Shown: positions 1 through 64,000 of the stretch, one piece after another | Layout of the letters: each line of letters opens with the position of its first letter | Numbering within the stretch: the stretch's first letter is position 1 | Origin: Thermodesulfobacteriota bacterium | GTDB taxonomy: Bacteria > Desulfobacterota_D > UBA1144 > Nemesobacterales > Nemesobacteraceae | DNA: 64,000 nucleotides | Direction of reading: 5' to 3' | NCBI GenBank assembly: GCA_965204665.1 | Contig: OZ242002.1 | Coordinates: 1,497,995 to 1,561,994 of the forward strand | Made by a program: the position numbers and the translations under genes | Notes under the pieces: model-generated | Databases searched by the model: none | What the model was told of the DNA's origin: nothing | Seen by the model: only the letters and a program-made list of their open reading frames with translations

Positions 1-1
1 G

Positions 2-928
2 GTGCTGAGCGATAGGGATAAAAGAGCGCGTTATGACAGTTTCGGGCATATGTCCGGCACGGACATGGGTGGTTTTCCAAACGGTTTCAGCGACATCTTC
101 GGAGATATATTCGGTGATGTCTTCAACTCCGGCAGAGGTCGCAGTGCGAACCGGGCGCGCAAGGGCGCCGATATACGATATGACCTGGCTTTGGGGTTTG
201 AAGACGCGGCGTTCGGGACTGAGAAAGAGATAGTTATAAGAAAAAGAAAACAGTGTGATGACTGCTCCGGCTCGGGAGCGCAGCCGGGAGGTGAATCAAT
301 TTGCAGAAGTTGCGGAGGCGACGGAACAGTAGCGTATTCCCAAGGGCCTTTTTCAATCAGCCAGGGATGTCCTTCATGCGGCGGTAACGGGAAAATAATA
401 ACCGAACCCTGCCGAGAATGCCGGGGTTCCGGAGTTTCCTATGCGGACAAATCCGTTAAAGTGAAAATTCCGGCCGGAATCTCAAACGGGATGAGTCTTA
501 TCATAAGAGGTGAAGGAGAGTTCGGAACTCGGGGAGGCCCCCCGGGGGATCTGTACATACAGGTAACCGTGGATGAACATCCGGTCTTCAGACGGGAGGG
601 AAACGACATCATATGCGAACTTCCGATAAGCATCGCCCAAGCCGCGCTGGGATGCGAGGTCGAGGTTCCCGCTCTTCAGGGCGCAAGAGAAATCAAGATA
701 CATCCGGGCACACAACCGAGTCAGACTATAAGGATAAGGGGAGGCGGTATCGTCGATGTCAACTCGGGAGACCTGGGTGATCAGTACGTCGTCGTAAAAG
801 TCGTGGTACCTCAAAAACTCACCAGAAAGCAGAAAAAGACTCTGTTGGATTTTGAGGAAAACTACGACCGGAAGAAAGAACCCGTCATCGAGAAATATCT
901 GAGCAAGATAAAAGAGTTGCTCAACTGA
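2..928 (+). CDS. dnaJ: Chaperone DnaJ, C-terminal part (5' end outside the window)
   Basis: Four CxxCxGxG zinc-finger repeats (CDDCSGSG, CRSCGGDG, CPSCGGNG, CRECRGSG) followed by a DnaJ C-terminal domain. The ORF is open to the window edge. Confidence 0.9.
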   Translation: MLSDRDKRARYDSFGHMSGTDMGGFPNGFSDIFGDIFGDVFNSGRGRSANRARKGADIRYDLALGFEDAAFGTEKEIVIRKRKQCDDCSGSGAQPGGESICRSCGGDGTVAYSQGPFSISQGCPSCGGNGKIITEPCRECRGSGVSYADKSVKVKIPAGISNGMSLIIRGEGEFGTRGGPPGDLYIQVTVDEHPVFRREGNDIICELPISIAQAALGCEVEVPALQGAREIKIHPGTQPSQTIRIRGGGIVDVNSGDLGDQYVVVKVVVPQKLTRKQKKTLLDFEENYDRKKEPVIEKYLSKIKELLN

Positions 929-966
929 AATCAGTTCACGACATCATAGTCGCGCGAGGAAGGAAA

Positions 967-1239
967 TCATCCTCCCGCTATTGCCGGGATGATCGACACA
1001 ACGGCTCCGTCGTTGAGTTTCGTATCCATTCCTTCCAGGAACCTTATGTCTTCGTTGTTCACGTAGACATTTATGAACCTTCTCAGCGACCCGCTGTCAT
1101 CGCAGAGTCTGCTCTTAATCCCGGGGCATTCAGTTTCGAGTTTGTCCACGAGTTCCGATACATCGGCCGCATCTATTTCAACTTCGCCTCTGTCTTTTGA
1201 GAGTTTTCTAAGAGGGGTTGGGATTCTTACCGATACCAT
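967..1239 (-). CDS. MoaD/ThiS-family small sulfur-carrier protein
   Basis: 90 aa protein ending in Gly-Gly (...PAIAGG) with a beta-grasp-like sequence. It lies immediately downstream of the ThrC-family gene on the same strand. Confidence 0.65.
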   Translation of the reverse strand: MVSVRIPTPLRKLSKDRGEVEIDAADVSELVDKLETECPGIKSRLCDDSGSLRRFINVYVNNEDIRFLEGMDTKLNDGAVVSIIPAIAGG

Positions 1240-1309
1240 GTTTTTCTCTCCTTAAAGTTTTATTCTGATCTTTGCCCGACAATTTTTCCGCGGCGGTTCA
1301 GTGTACCAT

Positions 1310-2548
1310 CTAATTTGCCAGTTTTTTATTGTAGAGTTCTTGAAAGTCCTCAATGGTCGGCTCGATTATTTCCGGTTCGTCAAGGCTTGTTGAGACCGCA
1401 TCTTGAGTTTTGAGGCCGTTTCCGGTTATTGAGACCACTATGGGTTCATCACGCGGAATAATGCCGTTGTCTATAAGTTTTTTCGTCGTCCCGAGAGTTA
1501 CTCCACCTGCAGTTTCAGTGTATATTCCTTCTGTTTCCGCAAGGAGTTTTATCGCTTCCACTATTTCCGCATCGCTTACGTCCTCCGCCGCGCCGCCGCT
1601 TTCCCTTATTATGTTCATGGCGTAGTAGCCGTCTGCCGGAGTTCCTATGGCTAGTGATTTCGCTATGGTGTCGGGTTTTACGGGCTTGAACATGTCCCAG
1701 CCGTTTTTAAACGCGGTTGATATGGGTGAACATCCGGTCGCTTGGGCTCCGTATATCCTTGTGCCCTCAGGTTCGACTATTCCCATCATTTCAAACTCCT
1801 GCACCGCTTTCCATATCTTGGTCAGAAGAGATCCGCTTGCCATCGGAACCACTATGTGTTTCGGTGCTCTCCATCCGAGTTGCTCCATTACCTCAAACCC
1901 GAAGGACTTGGATCCCTCAGAATAGTAGGGCCTCATGTTTATGTTCACGAATGCCCAGTTGTATTCGCCAGCAATCTGGCTGCAGAGTCTGTTTACGTCG
2001 TCATAGACGCCTTTCACTCCTATAAGATTCGCTCCGTAGACTACCGTATTGAGTATTTTTGAGCGCTCGAGATCATGGGGGATAAGTATGAAACTTTTGA
2101 GGTTTCCGCTTGCTGAAAGTGATGCCACAGAATTTGCGAGATTTCCTGTGGATGCGCATCCGGTCGTATCAAATCCGAATTCTTTTGCTTTTGAGAGGGC
2201 GACGGATACGACTCTGTCCTTGAAGGAAAGAGTCGGATAGCAGACGGCGTCATTCTTTATATAGATTTCACCGACACCCAAAGATTCTGCAAGATTTGTT
2301 GCTCTTACAAGTGGCGTGTATCCGACTTGAGCACCTATCGCCGGCTCAGAATCAATCGGCAGCAGTTCGGCGTATCTCCATATGTTCTGTGCTCGAGGTG
2401 TTATTTTTTCCCTGGAGAAGTTCTTTTTAATCTCCTCATAATCGTAGGCCACCTCCAGAGGGCCGAAACACATCTCGCATACATGTTTCGGTTCCTTGGG
2501 GTAAAACTCCCCGCACTCCTTGCATTTAAGAGATTTTACAAACCCCAT
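1310..2548 (-). CDS. Threonine synthase-family (fold type II PLP) enzyme with N-terminal Cys4 zinc ribbon
   Basis: PLP-lysine motif SFKDRVVS and an N-terminal CKECG...CEMC ribbon. The likely start is the ATG at 2548 (MGFVKSLK), preceded by GGAGGA. The ORF-track start at 2704 is an upstream extension. Confidence 0.8.
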   Translation of the reverse strand: MGFVKSLKCKECGEFYPKEPKHVCEMCFGPLEVAYDYEEIKKNFSREKITPRAQNIWRYAELLPIDSEPAIGAQVGYTPLVRATNLAESLGVGEIYIKNDAVCYPTLSFKDRVVSVALSKAKEFGFDTTGCASTGNLANSVASLSASGNLKSFILIPHDLERSKILNTVVYGANLIGVKGVYDDVNRLCSQIAGEYNWAFVNINMRPYYSEGSKSFGFEVMEQLGWRAPKHIVVPMASGSLLTKIWKAVQEFEMMGIVEPEGTRIYGAQATGCSPISTAFKNGWDMFKPVKPDTIAKSLAIGTPADGYYAMNIIRESGGAAEDVSDAEIVEAIKLLAETEGIYTETAGGVTLGTTKKLIDNGIIPRDEPIVVSITGNGLKTQDAVSTSLDEPEIIEPTIEDFQELYNKKLAN

Positions 2549-2705
2549 GATTCCTCCGGAAACAATATAAAGAGAAATAAAAATTACCTTAACATGTTTT
2601 GAAGTCAAAGAATTGAGACTTCGAGGCAGCTGCACTGCTGGTGATGACGGTCGCTGAATTTGCCCGCAAAAACAGAAAGCAGTTGTCCAAAGTGCGTTAA
2701 ACATG

Positions 2706-2743
2706 TAACCGTTCAGTCAAGGTGCGACGGATTGGGAAGTTTC
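2706..2743 (+). repeat. Conserved non-coding motif taaccgttcNgtcaaggtg...gattgggaNgtttc, copy A
   Basis: Near-identical to 54562-54599, with a partial copy at 54723-54747. Its reverse complement contains cTTGAC, which is -35-like. Confidence 0.5.
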
Positions 2744-2962
2744 GGCAGTTCCGCGACACGACAGCATAGACTCAGTCCCGAGGGACACCGTACGGCTTCC
2801 CTCAATCGGAACGGGTCGGAACCGCGCAGGGACGCGGACGCTGCGACCGGTACAGTTAATTCCGCAACGACTCGGTGATTATGACAAGGAAGCCGACCTT
2901 AAGGGCCATTGCAACCTAAGTGCCTCTTTCAGGTAAACTTCCGCGTAAAAAGGAGATACCAG

Positions 2963-3754
2963 ATGTATGTACTTAGAGAAAGCGGATTCTCCATACACGG
3001 TTTTAAGGTTGACGGAAGTTCTCGGAACTACAATTATCTTGTCGCCTGCGAGCATACAGGAGAGTGCGTCGTCATAGACCCCCTTGATCCGATAACCTTA
3101 CTTGAGATAATACGCAAAATGGATTACAGGGTCTCGTATGTGGTGAACACGCACGCACACTCAGATCACACGAAGGGAAACGATCCAATAATCAAGGTCT
3201 TTCTCTCATCGAAGATACTCATACACAAAATGGCTCTCGACTACGTTTCTCCCAGAAGTGATGGACTGGATGAGGGAGACGCAATAGATTTTGGAAAACA
3301 GCAATTGCGGGTCATTCACACCCCGGGACATTGTCCGGAGCACATCTCGCTTCTGATAGGGGACAACATTTTTCTGGGTGACACCGTGTTTGTTTCGGGA
3401 TGCGGGAATGTCAAGTTCAGAGGCGATGCGGAAGAACTCTGCCGGACCTTCGAGACAAAAATATCAGAACTTCCCGGGACCCTTCGCATGTTCTGCGGTC
3501 ACGACTACGCGGAAAACAATTTAAATTTTCTGCTTTCCCTCACTCCTGATAACGCGGCTGCGAAAATAAAACTTGCGGAACTTCACGAGAATAAATTTCC
3601 TCGATCAACCCTAGGGGAGGAAAGAAAGTACAATCCGTTTATGAGGACATCTGATCCTGACCTCATTTCTGCGCTTGCAGAAAAAAATCCGTCTATGGGT
3701 GATAATCCGAGAGATGTCTTCATAAAACTGAGAGAACTCAGGGACAGTTGGTAA
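2963..3754 (+). CDS. Metallo-beta-lactamase-fold hydrolase (glyoxalase II-like)
   Basis: THAHSDH metal-binding motif. AAGGAGA lies 6 nt upstream of the ATG at 2963. A 48 bp gap to metH suggests co-transcription. Confidence 0.75.
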   Translation: MYVLRESGFSIHGFKVDGSSRNYNYLVACEHTGECVVIDPLDPITLLEIIRKMDYRVSYVVNTHAHSDHTKGNDPIIKVFLSSKILIHKMALDYVSPRSDGLDEGDAIDFGKQQLRVIHTPGHCPEHISLLIGDNIFLGDTVFVSGCGNVKFRGDAEELCRTFETKISELPGTLRMFCGHDYAENNLNFLLSLTPDNAAAKIKLAELHENKFPRSTLGEERKYNPFMRTSDPDLISALAEKNPSMGDNPRDVFIKLRELRDSW

Positions 3755-3802
3755 AACATCCTTTCCGAATTACGAAAAAACGTTTTTTCAGGTGAAATTG
3801 AA

Positions 3803-6800
3803 ATGAAGACGAATAAAAAAACCAGTTCGTCATATGAGCAACTGAATGCTCTTCTGGATGAGAGAATTCTTTTTCTGGACGGGGCGATGGGAACCATGAT
3901 CCAGCGCCACAAACTTACAGAAGAGCATTTCAGGGGGAAATTGTTTGAGGACCACTCTGTGGACCTGAAGGGGAACAATGATCTGCTTACTCTTACTCAA
4001 CCCGAAATCATATACCAAATCCACACTGCCTACTTTGAGGCGGGCGCTGATATAGTGGAGACGAACACCTTCAGTTCCACTTCAATAGCCCAAGCTGATT
4101 ACGGACTCTCCGACTGGGCTTACAAACTTAATTTCGAGTCCGCCGGAATCGCGAAAAGAGCCGCACGGGACTTTATGGATGAAAACCCTAACAGACAGTG
4201 CTTCGTCGCAGGTTCTCTCGGCCCCACGAATAAGACCGCCTCAATGTCTCCTGATGTAAACGACCCCTCATACAGGTCCATCACGTTCGATGAATTGGTG
4301 AAGGCGTATCGTGAACAGACACAGGCTCTTGTAGAGGGCGGCGCGGACATACTTCTTCCGGAAACTACCTTCGACACCCTGAATCTCAAAGCTGCCGTAT
4401 ATGCGATTGAAGATTTTTTCTCCGATTACGGAGAGAGACTTCCGGTTATGGTCTCCGTAACCATAACGGATCGTTCCGGACGTACGCTTTCAGGTCAGAC
4501 GGTGGAAGCGTTCTGGAATTCGGTACGGCACGCAAAGCCTCTTAGCGTCGGTCTTAACTGCGCTATGGGAGCACGGGATATGCGCCCTTACTTAGAGGAA
4601 ATTTCAAACATCGCGGACTGCAGGGTGAGTTGCTATCCTAATGCCGGGCTTCCGAATCCGCTCAGTGAGACCGGATATGATGAAACTCCTGAAACCACTT
4701 CTGAAATCCTGCTTGATTTCGCCCGAAGCGGTTTTCTCAATATTGTCGGCGGATGCTGCGGCACTACTCCTGACCATATAAGGGCGGTGGTCGAAAGACT
4801 TTCCCCGATAACTCCGAGAGACATCCCGGCAACTAAGAGTCTTACCAGACTCAGTGGACTTGAGCCGCTTAATATATCGGCTTCGGCAGAAGCGCCTTTT
4901 GTATTGATAGGGGAGAGAACCAACGTCACGGGGTCTCCAAAGTTTTCAGAACTGGTGAAGCAGGGAGATTTCGAAGGTGCGGTCTCAGTTGCGTTTCAGC
5001 AGGTTCAGAATGGAGCAAACATAATAGATGTAAATTTCGATGAAGGACTTCTGGATTCAGAAGAATGCATGAAGCGGTTTCTAAATCTTATCGCGTCGGA
5101 GCCTGAAGTGACGAAAGTTCCGATAATGATAGACAGTTCTAAATGGTCCGTCATAGAGCAGGGTCTCAAATGCATACAGGGTAAGTGCATAGTGAATTCC
5201 ATAAGCCTCAAGGAAGGTGAAGAGACGTTCTGCCGGCATGCGCGCTCTGCGATGCGCTATGGTGCGGCTGTTGTTGTGATGGCTTTCGACGAGAAGGGAC
5301 AGGCGGTTGAGAAACAGGAAAAGGTCGACATATGCAGAAGGGCTTACCGAATACTCACGGAAGAAGTCGGAATGGACCCCTGCGACATAATTTTTGATCC
5401 CAATATCCTTACTGTGGGTACCGGTATAGAGGAACATGATCCATACGCGGTGAATTTCATGGAAGCTGTAAGAGAGATAAAGCGGGCTTGTCCTAAATCT
5501 CTTACAAGCGGAGGAGTGAGCAACATATCGTTTGCTTTTAGGGGAAACAACGTGGTGCGTGAAGCCATGCACAGCGCATTTCTGTACCACTCGATAAAAT
5601 GCGGTCTCGACTTGGGAATAGTAAACGCGGGTATGCTGGCTGTCTATGACGATATAGAACCCGAACTGCTCCGCATGGTGGAAGATGTTCTCCTTAACCG
5701 CCGCCCTGACGCGACGGAGAAACTTGTGGAGTATGCAAAGCATTTTGAAGGAGTAAAGACGGGTTCTTCTGAAAGGGACGGCGCCGAGTGGAGAGAGGAA
5801 TCTGTGGAGAAACGCCTTGAGTACTCACTTGTAAACGGCGTAACGGACTTTATAGAGAGCGACACTGAAGAGGCTCGGGCGAAATACGGCAGGCCTCTTG
5901 AGGTCATAGAGGGTCCTCTTATGGATGGCATGAAGGTCGTGGGGGACTTGTTCGGCGACGGCAGAATGTTTCTTCCTCAGGTGGTGAAAAGCGCCAGGGT
6001 GATGAAAAGAGCTGTCGCTTACCTGCAGCCGTTTATGGAGAAAGAAAAAACTACAGGCGGGTCGTCTAAGGGAAAGTTCGTCATAGCTACGGTTAAGGGA
6101 GATGTTCACGATATCGGGAAAAACATCGTGTCAGTAGTTCTGAGTTGCAATAACTACGAGGTTATAGATCTCGGAGTTATGGTTCCATGCGATAGAATTC
6201 TGAATGCGGCGAAGCAGGAATGTGCAGATTTTATAGGTCTGAGCGGACTCATAACGCCGTCTCTTGACGAAATGGTGCATAACGCAGCGCAGATGGAACG
6301 CGAGGGATTTAAAATTCCGCTTCTGATCGGCGGAGCAACAACCAGCAGGGCGCATACTGCGATAAAAATAGCTCCTTTCTACAGGGGTATAGTGGATTAC
6401 ATACCGGATGCGTCTCTTGTGGTTGGGGTGTGTAATCAGATAACGAATCCGGAAAAAATCTCTAATTACAAAAAAAATCTTAAAAAAAGCAACTTTGAGC
6501 AGCAGAAGTTGTTTGAGCAGGCGAAGTCGAAGATAGAATGTCTTTCTCTTGAGGAGGCGAGGAAGAAAGCTTTTTCCACAGACTGGGAAAACACGGAACC
6601 TGATTATCCGGAAAAACTCGGGATTTTCGTATATGACGAAATTGACCTTGCCGAAGTCTCAGAATATATAGACTGGTCTCCGTTTTTTTGGGCGTGGGAA
6701 CTCAAGGGAGTTTTCCCGAAAATCCTTGATCATCCGAAAAGAGGGAAGCAAGCCAGAGAACTTTATCGCGACGGCAAATCGCTTATGGATAGAATAGTCT

Positions 6801-7498
6801 CGGAAAAATTATTTTCGCCCAAAGCGGTTGCAGGAATGTTTCGTGCCAACAGCGTAGTGGATGATGTTGAAATGTACTCGGAGGACGGGAAGCGGGTTGC
6901 CGTATTTCATTTTCTCCGTCAACAGGAAGTTAAAGGGGGGATTCACTACTGTCTGTCTGATTTCGTAGCTCCCGCGGAGCGCGGAAAAAAAGATTATATG
7001 GGATGCTTCGTTGTGACTTCGGGAGATGAGGTGGAAAAATTGTCCGGTGAATTCAAGTCTGCGGGGGATGTCTACAACTCCATTATGATAAGCCTTCTGG
7101 GGGATAGGATAGCGGAAGCACTTGCTGAGATTATCCACAAAAGAATAAGAGACCTGTGGGGTTACGGCAAAAAGGAGAAACTGACACCTTCAGACGTAAT
7201 AAAGGGAAAGTACAGGGGAATAAGACCGGCTCCGGGTTATCCTGCTTGTCCTGATCACACTGAAAAAAATACGCTGTGGAAACTTCTTGACGCTCAGAGG
7301 CACACGGGGGTTTCTCTTACCGAGAGTTTTGCCATGAGTCCTCCAAGTTCCGTATCGGGTTTTTACATTGCGCATCCGCGGTCGCGGTATTTTACGCTCG
7401 GTAGAATAACAAAAGACCAAGTTGTTGATTACGCGAGAAGAAAACAAACGACTTCTGTTTACGTAGAGAAGTGGCTTTCTCCTAATTTAGGGTACTGA
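3803..7498 (+). CDS. metH: Cobalamin-dependent methionine synthase
   Basis: 1231 aa with homocysteine-binding, pterin-binding, B12-binding (GDVHDIGKN, the DxHxxG motif) and AdoMet-activation domains in the canonical order. Confidence 0.95.
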
Positions 7499-7706
7499 TG
7501 GAGTTATGTCACGCTCTTTTTTTGTTTTATAAAATCAAGGACACCGGTTTCTTTACATCACGGTATTATAAGATATACGGGGAATCGTTTGGTCGGAATT
7601 CATCTTCCCGCTGTTGTTCTATGTATTGCAGGGCGACATGAGATTACAATGATGTTTTTACGTTGTCCAAGGTTGCTATTTTCACTTCAGACAGATTCAC
7701 TGCAAT

Positions 7707-7740
7707 AAATCTGGGTCTCAATTTCTTGAGACCCAGATTT
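7707..7740 (-). terminator. Hairpin terminator after RTX-lipoprotein paralog 1
   Basis: Perfect stem aaatctgggtctcaa/ttgagacccagattt with A/T runs on both sides. It is homologous to the hairpin after paralog 3 (56389-56424). Confidence 0.55.
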
Positions 7741-7815
7741 ATCTCGAAAAAAACGAACAGGGTTTACTGAATATAAGGCGGGGCCGTTTCTTTTACGAAA
7801 ACAACTTCACCTGAT

Positions 7816-9255
7816 TCAGTCTACGAACTCATACTTGTTCTGGCTGATTATATTCCCCGCTCGGTCGTTGTTTGCCGAGCCGCTTACTCGTATCTCAACA
7901 ACTTCAACTGCTCCTACGGAAATCTTGCCGGCAGCGTTGGTCAACGCTCTGGCCCCCGCCGCGAAGCCGCTGAACTGAATCTTGTCGTCCGCCAGTGTGA
8001 AGTCCGTAATGATGTCCACACCGCCGTCGGCTTTTCTGATGAGGAAAGTGTCGTTTCCGGCTCCTCCCGTAAGGTTGTCGGCGCCTTCTTCGCCTATGAG
8101 AACATCATTTCCCGCTCCGCCGTTGAGATTGTCTTCGCCTTTACCGCCTCTGAGGGTGTCGTTTCCTCCCCTACCTTCAAGAGTGTCGCCGGCGTTTCCT
8201 CCTGTGAGAGTATTCGCCTTGCTGTCCCCTTTGAAAGTAACAGATGAAATACGAGGAGCGGACCTGAAACTTGCCAGTACGGCTGAAAGGTTCTCGAAGT
8301 TGGACATATTGGAAGTATGAGTGCTGTCTGTAAGATCGAATTCGTTTCTGTGCCCGGTGCCGTCCACCGTGTAGGTGTTGCCTTGGATGAAATACTGACC
8401 TCCGTACACTATAAGAGTATCGTTGCCTTCACCGCCGTCTGCCGTACCTGCAGAGCCGTTAGCAAATTTAAGAGGAGAGGGTTCGATCGTATCATCTCCC
8501 TTGCCGCCTATCAGAGTATCCGCACCGTACCATCCGATCAGAACGTTGTCCCCGTCGTCTCCCGTGATGTGGTCGTCACCTCTGCTGCCCGCAACATCCT
8601 CGATACTCTCAAATGTATCATTCCCGAATGTGGCGTGCGTGAAGGTTTCTGAACTGAGGTCGAAAGTAACAGCCACCTTCCGCGTGTCACTCGATATATT
8701 CCCGCCGAAAGCAGCAGGGGGACCGGAAAAAAATAACATGTCCCGCCCGAGGCCGCCGTTGAACGTGTCGTCTCCCGGGTCCGTAATGAAGAAGAAATCA
8801 GTTCCCCCGCCGCCGTGGAGTTCATCATTTCCGGCGTCACCATAGATATCCTCGCTCCCGTCACCGCCGTAGAGAGTGTCGGTACCTGCTCCACCCCGAA
8901 TATAGTCATCCCCGCCTTCGCCGTAAACAACATCATCACCGTCTCCGGCTCTGATCTCGTTGGTGTCATCATTTCCGCAGATGACGTCGTCATCTGCGGT
9001 TCCCTGAATTAACCGTACGCCTCTCACCGCATTTATACCGTCACTTCTATCGCATCTGGGATCATCGGTCGGTGCCGGGTCCCCGCCCGGGTCACCTTTG
9101 TCCCCCTTATCTCCTTTCGGTCCCGCCACTCCAGGGTCTCCCTTATCTCCTTTTGCCCCGTCTTTCCCTGCCGGACCCATCTCTCCTTCACAGGCGGCAA
9201 GGAAAACCGCTCCGCCGAGCAGAAACAACATCACTAAGAAATTACGTAATCTCAT
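7816..9255 (-). CDS. Lipoprotein with collagen-like Gly-X-Y repeats and RTX (GGxGxD) calcium-binding beta-roll repeats, paralog 1
   Basis: Signal peptide plus lipobox (LAAC), then GPAGKDGAKGDKGDPG...-type triplets, then many GGAGNDTL / GGxGxD nonapeptide repeats. The C-terminal ~230 aa are about 90% identical to paralog 3. GGAGG RBS. Confidence 0.85.
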   Translation of the reverse strand: MRLRNFLVMLFLLGGAVFLAACEGEMGPAGKDGAKGDKGDPGVAGPKGDKGDKGDPGGDPAPTDDPRCDRSDGINAVRGVRLIQGTADDDVICGNDDTNEIRAGDGDDVVYGEGGDDYIRGGAGTDTLYGGDGSEDIYGDAGNDELHGGGGTDFFFITDPGDDTFNGGLGRDMLFFSGPPAAFGGNISSDTRKVAVTFDLSSETFTHATFGNDTFESIEDVAGSRGDDHITGDDGDNVLIGWYGADTLIGGKGDDTIEPSPLKFANGSAGTADGGEGNDTLIVYGGQYFIQGNTYTVDGTGHRNEFDLTDSTHTSNMSNFENLSAVLASFRSAPRISSVTFKGDSKANTLTGGNAGDTLEGRGGNDTLRGGKGEDNLNGGAGNDVLIGEEGADNLTGGAGNDTFLIRKADGGVDIITDFTLADDKIQFSGFAAGARALTNAAGKISVGAVEVVEIRVSGSANNDRAGNIISQNKYEFVD

Positions 9256-9357
9256 AATACAACCTCCTCATAAAAAGATGCTTCGTTTATTTACATAGAG
9301 TCGGAGTCAGTTATCCACTCCCGTTAAATTTGCTGTAACCCTACGCAACAGGCTTCA

Positions 9358-9384
9358 ATTTTACCCCCCCCCGATTTGAGTCAA
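9358..9384 (-). promoter_or_regulatory. Sigma70-like promoter with poly-G(9) spacer tract upstream of paralog 1
   Basis: On the minus strand: TTGACT - caaatc + G9 (15 nt spacer) - TAAAAT. It lies about 100 nt upstream of the ATG at 9255. Confidence 0.6.
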
Positions 9385-9736
9385 GCCCTTTTTTCGGCGT
9401 GGAGAATCACATACCTGTAATCCCGCCTGAGTGCTGAGTCGAGAGGGGCTGCAGGCGGACCGGACACCGGCGGGGTCCCCGCAAAGCACTGACGGCGGGG
9501 CTGCAGTTGCGCAGTCTGAAGGATGCTCCGGGCTGGGTGCTTGAGTTCCGCCGGCACTACCCGCTCACACAATACTGACGACAACACGCTTTATGGTGGC
9601 AGACACGCACTCATACATCCTCATTACATGAAGATTGAGCCCGAAAACGTTACGGCGCAACTGGCTCACAGATGATTTTCTTGACAATCCGTCCCGGAAT
9701 ATTTACAATGATACGAAATGGTTTTCATGGAGAGTT

Positions 9737-10027
9737 ATGAAAAAATCCGAATTTGAAGAGAAAATTTCCAGAGAGTTTGGTCTTAATTTCTCAGAATCCA
9801 GAAAAGTCGTTGATACCATAGTTAACTCCATGAGCGACACGCTTGGTGAAGGCGGCGGAATAGAGATAAGAGGTTTCGGGAGTCTCTATACCAAGTCCTA
9901 TATGCCTTATGAGGGAAGAAATCCTAGAACTGGAGATAAGATATCTGTCGCTGCAAAAATTCTGCCTATGTTCAAGGTGAGCAGATTACTTCTTTCCAGT
10001 CTTTCTGAAAAACCTGATGAAGAGTGA
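9737..10027 (+). CDS. HU/IHF-family DNA-binding protein
   Basis: GFGSLYTKSYMPYEGRNPRTGDKISVAAKILPMFK arm motif. The likely start is the ATG at 9737 (MKKSEFEEK...), not the ORF-track start at 9635. Confidence 0.8.
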   Translation: MKKSEFEEKISREFGLNFSESRKVVDTIVNSMSDTLGEGGGIEIRGFGSLYTKSYMPYEGRNPRTGDKISVAAKILPMFKVSRLLLSSLSEKPDEE

Positions 10028-10714
10028 AGCCGTGCTCCAATGGCTGATTTGAAGAGATATTTCTCGGGACTCTTCCTATGCTGTTGTTTGATGTTCTTTT
10101 TTATCCGGACCTGTTCTAGGGCGCGTATCTGCCCGTGTTGAGAAACCAGTATTCTGTCACGCGACAATTTGGGTGCAATGTATTTCAAGATGGAGGCATC
10201 CGGCATAAGGAAGAAGGAACTATGAAGAGAGTACATTGTGGGACATGAACTGAAAAATCACAGTCGATGATGTCCGCTACAAACTCAAGCCGTCTACTCT
10301 TAAATCATCATATGATGAAACACTAGATGATGTTTTGAGCATTCTTGACAATATAGCGGAAACTGCCCGTGCCGGACGATTGCGGACTAAGTGCTTCCAA
10401 GTTGAAAGAGCAATCGTCTGAAATAGTTTTCACCCGAGGGTTGCAGACAGAGGATGAAGGATGCCTCGGCACATCTGGATTTTCACCGGATTGTGGAAAA
10501 GATGTTTCATAAAGCGCCTGACGGAAAGAAAAGGATGTGTTTTGTACTTGGGCACCTGCGGGGAGTGCCCTCAAAGGGTGATGCGGCACGAAACAGGTCA
10601 TTATAAACAGCATATTGTTTTTGCCGGACTGATAGAAATCAAAAAAACTTCTTACAAGACAAATAAACGAACGCTTTTTACCCGCGAGGACCTAGTTTCC
10701 GCTCTTTATACGAC

Positions 10715-11854
10715 ATGACTTCCGAATTGGTTAAAAATATAGAACCCTTTTACGTAATGGAAGTTCTTGAGAGGGCGAAACGTCTTGAAGAAGGGGGTTG
10801 CGATGTAATCCATTTTGAGGTAGGAGAACCTGATTTTGCCACCTCTGCGGAGATATGCTCATCAGGGGCGAACTGGATAAAACAAGGATACACCAAATAT
10901 ACCGACAGTCTCGGAATTGACGAACTTCGCAGAACCGTTGCAGAGGATTACAGCAGCACATACGGGGTGGATGTAGGGCATGAAAGGGTGATAATAACAA
11001 TGGGGAGTTCACCCGCGCTTCTGATGTCGCTGCTCACGGTCGCCGACCCGGGAGATGAGATACTGATAACCGACCCGTATTACGCCTGCTATCCGCAGAT
11101 AATAAGCGTTGCAAGGGGAATTGCTAGAAAAATACCGATTTACCAAACTGATGGCTATCAGATTGATACCGGACGGGTGAGAAAAAACATCGGTCCTAAG
11201 ACAAAATCCATTCTGATCAACTCTCCGGCAAACCCCACAGGGGCTGTTATGAAAACGGAAATTCTACGGGAACTGTGCGATATGGGGCTTTTTGTAATCT
11301 CGGACGAGATATATCATGGTCTTGTATACGGCGCGCAGGCGGATTCGGTTCTGCAGTTTACTGAAAACGCGATTGTTATAAACGGTTTTTCCAAGTTTTA
11401 CTCCATGACGGGTTGGCGTTTGGGCTACATGATTGTTCCGAAGAAAATGGTGAGATATGTTCAGAAACTTCAGCAGAACCTTTTTATTTCTCCCGGGTCA
11501 TTTATCCAGAAAGCGGGAGTGACCGCTATCGAGAAAGTGAAAAAAGAGGGAGGATACAAGGAGATGGTGGCTGAGTTCGGCAGAAGAAGAGCGGAGATGA
11601 TAAAAGGGTTACGCTCAGTCGGGTTCGACATAGATATGGAACCCCTAGGGGCGTTTTACGTTTATGTCGACTGCTCGCGTTGGAGCAGAGATTCACTTAA
11701 TTTCGCATTTGATATTCTTGAAAACTGCCTTGTGGGAGTAACCCCGGGAACAGACTTCAGCGACAGGGGATCTGATCACCTGAGATTTTCCTACGCGACT
11801 TCGGTTGACTCTATAAGAGAGGGCATAAGGAGACTCGGGCAGTTTCTCAACTGA
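10715..11854 (+). CDS. Class I/II PLP-dependent aminotransferase
   Basis: SKFYSMTGWRLGY PLP-lysine region. Aspartate/aromatic aminotransferase-like, 379 aa. Confidence 0.85.
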   Translation: MTSELVKNIEPFYVMEVLERAKRLEEGGCDVIHFEVGEPDFATSAEICSSGANWIKQGYTKYTDSLGIDELRRTVAEDYSSTYGVDVGHERVIITMGSSPALLMSLLTVADPGDEILITDPYYACYPQIISVARGIARKIPIYQTDGYQIDTGRVRKNIGPKTKSILINSPANPTGAVMKTEILRELCDMGLFVISDEIYHGLVYGAQADSVLQFTENAIVINGFSKFYSMTGWRLGYMIVPKKMVRYVQKLQQNLFISPGSFIQKAGVTAIEKVKKEGGYKEMVAEFGRRRAEMIKGLRSVGFDIDMEPLGAFYVYVDCSRWSRDSLNFAFDILENCLVGVTPGTDFSDRGSDHLRFSYATSVDSIREGIRRLGQFLN

Positions 11855-11908
11855 ATTTTCCGAGAAAATCTTATTTTACGCTTCAGTAGTTTCCGCCGGT
11901 TTCGGAGG

Positions 11909-12712
11909 TTGAGTATGAACAGAAAACTCGTAGCGGGAAATTGGAAAATGAATCTTCTTCGCCGGCAGGCGGAAAGACTTTCCGCAGATGTGGTCAGCGT
12001 GCTCGGTTGTGATTACAGTCGTTGCCAGGTTGTGCTTGCGCCGCCGTATACAAGCCTTGATTCGGTACGCAGAAGCATTGAGGGTTCAACAGTGGAGTTG
12101 GGTGCGCAGAATGTTTATGAAGAACCTTACGGGGCGTTCACGGGAGAGGTGTCTCCAGAGATGCTTTCTGATGCCGGGTGCCGCTGGGTGATAGTGGGGC
12201 ATTCGGAGAGAAGACGCATTCTGGGAGAAACGGACAACCGGATAAACAAAAAACTACTGCTTTGTTTTCGCTGCAAACTCAGTGTGATTTTATGTGTGGG
12301 GGAGACCGCTGCGCAGAGAGAAAAAGCGGTTGCCGGCTGCGGTAAAAACAACGCCTTGCGTCGCAGACTTCTTTTTGAACCGATAAGAATGCAACTGGAG
12401 AGGGGGCTTGGGGGTGTTTCTCCGGAGATGACTTCCGATATCGTCATCGCTTACGAGCCTCTCTGGGCGATAGGTACGGGGAGGAACGCCACTTCACGGG
12501 AAATAACGGAAATTTCACTCTGGATAAGGGGATTTCTCTCTGATATGTTTTCTGATTCCGGCAGCAATATCAGAATTTTATATGGAGGAAGCGTTTCAGC
12601 AGGTAATATTCATAGTATAATGTCCGTTGATCAGGTGAGCGGGGTTCTTGTAGGAGGAGCTAGCCTTTCTGCGGACTCTTTTTCTGAAATAGTAAAATCT
12701 GTAGGGGGTTAG
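11909..12712 (+). CDS. tpiA: Triosephosphate isomerase
   Basis: NWKMN, GHSERR, AYEPLWAIGTG and YGGSV motifs. Confidence 0.9.
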   Translation: MSMNRKLVAGNWKMNLLRRQAERLSADVVSVLGCDYSRCQVVLAPPYTSLDSVRRSIEGSTVELGAQNVYEEPYGAFTGEVSPEMLSDAGCRWVIVGHSERRRILGETDNRINKKLLLCFRCKLSVILCVGETAAQREKAVAGCGKNNALRRRLLFEPIRMQLERGLGGVSPEMTSDIVIAYEPLWAIGTGRNATSREITEISLWIRGFLSDMFSDSGSNIRILYGGSVSAGNIHSIMSVDQVSGVLVGGASLSADSFSEIVKSVGG

Positions 12713-12715
12713 AAA

Positions 12716-13096
12716 TTGGAGTTTTTGATACCGTCTGTAAAAGTCATTCACATAATCGTCAGCATTTTCCTGGTGTTGATCATACTTCTTCAGCCGAGCA
12801 AGTCGGGAGATATAGGTTCCATGTTTGGAGGAGGAACATCTGAATCCCTTTTCGGTTCAAGCGGGGCTATACCTTTTCTTGTCAAGCTCACCAGGTTTTT
12901 CGGGCTTATCTTCGTGGTGACTTCGCTTTTCCTGGGATACGCCTCAATAAAATCCATGTCGGGCTCTGTAATAGATGACCAACAGACGCAGACAATTGAA
13001 GAATTCGAGGAAGTCTTGCCCGAGCGGCCGGAGCTGGAATCGGAGTCTGTAGAACAGACTCAATCCATTGATTCTGAGCAGGAGCCTGAGAAGTAA
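12716..13096 (+). CDS. secG: Preprotein translocase subunit SecG
   Basis: Lies immediately after tpiA. Two TM segments flank an LLQ...GGG...LFG glycine-rich loop. TTG start with a GGGGG RBS. Confidence 0.75.
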   Translation: MEFLIPSVKVIHIIVSIFLVLIILLQPSKSGDIGSMFGGGTSESLFGSSGAIPFLVKLTRFFGLIFVVTSLFLGYASIKSMSGSVIDDQQTQTIEEFEEVLPERPELESESVEQTQSIDSEQEPEK

Positions 13097-13182
13097 CCAT
13101 TTTTTATTTACATCTGCTCAGGTACAATCTAAGGATAAATAAGTAGACATGTTGCACATAAGCCAATTCGGAGGTCTTTCAG

Positions 13183-13449
13183 ATGGCATACATAATCGCA
13201 GAACCATGTATAAAGGTTAAGGACAAGTCATGTGTGGAAGCTTGCCCTGTCGACTGCATATACGATGCGGGCGACCAGCTGGTTATTCATCCGGAAGAGT
13301 GCATAGACTGTGGAGCGTGTGTTGACCCCTGTCCTGTGGACGCCATATTTCACGAAGATGACCTTCCCGAAAAATGGCAGGAATTCATTGATGTAAACAA
13401 AGATTTTTTTGAAGGCAAAGAGGGTCTTGAGCCTGCAAGAAACGACTGA
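13183..13449 (+). CDS. Ferredoxin with two CxxCxxC-type Fe-S cluster motifs (FdxA-like)
   Basis: [17 protein letters not shown] and [12 protein letters not shown] motifs. Confidence 0.85.
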
Positions 13450-13498
13450 ATCCGCAAGGGGTTAAGAAAAAGCGGAGAAATTACATGTTCTCTGTCCG

Positions 13499-14155
13499 TT
13501 GCTTGCCATGAGTACTGTGCACTTAAAGAACAAGGCGCGCAACCTGTTGCGGTTTCTTAAAAAAACCTACCCCGACGCACGATGTCACCTTGTCTACTCG
13601 AACCCGCTTGAACTTCTTGTGGGTTGCATTCTGTCGGCACAATGCACGGATAAGAGGGTAAATATGATAACCCCCGCACTTTTTTCCAGATACCCGGATG
13701 CAGCCGCTTTTTCCACCGCATCGGAGCAGGAATTACAAGAACGCATAAGGTCAACCGGTTTTTACAGAAACAAGGCGAGGGCTATAATAAATTGTTCGGC
13801 GGAGATAGTGCGCAAACACTCGGGAGAGGTTCCCGATACAATAGATGATCTCGTGAAACTGTCCGGAGTGGGAAGAAAAACCGCCAATGTGGTTGTCGGA
13901 AATTATTTTGGAAAACCCGGGATTATAGTCGATACCCATATTTCTAGGCTCAGCCGTCGCATAGGGATTACCCGGAACTCGGATCCGGTCAGAATCGAGT
14001 TCGACCTCAGAGAAGTTGTTCCGAAGAAGGACTGGACATTTTTTTCAAACTCCCTGGGAGACCATGGAAGAACTGTATGCAAGGCGAGAAAACCTATTTG
14101 TTCTGAGTGCGCGATAACCGGTATGTGCTCATATTTTCAGGATATGCATGCTTGA
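13499..14155 (+). CDS. nth: Endonuclease III
   Basis: HhH-GPD core (LVKLSGVGRKTANVV) plus a C-terminal Cx6Cx2Cx5C Fe-S cluster loop. Confidence 0.9.
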   Translation: MLAMSTVHLKNKARNLLRFLKKTYPDARCHLVYSNPLELLVGCILSAQCTDKRVNMITPALFSRYPDAAAFSTASEQELQERIRSTGFYRNKARAIINCSAEIVRKHSGEVPDTIDDLVKLSGVGRKTANVVVGNYFGKPGIIVDTHISRLSRRIGITRNSDPVRIEFDLREVVPKKDWTFFSNSLGDHGRTVCKARKPICSECAITGMCSYFQDMHA

Positions 14156-14182
14156 AGAAAAGAGTTTACTGCAGAGCGTGGG

Positions 14183-14389
14183 GTGAGTATGAGCGCTGAT
14201 TATTCAGGGTATTTTCCATTCGGGTGGATAAGATCCGAGGGCGGGGACAACCGGCAGATTTACTGGAGTGGAAAAACGGGGGAATTATACCTGAAAGCCA
14301 CAAAGACGGATGCGCTGGTAAAAGTCGCGGAAGCCGCGAGTTGGATGGAAGCCAAGAAAAAAGCAGACTTGCTTATAAAAGGAACCTGA
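14183..14389 (+). CDS. Small hypothetical protein
   Basis: 68 aa ORF in the nth-hydrolase gap with no recognisable motif. Confidence 0.3.
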   Translation: MSMSADYSGYFPFGWIRSEGGDNRQIYWSGKTGELYLKATKTDALVKVAEAASWMEAKKKADLLIKGT

Positions 14390-14494
14390 TTCTGTTTTAT
14401 CTGCGGTTCATGAGAACTGAGTTCAGTTCAGGATTTTGACTCGGACCGCAGATATTTATAATATCCGAATAATTTTTCATAACAGTTTCCAACG

Positions 14495-15397
14495 ATGAAA
14501 TATGTAGAACAGGAACTGCTTTTCATACCCGTCGGCAAGAGCGGAGTGAATGCTCTTTACTACAGAGCGCTTAACAACGATTCTGATAAGAGGAAGACCG
14601 TAATCATTCACATCCACGGTTTTCTGGGCAATTTTCTTGACGGAAGTCAGAGATTTTTACCTCCAATTCTCGCAAAGGCCGGCTATTCGTCTATCTCAAT
14701 TAACACCAGAATGGCGAATTTCGGACTTTTTTTCGGCTTCGGAATAGTGGACGAGACGGTTCCCCAGATAGACGGTGTAGTGAAATATCTGAAGGAAATG
14801 GGGTATGAGAATATTATCGTTTCCGGCTACAGTCTCGGTGGAGGCGTGGTTTTCAGATATCTTTCCCTCAAAAGCCTCACGGACGGCTTGGAGAACGACA
14901 GTACCGTAAAGGGTGTCATAGCGCTTGCCACCCCGTATTCAATTCCCGATTCCGTAAAGAGAAGATGGAACAAGTGGGGAAGCATGCCGTCCTATGATGA
15001 AATGTATCAGGAGGCTGGGGAGATACTCGGCGATGACCCGCACAAATCAAAACAAGACAGGACCGTGCTTATTTTCAGGGCCAGAGGGGATTCCTACCGG
15101 CCGGAACACACGGAGATATACACTTACAAGACCTGGTGGTTTCTTGCGGGGCCGGAAGCGGAAGCGGTAAAAAGTTACAAGCAGATAAAAAACATAAAAC
15201 TGCCGATTCTGCTCATACAAGGCTGGGAGGACGAGTTTGTAAAGCCTGATGAAGCCTACAACCTCGCTCAAATAGCTATAGATAATGGAAACGACGATGT
15301 TTCCGCATATTACCTGAACACCGGACACACGCTCGACGGAAAAAAAGAGGAACTCGGCGACATTATAATAAGATGGCTTGACAGAAGATTCGTCTGA
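14495..15397 (+). CDS. Alpha/beta-fold hydrolase (GYSLGG nucleophile elbow), tandem paralog 1
   Basis: GxSxG motif. Shares blocks (NTRMA, TYKTWWF, GxxDxxV) with the next gene. Confidence 0.7.
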   Translation: MKYVEQELLFIPVGKSGVNALYYRALNNDSDKRKTVIIHIHGFLGNFLDGSQRFLPPILAKAGYSSISINTRMANFGLFFGFGIVDETVPQIDGVVKYLKEMGYENIIVSGYSLGGGVVFRYLSLKSLTDGLENDSTVKGVIALATPYSIPDSVKRRWNKWGSMPSYDEMYQEAGEILGDDPHKSKQDRTVLIFRARGDSYRPEHTEIYTYKTWWFLAGPEAEAVKSYKQIKNIKLPILLIQGWEDEFVKPDEAYNLAQIAIDNGNDDVSAYYLNTGHTLDGKKEELGDIIIRWLDRRFV

Positions 15398-16307
15398 TTA
15401 CGCCATGGTGAAAGAACAGAAGACTCTGCTCACTTACAGGACTGAAGACGGGTTCGATGTGAATTCCCTGCTGATTACTCCGGAGTTCTCCTCAGAGGAG
15501 GAACTCTACAACGCTCCTGTAATCATCAACCTTTACGGGGTGTTGGGGCATTTTCTCACAAGAGGGACTCCTGTGACGCTTCCCCCTCTTCTCAGAGAGA
15601 AAGGTATAAGTACTCTCTCGGTAAATACCCGGATGGCGTTTATGGGGCAGATAATGGGGGAAGGCATATTCCCCGAGACTATTCAGGAGATGAGGGAGTC
15701 GGTGAGCGTTCTTCAGAGAGAAGGGTTTCAGAACATTTTCATGCTGGGTTACAGTCTGGGGGCGAGCATGGCCGTCTACTATTCGCACATAACCGATTCT
15801 CAAGGCATAAAGGGGCTTGTTCTTGAAGGCTGTTCCTATTCTCTTCCCTATTCCCAGCAAAGAAGACTCGAGAGAAATAAAAGTATTCCTTCTTATGATT
15901 CTATTTACCGAAAGGCGAAAGAAGTTCTCGGTCCCGATCCGGAAAAAAAGAGAAACGATCAAATCTTTATTGTCTACAGGGCGTGGGGGAATTCGTTTAA
16001 CCCTGTAGATGCGGAGATGTTCACCTACAGAACATGGTGGTTTATGAGAGGACCTGATGCATACTACGCAAAAACCTGCGAGATAATAAAGGATGTCAGA
16101 GTTCCTGTACTCTTCATACACGGGGTAAATGACGATATAGTTGATGTTTGGGAACCCAGAGAACTCAAAAATATAATGAATCGAGCCGGGAACGAGCATA
16201 TAACCCTGCGGTATATACCCGGAGCGAAACATGACTGCGTTGAGAACCCCGAAGAAGCGATAAAGGTCATAACCGAATGGATATCACAGGTGAACGCTTA
16301 CTCTTAA
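15378..16307 (+). CDS. Alpha/beta-fold hydrolase (GYSLGA), tandem paralog 2
   Basis: Paralog of the 14495-15397 gene and overlaps it by 20 nt. An alternative start at 15405 is possible. Confidence 0.7.
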   Translation: MTEDSSDYAMVKEQKTLLTYRTEDGFDVNSLLITPEFSSEEELYNAPVIINLYGVLGHFLTRGTPVTLPPLLREKGISTLSVNTRMAFMGQIMGEGIFPETIQEMRESVSVLQREGFQNIFMLGYSLGASMAVYYSHITDSQGIKGLVLEGCSYSLPYSQQRRLERNKSIPSYDSIYRKAKEVLGPDPEKKRNDQIFIVYRAWGNSFNPVDAEMFTYRTWWFMRGPDAYYAKTCEIIKDVRVPVLFIHGVNDDIVDVWEPRELKNIMNRAGNEHITLRYIPGAKHDCVENPEEAIKVITEWISQVNAYS

Positions 16308-16440
16308 GGATGTTTTTTTGCAACAGCATATTGCAAAAAAGAAAAATTCATATACCTTAAACCGCTTCAGATTAAAAGGTCTATCTTTTTTGGCGTATTC
16401 CGATTGAATATCCGCGCCAGAGAATTTGGAGGCAAAAACC

Positions 16441-18003
16441 ATGTCCGAGAATTTTTCAATCAAGAAGGAACTTTCCGAAAAACACGATCTTGAATCTCCG
16501 TCGGAAGTCTACTACAACCTTCCTGTTCCCACCCTTTACGAAGAAGCGATCAGAAGAGGGGAGGGGAGGATCGGTGAAGGCGGAACCTTTGTGGGTTATA
16601 CATCTCCTCACACGGGCAGGTCTCCGAAGGACAGGTTCATCGTAAAGGAGCCGTCGACGGAGAACGACATAGACTGGGGCGTTGTTAATAAGCCGGTCGC
16701 TCCGGAGGTCTTCGACCATTACTACCGCAAAGTGATGGAGTATTTCAAGGGGAGGGATGTTTTCGTAAAGGACCTCCAGGTATGCTCCCACCCGGACTAC
16801 AGGACCGACGTAAGGATTATAAACGAATTCGCCTGGCATAATATATTTGCGAACAACCTTTTTCTCAGAACCGATTCATCCGAGTGTCCTCACAGAGAAG
16901 TGGGTTTCACGGTCATTTCCGCACCGGGATTCAAGGCGGATGATTTTAAGGATCACGGTATCAACAGTGAGACATTCATACTGCTTAACCTCGGTCGGAG
17001 AATCGCTCTTATAGGCGGTACGCGCTATGCAGGAGAGATGAAGAAATCTGTTTTCGCCGCAATGAATTTTCTGTTACCCGAAAAAAACGTATTTCCCATG
17101 CACTGCTCGGCCAACGTAGGCAGGGACGGAGATGTAGCGCTTTTCTTCGGACTGTCGGGAACCGGAAAAACAACCCTTTCAGCGGACCCCGAAAGGGCTC
17201 TTATCGGAGATGATGAACACGGTTGGTTCGATGGAGGGGTTTTCAACTTCGAGGGCGGATGCTACGCGAAGATGATAAAACTCAACCCCGATACCGAGCC
17301 TGAGATATACCGCGCGGCGCTTAAATTCGGTTCGGTTCTGGAAAACGTGAAACTTGATCCGAAGACCGCAAAAATAAATTTCGACAGCGATAAGTATACG
17401 GAAAATACCAGGGGCGCCTATCAGATTGATATGCTCGACAACATCGTTGCGGATGGAGTCGGTGGAGTTCCCAAGAACATCTTTATGCTGACCTATGACG
17501 CTTTTGGAGTTCTGCCGCCGATATCGAAACTTGATTCCGATCAAGCCATGTATTATTTCCTTCTGGGTTATACCGCGAAAGTAGCCGGTACCGAAAGAGG
17601 GGTGAGTAAGCCGCAGGCCACATTCAGTTCCTGTTTCGGTTCTCCTTTTCTTCCGAGATCTCCCAGGTTTTACGGACAGATGCTCAAGCGGAGAATGGAA
17701 AGCAACAGTGATGTGAAAGTCTGGCTTCTCAACACCGGTATTTCAGGCGGACCTTTCGGCGTGGGTAAGAGAATGCCTCTTCCGTCTACAAGGGCTCTTG
17801 TCACATCCGCCGTATCGGGCGAACTGTTCAAAAGAGAATTCATCAGGGTTCCGATACTTAATTTATCAGTACCAGCAGATTGTCCGGGAGTTAACTCGAA
17901 GCTTCTTCAGCCCAGACTTTCCTGGGATGATCAGGATGAGTACGACAGAAAAGCTGAACAACTTTCAGAACTTTTTGAAAAAGAATACCGCAAATATCTT
18001 TAA
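16441..18003 (+). CDS. pckA: Phosphoenolpyruvate carboxykinase (ATP)
   Basis: Kinase-1a GLSGTGKTTLS and PEPCK-ATP signature blocks. ATG at 16441 with GGAGG 8 nt upstream. The ORF-track start at 16426 is a TTG. Confidence 0.9.
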   Translation: MSENFSIKKELSEKHDLESPSEVYYNLPVPTLYEEAIRRGEGRIGEGGTFVGYTSPHTGRSPKDRFIVKEPSTENDIDWGVVNKPVAPEVFDHYYRKVMEYFKGRDVFVKDLQVCSHPDYRTDVRIINEFAWHNIFANNLFLRTDSSECPHREVGFTVISAPGFKADDFKDHGINSETFILLNLGRRIALIGGTRYAGEMKKSVFAAMNFLLPEKNVFPMHCSANVGRDGDVALFFGLSGTGKTTLSADPERALIGDDEHGWFDGGVFNFEGGCYAKMIKLNPDTEPEIYRAALKFGSVLENVKLDPKTAKINFDSDKYTENTRGAYQIDMLDNIVADGVGGVPKNIFMLTYDAFGVLPPISKLDSDQAMYYFLLGYTAKVAGTERGVSKPQATFSSCFGSPFLPRSPRFYGQMLKRRMESNSDVKVWLLNTGISGGPFGVGKRMPLPSTRALVTSAVSGELFKREFIRVPILNLSVPADCPGVNSKLLQPRLSWDDQDEYDRKAEQLSELFEKEYRKYL

Positions 18004-18093
18004 CCTCGCGGCAAAAAACTTTTTCTCCGAGCAGTGATGAACTCGAATCCTTGATTTATTTTTACCGCGGAGGTCCGCCTGAATTTTCTCGTA

Positions 18094-18171
18094 TGGCGTC
18101 CCCGAGGGGATTTGAACCCCTGTTACCGGCGTGAAAGGCCGATGTCCTAGACCTGACTAGACGACGGGGAC
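18094..18171 (-). tRNA. tRNA-Glu (anticodon TTC), CCA encoded
   Basis: Reverse complement GTCCCCGTCGTCTAGTCAGG...CTTTCAC...GGTTCAAATCCCCTCGGGGACGCCA folds as a cloverleaf. Confidence 0.85.
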
Positions 18172-18182
18172 ATAAAAAGACA

Positions 18183-18255
18183 TGAGCCGTACAGGATTCG
18201 AACCTGTGACCCACTGCTTAAAAGGCAGTTGCTCTACCAGCTGAGCTAACGGCTC
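18183..18255 (-). tRNA. tRNA-Lys (anticodon TTT)
   Basis: Reverse complement GAGCCGTTAGCTCAGCTGGTAGAGC...CTTTTAA...GGTTCGAATCCTGTACGGCTCA. Confidence 0.85.
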
Positions 18256-18532
18256 GTAAACGGCGGGATGATACCATAAAAGCTGCTGTTGTCAAAAACC
18301 GGAATCTGATACGATTTGACCTGTCGATGGAACCTCCGTAAATTCTTATGCGTGCCGATATTCGTATTCATCGGTATATGGCCCTGAAGGAAGTTTGGAA
18401 ACCCTACGGAGCCGATGCCCGTTACTGGTTTCGATCATTGATGTTTCCGGCTCTCAATACCTCGGTCACGGGTTGGAAACACCGCTCTTCAACTATGAGA
18501 TATGCGGACTATTTCTATAAGGAAGTGTAATC

Positions 18533-21355
18533 ATGCGCCTGTCGTGGAATGAGGTCCGCATCAGGGCTGCCTCTTTCGCCGAGGAATGGAAGGATGCGAC
18601 CTACGAGAAGGGCGATACACAGAGTTTCTACAACGATTTTTTCGAAGTGTTCGGAGTTCGTCGGCGAAGCATCGCACGCTACGAGGAGCATGTCGCGAAG
18701 TTGAATGACAGCTCCGGATTCATCGACTTATTCTGGCCGGGCGTTCTCATCGTCGAACAAAAGAGCGCCGGGCGCGACCTGAAGGCAGCCTACGAACAGG
18801 CCGGCGAGTATTTCGACGCTTTGTCCGAAAACGAACGCCCGCGCTACATCCTCGTCAGTGACTTCCAGACCTTCGATCTTCACGACCTCGACGAGCGCGG
18901 AAAGGTCTCCTTTCCACTCGCGGACCTGCCCAAGCGTATCGAAGCGTTCAGTTTTATATTGGGTGTGCAGCGCAGGACCTTCCGCGATCAGGACCCGGCG
19001 AACATCGAGGCCGCCGAACTGGTCGGGCTGCTTCACGATGCGCTCGGAGACACCGGGTACAGCGGGCATGACTTGGAGCAGTTCTTGGTGCGGATTGTCT
19101 TCTGCCTGTTTGCCGACGACACGGGTATCTTCGAGCCGCGCGACCTCTTTCTTGATTTCCTTGAAGAACGTACCGGCGAGGACGGGGCAGATCTCGGTCC
19201 GCGACTTGCACAACTGTTCCAGGTCCTGGACACTCCGGAGGTCGAGCGTCAGAGCACGCTCGATGAAGACCTCGCATGTTTTCCTCATGTAAACGGCGAA
19301 CTATTCAAGGGGTCTCTGCGCATTCCGGCGTTTGACTCGGCGATGCGCACTGCACTGCTGAATGCCTGTCGCTTCGACTGGTCGAACATCTCACCCGCAA
19401 TCTTCGGAGCGCTTTTCCAGTCTGTGATGGAACCGGCGGAACGCCGCGCCCGGGGTGCGCATTACACGACCGAAAAGAACATCCTCAAAGTGATCGAACC
19501 ACTTTTCATGGACGGCCTGCGCGCCGAGTTTGAGCGGATCAGGACGCGGCGCGGACGCAACCGTCTCGCCCTGCTTCGTCAATTCCATGCAAGTCTCGGC
19601 AGTCTGACGTTCTTCGACCCCGCGTGCGGTTGCGGCAACTTCCTCATCATAGCCTACCGTGAACTGCGCCTGCTGGAAATCAAGGTCATCCAGGAGATCA
19701 GGAATGCCACCTTCACGACCCGATATAGAGAACTCAATGTCGTCTGGCAATCTGTGGTGGATGTGGACCAGTTCTACGGAATCGAGATCGGAGAGTTCCC
19801 CGTTCGCATAGCTGAAACGGCGCTTTGGATGATGGATCACATCATGAACAACCAGCTGAGTCTTGAGTTCGGCCAGAGTTTTGTTCGTATCCCGCTTGAG
19901 AAGTCGCCGCACATCCTTCACGAGGACGCGCTGGAAGCAGACTGGTCGGACCTGTTGCCGCCGGGCGAGTGCTCCTTCGTACTTGGGAACCCGCCTTTTG
20001 TCGGGGCGAAGTATCAGACACCGGAGCAGCGCGCTCAGGTGCACGGGGTCGCGATGCTGGGCAAGAGCGGCGGCACGCTGGATTATGTCTCCGCATGGTT
20101 CATCAAGGCGGGCGAGTACGTGAAAGGTGAAAATGTCCGCATCGGCTTTGTCGCGACCAATTCGATCACCCAGGGCGAACAGGTCGCGCAGCTCTGGCCG
20201 ATCCTGTTCGAGCGTTGTCGGATGGAAATCGCCTTCGCGCACCGGACCTTCGCTTGGGGGTCGGACGCGCTGGGCAAAGCGCATGTCCATGTCGTCATTC
20301 TCGGCCTTGACCGCCGCGAGGCAGTACCGTCGGATAGGCGTCTGTTCAGTTATCCCGACATAAACGGCGAACCGGAAGAAAGCCGCCACGCTGCGCTGTC
20401 TCCCTATCTTTACGATGCCGCGGGGCTGTCGGACCCGCATCTGACGGTGCGGGAGGAAAACCGGCCGATCAACGGGATGCGGAGACTGATTATCGGTTCC
20501 CAACCCATCGACGGCGGCAACTACATATTCGATGAGCAGGACCGCGCCGCGTTTCTTGATGCGGAGCCGGATGCCTCACCCTATCTTCGACCTTTCATAG
20601 GGGCGAAAGAATACCTACAGGGCGGCAAGCGTTGGATTCTGGCTCTGCACGATGTGCCGCCCGATGCGCTGGCGCGTCTGCCGCGCGTACGCGAGCGGAT
20701 CGTTGCGGTTCAGACCTATCGCCGGAAGAGTAACCGTAAATCGACTCTGAATCTTGCCGAGACTCCTATGCTCTACCAGGTCAATCTTCTTCCCACCGAA
20801 CCGTTTCTGTTGATTCCTCGGGTCAGTTCCGAGCGGCGGGAATATGCGCCCATCGGCTGGCTGGAGCCGCCGGCTATTCCCAGCGATGCCGCGCTTGTGC
20901 TTCCTGAAGCCACCTTGGAGGATTTCGCGCTGTTGACTTCTGCGATGCACATGACGTGGCTGCGCCATGTCGGCGGGAGACTTGAGAGTCGCTACCGCTA
21001 TTCCATCGGCCTTGTGTACAACACTTTCCCGTCGCCTCCTGCAGGCGCGGACCTGTCGAAGTTACGACCCCTGGCGCAAGCCGTGCTCGATGCCCGGGCC
21101 GATCATCCAGGTGCAACACTAGCCCGCCTGTATGATCCCGTCCTTATGCCGCCGAACCTGCGCCGTGCGCATCAAAAACTTGACCGTACGGTGGACCGGC
21201 TCTACCGGCGTACCGGATTCAGGTTCGAGTATGAGCGTGCGGAACATCTGTTCTTACTCTATGAGAAGATGCTCGCACCGCTGCACGCCGGTCGGAAGAA
21301 GACGCGACGGCGCCGACCGGGGAGGGTCGTACCGATGAAAAGAGCGAGTTGCTGA
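18533..21355 (+). CDS. MmeI-family Type IIL restriction-modification enzyme (single-chain endonuclease + gamma-class N6-adenine methyltransferase + TRD)
   Basis: N-terminal D-x9-ExK nuclease motif (IDLFWPGVLIVEQKSAG). MTase motif I FFDPACGCGNFLI and motif IV GNPPFVG. Family blocks NSITQGEQV, GGRLESRYRYS and LVYNTFP. The gene is strongly GC-rich compared with its neighbours. Confidence 0.8.
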   Translation: MRLSWNEVRIRAASFAEEWKDATYEKGDTQSFYNDFFEVFGVRRRSIARYEEHVAKLNDSSGFIDLFWPGVLIVEQKSAGRDLKAAYEQAGEYFDALSENERPRYILVSDFQTFDLHDLDERGKVSFPLADLPKRIEAFSFILGVQRRTFRDQDPANIEAAELVGLLHDALGDTGYSGHDLEQFLVRIVFCLFADDTGIFEPRDLFLDFLEERTGEDGADLGPRLAQLFQVLDTPEVERQSTLDEDLACFPHVNGELFKGSLRIPAFDSAMRTALLNACRFDWSNISPAIFGALFQSVMEPAERRARGAHYTTEKNILKVIEPLFMDGLRAEFERIRTRRGRNRLALLRQFHASLGSLTFFDPACGCGNFLIIAYRELRLLEIKVIQEIRNATFTTRYRELNVVWQSVVDVDQFYGIEIGEFPVRIAETALWMMDHIMNNQLSLEFGQSFVRIPLEKSPHILHEDALEADWSDLLPPGECSFVLGNPPFVGAKYQTPEQRAQVHGVAMLGKSGGTLDYVSAWFIKAGEYVKGENVRIGFVATNSITQGEQVAQLWPILFERCRMEIAFAHRTFAWGSDALGKAHVHVVILGLDRREAVPSDRRLFSYPDINGEPEESRHAALSPYLYDAAGLSDPHLTVREENRPINGMRRLIIGSQPIDGGNYIFDEQDRAAFLDAEPDASPYLRPFIGAKEYLQGGKRWILALHDVPPDALARLPRVRERIVAVQTYRRKSNRKSTLNLAETPMLYQVNLLPTEPFLLIPRVSSERREYAPIGWLEPPAIPSDAALVLPEATLEDFALLTSAMHMTWLRHVGGRLESRYRYSIGLVYNTFPSPPAGADLSKLRPLAQAVLDARADHPGATLARLYDPVLMPPNLRRAHQKLDRTVDRLYRRTGFRFEYERAEHLFLLYEKMLAPLHAGRKKTRRRRPGRVVPMKRASC

Positions 21356-21597
21356 ATCCTGATCTGTGAGTCGACCATTGCTCTCTCTGATGGAACACAT
21401 GCCTCCGAAAAATATTAAGTTCGATTTGTCAAAAATTCCTAATGGATAGAGCGGAGTTTCGTGGTCATCAAGATTAGATGACCGGGAAAACTGCACTCAG
21501 GAAGACAAACGGTAACATCCGTTCTGAATGTGGAAACTACAGGATTAATCGTATAGCATATCATCTTTGAACCGGGAATCTTCTGCTGAAAATCTTC

Positions 21598-22770
21598 ATG
21601 ATTGATTTTATAAAAGAATACAGGGACTTTTCTCTGATCACAGTTGCAAATTTATTTTTCCAGTGCGGATTCACTTCGTTCTTTCTGCTGCCTCTTTTTA
21701 TAAGGGATATGGGTGGCGACATGGCTTATGTTGGTTATGTAATGGGGATTTTCGGAGTAGCATCGGTCGGCACTGCTCCTTTTGCGGGTCTTCTTATAAA
21801 TCGATACGGGCAGAAAATATTCATGCTCGGAGGTTCTGTGCTGATGTTCGTAGCGTACTTAGTTCATATATTCATAACAGATACCGGGATTTCCCTGCTT
21901 GTCCTAAGACTTGTGCAGGGCATCGCCTTCGGTTTCTTCTTCACCGCGGCTTCCACTGCGGTTGCCTACTCGGTTCCACGAAAAATAAGACATTCGTGTC
22001 TCACTACCTTCAGTCTTACGACCATAGCATGCTTTGCGATAGGTCCTTTTTTCGGTGAAATCATCATTTCCAAGATCAGTTACAAAATGTTTTTTGTATA
22101 TGCCGCGCTTTTTAATGTGGTAGCGTTTATATTCTGCTTTTTTTCAAATGAAGTGAAGTTTTTGGTAACTCATGCGAATCCGTTTTCAGGATTTTTCAAC
22201 ATCATTAAATCTGAAAGATTCCGCGTACTTATTTTTATGAATATGATGACCGGTGCGGCACTGGGAGCATTGGTTCACTTTTTTCATTTGTTTTTGAATG
22301 ACAAGGGTCTTCAAATGGGAGTTTTTTTTGTTATTTTCGCCGCAACGGCGGTGCTGATCAGAATTATGGGAGGGAATATCCTGAACATTACGGAGAGAAG
22401 AAAAATAGCGCTTCCTTCAATAGTGCTGATGGCTATCGCCATCATCATAGCATTCTCCGTAGACTCTTTTTCCCATCTTGTTCTGTTCTCCATTCTGTTC
22501 AGTCTCGGTTACTCCTTTACCTATCCTACTATAAGTACCATGTTTATAGACAGAACAACGGCGGGAGAGCGGGGAACGGCAATGGGTATCTTCAATATGG
22601 CGTACGGGACGGGGATAAACTCCTGTGCTATAATACTCGGACTTATATTACGCGATTACGGATTCCTTGTAATGTACATATCGGCGGGAATGTTCTTGAT
22701 TTTCGGGTGCGTTATCTTCATTTACAAATATTTTATAAGCATTGAAGAAGAGGAGCCTGTATTTGAATAA
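21598..22770 (+). CDS. MFS transporter, tandem paralog 1
   Basis: 12-TM profile. N-terminus MIDFIKEYRDFSLITVANLFF... parallels the next gene. Confidence 0.75.
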   Translation: MIDFIKEYRDFSLITVANLFFQCGFTSFFLLPLFIRDMGGDMAYVGYVMGIFGVASVGTAPFAGLLINRYGQKIFMLGGSVLMFVAYLVHIFITDTGISLLVLRLVQGIAFGFFFTAASTAVAYSVPRKIRHSCLTTFSLTTIACFAIGPFFGEIIISKISYKMFFVYAALFNVVAFIFCFFSNEVKFLVTHANPFSGFFNIIKSERFRVLIFMNMMTGAALGALVHFFHLFLNDKGLQMGVFFVIFAATAVLIRIMGGNILNITERRKIALPSIVLMAIAIIIAFSVDSFSHLVLFSILFSLGYSFTYPTISTMFIDRTTAGERGTAMGIFNMAYGTGINSCAIILGLILRDYGFLVMYISAGMFLIFGCVIFIYKYFISIEEEEPVFE

Positions 22771-22916
22771 CCGAATGATGCGGTTTCCGTCCGCCCTGCG
22801 TCTATAAGGTTCTTTTTCATCACTGGTCCGGAGTCGCGGAACCGGTCTTGCGGGGAAGTGGAGAGTCAGAGACCGGTAATTTCCACCATATCTGTCCCGA
22901 CGGCAGTTTTTTTGAG

Positions 22917-24068
22917 ATGATTTCCAGAGAATACAGGGATTTTCTTCTAGTAACTCTAGGTAATTTCTTCTTTTTCTGCAGTTTTTCTTCATTCTTCCTG
23001 TTGCCGCTTTTTATAAAGGACATCGGGGGTGATGAATCTCACATAGGGTACGTTATGGGGACTTTCGGTATAACCTCAATAGGAACTATTCCCTTTATCT
23101 CCTATCTGATAGACCACTACGGGCGGAAAAAATTCATGCTTGCGGGTTCATTCCTGATGTTCATCGCATCTTTTCTCTACATTTTCATATCTGATATAAC
23201 CGTAGGAATATTCATTCTGAGGCTTATGCAGGGAATCGCGTTCTCGTTCTTCTTCACTTCTGTCGCTACTGCGGTTTCCGATTACCTGCCGAAAAAGACG
23301 AGAGCTTACGGGCTCGGTATTTTCGGCGCGTTTACCATAGCATCTTATTCAGTAGGCCCTTTTCTCGGGGAGTTTTTGATAGAGAAATCCAATTATGAAT
23401 CTTTTTTTATCTGCGCTTCGTGTTTCAGTGTATTTGCCTTTATTCTCTGTTACTTTTCAAGGGAAGGAAATTTTATTGTCTCCTCGAAGTCCGTCTTCAG
23501 CGGATTTTTCAGCGTAGTTCTTTCTCCGAGGTTCCGCACACTCCTGCTTGTAAACTTGATAGTTGCCGTCGGGCTCGGCTCCATGCTCAATTTCTTCTCC
23601 GTTTTTCTCAGAGAAAACAGAATAAGCGCAGGAAGTTTTTTCACCACTTATTCTGTGACCGTGATACTTGTAAGGGTCCTGGCCGGAAAACTTCCGGATA
23701 TGTTCGAGAGAAGAAAAGTTGCTCTGCCTTCAATGCTGGTGATGGCCGCAGCGTTGCTTTCCGTATTTTCTGTAACATCATGGAGCACCGCTGTCGCAGT
23801 TTCTTTTATTTTCAGTCTGGGCTACGGAATTCTTTACCCTTCTTTAAGCGCGATGATTATCGACAGGGCGCGTGATGATGAAAGAGGAACGGCCATGGGA
23901 TCGTTTAATATGTCCTTCAGCGTCGGTATAAACCTATTCGCTTTCATGCTCGGACTTATAGCTCGGGATTACGGTTTTTCCACCATGTATTCAGTGACCG
24001 GTGCGCTTGTACTTGCCGGTTGCGTCATTTTCACCTATAAATACTTTTTCAGTCCGGTCAGGGGGTAG
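22917..24068 (+). CDS. MFS transporter, tandem paralog 2
   Basis: ATG at 22917 (MISREYRDFLLVTLGNFFF...) is a paralog of 21598-22770. The ORF-track start at 22848 is probably an extension. Confidence 0.75.
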   Translation: MISREYRDFLLVTLGNFFFFCSFSSFFLLPLFIKDIGGDESHIGYVMGTFGITSIGTIPFISYLIDHYGRKKFMLAGSFLMFIASFLYIFISDITVGIFILRLMQGIAFSFFFTSVATAVSDYLPKKTRAYGLGIFGAFTIASYSVGPFLGEFLIEKSNYESFFICASCFSVFAFILCYFSREGNFIVSSKSVFSGFFSVVLSPRFRTLLLVNLIVAVGLGSMLNFFSVFLRENRISAGSFFTTYSVTVILVRVLAGKLPDMFERRKVALPSMLVMAAALLSVFSVTSWSTAVAVSFIFSLGYGILYPSLSAMIIDRARDDERGTAMGSFNMSFSVGINLFAFMLGLIARDYGFSTMYSVTGALVLAGCVIFTYKYFFSPVRG

Positions 24069-24073
24069 AGTCT

Positions 24074-24850
24074 TTGGCTACGATAAAATCCGGAGATACG
24101 GTTCTGGTCGTCTCTCCGGATGAAAAAAGTTTCATGGTTACCGTACATGAAGGCAAGTCCCTTAGTTCCCACATGGGGATACTCGATTTCTCTTCCGTGA
24201 TCGGAAAAAATTGGGGAGGAACTGCCGTTTCAAGTCTCGGAAATCATTTTGTGCTTCTTCCTCCCACGATAGAGCAGAAAATAATGAAGCTGAGAAGAAC
24301 TACGCAGATTGTCTATCCCAAAGACGCGGCTTTTGTCCTGTTCAGAACTGACGTCAGATCCGGAACCAGAGTGGTTGAGGCCGCAACCGGTACGGGAGCG
24401 CTCACGGTCGCGCTTGCGAATTCCGTTGCTCCCTCGGGAAGGGTTTACACTTATGAAAAAAGAAAGGAGTTTATAGGCAATGCGGAGGATAACGTACGAC
24501 GCGCGGGACTTTCCGATTACGTGGAATTTCATTGCGGAGACGCAAGGGATGGTTTTGCGCAAAAGGATGTTGATGTCGTGGTAATTGATCTCCCGTCTCC
24601 ATGGTATGGAATTCCTTCCGCCTATGAAGCGTTACGCCCCGGGGGGAGGCTGGCAAGCATATCACCGACTTATAATCAGGTGGAAAGAGCCGTGGAATCA
24701 CTTGAACAGTCCGGTTTCGTCAAAATAGAGACCGTGGAGATCATAATGAGAAATTTCCAGGTAAAAAAAGGAAAAACCCGTCCTGATAACAGAACCGTAG
24801 CCCATACCGGATTTCTCACATTTGCGTTCAAGACAACGAGCCGTGAGTGA
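24074..24850 (+). CDS. trmI: tRNA (adenine-N1)-methyltransferase, TrmI/Gcd14 family
   Basis: N-terminal beta-barrel followed by an AdoMet-binding Rossmann fold (VVEAATGTGALT...DVVVIDLPSPW). Confidence 0.7.
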   Translation: MATIKSGDTVLVVSPDEKSFMVTVHEGKSLSSHMGILDFSSVIGKNWGGTAVSSLGNHFVLLPPTIEQKIMKLRRTTQIVYPKDAAFVLFRTDVRSGTRVVEAATGTGALTVALANSVAPSGRVYTYEKRKEFIGNAEDNVRRAGLSDYVEFHCGDARDGFAQKDVDVVVIDLPSPWYGIPSAYEALRPGGRLASISPTYNQVERAVESLEQSGFVKIETVEIIMRNFQVKKGKTRPDNRTVAHTGFLTFAFKTTSRE

Positions 24851-24851
24851 A

Positions 24852-25535
24852 ATGAATAACGAGAATCTTCTCAGAGAAGGCGCTCGGCAAATAGGGATAG
24901 AGAACCTTGATACCGATGCGTTTCTTCTTTATATGAGTATGCTGAAACAATGGGGAAGTCGAATCAATCTAAGTTCGGTACTTACGGACAGAGCGATTAT
25001 AATAAGGCACCTTGTCGATTCGCTCACTGCAGCGCGGTTTGTTCCTAAGGGCTCAAGTCTGCTTGACGTAGGTTCCGGGGCCGGGCTTCCCGGTATTCCG
25101 CTTTTTCTTAACGACCCTTCGCTTTCTGTCGTGTTGCTTGAGTCCGTAGGGAAGAAGGTTGCATTTCTTCGGAACGTGAAAAGATCTTTTGGGTTTTCCC
25201 GCTTAGCGGTTCTTTCCGCAAGAGCGGAGCGGGTTGAGGCGGAAATGACGGGAAGCTTCGACCGGGTTATCTTCAGGGCGGTCGGGAGTATAAGTTATAT
25301 TATTTCTCTCGCAACTCCCTATCTGGATATAGAAGGCGAGATCATTATAATGAAGGGGCCTAGGTGGAAAGAGGAGTGGAATGACTATGTGCAAACAACA
25401 AAAAGCCCCGCGGAACTTGTCCGTTCAGAACAGTTCCGGCTACCTTTTTCGGGTGAAGAAAGAGCGATAATAACAGTGGCGCCGCATCGGCGCATGGAGA
25501 AAAATCTTGAAGACCATAGGCGTGATAGGGGGTAG
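24852..25535 (+). CDS. rsmG: 16S rRNA (guanine527-N7)-methyltransferase RsmG/GidB
   Basis: LDVGSGAGLPGIPL motif and family-typical N-terminus. Start chosen at MNNENLL. Confidence 0.8.
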   Translation: MNNENLLREGARQIGIENLDTDAFLLYMSMLKQWGSRINLSSVLTDRAIIIRHLVDSLTAARFVPKGSSLLDVGSGAGLPGIPLFLNDPSLSVVLLESVGKKVAFLRNVKRSFGFSRLAVLSARAERVEAEMTGSFDRVIFRAVGSISYIISLATPYLDIEGEIIIMKGPRWKEEWNDYVQTTKSPAELVRSEQFRLPFSGEERAIITVAPHRRMEKNLEDHRRDRG

Positions 25536-26361
25536 CGGTCTCTATGAGATAGACGGTCTTTCAAACGTAAAGACAGTTTCGGTAGATACTCCGTGGGGTT
25601 CTCCCTCCGCAAGTCTTGTCACGGGAATTTTAGGCTCATCACGGATGGTCTTTCTTCCTAGACACGGGCAAGGACATATAATACCTCCGTCGAAAATAAA
25701 TTTCAGAGCGAACATTTATGCGATGAAGTATATGGGGGTTGAGAGAATAATAGCCGTAAGCGCCGTAGGCAGTATGAAGGAAGAGATAAAGCCCGAAGAT
25801 GTAGTTCTGCCTGATCAATTCATCGATAATACACACGGCCGCGCTTCAACGTTTTTTGAAGACGGGGTGGTGGCTCACGTATCGATGGCGGATCCTGTAT
25901 GCCCCTCTCTCTGCGGTTATCTGAGCCGAATTGCGGTTGACTGCGGTGCTCGGGTTCATCCCAGGGGGACTTATGTCTGCATTGAAGGTCCGCAGTTTTC
26001 TACAAGAGCTGAGAGCGAGTTGTACAGAAAATGGGGAGTGGATGTGATAGGAATGACCGCCATGCCGGAAGTGAAACTTGCTCGGGAAGCTGAAATCTGC
26101 TATTCAACTTTAGCACTTTCAACTGATTACGACTGCTGGAATGATGACCATGAAAACGTTACGGTCTCGGATGTGATAGAGACCATGAACAGAAACGTCG
26201 GTACGGCGAAAAAGATATTGGTTGCGGCTGCCGACTCCATTCCGGAGAAGAGAGACTGCGGATGTGGGGATGCGCTTGCCGCTTCCATTATAACCCCTGC
26301 CGAGCGAATAACTCCGGAAGCAGGAAACAGAGTTGAAATTATCCTGAAAAAATACTTGTAA
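25507..26361 (+). CDS. mtnP: S-methyl-5'-thioadenosine phosphorylase
   Basis: PNP family-2 signature: IGVIGGSGLY, FLPRHG.GH, CIEGPQFSTRAES. Confidence 0.8.
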   Translation: MKTIGVIGGSGLYEIDGLSNVKTVSVDTPWGSPSASLVTGILGSSRMVFLPRHGQGHIIPPSKINFRANIYAMKYMGVERIIAVSAVGSMKEEIKPEDVVLPDQFIDNTHGRASTFFEDGVVAHVSMADPVCPSLCGYLSRIAVDCGARVHPRGTYVCIEGPQFSTRAESELYRKWGVDVIGMTAMPEVKLAREAEICYSTLALSTDYDCWNDDHENVTVSDVIETMNRNVGTAKKILVAAADSIPEKRDCGCGDALAASIITPAERITPEAGNRVEIILKKYL

Positions 26362-26371
26362 TGAGGTTGAA

Positions 26372-27274
26372 ATGAGCATAACTGTTGTCGGTTCGGTGGC
26401 GATAGATACCATAGAGACGCCTTTTGGAAGAGAAGAAAATGTTCTTGGAGGGTCCGCCTGTTATTTTTCGCTTGCGGCGCGGAATTTCACGGATGTTCGT
26501 ATAGTTTCCGCTGTGGGTGAAGATTTTCCCTCAAGTCATATTGAACTGCTTCACTCAAAGGGTGTAAATATCGAGGGACTGAACATAAAACCCGAAGAGA
26601 CTTTCAGATGGGAAGGTAGATACGACTATGATCTCGGGGACCCGGAGACGGTTTCCGTGGCGCTCAACGTTCTCGCGTCCTTTGACCCTGTTCTGCCTGA
26701 AAGTTCCCGGAATTCAGACTACTTATTTCTTGCGAATACGGACCCCGAGATACAGATCAAAGCGCTTGAACAGGTTCGTTCTCCCAAAATGGTGGCCTGC
26801 GACACGATGAATTACTGGATAGAAAACAAACCGGAGCGGTTAAAAGACCTTCTCGGAAAGGTCGATGCGCTTGTAATAAACGACTCCGAGGCCAGACAAC
26901 TTTCACGGGAACCCTTAATGGTGAATGCGGCAAAGCGTATACTGGCTTTGGGTCCTGAATTTCTCGTGATAAAAAGGGGAGAGTACGGAGCCCTTCTTTT
27001 TTCCCGCCAAGAGGTGTTTTTTGCTCCCAGTTACCTGCTTGAGAGAGTTGTTGACCCCACGGGAGCCGGAGATACCTTTGCGGGAGGTTTTATGGGCTAT
27101 ATGGCGGCGCAGCGAGAGGTTCCTGATTTTTCTTCTTTGAAGAAGGGCGTTCTCTACGGGTCTGTTGCAGCCTCGTTTACCGTTGAGGATTTCAGCGTAA
27201 GGAGCATAAGTTCTGTTGATAAAGAACAGATAGAGAACCGGGCGCGGGAGTTTACAAAACTCCTGCAGATCTAG
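26372..27274 (+). CDS. PfkB-family carbohydrate/nucleoside kinase
   Basis: GAGDTFAGGF anion-hole motif. Confidence 0.8.
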   Translation: MSITVVGSVAIDTIETPFGREENVLGGSACYFSLAARNFTDVRIVSAVGEDFPSSHIELLHSKGVNIEGLNIKPEETFRWEGRYDYDLGDPETVSVALNVLASFDPVLPESSRNSDYLFLANTDPEIQIKALEQVRSPKMVACDTMNYWIENKPERLKDLLGKVDALVINDSEARQLSREPLMVNAAKRILALGPEFLVIKRGEYGALLFSRQEVFFAPSYLLERVVDPTGAGDTFAGGFMGYMAAQREVPDFSSLKKGVLYGSVAASFTVEDFSVRSISSVDKEQIENRAREFTKLLQI

Positions 27275-27283
27275 CGCAAAGGA

Positions 27284-27547
27284 TCAACCGAGGGATTTCA
27301 CGTATTTTATCCTGATATTGTAAATCATATCATCAAGAAGTTTTTTTTCCTCTTCAGAAAGATTTCCTTTCGTTTTTTCTGCAAGTATTTCAAGTATGGT
27401 GATTGTATTCTTTGCAGCAGGGATATCGACCTCTCTTTTCATTGAGTGAGGGTCCGGGATCTCTCCCAGATGAATAAGAGCAGAGGCGTTGAGAGAAAGA
27501 ATAAACCCGGAGAAATCCATTGTCAGTTCTCTGTCTACGCTTGTCAT
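27284..27547 (-). CDS. DUF1844-family small protein
   Basis: FSGFILSLNASALIHLGE...TILEILAEKTKGNLSEEE pattern. Confidence 0.55.
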   Translation of the reverse strand: MTSVDRELTMDFSGFILSLNASALIHLGEIPDPHSMKREVDIPAAKNTITILEILAEKTKGNLSEEEKKLLDDMIYNIRIKYVKSLG

Positions 27548-27589
27548 AGTGAATCACTCTCCTTCCGGTAGTCTCATACTGCCGATAAA

Positions 27590-28543
27590 TTATAGATACC
27601 GTCCGAGTTTTTTTCTAGGATCATAGGGAGATTTTTCTCTGATTTCCTTCATTGCAGTTTCTGTTTGCTCGTCAAGTTTTTCAGGCATAGCTATCTGTAC
27701 TATTACAAACTGGTCTCCTGTATTTGTTGTTTTCGGGTTTTTTGTTCCTTTGCCTTCAAGTCTCATCTTCTGACCACTCCCGACCCTGGGGGGTATGGTG
27801 AGCTTGACGGGGCCGTGTATAGTGGGAACTTCCGTAACTGTTCCCAGCGCGGCTTCATAGACTGTGAGAGGGAGGTCTATGTACACATCGTCATTCTCTC
27901 TTCTGAAGATAGGGTGGGGTAGGACTTTTATATCAAGTATGATGTCGCCTGCAGTCGGCGCCGTCCCGCGACTCTTGTCCGGAAGTCTTATTTTGGACCC
28001 GGTTCTTACTCCCTGCGGAATTCTGACTGTTATTTTTTTTGTGCTGCCGTCAGGGGATTTCAGCAGAAGTTCCTTCTTTCCTCCCTTTACCGCGGTCTCA
28101 AAGTCAAGGGTTAATTCATGATGGATATCTCTGGGTTTTCTCTGTTGCTGTATATTGCCGAAATCAAAGATATTCTCAAATCCTCCCCTCCCACCTTCAG
28201 TAGAGTAGGTTCTGCCGCCCATACCGCCCTGGGAAAAAAGATCCTTGAAAATTTCATCTATTCCGGGAAATCCTCGGGAGTACTGACTCTGGTTTCCACC
28301 CGCGTATCTTTGTCCGCCCGCACCGCTCGTTCCAAACATATCATAGGACCTTCTTTTTTCTGAGTCGGAAAGGATTTCGTAAGCATGCTGAATCTCTTTG
28401 AATTTCTCCTCGGAATTTTTATCCCCCTGATTCATGTCGGGGTGGTGCTTCCTCGCAAGGTCTCTGTATGCCTTTTTTATATCATCAGAAGAAGCGCTTC
28501 TTGATACGCCGAGTACATCGTAAAGATTTTTTCCCGCGGTCAT
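27590..28543 (-). CDS. cbpA: J-domain co-chaperone, CbpA/DnaJ class II-like (no zinc finger)
   Basis: J-domain with HPD (YRDLARKHHPDMN), then a G/F-rich region, then C-terminal substrate-binding domains. ATG at 28543 with GGAGG upstream. Confidence 0.75.
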   Translation of the reverse strand: MTAGKNLYDVLGVSRSASSDDIKKAYRDLARKHHPDMNQGDKNSEEKFKEIQHAYEILSDSEKRRSYDMFGTSGAGGQRYAGGNQSQYSRGFPGIDEIFKDLFSQGGMGGRTYSTEGGRGGFENIFDFGNIQQQRKPRDIHHELTLDFETAVKGGKKELLLKSPDGSTKKITVRIPQGVRTGSKIRLPDKSRGTAPTAGDIILDIKVLPHPIFRRENDDVYIDLPLTVYEAALGTVTEVPTIHGPVKLTIPPRVGSGQKMRLEGKGTKNPKTTNTGDQFVIVQIAMPEKLDEQTETAMKEIREKSPYDPRKKLGRYL

Positions 28544-28672
28544 AAGAACCGGACCTCCAGTATGACTCCACCATTCAATATAATCATATATCCGCTCATC
28601 ACAGATGAAAACCAAAGGATTTTACTGGTATGTTCTCTGAATTCGTGAGATTCAAGAGAAAAAATCAGCCGA

Positions 28673-29725
28673 TCAGTTCTCCACGGATTCAAGTATTCTG
28701 TCCGCGATTTCCGAAAAGGCCCCAGCGGCGGCACTTCCGGGGTTCGACTCGACAATCGGGGTTCCCTGGTCGCCCCCGATTCGGATGCGTGGGTCAATCG
28801 GGATTTCTCCGAGAAACGGGACCTCGAATTTCTCCGCCATGCGTCTTCCTCCACCTCTGCCGAATATGTCGACTTTTCCTCCTTCAAGACCCGGCACATC
28901 GAGATAACTCATATTCTCGACTATTCCGAGGATAGGGATGTTGAGCTTGTTGAACATGAGTATTCCCCTTCTGACATCCACCAGAGCCACATCCTGCGGG
29001 GTCGTAACTATAACCCCTCCGCTTATAGGTGCTGTCTGAGCGATGGAGAGTTGAGCGTCACCGGTTCCCGGAGGAAGGTCGATTACCATATAGTTCGTAT
29101 CTGTCCATTCGACATCTTCAACGAACTGTTTTATCGCTCCGTGAACCATCGGCCCCCTCCATATAACCGCTTCCTCTTCATCTATTAGAAAACCGATGGA
29201 CATCACCTTGAGACCGAATTTCTGTATGGGGATAATCTTGTCGTCGGAAGTTGTGCGGGGTTTCTCGCTTATTCCCATCATAAGAGGGGCGCTTGGACCC
29301 CAGATGTCAGCGTCCAGAAGTCCTACTTTCCGTCTTTTTTTTGATATAGAAAGAGATATATTGGTGGCTACCGTAGATTTGCCGACCCCTCCCTTGCCGC
29401 TTGCGACGGCTATATAATATTGAACATCAGGGAGTTTTTTTTTCTTCTCTCCGTTTGAGTCTGTGTCCATGCGCTTCTGCGGCCGTGACCCGATCTTCAG
29501 AGAGAGGTTCTCGACTCCGGACAACCCGAAAACGGCTTTTTTCACAGCATCTTCTATTTCTGTTCGAATCTTCTTATCCGGTTTAGGCAGTACAAGGCTG
29601 ATAGTTACGGCTGACCCTTCCAACTCGATATCCTTTACCAGGCCGAAAGACACTATATCCCTGCTGAAACCCGGATAGTTCACTCCTTTCAGAACTTTAA
29701 TTATCCTTTCTCTAGTTATATCCAT
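28673..29725 (-). CDS. apbC: Mrp/ApbC/NBP35-family Fe-S cluster carrier ATPase
   Basis: Deviant Walker A SGKGGVGKST, N-terminal DUF59-like domain, CxxC region. Confidence 0.9.
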   Translation of the reverse strand: MDITRERIIKVLKGVNYPGFSRDIVSFGLVKDIELEGSAVTISLVLPKPDKKIRTEIEDAVKKAVFGLSGVENLSLKIGSRPQKRMDTDSNGEKKKKLPDVQYYIAVASGKGGVGKSTVATNISLSISKKRRKVGLLDADIWGPSAPLMMGISEKPRTTSDDKIIPIQKFGLKVMSIGFLIDEEEAVIWRGPMVHGAIKQFVEDVEWTDTNYMVIDLPPGTGDAQLSIAQTAPISGGVIVTTPQDVALVDVRRGILMFNKLNIPILGIVENMSYLDVPGLEGGKVDIFGRGGGRRMAEKFEVPFLGEIPIDPRIRIGGDQGTPIVESNPGSAAAGAFSEIADRILESVEN

Positions 29726-29736
29726 TCGTATTTGCC

Positions 29737-30141
29737 TTACTCAAGACCCAGTTTCTTTTTACCTTCTTCAGATATCATGTCGGGATTCCAAGGAGGGTCC
29801 CAGATCACTTCTACAAGAACATTGTCGGCCCCTGCATTCTTTACTGCCGCCTCCGTCTGACCCGCTATATGGGCACCCATCGCACAGCCGGGGGTGGTGA
29901 GCGTCATTTTGATATGGACATTACGTCCCGAGATTTTCGTATCGTAGATAAGACCCAAGTCCACTACGCTCACCGGAAGTTCAGGGTCATAAACTTCCTT
30001 GAGTGCTCTATGGACAATTTCTTCCGTCAGTTCAACGGCAGCTTCTGTCTTTTTCTTGTCTGAAAACTTGGTGAAAGATATGGAACTCTTGCTCTCCTGT
30101 GATTTGCCCTTGTCTATCTGTATTATTTTTTTAATCGCCAT
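29737..30141 (-). CDS. DUF59/MIP18 (SufT-like) Fe-S assembly protein with K/S-rich N-terminal extension
   Basis: DPELPVSVVDLGLIY...TLTTPGCAMG motif. Confidence 0.7.
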   Translation of the reverse strand: MAIKKIIQIDKGKSQESKSSISFTKFSDKKKTEAAVELTEEIVHRALKEVYDPELPVSVVDLGLIYDTKISGRNVHIKMTLTTPGCAMGAHIAGQTEAAVKNAGADNVLVEVIWDPPWNPDMISEEGKKKLGLE

Positions 30142-30259
30142 GAATCATGTCTCCCGTTGAAAAATACCGCACAGTACCTTTTGTAACTCCGTGTATAAGA
30201 TAAAATCTAACTGAAAATTTGTCCGATGCGGAAATCCGGTCTGGAATTTCAGGTAGAGC

Positions 30260-30287
30260 ATTATAAAGTTTTGACCAAGATGGTCAA
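30260..30287 (-). promoter_or_regulatory. Near-consensus sigma70 promoter (TTGACC-N16-TATAAT) overlapped by a 7-3-7 palindrome ttgaccaAGAtggtcaa
   Basis: Read on the minus strand toward DUF59-apbC. The palindrome coincides with the -35 element, which is an operator-like arrangement. Confidence 0.45.
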
Positions 30288-30475
30288 AAAGAGACCTGTA
30301 AGAAGCGGCTGCGGACAGAGTGGGCCGACATCGACCTTGAATGGACCGTTCAAAGGCGGCGCGCGGTAATTTTTTGCATGATGAACCAGGAAAAAATCGG
30401 ATTTTTTCCAGACCTGCGGTGGTGAAAACTAAACTCGGAATTTAGACAAAACTCTTTTCAGCATATGATTTTCCA

Positions 30476-33400
30476 TTGAGAATAATCTATCATCCCAAGA
30501 AGTTTTCCTTTAAACATATTTTTCATAGGTACGGGCTTTGTCCCAGCGACGAGTCCGCTGTTTTTCTGCTGCCCGGAGTTTCTGTTGTACAGGAAATAGA
30601 GGATTACTACTGCGACAGAGGCATCTGGGGAAAAACCCTGATCACCTTCAAAGAGATCTCGGATAGGGTAAACGAAATATCTCCGAACCTTAAGAAAAGG
30701 ACTGTATCAGGCACTCAATCTCTTGCAGTCACAGGAGCGGCTGCGAGTTCGGTTTCAGATGAACTCGGAATTTTCGGGAAGTTTTCTCAGAATCAGGATT
30801 TTCTTTTTTCCACGGAGTCGATTATATCAAGACTCAAACATTGCGAAGTCTCTCCGGAGATGTTTCTGAGCGTTGCGGAGAAAATAAAAGATACGCGGCT
30901 GCGAGAGAGAATCTCCGATATAGGGCTTGTTTACGGACAATACGAAAAAATTCTCACGAGCGGAAATTTTCTTGATGAAGCGGATGCGCTGGGGTACGTC
31001 TCGCGGGAAATTGACCGTGTCGGTCTTACGCCTTTTCTACCTTCTGTGGAAAGACTGGTCATATTTGGTTTTTCTGCTTTCACACCCCTTGAACTTCGTC
31101 TGATAAGGAGTTTGTCCGAAGCGGTTTCGGAAACTTTTTTCTTTATATGCGATTTCGGGGACCTTCGCGAGTGTCGGGACGGTTTTTTCAGTACGCTTTC
31201 AGGATTGTCAATTCCTTTTGATGAAGACCGCAGCATGCTTGCCGAAGACTGCGGGACTGCGGTTAGAAAGGAATTCCGCGAGTTTCGAGACACCTATGAT
31301 GAGATTGAATGGGTAGCGAAACGGATCAAGACGCTTGTTGTTGATGAAGGACGCAGACCGTGCGATTTCCGAATTCTTGTCGACCTTTCACAAAAACGGG
31401 GTAATTCCGTGGCTGCTGTATTTGAAAAGAACGGGCTTGCGTTTGATATTCGCGGCTCACAAACCCTAGCTGAAACCGTTTACGGAAGAATTACGAAAGA
31501 TATCCTGAATCTCAGGCATAGTAATTTTCACAGAAACAACCTCATGAGACTGCTCCGCAGCCCTCTTTTTTCTCTTTACTTGGGAAAAAACAGTCAGGCG
31601 GATCTCTTTGCGATGAGTATAGAGAACATGTCTTCCGCTGCCGGTTCGTTACGAACGGTAAACGGCATTTCGGGCTGGATGAAAATTCTTGATTGCATTG
31701 ACGGACAGCATGGAGACCGGTGCGAGATGACGGAGAAGATGCGCAAAGCTCTCAGTCTTATATCGTCCGGTTTTTCCGGGAAGAGTTTTTCCGGACTCAC
31801 TTCCGATTTAGGAAAGATTCTTTCTGAACTTCGTGTTTCCAGGAGTTCCGAGGTTCTCATGGAAAGAGAGGATGTCTCCCGGGAGTCATTTGACGAGTTT
31901 TCCTCATTTCTCAGGGACATTTCATTTTTCTACGGACAGTTTGATTTTCAGGTTTCCGGTCTGGGGGAATACATAGTGTTTCTTGACGAAATGATGAGGC
32001 GAAAAACCATTCCCCGTAAAACTCCCTGCAATTCTCTTTCCGACAGGGTAAGGGTTGGAGATTTTCATTCCGCACATGGGGTGAATACGCCGTTTATTTT
32101 CTTAATCGGTCTTTGTGAATCCGTGTTTCCCTCCTCCCGGTCGCCGGACCCTGTTCTGAGGCAGAGCGAAAAAACATATGTGAACAGACTGCTCGGGAAA
32201 GATGTGTTTGAGAAGGAAAGTCTTCGATATGAAAGGGAAAAGCATCTTTTTTCCGTTCTTGCGGAAGCGGCGGAAGAGAAAGTCTTCTTTTCCTGGTTTC
32301 GCCGAAGTATGAATTCGGACGAGATAAGACGTTCGGACTTTCTTGAGGAAACAGAAGGTTTTTTCGTTGAGAATGACTTCTCCAAGACACCCGAGGTATG
32401 CGGGATGTTTTCCCGGGAAGATATTCTCCGATACTGCGTTCCGTCTGCAGAGACGGTTCCGCATGCGGACGAGGTTTCAAGACAGTATTACGGGTTCGAC
32501 CTTGCGGATGCTCTCAGAACAGGTGCGCTTGCGGAAAGGCGGAGACTTGAAGTTTCCGGGACATACTCCCGGTTTGAAGGAATGGTAAGTCTGCCCGTAG
32601 CGACTGAAAGTACATTCTCCGCTACTCAGTTTGAAACCTACGGAACATGTCCCTTCATGTATTTCTCTAAAAAAATACTCGGGCTCTCTTCCCTTCAGAA
32701 ACCGGAGGAACTGGCCTCGTCTCAACTTGATTTAGGCTCTATCGCCCACAAAATTCTCGGGGAACTTATGGAAGAAATTTTTCGCACGGGGCCCGGCGGC
32801 GTAAATACCGACCGCATTCTCGAAATCTACCGGAACATAAAGAAATCATATGTCTCGGAACCCGCTTTTTCTCATCTTCCCGGAGCCCTTTCCGATGTGG
32901 AGAAAAAAAGGTTTTTTGAAGTTGTAATGCCGGATTTCATTTTAGATGAAGTGGAGAACATCAAACGCAGCAAGGCGCTTCCGGTACTTTTTGAAAAAGA
33001 ATTCGCTTTTTATCTGAGAAACGGAGAAATCAGGGGAAAAATAGACAGAGTTGATGTAATCAAGGACGAACACGGGGAAAAGGCTCTGGTCATTGATTAC
33101 AAAATCGGAAGCGTGCGGAACAAGAAATTCTATGACTACAAAAACCTGCAACTGCCTCTGTATATGCGGGTTCTTCAGTCGGAAGTGAAATATCATGTGT
33201 TTGGCGGCTGCTACCTTTCCATAGGAAAACCGGAGGAAAATATCAGTCGCACGGGCGCCTCTGAAAAAGTCATGTTGAAAAGTCAAAAGGATGTGATCGA
33301 TATGGTGGAAGATTATCTGGAGAAAATAAAGGAAGGCTTTTTCCCCCCTTATGTGGGAGAGAAGGGCGGACACAGAAATGTGCACCAGCTTCGGATGCCT

Positions 33401-33481
33401 GACGGACCGCCCTGCTCCTACTGCGATTACTCGGACCTCTGCAGGGTGAAGGAAGGAGTAATCAGAAAAGTCGAGCAGTAA
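30476..33481 (+). CDS. AddB/RexB-like helicase-nuclease subunit (degenerate helicase, C-terminal PD-(D/E)xK nuclease with Cys cluster)
   Basis: C-terminal GKIDRVD...IDYKIG nuclease motif and CSYCDYSDLC. No Walker A at the N-terminus. TTG start is uncertain. Confidence 0.65.
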   Translation: MRIIYHPKKFSFKHIFHRYGLCPSDESAVFLLPGVSVVQEIEDYYCDRGIWGKTLITFKEISDRVNEISPNLKKRTVSGTQSLAVTGAAASSVSDELGIFGKFSQNQDFLFSTESIISRLKHCEVSPEMFLSVAEKIKDTRLRERISDIGLVYGQYEKILTSGNFLDEADALGYVSREIDRVGLTPFLPSVERLVIFGFSAFTPLELRLIRSLSEAVSETFFFICDFGDLRECRDGFFSTLSGLSIPFDEDRSMLAEDCGTAVRKEFREFRDTYDEIEWVAKRIKTLVVDEGRRPCDFRILVDLSQKRGNSVAAVFEKNGLAFDIRGSQTLAETVYGRITKDILNLRHSNFHRNNLMRLLRSPLFSLYLGKNSQADLFAMSIENMSSAAGSLRTVNGISGWMKILDCIDGQHGDRCEMTEKMRKALSLISSGFSGKSFSGLTSDLGKILSELRVSRSSEVLMEREDVSRESFDEFSSFLRDISFFYGQFDFQVSGLGEYIVFLDEMMRRKTIPRKTPCNSLSDRVRVGDFHSAHGVNTPFIFLIGLCESVFPSSRSPDPVLRQSEKTYVNRLLGKDVFEKESLRYEREKHLFSVLAEAAEEKVFFSWFRRSMNSDEIRRSDFLEETEGFFVENDFSKTPEVCGMFSREDILRYCVPSAETVPHADEVSRQYYGFDLADALRTGALAERRRLEVSGTYSRFEGMVSLPVATESTFSATQFETYGTCPFMYFSKKILGLSSLQKPEELASSQLDLGSIAHKILGELMEEIFRTGPGGVNTDRILEIYRNIKKSYVSEPAFSHLPGALSDVEKKRFFEVVMPDFILDEVENIKRSKALPVLFEKEFAFYLRNGEIRGKIDRVDVIKDEHGEKALVIDYKIGSVRNKKFYDYKNLQLPLYMRVLQSEVKYHVFGGCYLSIGKPEENISRTGASEKVMLKSQKDVIDMVEDYLEKIKEGFFPPYVGEKGGHRNVHQLRMPDGPPCSYCDYSDLCRVKEGVIRKVEQ

Positions 33482-33493
33482 CGAGAACAGATC

Positions 33494-36400
33494 ATGCAGA
33501 GAATTTCAGAATTCTTCAACTTGAGCAGCGAACAGAACCGCATACTTCTTCCCGAAAGAAAAATCGCGGTCAGCGCCGGCGCCGGATCAGGTAAAACAAG
33601 AGCGATAACGGCCAGATATCTTGGAACTCTTGAAAGCGGGGAATCTGATATTGCTCAGATAGCGACTGTGACGTTTACAGAGAACGCCGCGGCGGAACTT
33701 AAGTCCAGGATAAGCTCCGAGATCTCAAGATATATAAAGGTTTTCGGGCACTGTGGAAACATAGCGCCCGGATGGCGCTATAAAATCGCCTCAGCTCCAA
33801 TAGGAACCATTCACAGTTTCTGCGGAAGGATATTGAGGGAGAACATATTCAGGTCTGATCTGTCGCTGAACCCGTCTGTTCTCGTCGGTAGGGAATTGCA
33901 GGATTTCCGCAGACGCGCCATAGCCAGATTTCTGCTCTCGGAAATCGAAAGCGGTTCCGAGCGGACGAAGAGACTGCTTGAGATTGAGTCCCAGAATTTC
34001 GGCGAAGTTCTCAGAACTCTGATCTTGATACTTGACAACGCCGCAAGATTCCACATCCCGCCTCCCTTTTCAGTCTATCAGCACGAAGTGCATGAGAAAT
34101 ACTGGAATTCAGAACTCACTTCCTCTGAACTCGGACAGATGAACGAGGAACTTAAAACAAGTATCGAAAAATATATTGAGAATCTTTCCGACAGGTCGGA
34201 GAAAAAGAAACAGGCTCTTTATAATTTCTGTCGCAAAATAGACCTGAATCTCGGAATTCATGCGAATATTCGTTATCTGAACGGTATCTACAGACAGGTG
34301 AAATCGCCGCCCGCTTCTCCGACTGTAGGGGACGACAGGTCGAAGTCGCGGCATCTGCTGATGGAGAATATCTTTTCGATTATGAGACATTACCATTCGG
34401 ATGTCACCTCGCTTTATCTTGATCTTGCCTCGTGCGCGTACGAGTTTCTCTCGGATATAAAAACTTCCGAGGAAAAAATAGAGCATGAAGATACGATTCT
34501 CTTCACAATCAGGATTTTTGAAGAAAACCCCGACATACTAAAACACTACAAAGAATCCCTGAAATTGATAATAGTCGATGAATTCCAAGACACGGACTCT
34601 CTTCAGTTGAAACTGATGGATATTCTTTGCTCGGGACCCACATGCCCCGAACTGATTGTCGTCGGAGATTTCAATCAGTCGATATACGGTTTCCGGGGAG
34701 CACAACCTGAGATGTTCGCCTCGGTGCTCAGTGATGGGGATTATAAAAAAGCGTCTATTTCCACCAACTACCGGTCAAGTTCTGCTCTGCTGAAGTTCTT
34801 CAATGCTTTTTTCACCGAAATATTCCCGCAGGGAACCTATGATCCGATGTCGTCTCCTTGCACAGTTCGAGAGAATAACAATTCAGACCGTCCGGTGGAA
34901 ATGATGTTCGTGGGCTCGTATTCATCCAAGAACAGTGGAAGAATGGAAAAGGAGGCGCACATGGTAGCGGTAAGGGTAAAGGAATTACAGAAAACTTCCT
35001 CCGGAACAACCGCGCTTCTGTTCAGAAGGGGGTCTAATGTCGCTGTTTATGAAAAGGCTCTTATGAAAGAAGGTGTGAGGTTTCAGTCTCGCGTAGGACA
35101 CGGTTTTTACGGACTTGCCGAAGTGAGAGATGTCGTGTCCATGCTCAGGTATTTCCTTAATCCACTGGATGAACTGGCGGAGGCGGTGATCCTCAGGTCA
35201 CCTTACTTCGGCGCATCCGATAATGAGTTGTTTGTGCATTTCTGCCGTGAAGCCGAGAAGGAGAATTCCCCGATTGCCCGATACCTTCGTTTCCTTCATG
35301 AGAAAAGAGAAGAGTATCTGACGGGAGAAACTTTCCGGGCGGTCGATTTTGTTGTAAACGGTCTGGGATATTATGCAGCGGCGCTTGCTCTTCCTGACGG
35401 TAAAACTACATGTCTTAACCTTAAAAAATTTCTTCAGATAGCAGAAGACCTTGTTGCGGAAAAGGGATATGGTCTTCATCAAATAGTCGAGCATTTTGAT
35501 TTTCTGCACCGGAGCAGGGAGGAAGACCAGGAATTTGAGGAGGTACAGGATGAGGGAGTGGTGAAGGTCATGACCGTTCACGCAGCCAAAGGACTTGAAT
35601 TCGACAACGTCTTTCTCTGCGATACCAACTATCGGAAAAACGTTATCACCGAAAGGGTTATGGCGGACCCGGAAAAAGGGTTCGTGGTGAGGTATCCCGC
35701 CTGCTCGTCGGATGTCTGGGAGGAACTTAAATCACGGATCGAACAGAGAGAGGCCGAGGAGGAAAAAAGAAACCTATATGTGGCTATGACCAGAGCTAGG
35801 CGGAGGCTTTTTATAAGCTGCTGCGCCAGAGTGTATAAAACGCCTCCCCGGAAAGGTGAACTCATTATCGAGGAAGGCAGTTTCGCCGGCTTTATTGCTG
35901 ACACATGTTCGAAGTTCGAAGATTCATCGACGCCGACCAATGTTCTGTCTATGTGGATGACCAAGAAGGAAATTCTTTTTGATGACCCGATGGACGAGGA
36001 AGATGCGAAGAATGTTTCTGAGGAGAAGAGTTCTGTTTTTTCTGAACAAGAACAAATAAATCCAGTCGAGTTCAGATATCTTGATGCCGTATACGAAAAA
36101 AATAACGAACGGCGGAAACACCCGAATCTTCCCGACCTTTTTTCCCGAACTGACCGCAGGGACGCGGCAAGGCTTGGAAGCATAATGCACAGGTTTCTTG
36201 AAATCTGGGATTTTCAGGAAAAGACCGCGGCCAGGGAAATTGAATTTGTCCTGAGGGAGTTTCTAGCATCGAATCTCGAAGTGAAAAAAATGCTGAAGGA
36301 TCTTTCATCCGCTTTTCTCGGATCAGAGATTCTTTTTTTTCTTGCGGACGCAGTTCGGATAAGAAAGGAACTTAAGTTCGTTATCGCTGACCAGGAGAAC

Positions 36401-36622
36401 CGTAAAACTCCGAAAAGCGGAAGAATAGACCTGCTTACGGAAGAAAAATGCGGCTTGCGTCTTTTTGACTACAAATACATGGAATCAATGAATGCCGCCG
36501 CGCAGGAGGATTATAAAAGGCAGATGGACGGATACTGCGAAGCCATAGCTCGGAGATTTTCAAAACCACTTCTCTCCCGCCACTTAGTTCTTATACCTAA
36601 GGTGGAACTTGTTTCCATATAG
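33494..36622 (+). CDS. AddA/RecB-like UvrD-family helicase with C-terminal RecB nuclease
   Basis: Walker A AGAGSGKTRAIT, DEFQDTD motif II, C-terminal GRIDLL...DYKY nuclease motif. A 13 nt gap from the previous gene suggests an operon. Confidence 0.85.
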   Translation: MQRISEFFNLSSEQNRILLPERKIAVSAGAGSGKTRAITARYLGTLESGESDIAQIATVTFTENAAAELKSRISSEISRYIKVFGHCGNIAPGWRYKIASAPIGTIHSFCGRILRENIFRSDLSLNPSVLVGRELQDFRRRAIARFLLSEIESGSERTKRLLEIESQNFGEVLRTLILILDNAARFHIPPPFSVYQHEVHEKYWNSELTSSELGQMNEELKTSIEKYIENLSDRSEKKKQALYNFCRKIDLNLGIHANIRYLNGIYRQVKSPPASPTVGDDRSKSRHLLMENIFSIMRHYHSDVTSLYLDLASCAYEFLSDIKTSEEKIEHEDTILFTIRIFEENPDILKHYKESLKLIIVDEFQDTDSLQLKLMDILCSGPTCPELIVVGDFNQSIYGFRGAQPEMFASVLSDGDYKKASISTNYRSSSALLKFFNAFFTEIFPQGTYDPMSSPCTVRENNNSDRPVEMMFVGSYSSKNSGRMEKEAHMVAVRVKELQKTSSGTTALLFRRGSNVAVYEKALMKEGVRFQSRVGHGFYGLAEVRDVVSMLRYFLNPLDELAEAVILRSPYFGASDNELFVHFCREAEKENSPIARYLRFLHEKREEYLTGETFRAVDFVVNGLGYYAAALALPDGKTTCLNLKKFLQIAEDLVAEKGYGLHQIVEHFDFLHRSREEDQEFEEVQDEGVVKVMTVHAAKGLEFDNVFLCDTNYRKNVITERVMADPEKGFVVRYPACSSDVWEELKSRIEQREAEEEKRNLYVAMTRARRRLFISCCARVYKTPPRKGELIIEEGSFAGFIADTCSKFEDSSTPTNVLSMWMTKKEILFDDPMDEEDAKNVSEEKSSVFSEQEQINPVEFRYLDAVYEKNNERRKHPNLPDLFSRTDRRDAARLGSIMHRFLEIWDFQEKTAAREIEFVLREFLASNLEVKKMLKDLSSAFLGSEILFFLADAVRIRKELKFVIADQENRKTPKSGRIDLLTEEKCGLRLFDYKYMESMNAAAQEDYKRQMDGYCEAIARRFSKPLLSRHLVLIPKVELVSI

Positions 36623-36628
36623 AGTCCT

Positions 36629-37321
36629 GTGAAGAAAACAGTTGTGATCATTCCTGCGCTTAACGAAGAGCATTCCATAGGACGGGTGATAGATGATATT
36701 CCCCGAGAGCTCATAACCGAGGTATTGGTTGTGAACAACGGTTCGACCGACTCCACTGCGCATGTTGCTTCGAGGTGTGGAGCCACTGTTGTAGATGAGT
36801 GTACAAGAGGTTACGGACAAGCTTGTCTTACAGGAATAAATTACATTAAAAACTCTTCTTATCTACCTGATATAATAGTGTTTCTGGATGCGGACTACTC
36901 TGACTATCCGCAGGAGATGAAAGATCTTCTTCTTCCTATAACCGATGGAGATTACGATATGGTTATAGGGTCAAGAACTATTGGTAAGAGGGAGAGTGGA
37001 TCTCTTCTGCCGCAGGCCGTCGCGGGCAACTATTTGGCTACAAGACTCATAAGACTGTTCTACCGCGCAGATTTCACCGACCTCGGTCCTTTCAGAGCCA
37101 TAAAATACCAAAAACTTCTTTCCCTTGATATGCAGGACAAAACCTTCGGGTGGACGGTCGAAATGCAGATAAAAGCCGCAAAGAAAGGACTGCGTTGTAT
37201 GGAGGTGCCTGTAAGTTACAGAAAGAGAACAGGTAAATCCAAAATAACCGGGACTGTTTCTGGAAGCATCGCCGCATCTGTGAAAATTATCTGGATGATA
37301 TTCAGACAGCTCTTTTCGTAA
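36629..37321 (+). CDS. Family 2 glycosyltransferase (polyprenyl-phosphate sugar synthase, Dpm1-like)
   Basis: VIIPALNEE...VVNNGSTD...LDADYS DxD-type GT-A motifs. Confidence 0.85.
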   Translation: MKKTVVIIPALNEEHSIGRVIDDIPRELITEVLVVNNGSTDSTAHVASRCGATVVDECTRGYGQACLTGINYIKNSSYLPDIIVFLDADYSDYPQEMKDLLLPITDGDYDMVIGSRTIGKRESGSLLPQAVAGNYLATRLIRLFYRADFTDLGPFRAIKYQKLLSLDMQDKTFGWTVEMQIKAAKKGLRCMEVPVSYRKRTGKSKITGTVSGSIAASVKIIWMIFRQLFS

Positions 37322-37335
37322 GTTTTCCGGATGCG

Positions 37336-37409
37336 CGTCCCCGGCAGGATTCGAACCTGCGGCCTCAGGATTAGGAATCCTGCGCTCTATCCTGCTGAGC
37401 TACGGGGAC
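37336..37409 (-). tRNA. tRNA-Arg (anticodon CCT)
   Basis: Reverse complement GTCCCCGTAGCTCAGCAGGATAGAGCGCAGGATTCCTAATCCTG...GGTTCGAATCCTGCCGGGGACG. Confidence 0.85.
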
Positions 37410-37464
37410 TCTAGGATAAAAAGACGAATCTACCTGCTTGAGTTTTTGTTTCAAGAGAAATATA

Positions 37465-38223
37465 TCAGAACTCTATTTCGAATATTTCCGACCAATACTT
37501 CCCCGTGACAAAAAAAGTGTTGGAAGAAGACCTCCACGCAATGCCGTTCAGCACGCCGGCCCTTGAGGGAAGAGTCAGTCTTTTTCTAAGTTCCCCAAGG
37601 TTTATCTCTCTTTCCACAAAGCCTGTTTGTGTATTCACCTCAATTATCCTGTCGGAACCGTAGATATTACAGTATATTTTTGTTCCAGCGTATTCAAGTT
37701 CATTGATCAATTGTACCGATGTACCGTCTTTTCTCTTCACAAAAAGCGTCTTGTTCACTCTGAAATCCTCAGGTGAGACAAAATACAACTTGTCACTTCC
37801 GTCGCTCATAATGATTTCTCTTCCGTCATAAGTCAGCCCCCAACCTTCAGTGTGATATGAAAATGAGCCCTTCATATGCAAAGACTCTTTTTCATATATA
37901 AACCCTTTCTTCGATTTCCAAGTTAACTGATAGAGTCTATTCTCCACTAGCGCTAACCCTTCGCCGAATAATTTCGCCGCAAGTTTTTTCATCATAACTA
38001 CTTCGCCGGTTTTGATATCGGTTTTACGGAGGGTTGATTTTCCATAAATACCCGTGCTTTCATACATTAGGTTGTCATGGTAGAGAAGCCCTTGTGTGTA
38101 GGCGGTTGGGTCATGAGGAAAAGAGTTGATTATTCTGAAATCATCTTGCGGAGCTGCAGAACTAGGAGAAAAAATACAAGATGTAAACACTAGAAGCATA
38201 TGCAGAATGTTTTTCATGCCCAT
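37465..38223 (-). CDS. Secreted glutaminyl-peptide cyclotransferase-like beta-propeller protein
   Basis: Signal peptide, then DPTAYTQGLLY...YESTGIYGKSTLRKTD...TGEV blocks typical of bacterial/plant-type glutaminyl cyclase. Confidence 0.6.
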   Translation of the reverse strand: MGMKNILHMLLVFTSCIFSPSSAAPQDDFRIINSFPHDPTAYTQGLLYHDNLMYESTGIYGKSTLRKTDIKTGEVVMMKKLAAKLFGEGLALVENRLYQLTWKSKKGFIYEKESLHMKGSFSYHTEGWGLTYDGREIIMSDGSDKLYFVSPEDFRVNKTLFVKRKDGTSVQLINELEYAGTKIYCNIYGSDRIIEVNTQTGFVEREINLGELRKRLTLPSRAGVLNGIAWRSSSNTFFVTGKYWSEIFEIEF

Positions 38224-39124
38224 CTATTCTAAGCAATAAAACAATTTTTTCCGTGCACAAGGGATTTGTGCTGTTTTTGGTTCCTGTATCTTATCGCCCG
38301 TCGAACCAGGAGTTTTCAGTTGTTGTCTATTGTACAGATGCAGGCTGTTCTAAATGACAAAATTACGCCGAGCAGATCCTGTTTCCTTGCTGAGGCATTT
38401 TATCCCGAGTCCGAATTACGATCTGGGTGTCCCGAAACCGCTACCAACCGACAGTTATAAAGATTCCATCACGAGAACTGAATATTCTCGGGGCAGACCT
38501 CGACGGTGACGGAAACCGGCGTGCGTTATCAACTGCAGCGGCTGAAGCCTGACCCCAGAGAACATAACGTGGATTTACACACGACTGGAGCAGAGCATAT
38601 ATAATCTCTTCGGCGTTATTGTCGGCGAATGCGGGGGTGAGTCGACATGGGTCAGACGCGTGACGCATTGCGCACACTGATATATACCCCACTGCCGCCG
38701 GTCGGGAGGGAAATATTGGCTGAGCTCAGGGAGAATCTGGACACTCTGAAACTGGACTTCTCAGACCTCAATGCCTCCTGCGACATCAGGGCGCGGGCGT
38801 ATTCGGCGCTGAATACCGAATAACGATGGGATACAGGTTAAAAGCGAAAAAGCCGCCGAGTAAGAAGCCTTTTAACCGCGGGAAATCCTTGGCGACCAAT
38901 CACCGGAGCCTGCTGAAGAAAAAACAACGCGAGACGGCGGACTCAGTCTGCAATCTGGCAATTGAGACTGTGAGAGTATCAAGAGAAAGATCGTTAAAGA
39001 ATAAACCGATTGTCAGGAATACGTCTGTTTTTTTTGAAGGAACAGGTTGAAAATCTTCCGGATCAGGTTCTACACCCCCAAATCCGGTGTCATAATGTTG
39101 AAACAGGAGATTTCTACCCCCGTT

Positions 39125-40615
39125 TCACGCCGTCTGCGGACCGTAAACACTCCTCCCCGCGCAATACTCCCTGAATTTTTCCACACCCGGGATGTTCAAA
39201 ACCCGGGTCAAGTTGTAAGTCAGCGTCATCAGACTGAACTCTCCCCTGCACTTCTCAAGTCCCCGCATAAGAAACTGATGAAAACCGTTTCCGACCTTCA
39301 ATGTTCCGAACAGATGTTCAACAATTCTCCCCCGCTTCCTGATCTTCTCTTCTCCCTGTTCCATTCTCCGCCTGTGCCTCTCAAGCACTTCATGGTGTTC
39401 CCATCTTTGTATCAATCTGACTTGCTTCTCACCGATACAATGCCTGCGCATCGAACACGCCCTGCAGTCCGCACTTCTGCTTGTATATATAGTGTACCTC
39501 TTCCCATTTCTAACCCTTGGTTTTACGCGGGGGTCAGCCTCCTGCCCTGCGGACAATGATAACAATCCTCTCCGGCATCGTAAGTGAATTCGTCAAGACT
39601 GTAACGCCCCCGTTGTTTCATTCTCGAACTGTTGTCGGGAACAGGAACATAGACTGTAATGTCCTCATCCTCGCACCGCTTCAGTTCCATGCTCTCGTAA
39701 TAACCTCCGTCAGCCAGTCCTGTCAATTGTTCCGTATCAAGACTTTTCTTCGCTTCCGTAAGCATCCCGGCCAGTTGATGGTTGTCCGTGCCGTCCTGAA
39801 CCACATTCTCGGCAACTACAAGCTTGTGCTTCGAATCCACCGCTATCTGCGCGTTGTAACCCGCCACGCTCTGCCCCCGCTTCCTGAGCAGCCTCGCGTC
39901 TTTGTCCACCTTTGACACCTGAGTGTCACCACTTCTCTCCATGCGGTCCTTAGTCTCCCGATTCTCCTTCTGACGCTTCTTCAACTTCTCTATCTTCTCC
40001 CTCAACATCTTGTCGTTGCCCGCATCCTGTCTTCCCGCCTTCTCATCAGCGGCGTCAGCCTCCTCAAGTTCCTGCTGATACTCTTCTATCCTGCTCTCTA
40101 TATTCTCCAATTCCCTGTCTATATACCCTCGGGTCCGTATGCTTGCCCTGCTCGCGTCCGCAGAAAAGAAAGAACCGTCGACCGCCACCTCATCCCCGCC
40201 GAACAGGGATAACTCCCTGCACAGCAGAACAAAATCCCTGTTGACCTTCCTCAGTTGCGCCGCATGGTTCTTGCGGAAATCAGCAATGCTCTTGTAAGAC
40301 GGCCGCATCCCTTTCACCAGCCAAATCACTTCGAGATTCCTTCCGGTCTCCGCTTCCAGCTTGCGGCTGCTGCGTATACCATGCTGATATCCGTAAAGAT
40401 GCAAGCTTCAACATCGCCCACGGATTATAGGGAGGCTGCCCCGCTGTGGTGCCGGCCTCGGTATGCCTGAATCCCATGGAAGACAGATCAAGAGTGTCGA
40501 CGTAGGCATCAAGCGCCCGAACCTGGTGGTTCTCTCCGACATAGTCTTCCACTCTCTCGGGCAGAAGCAGTGTTTGTCCTCGGTCAAGTGCGGGTTTGTA
40601 TCGGCGTCGGTTCAT
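39125..40615 (-). pseudogene. IS1182-family (IS5 superfamily) transposase interrupted by two frameshifts
   Basis: Three consecutive ORFs in different frames together give about 497 aa: InsH-N-like (MLKL...YGYQHGIRSSRKLE), a coiled-coil middle, then a DDE/C-terminal YHCPQGRRLT...C..C..C segment. The shifts are near 40390 and 39540. Confidence 0.75.
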
Positions 40616-40756
40616 TGCGTATTACACCTCGGTATCAAGAATATGGAGTAATCGTACCTTAAGAAAGAGGATATATCAACACCTAACTGCATGTAATGCA
40701 AAGATAATTATGCTGTTGTATCAGCCGAGGGGGGGGGGATGAGGAAATCAGATTCT

Positions 40757-40829
40757 GTAAAAACATCTCGGTTCCGAGATATATGCTGAACAATGCAGAA
40801 TCTCAGAATACTTTCACAGTCTCAATTGG
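40757..40829 (+). repeat. Copy of Fic-gene 5' module (promoter + first 11 codons MQNLRILSQSQ), truncated
   Basis: Matches 56469-56538 (+) and 54630-54714 (-). The ORF stops after 17 codons here. Confidence 0.7.
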
Positions 40830-40940
40830 GGCAATCCTGCTAAAAAGTGACCTCAAATAAGCCCTGCCGTTTAAGTCGCGTTCACCGCGGAGGCGCTCAA
40901 AACGCTCTCCTCGGGCGTCTTTCCGTCTTTTCTCCCGAAC

Positions 40941-42257
40941 TCAGTCCACGAATTTATATAGGGTTGACGTACGGATTGAATTTCCTGTGGCGTCATCCTG
41001 CACATCAAATAAATTGTCTGATCCTATAGTGATCGTGCGACCCGATCCTGTCACCGTAGACCCGTTTGGAAAACCTTTGAACTGAAGTATATCGTTCTGA
41101 GAGGCGTTAAAGTCTTTAATATTATCCTTGTTGCTTCTGTGCGCGTACCTGATTTGAAAGGTGTCGGCACCGGCACCGCCCGTAAGAGTATCGGCACCGG
41201 CTTGTCCGTCGATCAGATCATTTCCGCCTCTTCCGTCAAGGGTATCGTTCCCGGCTAACCCGTCTAAATAATTTCCCAGGTTGTCTCCATTAAGAGTATC
41301 ATTTCCGTGTCCACCGAAAAGGTTCTCAATACCTGTAAATGTAATCGATCCTCCTCCATGACCACCGGCGTCAAAAGTCCCCGCGGCAAGATCAACGGTT
41401 CCAGCTGTATTATTTTGTGCGGAACGGATAAAACCATCCTTCACGGCCTGTATTCCCAGGCGGGGATCATCAGTTTGAATGCTCTCTAGGATTATAGCAT
41501 CACCAGTTTGCCGACCATTCCTGACAGCAGTTCCTATCGGGGGGCCGCCGTTAAAGGTGTCGTTGCCTTTACTGTTGACGAGATAAAATATATCTGCCCC
41601 GTCTCCACCGTTGAGCGTATCATTGCCTTCGCCGCCATGGAGAATGTCCCGCCCCGCATCGCCGTTGACCGTATCATCGCCGTCTACTCCCCGGATGAAA
41701 TCAATGCCGTCTCCGCCATGTAGGGTGTTAGCGCCGGCGTTGGCCCAGATGACATCCTCTCCATCTCCGCCATAGATGACGTCATCGGTAGTTTCCGTGC
41801 CTATGCTGCCTGCAACCTGAGCATCGACTTTGTCATCTCCGTCTTCACCGTATATCGTATCCGTGCCGGCACCACCGGCTATCGTGTCGTTTCCGGCACC
41901 ACCGTAAACAGTATCATCTCCGGCTCCGGCACTGATGTTGTTCACGTACTGATTTCCGCAGATGATGTCGTCATCTCCAGTCCCCGTGATATTATTGGAG
42001 ACACCGGGCAGAGCATTTATACCGTTGCTCACGTCGCATCTGGGGTCACCGAAGGATTTTCCCTGATCTCCCTGCGGGCCCGCCGCTCCCTGTGTTCCCG
42101 AGTCTCCTTTATCACCCTTATCTCCTTTCGCCCCGTCTTTACCTGCCGGACCTGTTTCCCCCTTCGGGCCTGCCGGCCCCATATCCCCTTCACAGGCAGC
42201 AAGGAAAACCGCTCCGCCGAGCAGAAACAACAACACTAAGAAATTACGTGACTTCAT
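40941..42257 (-). CDS. Lipoprotein with collagen-like Gly-X-Y repeats and RTX calcium-binding repeats, paralog 2
   Basis: MKSRNFLVLLFLLGGAVFLAACEGDMGPAGPKGETGPAGKDG... followed by GGAGxDT repeats. It is more diverged than paralogs 1 and 3 but has the same architecture and the same C-terminal YKFVD ending. Confidence 0.85.
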   Translation of the reverse strand: MKSRNFLVLLFLLGGAVFLAACEGDMGPAGPKGETGPAGKDGAKGDKGDKGDSGTQGAAGPQGDQGKSFGDPRCDVSNGINALPGVSNNITGTGDDDIICGNQYVNNISAGAGDDTVYGGAGNDTIAGGAGTDTIYGEDGDDKVDAQVAGSIGTETTDDVIYGGDGEDVIWANAGANTLHGGDGIDFIRGVDGDDTVNGDAGRDILHGGEGNDTLNGGDGADIFYLVNSKGNDTFNGGPPIGTAVRNGRQTGDAIILESIQTDDPRLGIQAVKDGFIRSAQNNTAGTVDLAAGTFDAGGHGGGSITFTGIENLFGGHGNDTLNGDNLGNYLDGLAGNDTLDGRGGNDLIDGQAGADTLTGGAGADTFQIRYAHRSNKDNIKDFNASQNDILQFKGFPNGSTVTGSGRTITIGSDNLFDVQDDATGNSIRTSTLYKFVD

Positions 42258-42285
42258 GACAAAACCTCCTTAAGCAGATGTTTTG

Positions 42286-42313
42286 ATTCTACCCCCCCCC
42301 CATATGAAGTCAA
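42286..42313 (-). promoter_or_regulatory. Sigma70-like promoter with poly-G(10) spacer tract upstream of paralog 2
   Basis: On the minus strand: TTGACT - tcatat + G10 (16 nt spacer) - TAGAAT. GGAGG RBS before the ATG at 42257. Confidence 0.6.
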
Positions 42314-42445
42314 GCACTCTTTCTGAACAGGCGGTTGGTACTGTAGCGATTTCTTGACATTGATTGTTGTTTTTGTTAGAGTTAAAAACGAATTTAGACA
42401 TGGCTAAAATATTTTTTCTGCGTGCCTGAAACAGAGGTTTTTCCA

Positions 42446-43132
42446 ATGGAAATTACTAATGAAAAGACCGGAGTGATCTCCAAAGCGGTAGAGGACTACC
42501 TAAAGACCATTTATGAGGTGCAGAACTCAGAAGATAAGGTGTCTACAAACGCGCTTTCAGAAAAATTGGGCGTATCACCAGCATCTGTTACCGCCATGGT
42601 GAAAAAACTTTCGGATAGAAGGCTCATAACTCATAAACGTTATCAAGGGGTTAGACTCACTTCCGCAGGTGAAAAGATAGCTCTTGAGATAATCAGGCAT
42701 CATCGTCTTGTGGAACTCTATCTCAAAGAAGCCCTCGGCGTTCCGTGGGACAGGGTGCACCAAGAAGCCGAAAAATGGGAGCATGTGCTTTCAGAAGATA
42801 TTGAGGACAGGATTGATGAGTTTTTGGGGCATCCGATTACTGACCCTCACGGCTCTCCGATTCCGCAACGGGACGGAACCATGATAGAGAGGCAGTGTAG
42901 AAGTCTCTTAGATATGGAGTCCAGCACGGATGCCAGGGTGGTGGAGGTAAGCGACCACGATTCTGAATTTCTGCGCTATTTGGGAAAAATAGGACTCTAT
43001 CCGCAGACAAAGATAAGAATTGTTTCCAAAGAGCCTTTTGCCGGTCCGATAATAATTGAGTTCGCCGGAAAAAAATATCCTATAGGACAGAACGCGGCTA
43101 AGTACATATTTGTTGAAAAAACGGAGAGGTAA
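42446..43132 (+). CDS. DtxR/MntR-family metal-dependent transcriptional regulator with C-terminal SH3-like/FeoA domain
   Basis: wHTH (LSEKLGVSPASVTAMVKKL), metal-binding helix, FeoA-like C-terminus. ATG at 42446 is preferred over the GTG at 42422. Confidence 0.85.
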   Translation: MEITNEKTGVISKAVEDYLKTIYEVQNSEDKVSTNALSEKLGVSPASVTAMVKKLSDRRLITHKRYQGVRLTSAGEKIALEIIRHHRLVELYLKEALGVPWDRVHQEAEKWEHVLSEDIEDRIDEFLGHPITDPHGSPIPQRDGTMIERQCRSLLDMESSTDARVVEVSDHDSEFLRYLGKIGLYPQTKIRIVSKEPFAGPIIIEFAGKKYPIGQNAAKYIFVEKTER

Positions 43133-43139
43133 AACGAGG

Positions 43140-44126
43140 ATGAGAGTACTGAAAAAACATGTGGAATTTTTAATTCTGGCATCCATGATGTTTTTTTGTT
43201 CGGCTTGCACGGAGAGCACTGCCGGTGCGGGAAAACACATCGGTAGAATAAATGCGGTTACGACTACGGCTATAGTAGCCGACCTTGTACGCAACATCGC
43301 GGGAGACAGAGCGGAAGTAAGTTCTCTTATGGGAACGGGTGTTGACCCGCACCTCTACAAGGCAAGTGCGGGAGATGTATACAGGCTTGCTTCCGCCGAC
43401 ATGATTTTTTATAACGGTCTTCACCTTGAGGGGAAAATTACGGATGTACTTGCGGAGATGAAGAAAAACGGACTATTCACGGTGGCAGTCGCTGAAGGAA
43501 TTGACAAGTCTCTTCTTCTATCTCCCGAAGAGTATGATGGATATTACGACCCGCATGTGTGGTTTGATGTTTCTCTCTGGAAAAATGCGGTGGAGGTGGT
43601 AGTCGAAGCATTTTGCGAGTACGATTCGCAGAATGCGCATATATACAGAAACAACTCAAGGTCCTACATGAAAAAACTTGATGCGTTGCAGGACTATGTG
43701 CAGAAGAAAATCGCTTTGCTTCCGCCCGAAAAAAGGGTTCTTATAACGGCACACGATGCATTCAATTATTTTGGCAGAGGCTACGGGTTTGAGGTGATGG
43801 GTCTTCAGGGGATAAGTACAGATTCAGAAGCAAGCGTATCTGATATAAAAAATCTCTCAGAACTGATCGCTCATAGAGAAATTCCCGCAGTTTTCGTGGA
43901 AACTTCCATTTCTCCCAGATACATGAAAGCTCTTGTGGCCTCAGTAAAAGCGAGAGGGTTTAGAGTTGGTCTCGGGGGGACTCTTTTTTCTGATTCGATG
44001 GGTGCTCATGGAACAGAGGAAGGCACTTACCTCGGAATGTTCAGAAAAAATGTGAATACGATAGTCAAGTCGCTAAGTGGTCCCGACATTGCGGGTTCCG
44101 ATCCCAAGACATCCGGAGGCGGATGA
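43140..44126 (+). CDS. Metal (Mn/Zn/Fe) ABC transporter substrate-binding lipoprotein, ZnuA/TroA family
   Basis: Lipoprotein signal (SAC), cluster A-I SBP blocks, acidic/His loop. Confidence 0.85.
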   Translation: MRVLKKHVEFLILASMMFFCSACTESTAGAGKHIGRINAVTTTAIVADLVRNIAGDRAEVSSLMGTGVDPHLYKASAGDVYRLASADMIFYNGLHLEGKITDVLAEMKKNGLFTVAVAEGIDKSLLLSPEEYDGYYDPHVWFDVSLWKNAVEVVVEAFCEYDSQNAHIYRNNSRSYMKKLDALQDYVQKKIALLPPEKRVLITAHDAFNYFGRGYGFEVMGLQGISTDSEASVSDIKNLSELIAHREIPAVFVETSISPRYMKALVASVKARGFRVGLGGTLFSDSMGAHGTEEGTYLGMFRKNVNTIVKSLSGPDIAGSDPKTSGGG

Positions 44127-44902
44127 TGAACGGTAAGAACATAGAACTGCCGAAACCTGCAATCAGTGTGAATGACCTTACAGTCGCTTACGGAAGCAAA
44201 ACTGTTCTATGGGATATAGACCTCGAGGTCCCCGCAGGGTCAATGGTTGCTGTTGTGGGACCGAACGGAGCTGGGAAGACTACGCTTATAAAGTCCATAC
44301 AGGGACTCGTTCCACGGGTGGTCGGCTCGATTTTCATATACGGAAAAACATATGCGAGGCAAAGAAGGGAAGTTAGCTATGTTCCTCAGAGAGGGTCTGT
44401 GGACTGGGATTTCCCCACATCGGTGGTTGATGTAGTAAAGATGGGTAGTTACGGGGATTTGGGCTGGATAAGGCGACCCGGGAAAAAGGAGCATGTGAAG
44501 GCGCTTGCGGCGCTTGATAAAGTGGGGATGTCCGAGTTTGCGCGTAGACAGATAAGCCAACTTTCCGGCGGTCAGCAACAGAGGGTTTTCCTTGCCAGAG
44601 CGCTTATGCAGAGCGCTTCCGTATATCTCCTTGATGAGCCTTTCCAAGGCGTGGACGCTACAACTGAAAAGGCGATTGTGAAAATACTCAAAGAACTTGC
44701 CTCACGCGGAAAAACCGTGCTTGCAGTACACCACGACCTGAGTACCGTCACTGAATACTATCAGCGGGTCATCATTCTGAATGTCAGACTCGTTGCTCAT
44801 GGAGAAGTTAGGGATGTATTCAACTCGGAAAATCTTAAAAGCGCTTACGGAGGCAATGCCTCAATTTTCTCCGGAAGAACTAATGCCGCAGAAGCGGTCT
44901 GA
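44123..44902 (+). CDS. Metal ABC transporter ATP-binding protein
   Basis: Walker A GPNGAGKTT, LSGGQQQRV signature, Walker B LLDEP. Confidence 0.9.
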   Translation: MMNGKNIELPKPAISVNDLTVAYGSKTVLWDIDLEVPAGSMVAVVGPNGAGKTTLIKSIQGLVPRVVGSIFIYGKTYARQRREVSYVPQRGSVDWDFPTSVVDVVKMGSYGDLGWIRRPGKKEHVKALAALDKVGMSEFARRQISQLSGGQQQRVFLARALMQSASVYLLDEPFQGVDATTEKAIVKILKELASRGKTVLAVHHDLSTVTEYYQRVIILNVRLVAHGEVRDVFNSENLKSAYGGNASIFSGRTNAAEAV

Positions 44903-46041
44903 TGCTTGAATTTGCGGCAGAACTGCTTTCCGACTATACGTCTAGGACCATTCTTCTAGGAGCATCTTCCTTGGGAGTGGTAAGCGGTGTGGTAGGTTCC
45001 TACGCGGTACTGAGAAAACAGAGTTTAGTCGGTGATGTGATGTCGCATGCAACCCTCCCGGGAATAGTAGTTGCCTTTATTGTAGTCGGAGTCAAGGAGC
45101 AATTTGCCGTTTTGATCGGAGCTGCGGTATCTGCGGTAGCAGCTGTGCTTATAATCAATCTTATTACTCAGAACTGCAGAATAAAAATCGACAGCGCCAT
45201 GGGTATGGCTCTTTCTGTTTTCTTCGGACTTGGACTTGTGCTTCTGACCTATGCGCAGAGAATTCCCGGAGCAAACCAGGCGGGACTCGACAAGTTTCTT
45301 TTCGGGCAAGCCGAGGCGCTTGTAGAAAAAGATGTTCTGTCCATAACTCTTACGGGATTTTTCGCGCTTTCTCTGGTAACACTTTTCTGGAAAGAACTCA
45401 AGGTTCTGTGCTTTGATCCTGATTTCGGTAGAACCATGGGGTTTTCCATAAGGTTTCTTGATCTGATGATTACAGCCGTGGTGGTTTCCGCTATTGTGGT
45501 CGGCATTCAAACCGTCGGTGTGGTGCTCATGAGTTCAATGCTCGTGGCTCCTGCGGTCGCTGCGAGACAGTGGACCGCTGACATGGGTTCCATGGTGATT
45601 CTATCCGCCTGCACAGCCGCCGTCTCGGGCGTTTGCGGGGTTGGGCTCAGCACGGGAATCGAAAATTTACCTACCGGTCCTGCTGTGGTCGTGTGCGCAA
45701 GCGTTATTGTTTTTTTCTCGGTTCTTTTCTCTCCCGAAGGTTTTTTCGTCTCAAAATTAAGAGATGCTCGAGATAAAATGGAAATAAAAACGGATTATGT
45801 GCTTTTTGCGCTTTACTCGCTCGGACTTGAGCACGGCGACCCCGGTTATGCGCATCCGCGGAAATTGCTTGAACTTGGAAACAGGAAAGGATTTGCCGTA
45901 GACGCAAGCCTTGCCAAACTGCAGAATGCCGGATATGTGGAGAGAGTCGGCAATGACGACTGGCGTCTTACGGAAAGAGGTGTCGGAGAGGCGGAACGAC
46001 TTCCGCTGGGGGTAAACGACAATGAGTTCACATCAACTTGA
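44902..46041 (+). CDS. Metal ABC transporter permease (ABC-3 family) with about 90 aa C-terminal winged-helix-like extension
   Basis: ABC-3 TM core. The C-terminus (...LLELGNRKGFAVDASLAKLQNAGYVERVGNDDWRLTERG) resembles a DtxR-type wHTH. Confidence 0.8.
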   Translation: MLEFAAELLSDYTSRTILLGASSLGVVSGVVGSYAVLRKQSLVGDVMSHATLPGIVVAFIVVGVKEQFAVLIGAAVSAVAAVLIINLITQNCRIKIDSAMGMALSVFFGLGLVLLTYAQRIPGANQAGLDKFLFGQAEALVEKDVLSITLTGFFALSLVTLFWKELKVLCFDPDFGRTMGFSIRFLDLMITAVVVSAIVVGIQTVGVVLMSSMLVAPAVAARQWTADMGSMVILSACTAAVSGVCGVGLSTGIENLPTGPAVVVCASVIVFFSVLFSPEGFFVSKLRDARDKMEIKTDYVLFALYSLGLEHGDPGYAHPRKLLELGNRKGFAVDASLAKLQNAGYVERVGNDDWRLTERGVGEAERLPLGVNDNEFTST

Positions 46042-47122
46042 CATACAGATTGTGGCTGTGATGGTTGCCGCTTCATGTTCGATACCGGGTGTGTTTCTGG
46101 TTTTGAGAAAAATGTCGATGATGGCTGACGCGATCAGTCACTCCATACTTTTAGGAATAATCATCGCATTTTTCCTTGTACAGGATATTTCCTCGCCCTT
46201 TCTTGTAATGGGGGCGGCCGCAAGCGGGGTTCTTGCGGTGTCGCTCATAGAAACTGTAAATCGTTCAAGACTTGTACGCAAAGATGCGTCCATGGGGATT
46301 GTTTTCCCTTTTCTTTTCAGCGTCGCGGTCATACTGATTTCAATGTACGCGCGCAATGTGCATATTGATGTCCACTCGGTACTTCTGGGAGAAATAGCTT
46401 TTGCTCCGTTTAACAGAGTTGCGGTCGCAGGAGTTGATTTCGGCCCCAAGTCGGCATGGGTTATGGGATTTATTCTTGTCGTAAACCTTGTTTTCCTCTC
46501 TCTGTTTTATAAAGAACTCAAAATATCAACATTTGATCGGAGCTTCGCATCCAGCGTGGGTTTTCGTCCTGGTCTGATGCATTATCTCCTTATGACGGTC
46601 GTCTCCATCACATGTGTCGGCGCGTTTGATGCCGTGGGATCGATACTGGTTGTGGCGTTGATAGTAATTCCTCCTTGCTGCGCCTACCTTCTCACCGATT
46701 CGCTCTCCGAGATGATTCTTCTAAGTGCTGTCTTTGGAGTTCTTGCCGCCGTGAGCGGGTTCTGGGCGGCGACACTGCTTGACGTCAACATAGCAGGATC
46801 CATGGCGGTTATGTGCGGGGTGCTTTTTATCGCAGTTTTTCTCTTTTCTCCCCGGAGAGGATTATTGGGAATGATGAGGGAGAGGAGAAAACAGAAAACA
46901 GATTTTGCCGAGTCGCTTTTTCTTGTGAGTCTTTACAACCAGGAGAGAGGACAGGCACTTTCCGACCACTCCCGAGGTCAGGGAATTTTTGACTCCGCTG
47001 ATTCCGTGCGCAGGGTCGCCAGGACTCTGAAAGGCAGGGGGGATGTGGCGATGTCAGGCGACAGGTTTTCCCTCACCGATAAGGGTAGGGAAAAGGCGAA
47101 ACTTGCGGTCGCGGGAAAATAA
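46022..47122 (+). CDS. Metal ABC transporter permease (ABC-3 family), second subunit, also with a C-terminal extension
   Basis: ABC-3 TM core. The C-terminal segment includes ...VSLYNQERGQALSDHS...RFSLTDKGREKA. Confidence 0.8.
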   Translation: MSSHQLDIQIVAVMVAASCSIPGVFLVLRKMSMMADAISHSILLGIIIAFFLVQDISSPFLVMGAAASGVLAVSLIETVNRSRLVRKDASMGIVFPFLFSVAVILISMYARNVHIDVHSVLLGEIAFAPFNRVAVAGVDFGPKSAWVMGFILVVNLVFLSLFYKELKISTFDRSFASSVGFRPGLMHYLLMTVVSITCVGAFDAVGSILVVALIVIPPCCAYLLTDSLSEMILLSAVFGVLAAVSGFWAATLLDVNIAGSMAVMCGVLFIAVFLFSPRRGLLGMMRERRKQKTDFAESLFLVSLYNQERGQALSDHSRGQGIFDSADSVRRVARTLKGRGDVAMSGDRFSLTDKGREKAKLAVAGK

Positions 47123-47140
47123 GCGGCTGTTTTTCCGTGT

Positions 47141-47890
47141 TCACTCTATATCAATTCTGGTAGCTTTTACCGTTTTTCCACCGATAACCATTTCTCCATC
47201 CACCTCGACCTTGTCTCCTTCGGTGATCGCATCGCACTCGAATTCGTCGTCGTTCCGTATTTCTATGCGGGTTGTATCTTCTACATGGACGCTTACCCTC
47301 ACCGCTTTATCCCCGGACGGTATTTCAACTTCTATGGTTCCGGTGTTTTCCTCATCCGAGCAGTCGTTTTTAGATACCTGACCGGTAAAAATTATCTCGG
47401 CTCCGAGCGTGTCGATGTCGATATTCCCGTTTGAGAGCGTCAGGTCGGGGATATTTATTTCCGCGCCGGGGAAAATAATGAGTCTCAGAGAACCGAGTCT
47501 TGTCTCCGCGTTTGAACTGTCAAAAAATTCAATGTCCGCATCTTCGGAGTCAAGGTTTCCGGTTACGGAGAAACTGCCGTTCGATGAGGTGGTGCCTTCA
47601 TAATTCTGCGATGATTCGCTTCTTGTTACCCTTACCAGGAGATTTGAGACCCCGTCAGTCCGCTCGGGTATAACCCTGCTTACAGAACCTATTATCTGCT
47701 CCGTGGAACTTATTTCTTTTTCTATTCCGCTTTTTCCATTGTTAAGACTGATGTCAACACAGCTCACCGCCGCGGTAAATAGAGGGATAGTCAAAAAAAT
47801 CAGGCAGGTTCTCAGAAAAGCAACGGACCCCATTTGGAACTCTCCATTTCTCAAAGACATCTTAAGTAGTATACTGATCTGAAACTTCAA
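47141..47890 (-). CDS. Hypothetical acidic secreted/lipoprotein
   Basis: Signal peptide with a possible lipobox (TAAVSC), D/E-rich, no recognisable domain. The true start may be the internal MGSVAF. Confidence 0.4.
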   Translation of the reverse strand: MKFQISILLKMSLRNGEFQMGSVAFLRTCLIFLTIPLFTAAVSCVDISLNNGKSGIEKEISSTEQIIGSVSRVIPERTDGVSNLLVRVTRSESSQNYEGTTSSNGSFSVTGNLDSEDADIEFFDSSNAETRLGSLRLIIFPGAEINIPDLTLSNGNIDIDTLGAEIIFTGQVSKNDCSDEENTGTIEVEIPSGDKAVRVSVHVEDTTRIEIRNDDEFECDAITEGDKVEVDGEMVIGGKTVKATRIDIE

Positions 47891-47945
47891 TCAAGATTTC
47901 CCGTTCCACTCAATCTGATGATTTTGCCCGAACACCGCTGTTGGA

Positions 47946-49196
47946 ATGAAAAAGAAAACCGTACTCTTCATTAATCACTCGGTAAGGGACGGAGGTCCCG
48001 GAAGAAGCCTGTTATATATACTGAAGTATATTGACAGGGACAGGATAACCCCGTTTGTTCTGATTCCTAAACACGATATTTTCTCTGAAAATCTCAGAGA
48101 AGAGGGAATTTTCGAAAACGTGATAATTGATCCCAGATTTCCGGAAAATCTTCAGAAGTCCTCCCTGGTGTCCGATTTTCCGCTTCCGCCCGCACTGGTG
48201 AAGGCACTTTCCGTGGTGGTGAACACGGCGCAAATGGTACGTCTTCTGTTCGGTTCGAGGAAATTACTCAGCGAAAACAAAATAGATGTTGTCTACTGCA
48301 ATGGAACCCTCGCTAAAATACTGGGCGCATTTATAGGTAAAAAGAACCGTGTTGCGGTAATCTGGCATGTAAGAAACATTCAGGAGAATCGATTTCTTGC
48401 GTTTCTGATGAAATCTCTTTCACGGTCTGAATGCGTAAAAAAGATAATATGTGTTTCCCGCGCCGCTTCCGGTCAGTTCAGAGATGCGGAAAACAGGGTG
48501 CATGTCGTATACAACGGCATTGACCCTTCTGATTTCAGCAGAGAATCAGTCAACGGCTCTTTACGGGATGACCTGTCTTTGTCTTCCGATACCATTCTGA
48601 TCGGAAACACGGGCAGGGTAGTCCCCCGAAAGGGATATATGAATTTTGTGAACATCGCCTGCAGGATGCTTTCTGACCTGAATATCAGGGACAGGTTGAA
48701 ATTCGTTATAGTGGGCGACACACCGTGGTTTTTTCCTAAAAACCACCTCCGGGAATTAAAAGAGTACGTAGAGAAATGTGGAGTGGACGACAGCTTTATT
48801 TTTACAGGATACAGAAAAGACGTAAGACCGTATCTTAAGGATTTTGATATTTTTGTAATTCCGTCTAACTACCCCGACCCGTTTCCGAGGTCCGTTATAG
48901 AGGCCATGGCGTTCGGTCTTCCGGTAGTGGGGTTTGCCGCAGGGGGAATATCAGAGGCCGTAGAACACGGAAAAACAGGGTTCCTCTGTGAGAGGGATAA
49001 TTTTTCCCAGATGGAAGACAGCATCACCGAACTTGTGCTGGATGAGAAGAAAAGACGCGATATGGGGGTGCGGGCAAGGGAGAGAGTGATGTGCATGTAC
49101 TCCGCCTCTGAGCGTACGGCGGACATACAGGACATAATACTGCAGGTTTTTGAATCAGACCTGTCTTCCTTCCCTGTCTCTGAAAAAAAACCGTAG
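47946..49196 (+). CDS. Family 4 glycosyltransferase (GT-B, glycosyl transferase group 1)
   Basis: C-terminal EAMAFGLPVVGFAAGGISEAVEHGKTGFL motif. Confidence 0.85.
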   Translation: MKKKTVLFINHSVRDGGPGRSLLYILKYIDRDRITPFVLIPKHDIFSENLREEGIFENVIIDPRFPENLQKSSLVSDFPLPPALVKALSVVVNTAQMVRLLFGSRKLLSENKIDVVYCNGTLAKILGAFIGKKNRVAVIWHVRNIQENRFLAFLMKSLSRSECVKKIICVSRAASGQFRDAENRVHVVYNGIDPSDFSRESVNGSLRDDLSLSSDTILIGNTGRVVPRKGYMNFVNIACRMLSDLNIRDRLKFVIVGDTPWFFPKNHLRELKEYVEKCGVDDSFIFTGYRKDVRPYLKDFDIFVIPSNYPDPFPRSVIEAMAFGLPVVGFAAGGISEAVEHGKTGFLCERDNFSQMEDSITELVLDEKKRRDMGVRARERVMCMYSASERTADIQDIILQVFESDLSSFPVSEKKP

Positions 49197-50498
49197 CGGT
49201 ACACCCTCGAAACCTCCATATTCCCTGAGGCGGTGCTCAAGAAACCTTTTGTAGTTCTCCGGGATTCCCTTTGCCGAATTCGTGAAGACGGTAAACGTGG
49301 GCGGCATGGAAAAAGGTTGAGAGATGTAGAAAAACTTTATCTCCTTTTTTCTGTACACCGGGGGAGGGTGTTTTTTCGTCAACTCCTGCAGAAATCTGTT
49401 CAGTTTTCCTGTGGAGATTTTCTTTCTGAAGTTGATCTCGATTTTTTCAATAAGATCAAATATCCGTCCGACCCTTTTCCCCGTAAGACCCGAGACGGTG
49501 AGGACAGGAGCGTAATCTGATCCTTTGATTTTTTCCCTTACCGCCGCATCCACATGCTTCGGTTCTTTTATATCCTCAGGGGCCAGGTCCCATTTGTTGA
49601 GCAGTATTACGAGAGCCCTGTTTCTATCCCTTGTAAGTTCCGCGAGCCTTGAGTCCTGATGGGTCGGTCCGTCCTGCCCGTCTATGACGAGAAGTACTGT
49701 GTGAGCTCTTTCAATCGCTCTTATCGCGCGGAAGACGCTGTGTTTTTCAACAAGCGCCTCTATTTTCGATTTTTTCCTTATTCCCGCCGTATCAATAAAA
49801 ATGTATTTTTTCCCTTCTCTTTCAAAAACCGAGTCCACAGAGTCGCGCGTGGTGCCCGCAACGGGGCTTGTTATCAGCCTTTGTTCTCCGAGTATCTTGT
49901 TCACAAGAGTGGACTTGCCCACATTCGGTTTACCTATAACGGCCACTTTGGTGTATTCATCATCGGATTCTTCGGATAAGGGTTTATAGGTTCCTATGTT
50001 TTCAGTTATGCGTTCCAGAAGTTCATAAATGTTTCTGTTGTGAAGGGCGGAGACCGCAATCAGGTTCTCGACTCCTGAATCGTAGAATTGATAGGTTCCG
50101 AGCGTTTGGGATAAGTTTCCGCGGTCAATCTTGTTTATCGCGCAGATTACCTTGCGGTCTGTCCTCCGAAGGTAGCGCATTATCTCCGAATCCTGAGGCA
50201 TGATTCCGTCTTTTCCGTCGAAAAGCATCACCACAAGGTCAGCCTCCCGAAGTGCGATTTCTATCTGTTCTCTGATCGGCGGGTAGTTTTTGTCATCTTC
50301 GTTTAAGGAGAGTCCTCCCGTGTCAACCAGCGTAAATATCTTTTCCCTCCACAGAACATCTTCGTACACTCTGTCTCTTGTAACGCCCGGTACATCTTCG
50401 ACAATAGTCTTGTTCCACCCTATTATCCTGTTGAAAAGAGTGGACTTGCCCACATTCGGTCTTCCGACTACGGCGACTATCGGTTTATGTCCGGTCAT
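49155..50498 (-). CDS. der: Ribosome-biogenesis GTPase Der (EngA)
   Basis: Two tandem G-domains (GRPNVGKSTLFN, GKPNVGKSTLVN) plus a KH-like C-terminus. Confidence 0.9.
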   Translation of the reverse strand: MTGHKPIVAVVGRPNVGKSTLFNRIIGWNKTIVEDVPGVTRDRVYEDVLWREKIFTLVDTGGLSLNEDDKNYPPIREQIEIALREADLVVMLFDGKDGIMPQDSEIMRYLRRTDRKVICAINKIDRGNLSQTLGTYQFYDSGVENLIAVSALHNRNIYELLERITENIGTYKPLSEESDDEYTKVAVIGKPNVGKSTLVNKILGEQRLITSPVAGTTRDSVDSVFEREGKKYIFIDTAGIRKKSKIEALVEKHSVFRAIRAIERAHTVLLVIDGQDGPTHQDSRLAELTRDRNRALVILLNKWDLAPEDIKEPKHVDAAVREKIKGSDYAPVLTVSGLTGKRVGRIFDLIEKIEINFRKKISTGKLNRFLQELTKKHPPPVYRKKEIKFFYISQPFSMPPTFTVFTNSAKGIPENYKRFLEHRLREYGGFEGVPLRFFFRDREGRQV

Positions 50499-50516
50499 CC
50501 GACTGCTTGTCCGTTC

Positions 50517-53500
50517 TCAGAAATCGAAATTGTAGAAGAAATCCACTCCGGGGTTTTCTCCACCCATCTGACTCTGCAGGGAAAATCTTTTGTCTATCTT
50601 CCACTCAAGATTGACCTTGTTGCGCATCTGCGATGTTTGATCAAGTGAAGTTGCGGACGGCGACCTTTCATAACTCACGAATATGTCTTTTGTGAAGTGG
50701 GATCCGACCTCAAGCGTGCTGTCCTCAAGTCCCTGTTCACCCTCATGTATGTTCAGCACGCTGAGTCCGATCTCCGAACCTATAATTTCTGATATCCCGC
50801 CCGCGGCGACCGCCGTTGCAAATTTCCCCATAAAATCCCTCTGATTTGTGCGGAGGTCGTTACTGGCTCTGCCGAACACTATGTAGGAAACTATGTCTAT
50901 CTGCTCAAGAGGCGGACTGCTTGAAAAAGAAAGTTCAGGGGTTCTGAGATCTTCCGTGACATAAACATATATTTCTACATCGTCCGCGTCATAATAAGCG
51001 TTTACGTCAAGAGACGGGTTATCCGTCTCTCCGTTGAAAGTAAGCGTCGCGTCCTGTATGTCAAACAGCCTTCCGAACACCGTGTAATAACCTTCTCCCG
51101 ACACTATGTTGCCCTGCATCTCCATATCGGCTCCCGGCTGTTTTAAAAGTCTTACCTTTCCGTTTGTGTTGAAGTTGGCTTCTCTAGTCTTTATCCATGT
51201 CCCGGAAGGAATTCTGACCGAGATGTCGAGGGCGGTTTTCTCCCTGTAAAAACCTGTGTTGGAGCGTTCCTCAAGAGAGAACTCGTCTTCGTAGAGTAGT
51301 TGATTCCTGCCGGTGAATCTGATTTCCCGTATAGTCTTCGTTCTGCTTGGATAAAGGCGGATTCTCGCAGCGTCAATATCTATATCCCCCGTGATTTTCA
51401 AGAACTCGCTTTCTTTTTCAAGATGAATATTTCCGGAAATATTCGTCTTTATCGTGTGGGGGTTGAAGTATATGTTTTCTATGTCCGCGTCTGCAGAGAA
51501 AGTAAAGGATGCAATATCCAGTTCTCCCGCAAGCCGAGCCTTTCCGGTCTCCGATATAATTTCCGTTTTTCCGAGCTGCACCTGCTTCCCGTTAAACAAA
51601 AACTGCGCTCGGCGGGCGGAGAAACTGTTTCTTAGCTGGTTAACCCCGATCTCGAAATTTCTTATCTCTGCTTTTCCTGTTATCAGCGGTTCAAGAAAAG
51701 AGCCTGAGAGAGAAATGTTCTCCGTATAAACCGACCCTTCTATTTTTTTAATGGAACCTGAAAAAATCTTCGCGAATCCGATACTGTGCCCGACCGAGGA
51801 AAGTTCAAGTTCCAACTCGGCGCTCTTGACCCACTCCATCAAATCACTTTTGTCCTGTGAAAACTCGAGGTTTCCTTTTACATCAATTGTCCGTTTGTCA
51901 TTTTCAAATGCCTCAAGTTCAAGGTAAAGCCTTCCGTCTGTTCCGCGTAGTCTCGCAACGGCCCGCTCGGCGACCGGCACGCCGTAAGAAAGATCATATG
52001 AAAAAAGCTCAATATCAGATGAAATGGCGCGAAGCGGTCCGCTGATTTCAATTCTTCCACTCACGACGCCGTTGAGATCATGAGAGAAGTTAAGGGACCT
52101 TGAAAGGATAAGAGGATCCAGGTTCTCAATGTCCGCGTGCAGAGCGACATACCTGTCCGCTGTGTTGTTTACCTCACCTGAATAACCGGAGACGGCCCCA
52201 CCTGCGTATACAAACCTCTCTCCTGAAAAAATTGTTTTCATAGGTGATACATAGATGGTGATGTCTCCCTCGCTTTTCAATTCTTTTTCATGCACGAGGC
52301 CGGAGAGATTCGCTACGGTGATTTTTTTCTTGTCGGAAAACAGATTTTCCGCCGCGATCTCTCCTGAAACGAAGGAACCGTCTTCTTTGGTCAGATTGAT
52401 TTCTATTTCCGAGAGATTGTCCGTCTTCCTGAATTTGGCTTTGAGAGCGTCTGCGGAGTTGCCGAATACGCTCGCCTTTTCCGCCAGAACATCAATGTCT
52501 GCGACGGCAATGGAGATTTTTTTTGCGTTTACTCGCGTATGTAGACGCACAGCCGCTTTTTTTGCGAAGATGTCTTGTCTGTAGGAGAAGTTCTCTATTT
52601 CCGCCGTCGCCTCGAGGAGTGGAGAAAAAACCGTTCCGCTTAACTTGCCGCTTGATCTTATCATCCCCGAAACCTCGGATTCAATACCGAACACGGACAG
52701 AAAACCGGGTTTTTTTGAAATAAATTCAAAAGAGCAGTCAAGCGGTTCTTCCGCGTCTTCTCTTCTTCTGGCGGAAAAAGAAAACTCCTGTGAAGCAACG
52801 AAACCTTCTTTTACTGTGATCACGCCGTTTTTTATCTCCGCGTTGATTCGGGAACTGAAATCAGTCATCCCGAAAAGTGTGTCCGAAGCCAACCCCGAAT
52901 CTATTCTGATGTCTGCGGTTTCGATAAAACGGGTTCCTTCTGCAAGGGATACGGAAAGAGCCCCCTCTCCATTGAGACGGCCGCCGAACTGTTTTCCTCC
53001 GATCTCCGATTCAAAGGCAAAACCGCTAGCGCGTGAAGAAATATCTATATCTCTGTGACCGTTCGTGAAGGTCGAACTTCCCTTGAGTTCGAGTGTTCCT
53101 TCCGCATCGTCGCTTATCTTGAACCGGTCTGATTCAATTCGCAACGAATACGTCCGCCTGTTCTGCCAACTGCCGTCAAGCACTAAGTCCGCGTTCAACG
53201 CGGCGCCGTCTCCGAGTGCCAGAGGGTAGGGGAAACGGTTGATCATCTTTATGTTCTTTTCCGCTTCCGGACTTCTAAGAACCGCAGAAATATTGAAAAA
53301 ATTCTTCTGTTCCTTTGCGAGCCATTTTCTGAGATTTACCTCTCCGCTGAACTCGGATTCTAGAGAATTTCTCCGCGCCTTACCCCTGATAACAGCCCTT
53401 GTTCCTCTGATCGTCACAGGTTCAAACTCTACCAAAAGATCTTCTTCGTACAGAGATGAACCTGCCGCCGAGACCTGCACGGCGCCCTCAAGGTCGTCAA

Positions 53501-54335
53501 GGGAGTGCATATTAACCTTGGTTTCCGCCTTGATGTTTATTTCCGCTGCGGATCCCAACTGCAGGGAATCAAGGTAGACGGTCATATCGAATTCCGGTTT
53601 TTTCAGATTACGGATGATGCCGTCTCCCCTCAGCGGTACTCCTTCGAGAGAAAAACCGGAGTCGGAAAACATGCAGTTCCAGGACTCGAAGTCTATTTTC
53701 CCCCGCAGGTTTCTTATTCTGATTTCCGGAGAAACATAGTTGAAGTTTATGTTCTCCGCCGTAAGTTCAACTCTTTTCTTGAGTTCCACTATGCTTAAAG
53801 AGAACACGGACTCTCCTACGAGGTCGAACTCCCATTTTCTTTCTCTCTGCCGGTCAGCCAGCAAAACGCGGGAATTGCGGATTGCCGTATCCGAAAAAAC
53901 AACGGTTGTTCTTATGCGGTCCGGTTTTTCGGGCTCCTTTTCACTCTCCGCTCTTTTCAGTTTCTTGAAATTCCAGACCCCCGCCTTGTCTTTTTCAAGC
54001 AGTAGATCCAACCCGTCTATTTCGGTATCTGAAAGGTAAAGTTTTTTCCCGAAGACAAGAGATGAAATTAAGTTGACGGAATAAGTTGTCGTGAGTCTCT
54101 CTATGGTCAGAAATTGTTCTCCCGCTATTTTTACTTCAACATCTTTCATCCTGAGTTTGGGAAAAACCTCCATGTCCCCAATATTGATTTCGAAATTCGG
54201 GATAAAACTCAGACTGCGCTCCAGTAGATTTTTCATGTAACGACTGCTTGTTTCGGTTTTTGAGAACAGGAATATTCCGAGTACAAGAACAGAAACTACT
54301 GTCATCACGATAAAAAAACCGGTTTTTCTTTCCAT
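50517..54335 (-). CDS. TamB/AsmA-like (DUF490) translocation and assembly module protein
   Basis: N-terminal TM anchor, >1200 aa of beta-rich repeats, DUF490-like C-terminus ending ...FFYNFDF. ATG at 54335 (MERKTGFF) is preferred over the GTG at 54410. Confidence 0.7.
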   Translation of the reverse strand: MERKTGFFIVMTVVSVLVLGIFLFSKTETSSRYMKNLLERSLSFIPNFEINIGDMEVFPKLRMKDVEVKIAGEQFLTIERLTTTYSVNLISSLVFGKKLYLSDTEIDGLDLLLEKDKAGVWNFKKLKRAESEKEPEKPDRIRTTVVFSDTAIRNSRVLLADRQRERKWEFDLVGESVFSLSIVELKKRVELTAENINFNYVSPEIRIRNLRGKIDFESWNCMFSDSGFSLEGVPLRGDGIIRNLKKPEFDMTVYLDSLQLGSAAEINIKAETKVNMHSLDDLEGAVQVSAAGSSLYEEDLLVEFEPVTIRGTRAVIRGKARRNSLESEFSGEVNLRKWLAKEQKNFFNISAVLRSPEAEKNIKMINRFPYPLALGDGAALNADLVLDGSWQNRRTYSLRIESDRFKISDDAEGTLELKGSSTFTNGHRDIDISSRASGFAFESEIGGKQFGGRLNGEGALSVSLAEGTRFIETADIRIDSGLASDTLFGMTDFSSRINAEIKNGVITVKEGFVASQEFSFSARRREDAEEPLDCSFEFISKKPGFLSVFGIESEVSGMIRSSGKLSGTVFSPLLEATAEIENFSYRQDIFAKKAAVRLHTRVNAKKISIAVADIDVLAEKASVFGNSADALKAKFRKTDNLSEIEINLTKEDGSFVSGEIAAENLFSDKKKITVANLSGLVHEKELKSEGDITIYVSPMKTIFSGERFVYAGGAVSGYSGEVNNTADRYVALHADIENLDPLILSRSLNFSHDLNGVVSGRIEISGPLRAISSDIELFSYDLSYGVPVAERAVARLRGTDGRLYLELEAFENDKRTIDVKGNLEFSQDKSDLMEWVKSAELELELSSVGHSIGFAKIFSGSIKKIEGSVYTENISLSGSFLEPLITGKAEIRNFEIGVNQLRNSFSARRAQFLFNGKQVQLGKTEIISETGKARLAGELDIASFTFSADADIENIYFNPHTIKTNISGNIHLEKESEFLKITGDIDIDAARIRLYPSRTKTIREIRFTGRNQLLYEDEFSLEERSNTGFYREKTALDISVRIPSGTWIKTREANFNTNGKVRLLKQPGADMEMQGNIVSGEGYYTVFGRLFDIQDATLTFNGETDNPSLDVNAYYDADDVEIYVYVTEDLRTPELSFSSSPPLEQIDIVSYIVFGRASNDLRTNQRDFMGKFATAVAAGGISEIIGSEIGLSVLNIHEGEQGLEDSTLEVGSHFTKDIFVSYERSPSATSLDQTSQMRNKVNLEWKIDKRFSLQSQMGGENPGVDFFYNFDF

Positions 54336-54561
54336 TTTGCTGTTTTTTGACTTTGGACGAGTCTTTATTTTTTCGGCTCTCGGTAGTTGCGGGATGTGGA
54401 TTTTGTGCACCCCTCTATTCTACTTGACGGAAAAAGATACGCGTTTCTATATTCAGACTTTCTGACCCGGCACAATTTGAATGAACCATTTTTATGGTGT
54501 CCATGGGAGTTCGTAAACAAGTCAGAGATCGGCCCCCGGATAGACTGATTATGCGAGTTTA

Positions 54562-54599
54562 TAACCGTTCGGTCAAGGTGTGGCAGATTGGGAGGTTTC
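54562..54599 (+). repeat. Conserved non-coding motif, copy B
   Basis: taaccgttcggtcaaggtgtggcagattgggaggtttc, compared with copy A at 2706-2743. Confidence 0.5.
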
Positions 54600-54629
54600 A
54601 GATTCCTTTGAAACGGTCGTAATCAGATG

Positions 54630-54714
54630 AGACTGTGAAAATATTCTGAGGTTCTGCATTGTTCAGCGTAGACCTTGGAACCGAGATGTTTTTACAGAAT
54701 CTGATTTGTCCCCA
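54630..54714 (-). repeat. Inverted copy of Fic-gene 5' module (MQNLRIFSQS...), truncated
   Basis: Reverse complement matches 40745-40829 and 56469-56538. Confidence 0.7.
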
Positions 54715-54722
54715 TTTCCCCG

Positions 54723-54747
54723 TAACCGTTCGGTCAAGGTGCAGGCG
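54723..54747 (+). repeat. Conserved non-coding motif, partial copy C
   Basis: gtaaccgttcggtcaaggtgcaggcg. Confidence 0.4.
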
Positions 54748-54821
54748 TACGAATGTTTTCAGCGGTTGCGGATTCGCTTCCTCAAAATGAGTTGTCAATT
54801 CCTCATCTTGAAACAGAGTGC

Positions 54822-54848
54822 TTGACTTCAGTCGGGGGGGGGTAAAAT
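54822..54848 (+). promoter_or_regulatory. Sigma70-like promoter with poly-G(9) spacer tract upstream of paralog 3
   Basis: TTGACT - tcagtc + G9 (15 nt spacer) - TAAAAT. AAGGAG RBS 8 nt before the ATG at 54907. Confidence 0.6.
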
Positions 54849-54906
54849 CAAAAACATGTTCATAGAGACTATGTACAAACAAAATATATTTTAAGGAGTT
54901 TATGTC

Positions 54907-56334
54907 ATGAGATTACGTAATTTCTTAGTGATGTTGTTTCTGCTCGGCGGCGCGGTTTTCTTTGCTGCCTGTGAAGGGGATATGGGTCCGGCGGGTCCGA
55001 AAGGAGATAAGGGCGACCCGGGAACACCGGGACCGGCAGGACCTCCAGGAGCACAAGGACCGGCGGGACCCTCGGGCGATGTCTCCGGTGATCCCAGATG
55101 CGATGTAGGTAACGGCATAGATTCGACTAAAGGCCAACGGGTGATCCAGGGAACCGATGGTGACGATGTCATCTGCGGGAATAATACCGTCAACGACATT
55201 AAAGCCGGTGATGGTGACGACATTGTCTACGGTGCAGGAGCCGACGATGATATATACGGTGAGAAAGGTGACGACACTCTCTACGGAGAAAACGGACAGG
55301 ACTTTATTCGGGGTGGAGAAGGTAACGATGTTCTCTACGGTAACGGTGAGAACGACGATGTCTATGGCGGCCCCGGAAATGATAAACTCTACGGCGGAGA
55401 AAGAACTGATTTCTTCTTCATCGCGGACCCGGGAGACGATACGTTCGACGGCGGTCCCGGTCCGGATATGTTAATTTTTTCCGGTCCTACTCCTAATAAC
55501 GGCGGTAATATACCGGAAACCACGCGGAATGTGGCTCTTACTTTCGACCTCCGTTCAAAAACCCACACGCACGCCACGTTCGGGACTGATGCATTTGAGA
55601 GTATCGAGGATATTGCGGGCAGTAGAGGTAACGATCATATTACAGGAGACGACGGGGACAATGTTTTACTGGGATGGTACGGTACGGACACTCTGATAGG
55701 CGGCAAGGGAGATGATACGATCGAACCCTCTCCTCTTAAATTTAATAACGGCTTTGCAGGTACAGCAGACGGCGGTGAAGGCAACGATACTCTTGTAGTG
55801 TACGGAGGTATGTATGTAATCCAGGGCAACACCTACACGGTGGACGGCACCGGGCACAGAAACGAATTCGATCTTGAAGACAGCAGTCATACTTCCACTA
55901 TGTCCAACTTCGAGAACCTTTCAGCCGTACTGAGAAGTTTCAGAACTCCTCGTAGTTCATCTGTTACTTTCAAAGGGGACTCCAAGGCTAATATTCTCAC
56001 GGGCGGAAACGCCGCAGACACTCTTGAAGGTAGAGGAGGGAACGATACTCTGATAGGCGGCAAAGGCGCCGACAACCTTACCGGCGGAGCCGGAAACGAC
56101 ACTTTCCTCATCGGAAAAGCCGACGGCGGTGTGGATATCATTAAGGATTTCACATTGGCGGACGACAAGATTCAGTTCAGCGGCTTCGCAGCGGGGGCCA
56201 GAGCGTTGACCAACGCTGCCGGCAAGATTTCCGTAGGAGGAGTTGAAGTTGTTGAGATACAGGTAAGCAACTCGGCAAACAACGAACTAGCGGGGAATAT
56301 CATCAGCCGGAACAAGTATGAGTTCGTAGACTGA
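54907..56334 (+). CDS. Lipoprotein with collagen-like Gly-X-Y repeats and RTX calcium-binding repeats, paralog 3
   Basis: MRLRNFLVMLFLLGGAVFFAACEGDMGPAGPKGDKGDPGTPGPAGPPGAQGPAGPSG..., then GGxGxD repeats. Its C-terminal region is about 90% identical to paralog 1. Confidence 0.85.
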   Translation: MRLRNFLVMLFLLGGAVFFAACEGDMGPAGPKGDKGDPGTPGPAGPPGAQGPAGPSGDVSGDPRCDVGNGIDSTKGQRVIQGTDGDDVICGNNTVNDIKAGDGDDIVYGAGADDDIYGEKGDDTLYGENGQDFIRGGEGNDVLYGNGENDDVYGGPGNDKLYGGERTDFFFIADPGDDTFDGGPGPDMLIFSGPTPNNGGNIPETTRNVALTFDLRSKTHTHATFGTDAFESIEDIAGSRGNDHITGDDGDNVLLGWYGTDTLIGGKGDDTIEPSPLKFNNGFAGTADGGEGNDTLVVYGGMYVIQGNTYTVDGTGHRNEFDLEDSSHTSTMSNFENLSAVLRSFRTPRSSSVTFKGDSKANILTGGNAADTLEGRGGNDTLIGGKGADNLTGGAGNDTFLIGKADGGVDIIKDFTLADDKIQFSGFAAGARALTNAAGKISVGGVEVVEIQVSNSANNELAGNIISRNKYEFVD

Positions 56335-56388
56335 ATCAGGTGAAGTTGTTTTCATAAAAGAAGCAGCCTCGCCCCATATTCGGCAAGA

Positions 56389-56424
56389 GAAACCCGGGTC
56401 TCAAGAGATTGAGGTCCGGGTTTC
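56389..56424 (+). terminator. Hairpin terminator after paralog 3
   Basis: gaaacccgggtctcaa-gag-attgaggtccgggtttc. This is the homologous position to 7707-7740. Confidence 0.5.
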
Positions 56425-56468
56425 TGCAGTAAAGGGAAAACCTTGATTCAGACAGGGCGAAAGAGACC

Positions 56469-56538
56469 GTAAAAACATCTCGTTTCTGAGATCTATGCTG
56501 AACAATGCAGAACCTCAGAATACTTTCACAGTCTCAAA
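56469..56538 (+). repeat. Fic-gene 5' module (promoter + start of ORF), full copy leading into the Fic pseudogene
   Basis: gtaaaaacatctcgtttctgagatctATGctgaacaATGcagaacctcagaatactttcacagtctca. Confidence 0.7.
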
Positions 56539-57508
56539 TCGGGAAAACACAAACTGCGGGACAATCCGCCGGCACTTATGCCAGGCGTATACTCAATCGG
56601 TTGCTGATTGATCTTGCGTGGAATTCCAGTCGTCTGGAAGGGAATACATACTCATTGATCGACACTGGGAGACTGATAGAATTCGGTGAAGAAGCGGCGG
56701 GAAGGAACCATACTGAAACGCAGATGATCCTTAACCACAAGGATGCAATTGAATTTCTGGTCGACTACGCCGACAAAATCGACTTCAACAGACACTCGAT
56801 ATGTAATCTGCATGCATTGCTGTCAAATAACCTGCTGGCGAATCGTGCGGCATCCGGACGCTTGCGTAGTATCGCCGTCGGCATCGGAGAGTCGGCTCTC
56901 CACCACTTGAGATACTGCAACTGATTGAAGAATGCTTTGCGCAGATACTGTCCAAAGCGGCCGGGATCGGGGACCCGTTCGAGCAGGCATTTTCCGTATT
57001 GGTTCACATACCCTATCTGCAGCCTTTCGAAGATGTGAACAAGCGTGTTTCGTGCCTAGCGGCCAACATTCCTCTGATTCGCAATAATTTCGTGCCGTTG
57101 TCTTTCACGGATGTTCCGAAGGATGCTTATACAGAAGCCGCCCTCGGGGTATATGAACTGAATGATGTCGCGTTGCTCAAAGATGTCTTCTTGCGGGCCT
57201 ATGAACGGTCAGCGGCAAAACATATCTCTGTCCAGCGGGCACTGGGAGAACCGGATGTCTTTCGTCTCAAATATCGGACCGAATTGCGTGAGATAATAGC
57301 CGAGTTGATTCGAACTGGAACCGGGCGTGCGCAAGTCACAGCTGAAATCGTACAGTGGGCGGAGAACAGAATCAGGCTTGATGACCGCGATGCGTTCGTG
57401 GAAGTCGTCGAGGAGGAACTCATAGAACTGCATGAAGGAAATTTTGCACGCTACAAGGTGCTGTTATCCGAATATGTTGCATGGAAGGATGTATGGACCG
57501 CGAAGTAA
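56505..57508 (+). pseudogene. Fic/DOC-family protein with degenerate active-site motif and a frameshift
   Basis: N-terminal LIDLAWNSSRLEGNTYSL (Fic_N-like) in frame 0 stops at 56924. Frame 2 is open from 56870 and carries ...DPFEQAFSVLVHIPYLQPFEDVNKR, i.e. HPFx(D/E)GNGR degraded to QPFEDVNKR. Confidence 0.55.
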
Positions 57509-58103
57509 GAAAATCGTTAGAGGTGTGTTTGACGATTGCAAGTAGGTTTCAGGCAATAAACCGAGAAGGTTTAGATTTACCGGAAGTGAAGTAGTGGGGG
57601 GGGGCCGATGCTTGTGTTGAAAAACTCATACCCGCTGAGTATTATTTGAAGAAAGGGAAGGCAATCCCGCAGCATAAGGATGGAGTAAAGGCGATGACGA
57701 TTTGTAAGTACGACATGGAAAGATTACCGCGGTCATCGTGATGCCGATGTGTCGAGTCTTCCTTTCATTTCAAAATGCCCTTTGTTTCAAGACTCGGACT
57801 TTCTGACATGACTTTTCAGGTCAACTATTAGACGGGTCGCGGAAGTCGTTGTTTTTCCAACATTTATTTGCGCTGAACTGTAGGTGCGGGTGGACCGGCA
57901 TATGACAGTCGCTGATGCCCGCTACAGACTTAAGTCCATCCACCCGATAATCATTGCATGATGAAACACCGGGTGCGGTTTCGTCATGAAAATGGTTCAT
58001 CAATTTAGGTTGTATCGGGTCGGAAAGTCTGATATCGGCCTGAGCATTTTTTCAGGAATCGGCTACTATAATCATTTATGACTGAGCGCGGAGGTTTTTA
58101 CGT

Positions 58104-59480
58104 ATGCTGAACCTGTCTGGAAAAAAAATCGCTGTCCTGCTGTTGATAGTGACCTTGGGTTTTCTGGCGCTTTTGGTTTTACCTTTTCTGGAAAGAATTC
58201 CTCCGGTTGTATCGGTTGAAAGACTTGAAGAACAAGGTTCCGGTGCAAGCCTGGGTAATGAGCCTTTTAATGTATCCGTATCTGATGAGGGTACAGGTCT
58301 TCTCAAGGTGAGAATATATCTTATGGATGCCTATGGAGAGTCTGTTCTTCTTGAAAAAAAATATGAGAAGGGAATGAAGAAAGACCTTCTGAGCGTTAGT
58401 ATAGACCACCGGAAACTCGGTATAAAAAGTGGTCCTTCCAAGATTTTCGTGGAAGTGACCGACAGATTTACAGAAGGTTTTTTCCCGGGCAATAAAACCG
58501 TCTTCAGCCGTGATGTGACGCTTGATTTTGTCCCTCCGACGATTGAGGAACTGTCTTCCATGAACTACGTGAGGCACGGCGGCAGCGGGGCGATTATATA
58601 CAGGACTTCAAGCGACGCAACCGTAAGCGGAGTGAGTATAAAGGACCTTTTTTTTCCGGGTTATCCCGGACATTTCTCCGACCCGCTCATACATATTGCA
58701 TTTTTCGCCTATCCGCATGACTTTGCCCGAGGTGAAGATATGAAGATTGTCGCCTCTGATTCAGCCGGAAATAAATCATGGGAAGGCATATCCTACAGTC
58801 TTTTGCGGAGCAGTTACGTAGATGACAGGATTTCCGTTTCCCGGTGGTTCATGGAGAAAAAAATCTCTCCTCTTTACTCTAGGATATACGGACGGAAACC
58901 GGAGGCTCGGGAAGGACTGTCTGCGCTTGAAACCGCTTTTTTGAAGATCAACAGGGATATCAGGGCGGAAAACGACCGCACGATATACGAGGTCGGAACT
59001 GTGAGCCGCGGTGAAATACTGTGGGAAGGAAAATTCGACCAACTTCCGAACTCTAAAGTGGGCGCCACTTTTGCCGACCGCAGGGAATACTTGATGGATG
59101 ACCGAGTGATTGATAAGCAGTATCACTTGGGATACGACCTTTCGGTCACAAGAAGATATCCCGTCACCGCATCCAATGCCGGGGTTGTGGTGTTCACGGA
59201 TTTTCTGGGAATATATGGAAACACCGTGATCATCGACCACGGAATGGGTCTTATGACCCTTTATTCTCATTTGAGTTCCATCGATGTCTCGGTCGGGCAG
59301 AGCGTTACGAGAAAAGATATCATAGGAAAAACGGGCACCACCGGACTTGCTGTGGGAGACCACCTTCATTTCGGCGTTTATGTACACGGCATCGCCGTGC
59401 GGCCGCTTGAATGGTGGGACAGCAAGTGGATCAAGGACAACATCGTGCGCAAGATAGATTCTGTCAGAAAAAATTACTGA
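58104..59480 (+). CDS. Membrane-anchored M23-family (LytM) peptidase
   Basis: N-terminal TM. C-terminal HLGYD...GNTVIIDHG...GDHLHFGV zinc-binding motifs. Confidence 0.85.
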   Translation: MLNLSGKKIAVLLLIVTLGFLALLVLPFLERIPPVVSVERLEEQGSGASLGNEPFNVSVSDEGTGLLKVRIYLMDAYGESVLLEKKYEKGMKKDLLSVSIDHRKLGIKSGPSKIFVEVTDRFTEGFFPGNKTVFSRDVTLDFVPPTIEELSSMNYVRHGGSGAIIYRTSSDATVSGVSIKDLFFPGYPGHFSDPLIHIAFFAYPHDFARGEDMKIVASDSAGNKSWEGISYSLLRSSYVDDRISVSRWFMEKKISPLYSRIYGRKPEAREGLSALETAFLKINRDIRAENDRTIYEVGTVSRGEILWEGKFDQLPNSKVGATFADRREYLMDDRVIDKQYHLGYDLSVTRRYPVTASNAGVVVFTDFLGIYGNTVIIDHGMGLMTLYSHLSSIDVSVGQSVTRKDIIGKTGTTGLAVGDHLHFGVYVHGIAVRPLEWWDSKWIKDNIVRKIDSVRKNY

Positions 59481-59497
59481 GTGCCGGAGTCCGCTTC

Positions 59498-64000
<4,503 letters not shown>

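Follow-up and report, generated by a model that had tools for sequence, protein, structure and literature searches.

In this work, profile searches, phylogeny and gene-context comparison have been applied to a two-gene unit in the window, by which we mean the whole 64-kb stretch of Dadabacteria DNA analysed. Our results indicate that this pair, a gene for a ThrC-family enzyme (1310-2548) and one for a small sulfur carrier (967-1239), is very probably a Dadabacteria representative of the MetM/MetO route to homocysteine. The name threonine synthase would be a misannotation of the Dadabacteria gene, and enzyme and carrier most likely make homocysteine for methionine. According to the initial annotation, homocysteine for MetH might come from a condensation of O-phosphohomoserine and the carrier thiocarboxylate on the ThrC homologue; sequence evidence and analogy support this suggestion, which would correspond to the MetM/MetO route.

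This protein-thiocarboxylate route to homocysteine is not new: it was first shown in Streptomyces in 2024 and is already in GapMind. S. albulus MetM/MetO reportedly form homocysteine from O-phosphohomoserine and MetO-thiocarboxylate (Hasebe et al. 2024, AEM 90:e01247-24; via the GapMind preprint 10.1101/2024.10.14.618325), and the pathway is also cited by PMC12172450 and by the preprint 10.64898/2026.09.15.751699. Threonine synthase is a frequent wrong annotation for MetM (10.1101/2024.10.14.618325). By analogy, we infer that the Dadabacteria orthologue may have the same catalytic activity as S. albulus MetM/MetO.

Organization of the locus

The genes of the carrier, the ThrC-family enzyme, the MBL hydrolase and MetH all lie where the initial annotation had placed them. 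The enzyme gene is followed on the same (minus) strand, after 70 nt, by the carrier gene, and the earlier description of a 90-aa Gly-Gly protein downstream of, and co-oriented with, a Cys4 ThrC-family enzyme is thus correct. The spacer (1240-1309) carries the ribosome-binding site AAGGAG (1253-1248), separated by 8 nt from the start codon ATG of the carrier; a search of its minus strand gave no terminator-like site, and both genes are likely to be co-transcribed. The same two genes stand together in 73 of 80 related loci, and the arrangement is not due to chance.

As also claimed earlier, the MBL hydrolase gene and metH are divergent from the pair; metH is full-length, and there is a gap of 414 nt (2549-2962) between the enzyme and MBL genes. 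The proximal leader of the enzyme gene (2549-2614, minus strand) is conserved in an alignment with a Dadabacteria relative (locus L001) and contains GGAGG at 2557-2553 and a -35-like TTGACT at 2608-2603, which we infer to be a promoter element, the consensus scan having made no call there. The MBL hydrolase (2963-3754, plus strand, 263 aa) is glyoxalase-II-like: it has Lactamase_B and HAGH_C domains and the metal-ligand motifs THAHSDH, HTPGH, GDT and CGHDY, its closest solved relatives are the glyoxalase II structures 1xm8 and 1qh3 (about 1e-33), and its score against TIGR03413 (GloB), 168.2, lies below the cut-off of 200.8. Its gene ends 48 nt upstream of metH (3803-7498, plus strand), the product of which is a cobalamin-dependent methionine synthase of 1231 aa with the five-module architecture (five Pfam domains) and 1951 bits against NF007024 (cut-off 1497). 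MetH consumes homocysteine.

Rfam searches gave zero riboswitch matches over the whole window at gathering score and zero in an E-value scan of 2400-3900, and a purpose-built SAM model gave zero matches in the window, in agreement with the initial annotation, which had seen no SAM riboswitch in 2549-2962. Its statement that the window has no MoeB/ThiF E1 gene likewise holds: among all six-frame ORFs of at least 40 aa in the 64 kb, for which Pfam scans were also run, there was no ThiF, JAB, second ThrC or second MoaD, and no E1, JAMM or rhodanese gene was found within the window.

The carrier

The product of 967-1239 (minus strand, 90 aa) belongs to the ThiS/MoaD/CysO family (Pfam ThiS, 1.3e-15, residues 4-90) and terminates in SIIPAIAGG, so that the Gly-Gly end is already mature as encoded. 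An AlphaFold model of the carrier as a single sequence was unusable (pLDDT 45), and the fold was therefore assigned by homology to solved structures. The best of these, 4n6e_B (9e-19) and M. tuberculosis CysO 3dwg_C (5.5e-16), align over the full length, and the small ORF, for which a beta-grasp fold had been the point to check, is homologous over its full length to beta-grasp carriers of solved structure. The carrier is 51% identical to that of a riboswitch-controlled Nonomuraea locus, and by homology it has the make-up of a MetO, being small, of ThiS/MoaD fold, terminated by Gly-Gly and encoded beside the putative metM.

The ThrC-family enzyme and its clade

The neighbouring gene (1310-2548, minus strand) codes for a 412-aa fold-type II PLP enzyme of the ThrC family (PALP 4.2e-64; TIGR00260), a candidate MetM-like homocysteine synthase. 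Its mechanical ORF extends to 2704; the start was set at 2548 because the homologues have 408-412 aa. These homologues are publicly annotated as threonine synthase. The Schiff-base lysine is K110 (2221-2219), in the motif SFKDR, and is invariant in the alignments. The first ~55 residues (2384-2548) carry a Cys4 ribbon (C9, C12, C24 and C27, invariant in a 30-sequence alignment) and are an N-terminal addition relative to canonical ThrC, given that alignments with solved ThrCs do not begin before residue 56. The ribbon alone is not diagnostic, because the protein P0247 pairs it with a canonical ThrC signature. The same holds for the curated NCBI equivalog model: the enzyme passes TIGR00260 thrC with 279.6 bits (cut-off 167.1), and so do the riboswitch-linked actinomycete members of its clade, hence this model does not discriminate.

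What separates the enzyme from canonical ThrC is its phylogenetic position and its active-site signature. It shares 31-35% identity with canonical ThrC versus 47-84% within a MoaD-linked clade, and in a neighbour-joining tree it falls within that clade (bootstrap 99/100), outside the group formed by canonical ThrCs and P0247 (100/100). The phylogenetic test suggested with the initial annotation thus places the enzyme in a separate clade, not with the canonical proteins. About 20 clade-fixed positions differ from the residue shared by at least four of the five canonical ThrCs in the comparison, and the enzyme carries the clade signature V113, V114, L137, A138, E161, N186, C189, N204, R206, Y209, A237, K244, A268, S298, A300, D306, G307, G348, G349 and T381. 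The PLP lysine and the core are retained, while STGN-TS has become STGN-LA, NPYR has become RPYY and R...SW has become A...DG; the canonical T137, S138, R209, R300 and W307 are replaced, and the substrate-loop motifs STGNTS, NPYR and R..SW are lacking, with L137, A138, R206, Y209, A300, D306 and G307 in their place. The altered motifs sit in what, judging from ThrC structures, would be the substrate loops.

Actinomycete enzymes whose genes lie between a riboswitch and a carrier gene fall into the clade of the window enzyme. In a Nonomuraea locus riboswitch, enzyme and carrier follow one another in that order, and its enzyme is 50% identical to that of the window. The same arrangement is described for the S. 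albulus metM locus in PMC12172450. The window enzyme is tied to S. albulus MetM by an indirect chain of identities: B. subtilis ThrC, which is 33% identical to MetM (preprint 10.64898/2026.09.15.751699), is 34% identical to the window enzyme, in line with the published value; a Microcystis homologue shares 51.6% of its residues with MetM (PMC12172450), and the window enzyme has 56-60% identity with the cyanobacterial loci that we retrieved, a set without Microcystis itself.

Gene context in related loci

The context of the pair was compared in 80 related loci from at least 15 phyla, and the counts back the homocysteine reading. The carrier gene lies just downstream of the enzyme gene and on the same strand in 73/80, and 48 of these 73 carrier ORFs end exactly in GG. 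A SAM-I riboswitch is found directly upstream in 33/80 with the purpose-built SAM model, which suggests a methionine role for the clade. Rfam confirmed 17 SAM-I matches as RF00162 (56-92 bits), 15 within the 80 loci plus two Micromonosporaceae loci. The neighbours of the pair are genes for ThiF-type E1 (21/80), Prok-JAB protease (5/80) and a cysteine-desulfurase-like class-V aminotransferase (8/80), not MoaE or MoaA, and in three loci the carrier is fused to a NIL domain (ThiS-NIL). Three loci hold a canonical thrC as well, next to the pair in L019 and L027 and nearby in L077; in Nostoc and Thermodesulfovibrio the clade enzyme coexists with a canonical thrC.

The linkage of the MBL hydrolase and metH to the pair is limited to the lineage of the window: metH is the divergent neighbour in the window, L001 and L002, and the MBL gene occupies the same position in L001 and L002/L006 only. 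A SAM riboswitch was sought in the window, L001 and L006, and none was found.

Proposed route and alternatives

We propose that the Gly-Gly C-terminus of the carrier would first be adenylated by an E1-like enzyme, presumably encoded elsewhere in the genome, and then converted to the thiocarboxylate. O-phospho-L-homoserine would bind at K110 of the ThrC-family enzyme and lose its phosphate, and the carrier thiocarboxylate would be added at the gamma carbon; canonical ThrC adds water at the beta carbon. The acyl adduct would then release homocysteine, which the divergently encoded MetH would methylate to methionine. Points that weigh against this route are the lack of E1, JAMM and rhodanese genes and of a SAM riboswitch in the window, the score of the enzyme above the thrC cut-off, although actinomycete members with a riboswitch pass it too, and the properties described for the Microcystis homologue (PMC12172450).

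The enzyme might instead be bifunctional: if a small genome encoded no further ThrC homologue, this one could make or deaminate threonine as well as make homocysteine, as was proposed for the Microcystis homologue. The small genome (a 1.98-Mb contig) and the absence of a second thrC from the 64-kb window fit this idea, as does the Microcystis homologue, for which weak threonine synthase and threonine deaminase activities, no clear MetM function in vivo and a locus devoid of SAM riboswitch are described (PMC12172450). The coexistence of clade enzyme and canonical thrC in Nostoc and Thermodesulfovibrio, together with the changes in the presumed substrate loops, makes a dual role improbable.

Slighter still is the chance of an ordinary threonine synthase with a zinc ribbon, whose MoaD-like neighbour would serve molybdopterin or other sulfur chemistry. 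The TIGR00260 score, the public annotation of the homologues, the lack of a second thrC in the window and P0247, at least one case of a Cys4-ribbon protein with the canonical signature, would speak for it, but the thrC model passes riboswitch-linked members as well, and the upstream SAM riboswitches, the carrier linkage with its E1, JAB and cysteine-desulfurase-like neighbours, the canonical thrC paralogues adjoining the pair, the five replaced residues and the well-supported clade split all argue against it.

One relative of ThrC, cysteate synthase, has O-phosphoserine as its substrate. A cysteine route of the CysO/CysM kind, from O-phosphoserine and carrier thiocarboxylate, has equally little probability: the carrier is nearest to M. 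tuberculosis CysO and the enzyme shows weak similarity to cysteate synthase, but the TIGR03844 score (59.5 bits) is far under its cut-off (324.9), the SAM riboswitches of related loci and the adjoining metH of the window indicate methionine, NIL-domain fusions occur in three loci, and the reported MetM activity uses O-phosphohomoserine (10.1101/2024.10.14.618325).

Comparison with known systems

The MetM/MetO reading of the pair can be set against several systems. With the canonical ThrCs of Aquifex (2zsj), B. subtilis (6cgq) and T. thermophilus (1uim), the window enzyme shares fold, SFKDR motif and substrate class (160-190 bits); it differs from them in its low identity, the Cys4 ribbon, the replacement of TS, NPYR, R..SW and SA, and its regulation and context. 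In the M. tuberculosis CysO-CysM-Mec+ system, reportedly described by Burns et al. in 2005, sulfur from the CysO thiocarboxylate is used by the OASS-type CysM to convert O-phosphoserine into cysteine. The window pair resembles it in the thiocarboxylate donor, the fold-type II PLP enzyme, the O-phospho amino acid and the carrier-CysO similarity, whereas its context indicates methionine. Membership in CysO/CysM was considered and rejected on the partner, which is ThrC-type and matches cysteine synthase with only 38 bits. The Wolinella succinogenes HcyS-HcyF-HcyD-MetY system (reportedly Krishnamoorthy and Begley, 2011) is said to make homocysteine from a protein thiocarboxylate, as proposed here for the window pair; its MetY is a fold-type I enzyme (Cys_Met_Meta_PP) acting on O-acetylhomoserine, unlike the window, where a MetY gene is absent beside the carrier. 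The route of methanogens and Desulfovibrio through COG1900 and NIL-ferredoxin proteins (reportedly Rauch et al., 2014, and Price et al., 2018) is likewise an alternative homocysteine synthesis in anaerobes, and the NIL-carrier fusions of three related loci recall it, whereas it runs on unrelated enzymes, of which the window encodes none.

The closest counterpart is S. albulus MetM/MetO, which, as reported, also combines a ThrC-homologous PLP enzyme with an adjacent ThiS/MoaD-type carrier and would share the chemistry proposed here. Unlike that of S. albulus, the window pair stands in a Dadabacteria host with no SAM riboswitch, E1 or JAMM gene in the window, divergent from a glyoxalase-II-like gene and metH. 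GapMind lists Mec as required for the maturation of S. albulus MetO (10.1101/2024.10.14.618325); unlike that protein, the window carrier is encoded ending in Gly-Gly and therefore needs no Mec-type trimming.

Organization of the enzyme, carrier, hydrolase and metH genes

The region 967-7498 holds two divergently transcribed gene pairs. On the minus strand, the gene for a PLP enzyme of 412 aa (1310-2548; PALP, 4.2e-64; TIGR00260 thrC, 279.6 bits) lies 70 nt upstream of that for a sulfur carrier of 90 aa (967-1239; ThiS, 1.3e-15), with no terminator-like site between the two genes and with AAGGAG located 8 nt 5' of the carrier start codon. On the plus strand, an MBL hydrolase of 263 aa (2963-3754; Lactamase_B and HAGH_C) lies 48 nt upstream of the gene for the methionine synthase MetH (3803-7498; 1231 aa, all five modules present, 1951 bits), and the divergent gap measures 414 nt. 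Our ORF, domain and alignment analyses confirmed the arrangement described in the initial annotation, namely the four genes, the Gly-Gly carrier, the Cys4 ribbon of the enzyme and the divergent position of the MBL hydrolase and metH.

The carrier, which ends in ...SIIPAIAGG, can be aligned from end to end with two solved beta-grasp sulfur carriers (4n6e_B, 9e-19; M. tuberculosis CysO, 3dwg_C, 5.5e-16); an AlphaFold model of it from the single sequence had a pLDDT of 45 and was set aside. In the enzyme, C9, C12, C24 and C27 fall within the N-terminal ~55 residues, a stretch absent from solved threonine synthases, whose alignment to the enzyme begins at residue 56. Its relatives at 82-84% identity carry the name Candidatus Dadabacteria.

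The enzyme groups apart from canonical threonine synthases

The enzyme shares 47-84% identity with 83 relatives and 31-35% with five canonical ThrCs (Aquifex 2zsj, B. subtilis 6cgq and three paralogues from related loci). By neighbour joining (408 columns, 100 bootstraps), the window protein forms one clade (99/100) with all carrier- or riboswitch-linked relatives and with nine intermediate representatives, and the canonical ThrCs form a separate group (100/100) with the homologue P0247. At about 20 positions the clade has a fixed residue that departs from the one found in at least four of the five canonical ThrCs. Numbered as in the window protein, these include V113 V114 (canonical GM), L137 A138 (the TS of STGNTS), R206 and Y209 (in NPYR, the N and the R), A300 (R), D306 G307 (SW) and G348 G349 (SA); K110, the PLP lysine, and the core motifs are unchanged. 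By comparison with ThrC crystal structures, several of the replaced positions probably lie at the sites that hold the carboxylate and phosphate groups of the substrate, and their alteration would fit a changed reaction. Judged by its sequence, the window enzyme is not a canonical threonine synthase.

The Cys4 ribbon was also considered as a diagnostic feature of the clade and was discarded, since P0247 (411 aa) bears both the ribbon and the canonical ThrC signature. The zinc ribbon therefore predates the MetM-like specialisation or is independent of it; it might serve to dock the carrier.

Carrier linkage in genomes of at least 15 phyla

A single scan of species-representative genomes yielded 80 loci encoding proteins 55-74% identical to the window enzyme. 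They span at least 15 phyla, which include Thermodesulfobacteriota, Nitrospinota, Nitrospirota, Planctomycetota, Verrucomicrobiota, Acidobacteriota, Cyanobacteriota, Chloroflexota, Actinomycetota and Aquificota. A carrier homologue was found downstream on the same strand in 73 loci, and in 70 the carrier ends no more than 1.2 kb from the enzyme stop codon. Like that of the window, 48 carriers terminate exactly at Gly-Gly; some 20 have a tail of one to six residues beyond it, and three are fused to a NIL domain. Neighbour clustering identified as recurrent companions a ThiF-family E1 (21 loci, mostly directly after the carrier), a class-V aminotransferase resembling cysteine desulfurases (8 loci) and a Prok-JAB protease (5 loci), which together with the carrier make up a complete protein-thiocarboxylate kit.

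The three carrier-NIL fusions (L007 9288-9803, L012 3326-3856 and L023 6334-6906) lie downstream of the ThrC-like gene and consist of a MoaD-like domain, an internal ...PAIAGG and then NIL (PF09383, 5e-10). NIL domains otherwise occur in MetN and in the homocysteine route of methanogens. Since ThiF and Prok-JAB genes are close by in L007 and L012, the JAB protease may cut the fusion at Gly-Gly.

Three loci also contain a short thrC of the canonical type, recognised by its STGNTS, NPYR and SW signature. In the Thermodesulfovibrio-type L019 (1948-3018) and L027 (1974-3101) it directly follows the enzyme-carrier pair, and in a Nostoc locus (L077, 15659-16750) it lies 6.4 kb away. At least in these genomes, therefore, the clade member is a paralogue of thrC and not its replacement.

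SAM riboswitches upstream of the enzyme gene

Rfam searches placed RF00162, the SAM riboswitch, immediately 5' of the enzyme gene in two Micromonosporaceae loci (69-73 bits), in 7 of 11 further loci, and in all of another eight that had been preselected as covariance-model matches. With our own covariance model, built from nine of the Rfam matches, we detected the element at 33 of the 80 genome loci, and in every case it lay upstream and on the coding strand; 28 loci have both riboswitch and carrier. A "threonine synthase" repressed by SAM makes sense only as an enzyme of the methionine pathway, and the riboswitches provide independent regulatory support for a role of the clade in methionine synthesis.

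The riboswitch is also present in five of the seven genome loci with no carrier nearby. Two SAM-riboswitch loci, L004 (Micromonospora coriariae) and L005 (Actinoplanes derwentensis), have a MetM-like gene without a carrier gene beside it, which implies that the carrier is shared or is encoded at another site. An Acidobacteriota locus (L038) has a borderline SAM-II match (RF00521; 6737-6810; 37.5 bits for a cut-off of 36 bits) situated 1.2 kb upstream and separated from the MetM-like gene by an SDR gene.

Our model found no SAM riboswitch in the window or its two closest relatives, and in 2549-2962 neither Rfam nor this model revealed a riboswitch or any structured leader. The window shares with its Dadabacteria relative L001 the 66 nt of this leader closest to the enzyme gene, which contain TTGACT and GGAGG. 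The stretch 2725-2962 of the divergent gap (~240 nt, up to 70% GC) is missing from L001, has no Rfam match and is not repeated elsewhere within the window.

Other genes of the window

The remainder of the 64 kb consists of housekeeping genes and a few mobile or defence genes. RTX calcium-binding repeat proteins are encoded at 7816-9255 (-), 40941-42257 (-) and 54907-56334 (+), and in two of them the N-terminal part has a signal-like start followed by a collagen-like Gly-X-Y stretch. Directly after two tRNA genes (18097-18255) comes a single-chain restriction-modification enzyme of the MmeI type, complete with all five MmeI domains (18533-21355, +), and a DDE transposase (DUF772 and DDE_Tnp_1; 39523-40404, -) adjoins an unassigned ORF of 170 aa. 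A PNP_UDP_1 phosphorylase followed by a PfkB kinase (25507-27274, +) may act together in the salvage of methylthioadenosine or of nucleosides.

Discussion

Our analyses indicate that the window pair is very probably a thiocarboxylate-dependent homocysteine synthase of the MetM/MetO type that would feed MetH. The initial annotation had proposed that the ThrC homologue uses the carrier thiocarboxylate and O-phosphohomoserine to form homocysteine, and this proposal is supported by the separation of the clade, its linkage to carriers, the SAM riboswitches and the coexistence with canonical thrC genes.

What is the role of the divergent genes? The hydrolase and metH are kept in L001 (Dadabacteria, 85% identical) and in a Thermodesulfobacteriota MAG (L002/L006, 74% identical), and the other 79 genome loci have neither beside the pair; the metH linkage is functionally sensible and peculiar to this lineage. 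Among solved structures, the hydrolase most resembles glyoxalase II (1xm8 and 1qh3, ~1e-33); it has all the metal-ligand motifs, and its score falls below the curated GloB cut-off. It is tied to the pathway by position alone, and since no homologue accompanies the pair in those 79 loci its participation has a low probability. Among the six-frame ORFs of at least 40 aa in the 64-kb window, we found no ThiF-type E1, JAB protease, second ThrC or second carrier. One could imagine that Dadabacteria and the related Thermodesulfobacteriota are wired unlike Streptomyces, with neither a riboswitch nor E1 and JAMM genes at the locus, and that the conserved thioesterase of the glyoxalase II type encoded between the pair and metH takes the place of the JAMM hydrolase in freeing homocysteine from a carrier-homocysteine thioester, or that the enzyme is the only ThrC homologue of the genome and makes both threonine and homocysteine. 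We regard such a scheme as highly improbable, and retain the reading of the pair as a MetM/MetO-type homocysteine synthase.

The practical value of this assignment lies in annotation. TIGR00260, the thrC 'equivalog' model of NCBI, accepts not only the window protein but also each of the three further clade members that we scored, of which two come from actinomycete loci under riboswitch control. It gives 336 bits to a MetM-like protein of Nostoc and 333 bits to a canonical ThrC, and so appears to span two functions. Because the thrC model passes both, automated annotation cannot separate them, and the genomes concerned are read as having ThrC and lacking the homocysteine route. The consequence is false calls of methionine auxotrophy and possibly of threonine prototrophy, for a pair that our comparative data place in at least 15 phyla. 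A simple residue signature divides the clade from canonical ThrC.

How does the window pair relate to the characterized system? Papers citing Hasebe et al. (2024, AEM 90:e01247-24) credit them with the demonstration that, in S. albulus, the ThrC homologue MetM acts with its carrier MetO to turn O-phospho-L-homoserine into homocysteine. GapMind (2026) lists MetO, Mec, MoeZ and MetM, and points out that the last of these frequently carries a wrong threonine synthase annotation. In Microcystis, a homologue that shares 51.6% identity with MetM has a metO-like gene beside it (PMC12172450). B. subtilis ThrC is 33% identical to MetM (2026 preprint) and 34% identical to the window protein. Our literature search on amino-acid metabolism in Dadabacteria returned nothing relevant, and a homologue search from a Micromonosporaceae member recovered Micromonosporaceae only, with no Streptomyces. 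By tblastn against plasmids we recovered haloarchaeal thrC genes (32-35% identity) and a Nonomuraea gerenzanensis locus with a SAM riboswitch (3843-3984), an enzyme (3995-5233) and a carrier ending in AGG (5258-5533), the enzyme sharing 50% and the carrier 51% identity with its window counterpart. Through this locus and the published identities, the chain of homology from the window pair to MetM/MetO is strong but indirect. The window differs from S. albulus, where a SAM riboswitch lies upstream of metM (PMC12172450), in having no riboswitch, and its carrier has a C-terminus that needs no trimming. The proposed chemistry is already published, and the window pair is a misannotated addition to a known pathway and not a new system, leaving the known biochemistry unchanged.

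Follow-up and report, generated by a model that had tools for sequence, protein, structure and literature searches.

Homopolymer runs in promoters are a known means by which bacterial surface proteins are switched up and down at random, and large families of paralogous surface lipoproteins are the kind of gene usually found under such switches. To our knowledge, almost everything that has been worked out about phase-variable promoters comes from pathogens such as Neisseria, Haemophilus, Treponema and Mycoplasma. The porA gene of Neisseria meningitidis has a G tract in the spacer between its -35 and -10 boxes; 11 G's, which give a 17-nt spacer, support high expression, 10 G's give about 2-fold less, and with 9 G's surface expression is 13-fold lower (PMC3639595). 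Treponema pallidum tp0126 also has a poly-G tract between -35 and -10, with an optimum at 17-nt spacing, and the poly-G tracts upstream of the T. pallidum tpr genes vary in length within isolates (PMC7864442). In Mycoplasma hyorhinis there is a poly-A tract in the promoter of every vlp gene, and the genes switch independently (PMC10502178); each is ON or OFF on its own account, and the surface coats are combinatorial (PMC10502178; PMC4198240).

The module described here lies in a 64,000-nucleotide stretch of DNA (the window, whose positions are counted from its first letter), upstream of a lipoprotein gene that we call paralog 1. On the minus strand, positions 9358-9384 read TTGACTCAAATCGGGGGGGGGTAAAAT, that is, two promoter hexamers whose spacer ends in a run of G's (table 1). 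What it shares with porA is a G tract in the range of 9–11 within the sigma-70 spacer of a (here presumed) surface-protein gene; porA, however, is a single porin gene of a pathogen, whereas the genes considered here are at least 26 lipoprotein paralogs of an uncultured member of Candidatus Dadabacteria. With Treponema tp0126 and the tpr genes it has in common a poly-G tract of at least 8 in the promoters of paralogous putative surface proteins. It differs from tprE, tprG, tprJ and tprL, in which the tract lies immediately 5′ of the transcription start and short tracts allow expression, and the Treponema products are β-barrel outer-membrane proteins, whereas those encoded here are lipoproteins with collagen and RTX repeats. 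The Vlp system is similar in that surface lipoprotein genes each have a promoter homopolymer tract of their own, but its tracts are poly-A and its seven genes are clustered in a wall-less Mollicute; here the tracts are poly-G, the genes (at least 26) are scattered, and the window encodes TamB, which indicates that the organism is diderm and has an outer membrane.

Table 1. Features of the paralog loci and their surroundings (positions in the window unless a locus is named)
Feature	Position	Strand	Remarks
Paralog 1 gene	7816..9255	-	479 aa; signal peptide, Gly-X-Y triplets, RTX β-roll
Predicted 5′ leader of paralog 1	9256..9357	-	contains AGGAGG ribosome-binding site at 9263-9268
-10 hexamer TAAAAT	9358..9363	-	TA[A/G]A[A/C]T kept in 13/13 family promoters
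G9 homopolymer	9364..9372	-	stretch of the spacer proposed to slip; whole spacer 15 nt
Non-G spacer caaatc	9373..9378	-	differs among paralogs: tcagtc, tcatat, catgta, taccac
-35 hexamer TTGACT	9379..9384	-	TTGAC[T/A] in 13/13 family promoters of two species
A6 tract	9389..9394	-	position of a proximal UP element, four bases upstream of -35
HU-like gene promoter	9681-9709	+	TTGACA-17-TACAAT
HU-like gene	9737-10027	+	divergent neighbour of paralog 1
IS-type DDE transposase gene	39523-40404	-	G10 run between it and the 3′ end of paralog 3
Repeat copy	40745-40834	+	
Paralog 3 gene	40941..42257	-	438 aa
Paralog 3 module	42286..42313	-	TTGACT-tcatat-G10-TAGAAT; spacer 16 nt
Repeat copy	54628-54707	-	
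Paralog 2 module	54822..54848	+	TTGACT-tcagtc-G9-TAAAAT; spacer 15 nt
Paralog 2 gene (P0002)	54907..56334	+	475 aa; about 72% identical to paralog 1
Repeat copy	56462-56546	+	
Repeat copy in locus L084	1986-2056		

The initial annotation had reported TTGACT caaatc GGGGGGGGG TAAAAT on the minus strand at 9384-9358, about 100 nt 5′ of the ATG at 9255. The reading is exact, letter for letter, and 102 nt lie between the -10 box (9358) and the ATG (9255-9253). Contingency loci of this type have a homopolymer of about 8 nt or more that is able to slip, a length that the G9 run reaches, and here the tract is located inside the core promoter, between -35 and -10, in the arrangement TTGACT-N6-G9-TAAAAT. 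When up to three mismatches are allowed, this arrangement is present in two places in the window and in none of 100 dinucleotide-preserving shuffles of it, and G8 windows are matched 12 times where 1.98 matches are expected. The usual distance to a -10 box would place the transcription start near 9350-9352. The A6 tract upstream is a putative UP element; an A-rich stretch 5′ of -35 is also present in another family promoter of this species, that of locus L090, and is weaker in the other two copies in the window. Several other roles for the tract were considered and set aside. A G-quadruplex cannot arise from one G9 run, no alternative sigma factor motifs are present, and the tract does not lie in a coding frame: a 68-aa open reading frame (9381-9587) overlaps only the -35 box and is itself unsupported. 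A search of Rfam gave no match in 9200-9800, only three tRNAs in the whole window and, near 40750, a sub-threshold snoRNA match that is meaningless; this outcome lends no support to a riboswitch or a small RNA of known type.

The module sits in the 481-nt divergent intergenic region between paralog 1 and the HU-like gene, and it is the sole strong hexamer pair in that region that faces paralog 1; a generic scan accepting 16–18 nt spacers found no other promoter in this direction. The complementary poly-C tract is unlikely to act on the HU-like gene, since a separate promoter, about 300 nt away, serves that gene and since the orientation of the module is always that of the paralog. Between the module and the HU-like gene is a GC-rich island (9400-9600; 66–69% GC against 48% for the window), which has stable folds on both strands, as expected of GC-rich sequence, and for which there was no Rfam match and no repeat in any fetched locus.

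The initial annotation also held that the module, a copy belonging to a paralogous gene, is the same as that at 54822-54848. The plus-strand reading there, TTGACTTCAGTCGGGGGGGGGTAAAAT, is indeed of the same design and differs in the non-G spacer bases; it is followed after 58 nt by an ATG at 54907, and that gene, paralog 2, is a paralog of the first. A third module, in addition to these two, surfaced in a search for G8 runs; it is 28 nt from the ATG of paralog 3, and it is the only one of the three that the generic 16–18 nt promoter scan accepts. The three paralogs are dispersed among housekeeping genes (such as those for MetH, TamB, Der, a DtxR-like regulator and NAD-dependent DNA ligase) and thus are not on an island. 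Elsewhere in the window, a G9 run at 57596-57604 (+), between an unannotated 169-aa open reading frame and a Peptidase_M23 gene, ends 12 nt upstream of a promoter-like TTGAAA-17-TATTAT (57617-57645), and it may represent a second type of tract-adjacent promoter.

The paralogs are also adjoined by a repeat of 72–85 nt with imperfect terminal inverted repeats (GAGNCTGTRAAA ... TTTCACAGNCTC). Three copies of this repeat lie about 110–130 nt past a stop codon, and one lies about 115 nt 5′ of the paralog 2 promoter. The repeat resembles a miniature mobile element, or else a regulatory or terminator sequence common to these loci; no match to it was found in Rfam, and it shows no covariation. A G10 run (40729-40738, +) stands directly 5′ of the repeat copy near paralog 3 and is not flanked by promoter hexamers; the copy at 54628-54707 has a degenerate GGGGAAATGGGG where the other has G10.

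Promoters could be read for 13 family members, five from the window species (the three in the window and those of loci L084 and L090) and eight from the chromosome of a sister species (OZ220467.1). All 13 consist of TTGAC[T/A], 5–7 non-G bases, a G run and TA[A/G]A[A/C]T. In the window species, identity upstream of the -35 box is gone within about 10 bases, no two promoters share their non-G spacer bases and the leaders range from 28 to 102 nt in length; the hexamers are invariant all the same. Hexamers that are kept while the surrounding sequence diverges are the footprint of a sigma-70-type promoter, and the finding of hexamers and G tract before every one of the family genes examined supports the original description of the site as a poly-G promoter. 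The G runs are 9, 9, 10, 9 and 9 long in the window species (spacers of 15, 15, 16, 15 and 15 nt) and 12–14 long on the sister chromosome (spacers of 19 nt in six of the eight and of 18 nt in two). Differences in length are confined to the tract, and their presence both among paralogs and between species makes the G run the length-variable part of the promoter. The canonical 17-nt spacer is found in none of the 13, and the two species flank this optimum (15–16 versus 18–19 nt). Four of the five window-species promoters have exactly G9 despite their diverged flanks, which is tighter than free drift predicts, and the length could be constrained for another reason.

Four comparisons of orthologous promoters were made with contigs of the sister species that were co-assembled from one metagenome. 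L085, L086 and L087 each have a G12 tract, as do L088 and L089, which have four SNPs nearby. On the other hand, L091 has G14 and L092 has G18 as their only difference over about 300 nt (the assemblies are apparently long-read, for which homopolymer lengths are subject to some error, and this comparison is the one most affected), and L093 has G13 versus G12 in L094, where the sequence 5′ of the tract has been replaced. The orthologous tract length in the sister species therefore differs in two of four comparisons and is the same in the other two, and there appears to be instability at a fixed locus in that species, at some loci only.

The proteins encoded by the three paralogs in the window have a common plan. 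Paralog 1 begins with MRLRNFLVMLFLLGGAVFLAAC, a lipoprotein signal peptide with the lipobox L-A-A-C, and in all three the signal peptide is nearly identical and has this lipobox at its end; after it come, in order, about 10 Gly-X-Y triplets (residues 26-57 in paralog 1), a conserved DPRCD-x-S/G-D/N-G motif and the RTX nonapeptide repeats. The Pfam family HemolysinCabind (PF00353) is matched strongly in all three (E=5.6e-33 for paralog 1 and 1.3e-38 for paralog 3), and an AlphaFold model built with 25 family members as input is a β-roll (mean pLDDT 81.5), whose best matches in the PDB are the RTX blocks of CyaA, the adenylate cyclase toxin, and the C-terminal domain of serralysin. Profile and model thus agree that the Gly/Asp-rich nonapeptide repeats are of the kind that form a calcium-binding β-roll. 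The Gly-X-Y triplets resemble those of bacterial collagen-like proteins, but the run in paralog 1 is short and scores 22.5 bits against Pfam Collagen, and only paralog 3 (30.5 bits) is above the cut-off of 27.2; the collagen-like part is of low confidence in the AlphaFold monomer model. Classical RTX proteins lack a signal peptide at the N-terminus and exit the cell via type I secretion, for which they use a C-terminal signal and an ABC/MFP/OMP system. The paralogs resemble them in having HemolysinCabind repeats that fold as a β-roll and differ from them in carrying a lipoprotein signal peptide, so they are not classical type I-secreted RTX proteins; their immediate neighbours are housekeeping or transposase genes and not type I secretion genes. 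The signal peptide and L-A-A-C lipobox, in a diderm host, point to a surface or secreted product such as contingency loci typically control, and we infer that the paralog products are exposed on the surface.

At the DNA level the signal-peptide codons of the three genes are nearly identical (9149-9273, 42151-42273 and 54889-55051), and the similarity between paralogs 1 and 2 at their other end continues for 52 nt after the stop codon (7764-8154 versus 55996-56386), whereas the genes have diverged further in their central regions (71–85%). This pattern suggests that concerted evolution or gene conversion may have acted at the ends of the paralog genes.

The window's own chromosome of 1.98 Mb (1,980,752 bp), which encodes a protein 100% identical to paralog 1, has at least 26 members of the family among the best 120 homologues, and the 2.39 Mb (2,386,527 bp) sister chromosome has about 30, namely about 26 plus four cluster members; the family takes up roughly 2% of the 2 Mb genome. 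Both genomes belong to Candidatus Dadabacteria, which the NCBI taxonomy ranks as a class within the Thermodesulfobacteriota. The Der GTPases of the window and sister genomes are 88% identical, and their next relatives, at 72–74%, are named Candidatus Dadabacteria. The contig names and isolate identifiers match a metaMDBG/PacBio HiFi pipeline that has been applied to sponge metagenomes, including those with Dadabacteria (PMC12648040), and a sponge origin is plausible. JGI metagenomes, scanned with a DNA pattern specific to the family and with a protein profile of the N-terminus, gave no family member, and exact-protein look-ups with paralog 1, the HU-like protein, P0001 and P0121 returned no record and so gave no second copy of the locus for comparison. 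Literature searches found nothing on collagen, RTX or phase-variable lipoproteins in this lineage, nor on the accessions.

The promoter design itself is not limited to this lineage. A scan of 185,579 species genomes with TTGACT-N6-G8(N0-6)TARAAT found at least 83 loci in very diverse bacteria. Among the matches listed, the G run usually extends to the -10 box, and the downstream open reading frames mostly have signal-peptide, lipobox or type IV pilin-like N-termini; these observations would fit the view that G-tract spacers before surface-protein genes are widespread. The hosts among the matches listed are dozens of unrelated metagenome-assembled genomes, of Clostridia, Tenericutes, Saccharibacteria, Planctomycetota, Bdellovibrionales, Treponema and others, and TTGACT-N6-G8+-TA[A/G]AAT is often present there in multiple copies per genome with conserved flanks.

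We think it likely that the module is the sigma-70 promoter of a lipoprotein gene and that a G tract prone to slippage determines how strong this promoter is. RNA polymerase would recognize the TTGACT (-35) and TAAAAT (-10) hexamers of the paralog 1 promoter, and slipped-strand mispairing in replication would add or remove G's and so alter the spacer and hence promoter strength. The spacer as assembled (N6 plus G9) is 15 nt, and N6 plus G11 would make it 17 nt; by analogy with porA, G9 would correspond to low expression, G10 (as in paralog 3) to intermediate expression and G11 to the full ON state. Expression switching by such length changes, with slippage as their cause, is inferred; differences among paralogs and between species support it, as does the G14/G18 difference at one orthologous locus of the sister species, and for the dependence of transcription on tract length there is the analogy with porA and tp0126. 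Since each of the at least 26 paralogs has its own tract, the copies could switch independently, and cells would display differing mixes of collagen-like RTX lipoproteins on their surface. A consensus assembly would report the majority state, with most copies off-optimum and each ON in few cells. A 15-nt spacer is perhaps not fully OFF, because a near-consensus TTGACT-15-TATAAT, with no G tract, is present at 14436-14462 (+), 33 nt 5′ of a housekeeping open reading frame at 14495-15397; this hints that ordinary promoters here use 15-nt spacers, and such a spacer may retain some activity in this organism.

Within each genome the lengths fall in a narrow range that is specific to the species (G9 in four of five promoters here, a 19-nt spacer in six of eight in the sister). 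This, with the two orthologous comparisons that show no change and the absence of any 17-nt spacer, would be in keeping with a fixed functional part of the promoter, either a regulator site or a structural element, that has a species-preferred length. We nevertheless regard a fixed element as unlikely. Lengths still vary among paralogs within one genome (9 and 10 in one; 12, 13 and 14 in the other), four extra G's are the sole change in 300 nt at one orthologous locus, and runs of 9 or more identical bases have an intrinsic instability wherever they have been studied (PMC7864442, PMC3639595); in addition, neither a regulator nor a second conserved motif was found. The replaced sequence in L094 raises a different idea, that the tract is a recombination or rearrangement junction at which promoters and coding cassettes are swapped among paralogs. 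There (about 1180-1400, by comparison with L093) unrelated DNA has taken the place of everything 5′ of the tract, the -35 box among it, the breakpoint is at the tract, and a DDE transposase gene lies upstream; the paralogs' nearly identical signal-peptide codons and 3′ ends, with differing middles, could have the same origin. This is one case only, however, and a junction role by itself leaves the conserved -35 and -10 boxes on either side of the tract unexplained. It would be compatible with a length-dependent promoter without replacing it, and as the principal role of the tract we consider it very improbable.

Chance and error deserve still less weight. Long-read homopolymer lengths can be off by one or more, and some of the comparison contigs are of low coverage, to judge from the "2x" and "3x" in their names, but a wrong run length would not abolish the module. 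Its presence before all 13 paralogs in two independently assembled genomes, and its absence from the 100 shuffles, effectively refute any doubt that it exists, and it is hardly credible that the module is a fortuitous match with no functional unit behind it or an artefact of assembly; the exact run lengths are provisional.

A length-dependent sigma-70 promoter of this kind is a mechanism of a known sort; what is new is the gene family, how large it is, and the lineage. The design, known from the pathogens named above, is here extended to uncultured Candidatus Dadabacteria of the Thermodesulfobacteriota and linked with a family, not described before, of at least 26 genes for collagen-like RTX lipoproteins, and in the annotation and comparison of such genomes the homopolymer lengths at these loci should not be taken as fixed. 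More speculatively, it is possible, though we would not call it probable, that about 30 independent switches per genome make up a Vlp-like combinatorial lottery of surface coats in these uncultured, small-genome and probably sponge-associated Candidatus Dadabacteria. If so, collagen-mimicking, calcium-binding lipoproteins might act in contact with the host matrix or in evading host cells or phages, and the 15- and 19-nt consensus spacers, both two steps off the optimum, might reflect the small number of cells in which each copy is ON. Should switching prove true, environmental or symbiotic bacteria would also be using stochastic surface variation as a strategy, and this family would be a candidate for interaction with hosts or phages.

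Follow-up and report, generated by a model that had tools for sequence, protein, structure and literature searches.

MmeI of Methylophilus methylotrophus is the prototype of the Type IIL restriction-modification (RM) enzymes; it recognizes TCCRAC and cuts at 20/18. Dadabacteria are an uncultured lineage with small genomes. The stretch of DNA analyzed here (64 kb, "the window") comes from a Dadabacteria-like genome, which is filed under Thermodesulfobacteriota at NCBI. MmeI-family enzymes with swapped specificities include NmeAIII (GCCGAG), SdeAI (CAGRAG), EsaSSI, AquIII and MchCM4I (PMC2731913, PMC2731914, PMC4833311). Going by their published descriptions, they share with the enzyme of the window a scaffold that is conserved while a few residues of the target recognition domain (TRD) vary in combination. 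Furuta, Abe and Kobayashi (2010; PMC2853133) described RM genes that move as small units with direct repeats or target duplications at their ends, and RM-integrase units inserting into tRNA genes are also on record (PMC2853133). The locus reported here is very probably a horizontally acquired single-gene MmeI-type cassette of a Dadabacteria-type bacterium, inserted in an intergenic spacer and with an MmeI-like mode of action.

The gene is one uninterrupted ORF of 940 amino acids, with no frameshift and no internal stop (Table 1). All five members of the MmeI Pfam set are found in order (PF20464, PF20465, PF20473, PF20466 and PF20467; E 1e-23 to 4e-81). The protein is collinear with residues 1-919 of the MmeI crystal-structure chain 5HR4 (E 1.5e-269, ~50% identity), and it matches the PADLOC model for Type IIG REase-MTases, REase_MTase_IIG, over the full model length with 1132 bits. 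The nuclease motif D65-x9-E75-x-K77, located in FIDLFWPGVLIVEQK (nt 18725-18763), aligns with D70/E80/K82 of MmeI. Both methyltransferase motifs are intact: the SAM motif I FFDPACGCGNF (aa 360-370, nt 19610-19642) and motif IV NPPF (aa 486-489, nt 19988-19999). At the positions in contact with the base that faces the target adenine, the protein has conservative residues (V752 and L805). The single-chain layout proposed in a sequence-only reading of this DNA (D-x9-ExK nuclease, NPPF gamma-class methyltransferase, TRD) is borne out by these matches, and by its domain make-up the protein is confirmed as an MmeI-family Type IIL single-chain RM enzyme.

Table 1. Features of the cassette and its surroundings (window coordinates).
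Feature	Position	Strand	Evidence or remark
tRNA-Glu (anticodon TTC)	18094..18171	-	ARAGORN; native, outside insert
tRNA-Lys (anticodon TTT)	18183..18255	-	ARAGORN; native, 5' end towards cassette
Putative sigma-70-type promoter of tRNA-Lys/Glu operon, TTGACA-16-TATCAT + TG extension	18268..18295	-	Consensus scan, 11/12 positions
Direct repeat TTGTCAAAAA, left copy, 10 bp	18289..18298		Overlaps tRNA -35 box; single copy in L001
Left insertion junction, 5-bp precision	18301..18305		L001 homology stops at 18300; L084 cassette homology starts at 18306
Conserved non-coding cassette leader	18306..18383	+	77% identical to L084 7791-7868, E 3e-11
Ribosome-binding region (AAGGAAG)	18507..18532	+	Directly 5' of ATG; L084 homology from 26 nt before ATG
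MmeI-family Type IIL (IIG) RM gene	18533..21355	+	940 aa; Pfam, 5HR4 alignment, PADLOC
N-terminal PD-(D/E)xK nuclease domain, aa 11-171	18563..19045	+	PF20464, E 1.4e-43
Helical spacer domain, aa 179-258	19067..19306	+	PF20465, E 4.9e-26
Gamma-class N6-adenine methyltransferase domain, aa 346-605	19568..20347	+	PF20473, E 3.9e-81
Target recognition domain, aa 635-836	20435..21040	+	PF20466, E 8.5e-64
MmeI C-terminal domain, aa 843-915	21059..21277	+	PF20467, E 4.2e-23
Zone holding right insertion junction	21371..21521		L084 homology stops at 21370; L001 homology restarts at 21522
Direct repeat TTGTCAAAAA, right copy; candidate right junction	21426..21435		Repeat search
MFS transporter gene, native downstream neighbor	21598..22770	+	Pfam MFS_1; 88% aa identity to L001; synteny

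With MmeI the protein has in common the order of its five domains, the D-x9-ExK, SAM and NPPF motifs, and encoding by one gene that lacks a partner methyltransferase. It differs in that five residues are missing ahead of its nuclease motif, five extra ones lie in TRD-N, and the C-terminal domain is followed by a basic tail (aa ~916-940); among the homologues inspected, this tail is common only to a copy in a sister genome (see below). The helical spacer covers the whole 75-position PF20465 model and has one single-residue gap there in the printed alignment with MmeI, so the expected cut reach would be like that of MmeI. The family is very large (at least 8000 scored candidates, all with E<1e-50) and its members occur on 275 plasmid records; a protein identical to ours was found on one contig only.

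It is unlikely that the gene now serves as a methyltransferase only, be it as an orphan or as a component like PglX of BREX or DrmMI of DISARM, or that it is a decaying relic without working restriction. The methyltransferase and TRD part does give weak partial matches to the PglX and DrmMI models, which reflect a homologous architecture, and the restriction role is a prediction from sequence, with no motif avoidance seen in the window. However, the PglX match scores 20 bits against a cut-off of 900, and PglX and DrmMI belong to multi-gene systems and lack the N-terminal PD-ExK nuclease, whereas here the nuclease domain is complete, its catalytic motif is intact and the reading frame is open throughout. 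Neither a separate M or S gene nor a BREX gene is among the neighbors (tRNA-Lys/Glu, PEPCK and MFS transporters), and BREX or DISARM partner genes are likewise absent nearby.

The specificity residues of the TRD are, in MmeI numbering, I642, Q645, R723, Q737, V738, R751, V752, D773, A774, L805, E806, R808 and R810. Mutagenesis-validated rules for the family link R751/D773 to G at position 3, A774/R810 to R at position 4 and E806/R808 to C at position 6 (PMC2731914, PMC4833311), and R723 correlates with C at position 1 (PMC4833311). The predicted site of the enzyme is C-?-G-R-A-C, with G-R-A-C at positions 3-6 and no call for position 2. Position 1 is probably C; this call is a correlation only, and V738 departs from the Glu that is usual for C:G. 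MmeI has the same residues for positions 4 and 6 but differs at position 3 (E/N against R/D), position 1 (A/F/Y against R723/Q737/V738) and position 2 (Y/K against I642/Q645). The R751/D773 pair is found here naturally; it matches the engineered E751R/N773D swap, which changed the third base recognized by MmeI from C to G (PMC2731914). For the I642/Q645 pair, the specificity papers cited here state no precedent; SdeAI has F/M at these positions, so a switch of position 6 in SdeAI would not by itself yield this enzyme. We count 24 specificity-residue combinations among 120 homologues with 75-80% identity to the protein, and the combination RQV / IQ / RD / AR / ER is found in the window protein alone. 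CAGRAC, CCGRAC, CGGRAC and CTGRAC show no depletion across the window (O/E 0.91-1.06); such avoidance is not obligatory.

The gene stands out from its surroundings in composition. Sliding-window GC is 0.56-0.63 along the gene and ~0.47 in the remainder of the window. Taking the 41 other ORFs of the window as the baseline, whole-gene GC is 0.590 vs 0.480±0.028 (z 3.9), and GC3, the top value among all ORFs, is 0.696 vs 0.503±0.036 (z 5.3). Per 1000 codons, CGC is used 37 times vs 7.6 in the other ORFs, and AAA 7 vs 36. This comparison agrees with the earlier description of a GC-rich gene unlike its neighbors. The long antisense ORFs taken there as spurious are present as well (370 aa, 19391-20503; 186 aa, 18728-19288); neither has a Pfam match, and both result from high GC content. 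The closest homologues (78-80% aa identity) lie on contigs with GC3 of 0.84-0.87, beside integrases, IS1595 and HigB/HTH genes.

To look for the gene in relatives we fetched 80 loci around PEPCK with at most 10 kb of flank each and searched them by tblastn (E<1e-10). No MmeI homologue was found in any of the 80, ~30 of which are syntenic (63-91% PEPCK identity). In the closest genome (L001) the site is empty: 93 bp stand in place of window 18301-21521 (3221 bp). The proposed horizontal acquisition by a Dadabacteria-type bacterium is thus confirmed at the sequence level by the GC3 outlier, the missing gene at the syntenic loci and the empty site. It is highly improbable that the gene instead goes back to the ancestor at this locus, with deletions in L001 and the other relatives. 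There is one close empty-site genome only, and an MmeI-type gene is present in the sister genome too; but deletion would have to explain the absence from the ~30 syntenic loci, a GC3 some 5 sd over that of host genes, and a sharp left junction beside a repeat that is single-copy in L001. Moreover, the sister copy is at a different place and has 74.8% nucleotide identity to ours, while flanking housekeeping genes have 82-89%.

We regard an assembly or binning artefact, that is, a GC-rich fragment of another community member joined into the contig, as extremely improbable. The source is a metagenome-assembled genome, the composition of the insert is sharply different and the exact protein is on a single contig. 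Against this, syntenic Dadabacteria sequence continues on either side of the insert within one contig, whose reported length is 1.98 Mb, the insert is placed precisely within an intergenic spacer, and an independently assembled sister genome has a cassette that shares this leader and tail. The GC3 of 0.70 is intermediate between the 0.84-0.87 of the closest homologues' contigs and the host value of 0.50, which fits residence in the lineage.

Both neighboring tRNAs are real, and the pair is conserved in ~30 relatives; the region holding them (window 18083-18300) is 89.5% identical to L001 16600-16817. The adjacency noted in the sequence-only reading stands, with a qualification as to the side. 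The tRNAs are encoded on the minus strand, so the MmeI-type gene, which starts 277 bp from the 5' end of tRNA-Lys, lies at their 5' (promoter) side and not at a tRNA 3' end. Sequence 18268-18295 is inferred to act as the tRNA-Lys/Glu promoter.

The absence of a flanking direct repeat, claimed earlier, did not hold: the 10-bp TTGTCAAAAA is present at both ends of the insert, and these are its two occurrences in the window with both strands searched. The chance probability of the pair is ~0.007 by shuffling, and it was reached in 3/285 positional controls. Window 21371-21521 resembles neither the L001 empty site nor the sister cassette, and window 21436-21521 aligned to the L001 spacer gives no signal (z -0.7). 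Since the right junction zone matches neither reference, TTGTCAAAAA may be microhomology carried by the cassette, a genuine target duplication or a chance match (~1 in 100). A terminal inverted repeat was considered and rejected: the right arm of the sole end-spanning pair (18309-18324 / 21539-21554) is also within the empty-site sequence, and the pair is therefore not terminal.

As in the sequence-only reading, no integrase was found. None adjoins the cassette, nor does a transposase, the neighbors being housekeeping genes, and tblastn with 11 mobility proteins, including both integrases linked to the closest homologue (P0002), gave no match over the 64 kb. Of mobile-element features, the 10-bp direct repeat is a candidate target duplication, and the neighbors and the tblastn search show no transposase; of island-type features, it has the compositional anomaly (GC3 z 5.3) and the absence from close relatives. 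A remnant of a classical tRNA-targeting genomic island whose integrase has since been lost is very unlikely. Such an origin would find a parallel in the known tRNA-integrating units (PMC2853133), and P0002 itself is encoded ~1.3 kb from two tyrosine integrase genes. However, the cassette lies 5' of the tRNA genes, by their promoter, with no 3'-end insertion, TTGTCAAAAA is promoter -35 region and not tRNA sequence, the insert of ~3.2 kb in all has no space for an integrase, and the mobility-protein search was empty. The published mobile RM units and the locus are alike in several ways: an RM gene is inserted in an otherwise conserved intergenic region, a relative has the site unoccupied, a short direct repeat flanks the insert, and Type IIG genes vary allelically in their TRDs; they differ in that our cassette has no linked integrase, transposase or inverted repeats and sits beside tRNA promoters, not in a tRNA gene.

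Window 18301 to ~21435-21521 is best explained as a single-gene cassette of ~3.1-3.2 kb consisting of promoter, leader and the MmeI-type gene. The leader is ~185 nt long and contains a sigma-70-like putative promoter, TTGACC-17-TAAATT (18316-18344, promoter scan). A 60-codon ORF in it (18349-18531) is unconserved in the sister genome and was rejected as a gene. Ahead of the closest GC-rich homologues sits a gene for a 104-aa HTH_31 protein (HigA/C-protein-like); a remnant of it in the leader was rejected (best tblastn E 0.13, and stops in all frames of the sister leader). The sole metagenome match to GATTTGACC-N13-TCCGTAAATT is at L088, where the ORF that follows encodes an unrelated secreted protein; it was dismissed as a chance or generic promoter match.

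The cassette of the sister genome (L084) has in common with ours the leader with its promoter, the ribosome-binding region and 15 nt past the stop codon. It occupies another locus, again adjoining two minus-strand tRNA-Ala genes at their promoter side, and that locus is empty in the relative L089, which, with hom at 75% aa, is too diverged for base-level junctions. A 9-nt candidate repeat, ATATATACA, is present at the sister cassette and is not significant alone. The specificity residues of the two copies differ, with G(A/C)GRAG predicted for the sister genome vs C?GRAC for the window. The two proteins (P0001 in the window, P0035 in the sister genome) are each nearer P0002 along most of their length, are not placed as sisters in an NJ tree and show shared segments only in sliding windows. 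Descent from one ancestral Dadabacteria cassette therefore needs later recombination or fast divergence.

The common leader and tail, the differing tRNA-promoter-proximal sites and the 9-10-bp repeats (of which the 9-nt one lacks significance by itself) suggest, with a rather small chance of being right, that the two copies represent a recombinase-free mobile unit of a promoter and one gene, which would favor spacers just upstream of tRNA promoters and swap TRD segments while moving. Such a unit might enter via microhomology with the TTGACA/A-tract region, or at breaks made by the enzyme itself.

For the enzyme of the horizontally acquired cassette, we propose the following mode of action by analogy with MmeI. 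The TRD would bind an asymmetric 6-bp site, the NPPF methyltransferase domain would methylate the position-5 adenine on one strand only, protecting host DNA, and the N-terminal D-x9-ExK nuclease would cut unmodified DNA ~20/18 nt downstream of the site; a single polypeptide would suffice for this without a separate M or S gene. The cassette very probably entered a short spacer with the tRNA-Lys/Glu -35 box on one side and the MFS transporter gene on the other. The likeliest route is a recombinase-independent or trans-mobilized insertion that left or used the 10-bp TTGTCAAAAA, and later strain-to-strain spread may have been aided by homologous recombination, with the conserved tRNA genes as anchors.

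The gene is a clear but ordinary addition to a well-studied MmeI-type defense family, and the understanding of that family is unchanged by it. If active, the enzyme would offer a possible C?GRAC-type cutter and methylase for the Type IIL toolbox, and it would add a naturally occurring example for positions 1 and 2 (R723/Q737/V738, I642/Q645), whose code is poorly understood. For the host lineage, the locus documents defense-gene traffic into Dadabacteria, and in these genomes RM genes, and IS elements of at least 6 families, have repeatedly entered spacers near tRNA genes.

The gene beside the tRNA pair had been assigned to the MmeI family from the nucleotide sequence, and this assignment is correct. 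Its product (P0001) carries the five MmeI-specific Pfam domains in order (N-terminal nuclease, helical spacer, MTase, target recognition domain (TRD) and C-terminal domain; E 1e-23 to 4e-81), residues 1-919 are collinear with the crystallised MmeI chain 5HR4 (E 1.5e-269), and the PADLOC Type IIG REase-MTase model matches over its full length with 1132 bits. The nuclease motif D65-x9-E75-x-K77 corresponds to D70/E80/K82 of MmeI, while SAM motif I reads FFDPACGCGNF and motif IV NPPF, both intact. The BREX PglX and DISARM DrmMI models match only partially and far under threshold, and there are no BREX or DISARM partner genes among the genes near the ORF. By every family criterion that sequence can address, the gene reads as MmeI-type. 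Enzymes of this type are described in PMC2582602 and PMC2731913 as cutting about 20 nt away, with the host protected by one-strand methylation.

The gene is, as claimed, GC-rich and unlike its neighbours: 0.56-0.63 GC against 0.38-0.48 on either side in 300-bp windows. Whole-gene GC is 0.590 versus 0.480±0.028 for the 41 other ORFs of the window, and GC3 is 0.696 versus 0.503±0.036 (z 5.3), the top value in the window. The codon-usage comparison that the sequence-only reading had proposed was run within the window: CGC, CTG and CCG are up two- to five-fold, and AAA and ATT are down. The long antisense ORFs that it had called spurious (370 and 186 aa) have no match in a Pfam search, as expected of GC-rich coding DNA, and the two adjacent tRNA genes are there as described. 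Elsewhere in the window, positions 39000-42300 combine raised GC (0.505-0.515) with a strongly negative GC skew, and in codon usage the minus-strand ORF 39523-40404 deviates most of all, slightly more than the MmeI-type gene.

Features of the MmeI-type cassette and its surroundings, and insertions at the equivalent interval in relatives
Feature	Position	Strand	Remark
tRNA-Glu(ttc)	18094-18171	-	native neighbour
tRNA-Lys(ttt)	18183-18255	-	native neighbour, nearer the cassette
tRNA operon promoter (predicted), TTGACA-16-TATCAT	18295..18268	-	11/12 consensus positions; just before left junction
Direct repeat TTGTCAAAAA	18289-18298 and 21426-21435		first copy overlaps tRNA -35 box
Cassette promoter-like element, TTGACC-17-TAAATT	18316-18344	+	from promoter scan
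Cassette leader	after promoter-like element		~185 nt, then AAGGAAG ribosome-binding site
MmeI-type ORF	18533-21355	+	940 aa; spacers 277 bp (from tRNA-Lys) and 242 bp (to MFS gene)
MFS transporter gene	starts 21598		next gene after MmeI-type ORF
Hotspot insertions in relatives	L010 13559-14506; L017 12134-13603; L019 11830-13137; L023 12105-13277; L016 and L022 ~12100-13100		PEPCK-tRNA-MFS interval

Judged from PEPCK, the upstream neighbour, the host is a Dadabacteria-type MAG; NCBI places such MAGs in 'Candidatus Dadabacteria' or 'Thermodesulfobacteriota'. Among species representatives, OZ220467.1 is nearest (PEPCK 91% identical in amino acids); its PEPCK-tRNA locus is L001. About 30 loci have a common gene order (hydrolase, hydrolase, PEPCK, a variable segment, tRNA-Glu/Lys, MFS1 in some, MFS2, TrmI, GidB), and an MmeI homologue is absent from all 80 fetched loci (tblastn, E<1e-10). 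Window positions 18083-18300 align with L001 16600-16817 at 89.5% identity and 21522-21799 with L001 16911-17199 at 78%; between them 3221 bp of the window face 93 bp in L001, which is thus an empty site. The alternative to a gain in the window's lineage, about 30 losses, is far less parsimonious, and the codon anomaly agrees with a gain. Horizontal acquisition, proposed from composition, is therefore borne out.

The MmeI family is huge (at least 8000 homologues, every scored candidate at E<1e-50), and the proteins nearest to the window enzyme are only 78-80% identical. Four close homologues with fetched contexts lie on GC-rich contigs (gene GC3 0.84-0.87), and among the genes around them are two tyrosine integrases, IS1595 and a conserved 104-aa HTH_31 gene, in some cases accompanied by HigB. 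Homologues are also found in 275 plasmid records (best identity 64%) and a few phages. The HTH_31 protein is highly conserved and is encoded ~50-60 bp before the MmeI-type gene in GC-rich bacteria (L081 652-966, L086 738-1052, L087 3625-3939), with a HigB-like toxin gene upstream of it in two cases; it may be a controller (C-protein-like) or part of a co-travelling toxin-antitoxin pair. It is missing from both Dadabacteria cassettes.

The left junction can be placed within 5 bp, between the end of homology to the empty site at 18300 and the start of homology to a sister cassette in OZ220467.1 at 18306. The cassette lies on the promoter side of the tRNAs and is transcribed divergently from them; integrase-mediated tRNA islands have a different geometry. 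The sequence-only reading had reported neither an integrase nor a flanking direct repeat. The former holds, there being no integrase or transposase among the adjacent genes and no match in the window to 11 mobility proteins from related loci (tblastn). The latter does not: the 10-bp repeat TTGTCAAAAA occurs in both junction zones, with two copies only in 64 kb, both strands counted, and a single copy in L001. It may be a target duplication, or microhomology used in illegitimate recombination. For the two junction zones, shuffling gives such a pair a chance probability of ~0.007, and 3 of 285 positional controls reached it; coincidence, the third reading, stands at about 1%. The right junction is not placeable, since 21371-21521 has no match in the sister cassette or in the L001 spacer, and the repeat accordingly keeps these three readings.

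The sister cassette (locus L084) encodes a 940-aa homologue, P0035, 77% identical in amino acids and 74.8% in nucleotides. Like the window gene, its gene stands alone on the promoter side of tRNAs, here two minus-strand tRNA-Ala genes, with homoserine dehydrogenase on its other side, and it is GC-rich (GC 0.54 versus 0.44 in the flanks; GC3 0.605 versus 0.39-0.45). This site is empty in the relative L089 (Peripla_BP_6, two tRNA-Ala genes, 138 bp, hom), and L090 and L091 have an Eco57I-like MTase gene and IS110 between the two tRNA-Ala genes. The two cassettes have a common non-coding leader and promoter (window 18306-18383 versus L084 7791-7868, 77%, E 3e-11) and also match over the 26 nt that precede the ATG and the 15 nt that follow the stop; among the homologues inspected, they alone have the C-terminal tail PLHA..KKTR..MKR.S, and the leader is in none of the GC-rich homologues. 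P0001 and P0035 are nonetheless each nearer to P0002, the closest homologue, than to one another over most of the protein, and in TRD-N P0035 ranks below 110 of 120 as a neighbour of the window protein. Between the two genomes, housekeeping genes share 82-89% nucleotide identity, more than the cassettes do. We infer that the cassette backbone was resident and mobile in this lineage, with internal segments later replaced by recombination. Two tRNA-promoter-proximal landings are suggestive of a site preference; with two cases only, they may equally be tolerated sites.

At the tRNA-Ala locus, strains with an identical homoserine dehydrogenase vary in what lies upstream of it (L090 1428-4680, L091 258-4680, L089 9783-11302). 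The Eco57I/MmeI_Mtase-like gene encodes 641 aa (300 aa in L090, where it is truncated) and is accompanied by a 235-aa unknown ORF and the IS110 transposase; L089, by contrast, has a SacI-like endonuclease and an N6_N4 methyltransferase a few kb downstream. The sole metagenome match to the leader pattern (TTGACC-N17-TAAATT, L088 248-279, a GC-rich soil contig) is followed by an unrelated, secreted-looking ORF and has what seems a fragment of a minus-strand tRNA gene ~130 bp away; the match is probably due to chance or to a generic promoter.

Among Dadabacteria relatives, insertions cluster in the PEPCK-tRNA-MFS interval, a hotspot where the element differs by genome: IS66, IS3-type (rve), IS256/Mutator, HTH_29 (IS630-like) and IS605 OrfB/TnpB. 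MFS1 is apparently fragmented in L016 and L022. L001 itself has a 5-kb insert between PEPCK and the tRNA-Glu 3' end (11661-16556), on the opposite side of the tRNAs from the cassette, with an IS66-family transposase (628 aa), an overlapping DruA/DUF4338-like gene (297 aa) and a 482-aa ORF without a family match. The IS66 and DruA-like pair recurs on the same chromosome (L084 16584-18283) and thus has the appearance of a multi-copy element in which the DruA-like gene is a passenger or an accessory. L015 has a GC-rich single-gene insertion between TrmI and GidB (13854-16665; GC 0.64 versus 0.51 for the locus), whose 808-aa ORF encodes a TonB-dependent receptor plug domain. Compared with L002-L029, only the window (21598-24068) and L001 have tandem MFS genes on one side of the tRNA pair; in most relatives the pair lies between MFS1 and MFS2, or MFS1 is missing, which implies a local rearrangement in the window/L001 lineage.

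Specificity residues were mapped to MmeI numbering through sequence alignments. At position 3, R751/D773 is the natural equivalent of the engineered E751R/N773D, which changes C to G (PMC2731914; PMC4833311), and predicts G. A774/R810 (position 4, R) and E806/R808 (position 6, C) are as in MmeI, and V752/L805 at position 5, the target adenine, keep the hydrophobic contacts to the opposite base. R723 makes C probable at position 1, Arg or Lys there correlating with C:G, but residue 738 is Val and not the usual Glu (PMC4833311). For position 2 (I642/Q645), which has no stated precedent and whose code is stressed as ambiguous by the MmeI-specificity authors (PMC4833311), no base is called. The predicted site is C-?-G-R-A-C, well supported at positions 3-6 and tentative at position 1. 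The sister copy (S723/H737/I738, I642/K645, R751/D773, A774/R810, K806/D808) is predicted to recognise G-(A or C)-G-R-A-G. The window shows no depletion of candidate motifs (O/E 0.91-1.06), which is uninformative on the predicted site. There are 24 residue combinations in the 120 closest homologues, a diversity that fits the family's known change of specificity through few TRD residues.

The finding is real, and its first interpretation is correct. Unlike a classical tRNA-integrated island, the cassette lacks an integrase and does not lie at the 3' end of a tRNA. Its mode of occurrence is within known territory, since Furuta et al. (PMC2853133) have given a systematic account of small RM units with flanking direct repeats, empty sites and TRD allelic diversity. 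What it adds, modestly, is the precisely mapped left junction with its 10-bp repeat, the sibling cassette at a second tRNA promoter, and a combination of specificity residues that is unique to the window protein among its 120 closest homologues.

Follow-up and report, generated by a model that had tools for sequence, protein, structure and literature searches.

The window, the whole 64-kb stretch of DNA analysed here, contains three paralogous genes for collagen-RTX lipoproteins, each preceded by a run of guanines lodged between a −35 and a −10 hexamer; the copy ahead of paralog 2 is the element under study (Table 1). The neighbours of paralog 2 are ordinary chromosomal genes, with a DtxR/MntR-type regulator and a metal ABC transporter arranged divergently, and MetH, PckA, AddAB, LigA and Der are encoded elsewhere in the window.

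The paralog 2 protein starts with MKSRNFLVLLFLLGGAVFLAAC, in which a basic n-region is followed by a hydrophobic core and then by the lipobox LAAC. This lipoprotein signal, read directly from the sequence, runs MKSRN-FLVLLFLLGGAVF-LAAC, and its Cys22 is invariant in 38 family members. Collagen Gly-X-Y repeats occupy residues ~24–67 (about 14 triplets, a run long enough in paralog 2 for a triple helix) and lead into RTX nonapeptide repeats of the GGxGxD type that define an RTX β-roll. Pfam model PF01391 scores 30.5 bits in paralog 2 against a cut-off of 27.2 bits and stays under the cut-off in the other two window paralogs, and PF00353 matches paralog 2 with E = 1.3e-38 over five stretches, the RTX body ending in a conserved C-terminal Y-x-F-V-D. 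Structurally, the AlphaFold model built from a 38-member alignment is confident (pLDDT 84.8, pTM 0.77): behind a signal helix, the collagen segment shows no order in the monomer and leads into a long β-roll of short strands. Its top matches in the PDB are to the RTX domain of the Bordetella adenylate cyclase toxin CyaA (E = 3e-7), with further matches to the RTX modules of serralysins and lipases. The family carries an N-terminal lipoprotein signal, not the combination of an uncleaved C-terminal T1SS signal and a missing N-terminal signal peptide, and no T1SS genes lie beside the three window copies; the product is therefore not a classical T1SS-secreted RTX protein. It is presumably located on the cell surface.

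The initial annotation had described, on the minus strand, TTGACT, TCATAT, G10, a TAGAAT −10 box, a GGAGG ribosome-binding site and an ATG at 42257, and had put the spacer at 16 nt against 15 nt in the other two copies. Re-reading of the sequence confirms each of these elements, as well as the shorter spacers of the other copies (N6+G9, with the tract at 9364-9372 on the minus strand and at 54834-54842 on the plus strand). A homopolymeric tract of at least about eight nucleotides is thus placed between recognisable −35 and −10 hexamers at 42313..42286. The Shine-Dalgarno sequence is conserved across the family as (A/G)GGAGGTTGTAWTATG, and transcription of paralog 2 would start near 42279. In a promoter scan, 42286-42313 gives 10 of 12 consensus matches; since the scanned region yields 9 promoter-like sites where 3.1 are expected, such a match says little by itself. 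The composite pattern is far more discriminating: CTTGACT-N6-G9 has three matches in the 64-kb window against 0.00 in 100 shuffles, all three ahead of the paralogs, and windows of at least G8 number 12 against 1.98 expected, a count reached in 0 of 100 shuffles. By its sequence, 42286-42313 is a real promoter, a near-identical copy of a module that recurs at multiple loci.

Table 1. Coordinates of the paralog 2 gene, its promoter elements and related features of the window
Feature	Position	Strand	Description
Paralog 2 gene, 438 aa	40941..42257	minus	ORF; lipoprotein signal, collagen stalk and RTX β-roll
−35 hexamer TTGACT	42308..42313	minus	read from sequence and promoter scan; follows conserved C/GAGTGC
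Non-G part of spacer, TCATAT	42302..42307	minus	mostly N6 in related copies too
Poly-G tract G10, putative slippage site	42292..42301	minus	−35/−10 spacer of 16 nt
−10 hexamer TAGAAT	42286..42291	minus	read from sequence and promoter scan; followed by conserved CAAAA
Shine-Dalgarno AGGAGG	42265..42270	minus	7 nt before the ATG at 42257
Paralog 1 promoter C-TTGACT-CAAATC-G9-TAAAAT, spacer 15 nt	9358..9385	minus	ahead of ORF 7816..9255
Paralog 3 promoter C-TTGACT-TCAGTC-G9-TAAAAT, spacer 15 nt	54821..54848	plus	ahead of ORF 54907..56334
CTTGACT-N6-G9 match	9364-9385	minus	pattern search of the window
CTTGACT-N6-G9 match	42293-42314	minus	pattern search of the window
CTTGACT-N6-G9 match	54821-54842	plus	pattern search of the window
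IS element	38959..40828	minus (transposase ORFs)	genomic context only; a gap of 113 nt separates it from the stop codon of paralog 2, on the downstream side

The three window proteins are 43-45% identical overall, with the first ~30 residues almost exactly in common. Upstream, the window copies resemble one another in just four blocks, made up of GAGTGC-TTGACT, the G tract, TA[A/G]AAT with CAAAA, and the ribosome-binding site. The similarity begins ~10 nt upstream of the −35 hexamer and reaches into the signal peptide, the sequences farther upstream being unrelated. In the three copies, the ATG follows the −10 box at 28, 58 and 102 nt. On this comparison, the similarity within the window is the footprint of a promoter and a ribosome-binding site, not of a duplicated DNA block.

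Several other assignments for the element were considered and rejected. An RNA-based control element was dropped: Rfam matches in the window comprise three tRNAs only, and the paralog 2 leader has no significant fold (z = −0.55). A canonical G-quadruplex needs four runs of guanines, and the lone uninterrupted G10 cannot form one. A role of the tract for the divergent DtxR/MntR-type regulator gene (42422..43132) is rejected as well, since a separate, canonical TTGACA-17-TAGAGT promoter serves that gene from 42354-42382 and since elsewhere the tract accompanies the lipoprotein gene beside unrelated neighbours.

Protein searches reveal a large family that is restricted to a few assemblies. Window paralogs 1 and 3 have exact matches on a contig of 1,980,752 bp, which assigns the window to that genome. 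This genome (~1.98 Mb) encodes at least 30 distinct members (29 cluster representatives together with P0121 and P0122). A scan of one genome per species places 49 family loci in OZ220467.1, a Thermodesulfobacteriota MAG of 2,386,527 bp, and a single locus in OZ241855.1, a third MAG of 1.64 Mb, also assigned to Thermodesulfobacteriota. The LigA encoded in the window shares 77% identity with its OZ220467.1 counterpart and ~62% with the LigA proteins of MAGs named Candidatus Dadabacteria, a class that NCBI places in Thermodesulfobacteriota. Dadabacteria MAGs are known from sponge metagenomes assembled with metaMDBG (PMC12648040), and the ctgNNN_l names of contigs in the related ENA assemblies are consistent with this pipeline. 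The single, more distant homolog in OZ241855.1 (L046, 1282-2673, 463 aa) retains the same ribosome-binding site, the N-terminus AGGAGGATTTATTATGAGATTACGTAAT and the collagen and RTX regions, and no poly-G tract is present upstream of it. The tract is therefore not needed for basic expression, and it goes together with expansion of the family.

The module was traced through 55 parsed promoters from the window, its relatives and independent assemblies. All share the −35 hexamer TTGACT (TTGACA in L182), the tract and a −10 hexamer of the TA[A/G]A[A/C]T type, and differ mainly in the number of guanines, which supports the earlier proposal of a shared poly-G promoter with tract-length drift between copies. 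In OZ220467.1, a tract of G10-G17 occurs at the same relative position in 48 of 49 loci (48 of the 50 fetched), and 44 of its promoters parse as TTGACT-Nx-Gn-TA[A/G]A[A/C]T. The association is nearly exclusive: the 196 kb of sequence sampled there contain 51 G/C tracts of at least 9 nt, and 50 of these are part of a family promoter. The sole sampled long tract outside these promoters is a C15 at L006:998-1012 (OZ220467.1). A separate long tract in the window, the fifth, is a plus-strand G9 at 57596-57604, intergenic, with a 169-aa ORF on one side and a Peptidase_M23 gene on the other; it lacks a surrounding −35/−10 frame and does not resemble the family promoters.

Across the related promoters, tracts range from G9 to G17 and spacers from 15 to 22 nt. 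The 44 spacers of OZ220467.1 measure 17 nt (1), 18 nt (7), 19 nt (25), 20 nt (8), 21 nt (2) and 22 nt (1), and the five promoters known for the window lineage, namely the three window copies together with L057 and L182 (ERZ26693861), have spacers of 15, 16, 15, 15 and 15 nt. The mode is accordingly 19 nt in OZ220467.1 and 15 nt in four of the five window-lineage promoters, with 17 nt found in one promoter. As an N6 prefix with G11 would give a 17-nt spacer, the two lineages lie mostly two steps under and two steps over that length, and the paralog 2 copy, at 16 nt, comes closest to it among the five of its lineage. In OZ220467.1 the total of 19 nt is kept as the split between non-G and G positions shifts (TTA+G16, TTGT+G15, TATGT+G14, TTGTAA+G13, TATGTGA+G12), so the tracts seem to change by point substitution at the 5′ edge together with slippage. 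The clustering at 15 and 19 nt goes beyond simple drift and could reflect selection for silencing or a non-canonical spacing rule. Likewise, the scarcity of 17-nt spacers implies either that nearly all copies are off or that the organism's spacing rule is non-canonical.

Evidence for lability of the tract comes throughout from assembly-consensus sequences. In OZ220467.1, 23 paralog pairs have promoter flanks (106 nt, ungapped) with an identity of at least 90%; 16 of these pairs differ in G number and 13 in spacer length. Paralog 2 and L057 are matched from ~10 nt before the −35 hexamer to about codon 40 except for one A/T change, G10 against G9 and a few coding substitutions; the genes are ~80% identical overall, and their farther-upstream sequences are unrelated. 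The L057 gene behind its G9 promoter (L057:1676-2864, ERZ26693861, on a contig of 2x coverage) is called as two overlapping ORFs of 127 aa and 287 aa, which points either to a pseudogene with a frameshift or to an assembly error caused by low coverage. Between strains, L058 (from the independent assembly ERZ24894574) and L010 (OZ220467.1) share 99.64% identity across 4128 bp with a single indel, G12 against G13 in the tract. This is the one strain comparison of four in which spacer length differs; in the three where it is unchanged, two pairs have a G-to-A change that interrupts the tract while the spacer stays at 19 nt, and one pair is identical. Because the two related assemblies disagree at A/T homopolymers too, single-G differences may in part be consensus error. 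At the assembly-consensus level, then, tract length differs between copies whose flanks are free of indels.

Insertion sequences occur repeatedly near these genes. The IS element next to paralog 2 has 28-nt terminal inverted repeats (CAATTGAGACTGTG...) and a DDE transposase in three overlapping ORFs. It carries a G10 tract of its own at 40729-40738 (C10 on the transposase strand), ~90 nt inside the right end and upstream of a TTGATA-17-TACGAT promoter-like site. Inverted ~80-nt copies of its right end, 91-92% identical, are found at 54628-54707 and 56469-56546, one on each side of paralog 3 and its poly-G promoter. Their outer ends point away from the enclosed DNA, and the passenger is the lipoprotein gene without a transposase. 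In its sequence layout this arrangement resembles a mobile insertion cassette, and no clear target-site duplication is seen around paralog 3. No IS-end repeats flank paralog 2, and inverted IS-end flanking as a general feature of the family is rejected, few of the 50 loci tested having inverted flanking repeats.

In OZ220467.1, IS elements also meet the family tract itself, at L004:1372-1401, L019:1377-1402, L045:1378-1401, L048:1388-1414 and L016:3377-3413. One IS type at the tract ends in ...TTAGAAAGCCCTG and has a 319-321-aa ORF, and a second ends in ...CTGAATGGTCCTG and has a 379-aa ORF; L016 shows the opposite junction, TTGACT..G11|CAGGGCTTTCTAA. Judged from these junctions, the family poly-G tract looks like an IS insertion hot spot.

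A metagenome scan with CTTGACT-N4-8-G9-N0-9-TARAMT returned unrelated organisms, and none of 80 loci among the matches listed encodes the family. The promoter CTTGACTTTTTTC-G9-TAAAAT recurs there in metagenome contigs, mostly from human gut and of ~55% GC (L064, L066-L068, L075, L077, L086, L088, L092, L096 and L097, among others). These promoters, of the form TTGACT-N6-G9..11-TAAAAT and with tract variants of G10 (L096) and G11 (L064), front at least five unrelated small genes, including those for zinc-ribbon and membrane proteins. They are possibly a separate, unrelated set of poly-G spacer promoters.

Comparative sequence evidence makes it probable that 42286-42313 belongs with the phase-variable promoters of porA, tp0126 and vlp and is altered by slipped-strand change of the −35/−10 spacing. 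This reading is favoured because the anatomy of the element matches that of porA and tp0126 and the organisation of the family matches that of Vlp. In the proposed mechanism, a sigma-70-type promoter would hold a slippage-prone G tract within its spacer, and slipped-strand mispairing during replication would add or remove a G and so change the distance from TTGACT to TAGAAT. The altered spacing would in turn raise or lower transcription of the collagen-RTX lipoprotein gene in a heritable yet reversible manner. Tract length would thereby control expression, and switching would occur within the population. The paralog 2 copy (G10, 16 nt), one G under the canonical 17-nt optimum, is probably weakly or partly on; for the other window copies (G9, 15 nt), the prediction is no or very low activity. 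With a separate tract at every one of the dozens of paralogs, a population would show shifting combinations of lipoproteins.

The regularity of the spacers could instead point to a fixed promoter, in which the G tract is a conserved spacer element that, for instance, binds a regulator or forms a structure, its lengths reflecting slow drift after duplication and not frequent switching. Spacer length is indeed strongly modal within each lineage (25 of 44 promoters at 19 nt in one, 4 of 5 at 15 nt in the other), the 19-nt total survives shifts in the N/G split, and the spacer is kept in three of four strain comparisons. Uninterrupted G9-G17 runs are, however, intrinsically unstable and should decay if nothing maintained them, G number differs in 16 of 23 pairs with near-identical flanks that themselves lack indels, no second conserved regulator motif is seen across the two lineages, and the known systems of identical anatomy are switches. 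A fixed promoter is on this balance unlikely.

It is similarly improbable that the difference between 16 and 15 nt, along with other single-G differences, merely records long-read homopolymer consensus error around a tract that is itself real. Related contigs do bear metaMDBG-style names, some at 2x coverage, and the A/T homopolymers that differ between the two related assemblies point the same way. Against this, G9 recurs in four window-lineage promoters with G10 confined to the paralog 2 copy, and the range of tracts spans 8 units (G9-G17), well beyond an error of ±1; such error would moreover bear only on the state of the paralog 2 copy, not on the nature of the element. Very improbable is a third view, in which mobile DNA mainly uses the tract as a target or junction and the tract, having no regulatory role, is carried along with the gene as a by-product. 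Two IS types do abut the tract precisely, taking the place of the −35 half in L004, L019, L045 and L048, the opposite junction exists in L016, paralog 3 and its promoter sit between inverted IS-end copies, and the window IS has a G10 tract of its own. Yet an intact −35/−10 frame without an IS is present in 44 of 48 loci, a preference of IS elements does not explain the position of the tract between two conserved hexamers, and insertion into the tract is better read as an extra way of silencing the gene. The preferred reading thus remains that of a promoter switched by slippage within its spacer.

Comparison with characterised systems places the proposed switch in a recognised class and marks where it departs from each member. 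At porA, G11, G10 and G9 tracts reportedly give high, medium and no expression, respectively, a result attributed to van der Ende et al. 1995. The likeness to porA lies in a G tract of ~9-11 within a sigma-70 promoter spacer ahead of an outer-surface protein gene; porA, however, is a single pathogen locus encoding a porin, whereas the present element recurs at dozens of loci per genome in an uncultured Thermodesulfobacteriota/Dadabacteria-like organism and would drive an unrelated lipoprotein gene. In both T. pallidum tp0126 and N. meningitidis porA, the poly-G lies between the −35 and −10 hexamers with an optimum of 17 nt (PMC7864442, PMC3899988), and at porA a single G gained or lost alters transcription (PMC3899988, PMC7864442). 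The resemblance to tp0126, an OmpW homolog considered here with the poly-G promoters of tprE/G/J/L, is likewise this placement between −35 and −10. Many poly-G tracts of at least 8 in the small genome of T. pallidum have been shown to vary in length (PMC7864442). Those ~17-20 tracts are associated with heterogeneous genes, whereas here 50 of 51 sampled long tracts belong to one family and one module.

At the level of gene families, M. hyorhinis has a poly-A tract in the promoter of every vlp lipoprotein gene (PMC10502178), and each vlp gene is its own transcription unit, turned on or off by tract indels to yield combinatorial surface variation (PMC10502178). The present family shares with Vlp a multigene set of lipoproteins, putatively on the surface here, with a separate promoter tract for each gene. 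It differs in that the Vlp tract is poly-A and the ~7 vlp genes are clustered, whereas here the tract is poly-G and at least 30-49 genes are dispersed among housekeeping genes; the Vlp proteins are, moreover, repeat-rich products of a wall-less organism, unrelated to collagen-RTX proteins. In scale the family is closer to the mpl (P35) genes of M. penetrans, 38 lipoprotein genes with individual on/off switches (PMC10502178). The mpl switch is promoter inversion by site-specific recombination, whereas tract slippage is proposed here. A further parallel concerns the protein itself. Scl2/SclB of S. pyogenes is a surface protein with collagen Gly-X-Y repeats that is phase-variable through a simple-sequence repeat. 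Its repeat, a CAAAA pentamer, lies in the coding sequence and acts on translation, in contrast to the promoter tract described here, and the protein is LPXTG-anchored in a Gram-positive organism and lacks an RTX domain, in contrast to the RTX lipoprotein of the present family.

The class of mechanism is thus already known from pathogens, and what stands out is the copy number, the near-exclusive tie to one collagen-RTX family and the lineage. No description of such a system was found in the searchable literature on Thermodesulfobacteriota and phase variation or on Dadabacteria and collagen. To our knowledge, promoter-tract phase variation has been reported almost solely from cultured animal pathogens and mycoplasmas; here the same anatomy appears in an uncultured Thermodesulfobacteriota/Dadabacteria-like lineage, at dozens of loci and with one surface-protein family. 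A broader picture can be offered tentatively, with confidence a little short of even. In it, a lineage akin to Dadabacteria, which possibly lives as a sponge symbiont, would have a ~2-Mb genome with ~2-3% of the DNA taken up by collagen-RTX lipoprotein genes. These genes, dispersed and numbering at least 30-49, would each have a poly-G spacer promoter, nearly all of the promoters being set about two slippage steps off the optimum (15 nt in one lineage, 19 nt in the other). Such an array would constitute a combinatorial switchboard for the surface coat, on a scale undescribed for promoter-tract phase variation, whose modules may have been spread by IS-end cassettes and silenced by tract-inserting IS elements. 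If switching takes place, this would be among the largest single-family phase-variable gene sets known. It would also suggest that invertebrate symbionts use stochastic surface variation in the style of pathogens, perhaps against host recognition, phagocytosis or phage.

What the first reader, a model, noticed from the sequence alone, without database searches (positions are those of the whole stretch)
54822..54848. Poly-G tracts inside the promoter spacers of all three RTX/collagen-like lipoprotein paralogs: candidate phase-variation switches
Seen in sequence: each of the three paralogs (starts at 9255-, 42257-, 54907+) is preceded by the same promoter architecture, -35 TTGACT, then a 6 nt variable stretch plus a homopolymeric G run of 9, 10 and 9 nt (gene-sense), then -10 TAAAAT or TAGAAT, giving spacers of 15, 16 and 15 nt. 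The rest of the window has no comparable homopolymers. Established knowledge: G/C tracts in the -35/-10 spacer are a well-documented slipped-strand mechanism for ON/OFF or graded phase variation of surface proteins, for example poly-C tracts in Bordetella fim promoters. Inference: these three surface lipoproteins are independently phase-variable. Spacers of 15-16 nt are suboptimal, so one or two extra G residues would bring them to the optimal 17.
Basis: partly seen in the sequence, partly recalled or inferred. Interest (0 to 1): 0.85.

Follow-up and report, generated by a model that had tools for sequence, protein, structure and literature searches.

The report
Poly-G promoter switches on lipoprotein family
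Each gene of a large family of collagen/RTX surface-lipoprotein genes in an uncultured Dadabacteria-like bacterium has an uninterrupted run of G's between its two promoter boxes, a known type of slippage-prone on/off switch that has not been described for this lineage or protein family.

Summary
All three paralogs have TTGACT-N6-G9/G10-TA(A/G)AAT, with spacers of 15, 16 and 15. The claim that the window has no other comparable homopolymer is wrong: there is a G10 at 40729-40738 inside an IS and an orphan G9 at 57596-57604.

The architecture extends far beyond these three genes.
- The window's genome (about 1.98 Mb, Dadabacteria lineage) carries at least 34 paralogs.
- A sister genome (OZ220467.1) has the same -35/G-run/-10 design at 21 of 23 paralog loci fetched, but with G12-G16 and spacers of 18-22 (mode 19).
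- Upstream sequence, the N stretch and the 5'UTRs have diverged, while the pure G run persists.
- Other promoter-like sites in both lineages peak at a 17-nt spacer.
- Two co-assembled variants that are 99.6% identical over 1.48 kb differ by a single indel, G14 versus G15, in the tract.
- One window promoter and a paralogous promoter from another assembly are identical from the -35 to the ATG, except G10 versus G9.

I conclude these are slipped-strand contingency promoters, mostly resting at off-optimal lengths. The mechanism is known (porA, tp0126, vlp); the lineage, protein family and scale are new. Switching itself is not shown.

An IS also inserts specifically into these G tracts.

The parts
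54822..54848 (+). Promoter of paralog 3: -35 TTGACT (54822-54827), variable tcagtc, G9 (54834-54842), -10 TAAAAT (54843-54848). Spacer 15.
54907..56334 (+). Paralog 3 coding sequence, 475 aa: lipoprotein signal (…FAAC), about 11 GXY collagen-like triplets, RTX beta-roll. AAGGAG ribosome-binding site at 54893-54898.
   Evidence: HemolysinCabind 2.5e-35; pLDDT 86.5; best fold match: CyaA RTX domain
42286..42313 (-). Promoter of paralog 2: -35 TTGACT (42313-42308), tcatat, G10 (42301-42292; C run on the + strand), -10 TAGAAT (42291-42286). Spacer 16.
   Evidence: top match of the promoter scan, 10 of 12
40941..42257 (-). Paralog 2 coding sequence, 438 aa: lipoprotein signal, collagen-like repeats, RTX repeats.
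   Evidence: HemolysinCabind 1.3e-38; Collagen 30.5 bits, above the 27.2 cutoff
9358..9384 (-). Promoter of paralog 1: -35 TTGACT (9384-9379), caaatc, G9 (9372-9364), -10 TAAAAT (9363-9358). Spacer 15. The 5'UTR is 102 nt.
7816..9255 (-). Paralog 1 coding sequence, 479 aa: lipoprotein signal, collagen-like repeats, RTX repeats.
38959..40828 (-). IS1182-like insertion sequence with a frameshifted transposase, bounded by 28-nt inverted repeats. It lies 113 nt downstream of the paralog 2 stop codon.
40729..40738 (+). G10 tract inside the IS, between the right inverted repeat and the transposase start (C10 in the transposase sense). It is not in a recognisable -35/-10 spacer.
54628..54707 (-). Inverted copy of the last ~80 nt of the IS right end, 115 nt upstream of the paralog 3 -35.
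   Evidence: (I6 93%, I7 88%)
56462..56546 (+). Direct copy of the IS right end, 128 nt downstream of the paralog 3 stop codon. With the 54628-54707 copy it brackets promoter and gene with outward-facing termini.
   Evidence: (D4 88%)
57596..57604 (+). Orphan G9 tract in a 600-nt gap without ORFs. It has no -35/-10 context and no similarity to the paralog promoters. Unexplained.

Best explanation
Each collagen/RTX lipoprotein gene has its own sigma-70-type promoter. The spacer between a near-consensus -35 (TTGACT) and a near-consensus -10 (TAAAAT or TAGAAT) consists of a short variable stretch followed by an uninterrupted G run.

Slipped-strand mispairing during replication adds or removes G's. 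That changes the -35/-10 spacing and therefore promoter strength, heritably, reversibly and independently for each gene. This makes the family a set of contingency loci.

In the assembled (majority) state the spacers are off-optimal: 15-16 nt here and 18-20 nt in the sister lineage. Most of the at least 34 genes would then be weakly expressed or silent, with subpopulations at 17 +/- 1 expressing different members.

Shown: the architecture, its conservation, tract purity, length differences between paralogs and between near-identical sequences, and a 17-nt peak at other promoter-like sites. Inferred: the transcription start, the effect of length on transcription, reversibility and rate, and surface exposure of the proteins.
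For: 1. The motif is exact at all three genes. TTGACT-N6-G9 gives 3 matches against 0.00 expected.

2. The family is large. At least 29 of the best hits lie on the 1,980,752-bp contig that carries the exact match, plus 5 near-duplicates. The proteins have an RTX beta-roll, a collagen-like region and a lipobox. The signal peptide is the most conserved segment.

3. The same design occurs in four more promoters of the window's lineage from ERZ26693861: G9, G9, G9 and G7. It also occurs in 25 intact promoters of the sister lineage, G12-G16, spacers 18-22 with a mode of 19. The Der GTPase of the two lineages is 88% identical.

4. Upstream sequence, the N stretch and the 5'UTRs (28-102 nt) are diverged, while -35, G run and -10 are kept. 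No interrupted run was seen.

5. Outgroup relatives without the collagen-like region have no G or C run of 7 or more: L023 and L084.

6. Length polymorphism at near-identical sequence: L007 versus L206, contigs of one metagenome assembly, are 99.6% identical over 1482 nt and the sole gap is G14 versus G15. The window paralog 2 promoter and L208 are identical from -35 to ATG apart from G10 versus G9. Four comparisons with 95-97% identical flanks all differ by 1-2 G.

7. Non-G-tract TTGACN…TANNNT matches peak at spacer 17 in the sister lineage (12, against 1-7 at spacers 12-22; spacer 23 has 9, probably repeated IS copies). They peak at 16-17 in the window's lineage.

8. Precedent: a poly-G between -35 and -10 with an optimum at 17 nt in T. 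pallidum tp0126 and N. meningitidis porA (PMC7864442). Poly-A in the promoters of all M. hyorhinis vlp lipoprotein genes (PMC10502178).
Against: - There are no read-level, transcription-start or expression data for any locus.
- None of the 32 intact promoters has a 17-nt spacer in the consensus. The two lineages cluster tightly at 15 and 19, which could mean these are stable set-points rather than freely slipping tracts.
- The length differences rest on long-read assembly consensus. Homopolymers of 13-15 nt are error-prone, and the ERZ26693861 contigs carry a '2x' label suggesting low coverage.
- The paralogs share ancestry, so recurrence of the motif is not independent evidence.
- G runs of similar length occur in the window outside promoters (40729-40738 and 57596-57604).
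Confidence: 0.7

Rival explanations
1. Static promoter element. The G run is conserved as a fixed structural feature or protein-binding site, for example for a family-specific regulator. Expression is then controlled conventionally, and length changes are rare and not used as a switch.
For: Spacer lengths cluster tightly within each lineage: 15 in 5 of 7 promoters and 19 in 15 of 25. None is at 17. Total spacer length is kept even when the N/G boundary shifts, for example N3+G16, N5+G14 and N7+G12 all give 19.
Against: Run length ranges from 7-10 and from 12-16 among paralogs, and the spacer differs by 4 nt between sister lineages. That is hard to reconcile with one fixed binding geometry. The tract is the only indel between 99.6% identical haplotypes. 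Pure G runs of 9-16 nt are intrinsically unstable in every bacterium studied (established knowledge). The constant total of 19 can arise from substitutions at the run edge, with no selection on length.
Confidence: 0.15
2. The tract exists mainly as a target or by-product of mobile elements. On this view G runs are maintained or spread because IS elements and IS-bounded cassettes use them, not because they regulate the gene.
For: All three observed copies of a 2.44-kb IS sit inside paralog promoter G tracts, with G runs on both sides. The window IS carries its own G10. Copies of the IS end flank or adjoin paralogs in the window, L081 and L208.
Against: A target-site duplication copies a pre-existing tract; it does not create one. 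Of the 35 promoter tracts seen, 32 are intact. The tract always lies exactly between strong -35 and -10 boxes. The ISs associated with the two lineages are unrelated.
Confidence: 0.07
3. Non-B DNA or a supercoiling sensor. The G run modulates promoter melting or forms G-quadruplex or triplex structures, so that regulation is physical rather than mutational.
For: The runs are long and pure, and lie immediately 5' of the -10 box.
Against: G9-G10 cannot form a three-tetrad intramolecular quadruplex. The tract lies upstream of the presumed start and is not transcribed. Nothing in the data needs this explanation.
Confidence: 0.05
4. Chance or assembly artefact.
For: None beyond the general unreliability of homopolymer lengths in long-read consensus.
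Against: 3 matches against 0.00 expected. The same design appears in several independent contigs from two metagenome assemblies and in a circular genome.
Confidence: 0.01

Closest known systems
Neisseria meningitidis porA (poly-G) and Treponema pallidum tp0126 (poly-G) promoter-spacer phase variation
   Same: A homopolymeric G tract lies between the -35 and -10 of a sigma-70-type promoter of an envelope protein gene. Transcription is set by total spacer length, with an optimum at 17 nt (PMC7864442).
   Different: Those are single genes in pathogens, with switching shown experimentally. Here every member of a family of at least 34 genes carries the tract, the organism is an uncultured Dadabacteria-lineage bacterium, and nothing has been tested experimentally.
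Mycoplasma hyorhinis vlp variable lipoprotein family (poly-A in each promoter)
   Same: It is a multigene family of lipoproteins with a conserved signal peptide and variable mature region. Each gene is transcribed separately and switched by insertions or deletions in a homopolymer in its own promoter (PMC10502178). OFF states at spacers longer than 17 nt resemble the sister lineage (own knowledge, Citti and Wise 1995).
   Different: The tract is poly-A rather than poly-G. The vlp family has 3-7 clustered genes, whereas here there are at least 34 genes scattered among housekeeping genes. The proteins are unrelated: the Vlps have no RTX or collagen-like region.
Mycoplasma gallisepticum vlhA (pMGA) family with GAA repeats upstream of each gene (own knowledge)
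   Same: It is a large family of dozens of lipoprotein genes, each with its own promoter-proximal simple repeat, and most are silent at any time.
   Different: The repeat is a trinucleotide located upstream of the promoter, not a homopolymer in the spacer.
Treponema pallidum tpr subfamily II and tprL poly-G promoters
   Same: Paralogous envelope-protein genes each have a poly-G of variable length in the promoter, and length heterogeneity within isolates is documented (PMC7864442).
   Different: In tprL the transcription start lies 4 nt downstream of the poly-G (PMC7864442), so that tract is not a -35/-10 spacer element. The family is small.
RTX beta-roll proteins (CyaA RTX domain, serralysin C-terminal domain) and bacterial collagen-like proteins (Scl, BclA, Pasteuria PCLs)
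   Same: The proteins have nonapeptide Ca2+-binding repeats with a predicted beta-roll and an N-terminal GXY collagen-like stretch.
   Different: Classical RTX proteins are exported by type I secretion using a C-terminal signal. These proteins carry an N-terminal lipoprotein signal peptide. I found no description of a collagen-RTX lipoprotein fusion.

Membership tests
Promoter-spacer homopolymer contingency loci (porA, tp0126, vlp type) | Uninterrupted homopolymer of at least about 7-8 nt | tested here: met
   G9, G10 and G9 in the window. G7-G16 in 29 related promoters.
Promoter-spacer homopolymer contingency loci (porA, tp0126, vlp type) | The tract lies between the -35 and -10 hexamers of the promoter that actually drives the gene | tested here: inconclusive
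   The sequence context is met: TTGACT and TA(A/G)AAT hexamers, and the promoter scan ranks the paralog 2 site first. The hexamers are the only conserved flanks. The transcription start has not been mapped.
Promoter-spacer homopolymer contingency loci (porA, tp0126, vlp type) | Tract length varies within or between populations at otherwise identical loci | tested here: inconclusive
   In the sister lineage, G14 versus G15 is the only indel in 1482 nt at 99.6% identity between contigs of one assembly. The window paralog 2 promoter and L208 differ only by G10 versus G9, but they are paralogous. There are no reads for the window loci, and homopolymer consensus error cannot be excluded.
Promoter-spacer homopolymer contingency loci (porA, tp0126, vlp type) | Transcription depends on tract length, with an optimum near a 17-nt spacer | not testable with these tools
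   Indirect only: other promoter-like sites peak at 17 nt.
Promoter-spacer homopolymer contingency loci (porA, tp0126, vlp type) | High-frequency, reversible switching | not testable with these tools
   Needs culture, reporter assays or time-series deep sequencing.
RTX (repeats-in-toxin) proteins | Tandem GGxGxDxUx nonapeptide repeats forming a Ca2+-binding beta-roll | tested here: met
   Pfam HemolysinCabind E-values of 2.5e-35, 5.6e-33 and 1.3e-38. The AlphaFold2 model has pLDDT 86.5 with strands at a 9-residue period. The best Foldseek match is the CyaA RTX domain, 7usl_C, at 3.2e-9.
RTX (repeats-in-toxin) proteins | Export by a type I secretion system through a C-terminal signal | not tested
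   No T1SS genes lie next to the paralogs among the window ORFs scanned. The N-terminal lipoprotein signal suggests Sec/Lgt/Lsp export instead. This makes the proteins atypical RTX members.
Bacterial collagen-like proteins | Uninterrupted GXY triplet repeats | tested here: met
   Visible in all three translations. The Pfam Collagen model is above its cutoff only for paralog 2 (30.5 versus 27.2 bits), below it for paralog 1 (22.5 bits), and gives no hit for paralog 3. The stretches are short, about 10-15 triplets.
Bacterial lipoproteins | Signal peptide ending in a lipobox [LVI][ASTVI][GAS]C | tested here: met
   Read directly from the sequence: …AVFLAAC (paralogs 1 and 2) and …AVFFAAC (paralog 3), with Cys22 invariant across 53 family members. 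No dedicated predictor was available.

The most novel reading that the evidence does not exclude
A small-genome, probably host-associated Dadabacteria-lineage bacterium runs a combinatorial surface coat of at least 34 collagen/RTX lipoproteins.

Each gene would be gated by its own poly-G promoter switch that rests two steps from the optimum: below it in one lineage and above it in the sister lineage.

A second layer would operate on top. An IS recognises the poly-G switches and splits -35 from -10, and IS-end-bounded cassettes move promoter-plus-gene units around the chromosome.

That would be a phase and antigenic variation system comparable in scale to mycoplasma vlhA, but in a non-pathogen. 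It would imply strong diversifying pressure on symbiont surfaces from host phagocytosis or immunity, or from phages.
Probability: 0.3. Interest if true: 0.72.

Novelty: new member of a known kind. Interest (0 to 1): 0.58.

Why it matters
Homopolymer promoter switches are known almost only from animal pathogens such as Neisseria, Treponema, Mycoplasma, Haemophilus and Bordetella.

Finding one on every member of a family of at least 34 lipoprotein genes, about 2% of a 2-Mb genome, would change that picture. The organism is uncultured and of the Dadabacteria lineage. Its close relative was assembled as a circular contig (ctg6910c). It would suggest that stochastic variation of the cell surface is also central to this organism's way of life.

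It also gives directly testable predictions. Tract-length distributions can be read from existing sequencing reads. Activity should peak at a 17-nt spacer.

The family offers a natural experiment as well: two sister lineages whose switches rest on opposite sides of the optimum.

The IS that inserts into the G tracts is a possible case of a mobile element targeting contingency loci.

Tried and rejected
- **Retrieving the rest of the window's genome.** I wanted to tabulate all paralog promoters. The look-up of encoding contigs has no record for P0001 or P0003. The genome is not among the genome contigs representatives. Only sister-lineage and low-coverage variant contigs could be read.
- **Metagenome scan for the promoter pattern.** None encodes the family by tblastn. 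This was a dead end, apart from showing that such motifs occur widely in unrelated organisms.
- **Literature.** I found no paper describing this family, poly-G promoters in Dadabacteria, or accession OZ220467. The host of the source samples could not be established.
- **Orphan G9 at 57596-57604.** It has no -35/-10 on either strand, no Rfam hit, no repeat family and no informative similarity to related loci. It remains unexplained.
- **G10 at 40729-40738.** I first suspected a promoter remnant split by an IS, as seen in the sister lineage. I rejected this because the 28-nt inverted repeats place the tract inside the IS.
- **Altered helical geometry of poly(dG).poly(dC).** I considered this as a way to reconcile spacers of 15 and 19. 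I rejected it because the known twist difference is too small and would push both lineages in the same direction (own knowledge).
- **MerR-type 19-nt spacer promoters.** Rejected because the spacer has no dyad operator.
- **G-quadruplex.** Rejected because G9-G10 is too short.

Full report
**1. Observation**

The three sites read exactly as described.
- Paralog 3, + strand: TTGACT (54822-54827), tcagtc, G9 (54834-54842), TAAAAT (54843-54848). AAGGAG lies at 54893-54898 and the ATG at 54907.
- Paralog 2, - strand: TTGACT (42313-42308), tcatat, G10 (42301-42292), TAGAAT (42291-42286), ATG at 42257.
- Paralog 1, - strand: TTGACT (9384-9379), caaatc, G9 (9372-9364), TAAAAT (9363-9358), ATG at 9255.

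The spacers are 15, 16 and 15 nt.

G9 gives 7 overlapping matches in 5 tracts, against 0.42 expected from dinucleotide shuffles. TTGACT-N6-G9 occurs 3 times against 0.00 expected. The generic promoter scan allows only 16-18-nt spacers. It ranks the paralog 2 site first in its region, with 10 of 12 matches, and for that reason cannot see the two 15-nt sites.

One statement is wrong. The window does contain other comparable homopolymers: a G10 at 40729-40738, a G9 at 57596-57604 and a G7 at 60187-60193.

**2. The genes**

All three ORFs begin with a signal peptide ending in a lipobox (…FLAAC or …FFAAC). Collagen-like GXY triplets follow, then RTX nonapeptide repeats. Pfam HemolysinCabind E-values are 2.5e-35, 5.6e-33 and 1.3e-38. 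The Collagen model is above its cutoff only for paralog 2.

An AlphaFold2 model of paralog 3 built on a 53-member family alignment is confident (pLDDT 86.5). It shows strands at a 9-residue period. Its best matches among solved structures are the CyaA RTX domain and the serralysin and lipase beta-rolls.

Across the family, the signal peptide is the most conserved segment and the middle is variable with many indels. Variable lipoprotein families typically show this pattern (own knowledge).

**3. Organism and family size**

The exact match to paralog 3 lies on a 1,980,752-bp contig. At least 29 of the best 120 homologues lie on a contig of that length. A cluster look-up adds 5 near-duplicates, giving at least 34 paralogs.

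A second group of paralogs lies on a 2,386,527-bp contig. This is OZ220467.1, 'MAG: Thermodesulfobacteriota bacterium', which is the circular contig ctg6910c of assembly ERZ24894574.

The window's Der GTPase is 88% identical to that genome's Der. It is about 73% identical to Der from 'Candidatus Dadabacteria' MAGs.

The rest of the window is ordinary chromosome: MetH, PEPCK, AddAB, LigA, Der, TamB, and a DtxR-like gene next to a ZnuA-family gene. The paralogs are therefore scattered among housekeeping genes.

Sanger-type sponge metagenome projects recover circular Dadabacteria MAGs from HiFi data (PMC12648040). I could not establish the host of these particular samples.

**4. Comparative anatomy of the promoters**

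Window lineage (clade A). Four more promoters come from ERZ26693861 contigs:
- TTGACA-catgta-G9-TAGAAT and TTGACT-taaata-G9-TAGAAT in L081
- TTGACT-tcatat-G9-TAGAAT in L208
- TTGACA-taagta-G7-TAGAAT in L209, whose protein is identical to one on the window's genome

The seven clade A spacers are 15, 16, 15, 15, 15, 15 and 13.

Sister lineage (clade B). Of the 23 paralog loci fetched from OZ220467.1, 21 have a G12-G17 run about 100-160 nt upstream of the match. Twenty of these read TTGACT-N3-9-G12-16-TAAA(C/A/G)T. One more was found in L207, and four in co-assembled contigs. This gives 25 intact promoters: spacer 18 in five, 19 in fifteen, 20 in four and 22 in one.

More distant RTX relatives without the collagen-like region (L023 and L084) have no G or C run of 7 or more.

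Lining up clade A and clade B promoters shows that only three elements are shared: the -35, the G run and the -10. The upstream sequence, the N stretch and the 5'UTR (28-102 nt) are unrelated.

A neutral spacer would have degenerated in the way the N stretch did. Keeping a pure run at 32 intact promoters argues for selection on the run itself.

**5. Is 17 nt the optimum in these bacteria?**

I counted TTGACN-Nk-TANNNT matches that contain no G tract. In clade B loci the count peaks at k = 17, with 12 matches against 1-7 at spacers 12-22. Spacer 23 has 9, probably from repeated IS copies. In clade A the peak is at k = 16-17, with 5 and 6 matches against 0-3 elsewhere.

The numbers are small, but the canonical spacing seems to apply.

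**6. Evidence for tract instability**

(a) L007 (ctg6910c) and L206 (ctg6363l) come from the same assembly. They are 99.6% identical over 1482 nt, with 5 mismatches and one gap. The gap is G14 versus G15 in the promoter tract, and 120 nt on each side are identical.

(b) The window paralog 2 promoter and L208 are identical from the -35 through the 28-nt 5'UTR to the ATG, except for G10 versus G9. These two are paralogous or recombinant copies, not orthologues.

(c) In four comparisons with 95-97% identical flanks, the runs differ every time: 12/14, 17/19, 12/13 and 13/14.

Caveats: these are assembly consensus sequences. Runs of 13 nt or more are error-prone in long-read data, and the ERZ26693861 contigs are labelled '2x'.

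**7. Mechanism**

These are slipped-strand contingency promoters in which G gain or loss changes the -35/-10 spacing. The same mechanism is documented for T. pallidum tp0126 and N. meningitidis porA, with an optimum at 17 nt (PMC7864442). It is also documented for the poly-A tracts in the promoters of all M. hyorhinis vlp lipoprotein genes (PMC10502178).

With at least 34 independently switchable genes, most of them off-optimal in the majority state, the system resembles the large mycoplasma lipoprotein families in logic (own knowledge for vlhA).

Shown: architecture, conservation, purity and length differences. Inferred: the transcription start, length-dependent activity, reversibility, and which lengths are ON. 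I put confidence at 0.7.

The main rival, at 0.15, is a static element. The tight clustering at 15 and 19 and the absence of any 17 could mean lineage-specific fixed geometry. Against that stand the 4-nt difference between sister lineages, the range of lengths among paralogs, and the tract being the only indel between near-identical haplotypes.

**8. Mobile elements around the switches (not part of the finding)**

In clade B, a 2,443-bp IS carrying a 594-aa DDE_Tnp_1, DDE_Tnp_1_assoc and DruA-domain transposase sits inside the promoter G tract.
- L082: TTGACT-ttgtaga-G14-[IS]-G19-TAAACT
- L083: TTGACT-ttgtga-G13-[IS]-G13-TAAACT
- L003 shows the same right junction, with G17.

The L082 and L083 copies are 100% identical, and all three observed copies have the same orientation. 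This suggests recent, tract-targeted insertion that separates the -35 from the -10.

Other ISs interrupt a 5'UTR or coding region. L206 has an insertion in the signal-peptide codons. L083 has an IS66-family transposase gene 189 nt downstream of the -10 of an otherwise intact promoter.

In the window, an IS1182-like element with a frameshifted transposase spans 38959-40828 and contains the G10. Copies of about 80 nt of its right end bracket paralog 3 and its promoter with outward-facing termini, at 54628-54707 and 56462-56546. Similar end copies lie next to paralogs in L081 and L208. The gene-plus-switch unit may therefore be mobilisable.

**9. Verdict**

The finding is real and well read. The mechanism is a known kind. 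The lineage, the protein family (a collagen-RTX lipoprotein fusion) and the scale are new as far as the searched literature shows. I score interest at 0.58. It would rise if read-level heterogeneity and IS targeting of the tracts are confirmed.

Noticed in passing
L082 7417-9893; L083 13852-16320; L003 1-1400: A 2,443-bp IS lies inside the promoter poly-G tract of collagen/RTX paralogs in the sister lineage, with G13-G19 runs on both sides. The L082 and L083 copies are 100% identical, and all three observed copies have the same orientation. Its transposase is 594 aa with DDE_Tnp_1, DDE_Tnp_1_assoc and DruA-like domains. It appears to target the G tracts and splits the -35 from the -10.
   Followed up: partly
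window 54628-54707 and 56462-56546 (also 40745-40834; L081 1986-2059; L208 about 4850-4935): Copies of about 80 nt of the right end of the window's IS1182-like element bracket paralog 3 and its promoter in inverted orientation, with the termini facing outward. Similar solo ends lie beside paralogs in related contigs. The promoter-plus-gene unit looks like the passenger of an IS-derived element, which could explain the expansion of the family.
   Followed up: partly
window 40729-40738 (inside the IS at 38959-40828): A G10 tract (C10 in the transposase sense) lies between the IS inverted repeat and the transposase start. No clear -35/-10 surrounds it. The tract is degenerate in the solo-end copies (GGGGAAATGGGGA upstream of paralog 3; GAAAGAAAAATG in L208). 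It may affect transposase expression; this was not tested.
   Followed up: partly
window 57596-57604: An orphan G9 sits in a 600-nt gap without ORFs, between a split Fic-like gene and an M23 peptidase gene. A promoter-like site (TTGAAA-17-TATTAT) starts 13 nt downstream. There is no Rfam hit, no repeat family and no similarity to the paralog promoters. Unexplained.
   Followed up: partly
L206 7641-9603; L083 4796-7029: Other IS insertions disable paralogs downstream of an intact poly-G promoter. In L206 an IS of about 1.96 kb lies in the signal-peptide codons, and it is absent from the 99.6-99.9% identical locus L007. In L083 an IS66-family transposase gene starts 189 nt downstream of the -10 of another intact promoter.
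   Followed up: partly
window 18533-21355 (next to tRNA-Glu and tRNA-Lys at 18094-18255): A complete MmeI-like type IIL restriction-modification enzyme (940 aa, all five MmeI domains) lies in a segment with 55% G+C, against about 47% elsewhere. It is probably a horizontally acquired island beside tRNA genes.
   Followed up: no
window 56505-57508: Two adjacent ORFs (139 and 169 aa) have no Pfam hit. Together they look like a split, degenerate Fic-domain protein, with the motif QPFEDVNKR in place of HPFxxGNGR. This was judged by eye only.
   Followed up: no
None encodes this family. Poly-G promoter spacers may be widespread in uncultured bacteria.
   Followed up: no
clade A versus clade B promoters: The sister lineages keep their switches on opposite sides of the canonical 17-nt spacer: 15 nt with G9 in one, and 19 nt with G13 in the other. 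Total spacer length is steadier than G-run length: N3+G16, N5+G14 and N7+G12 all give 19.
   Followed up: partly
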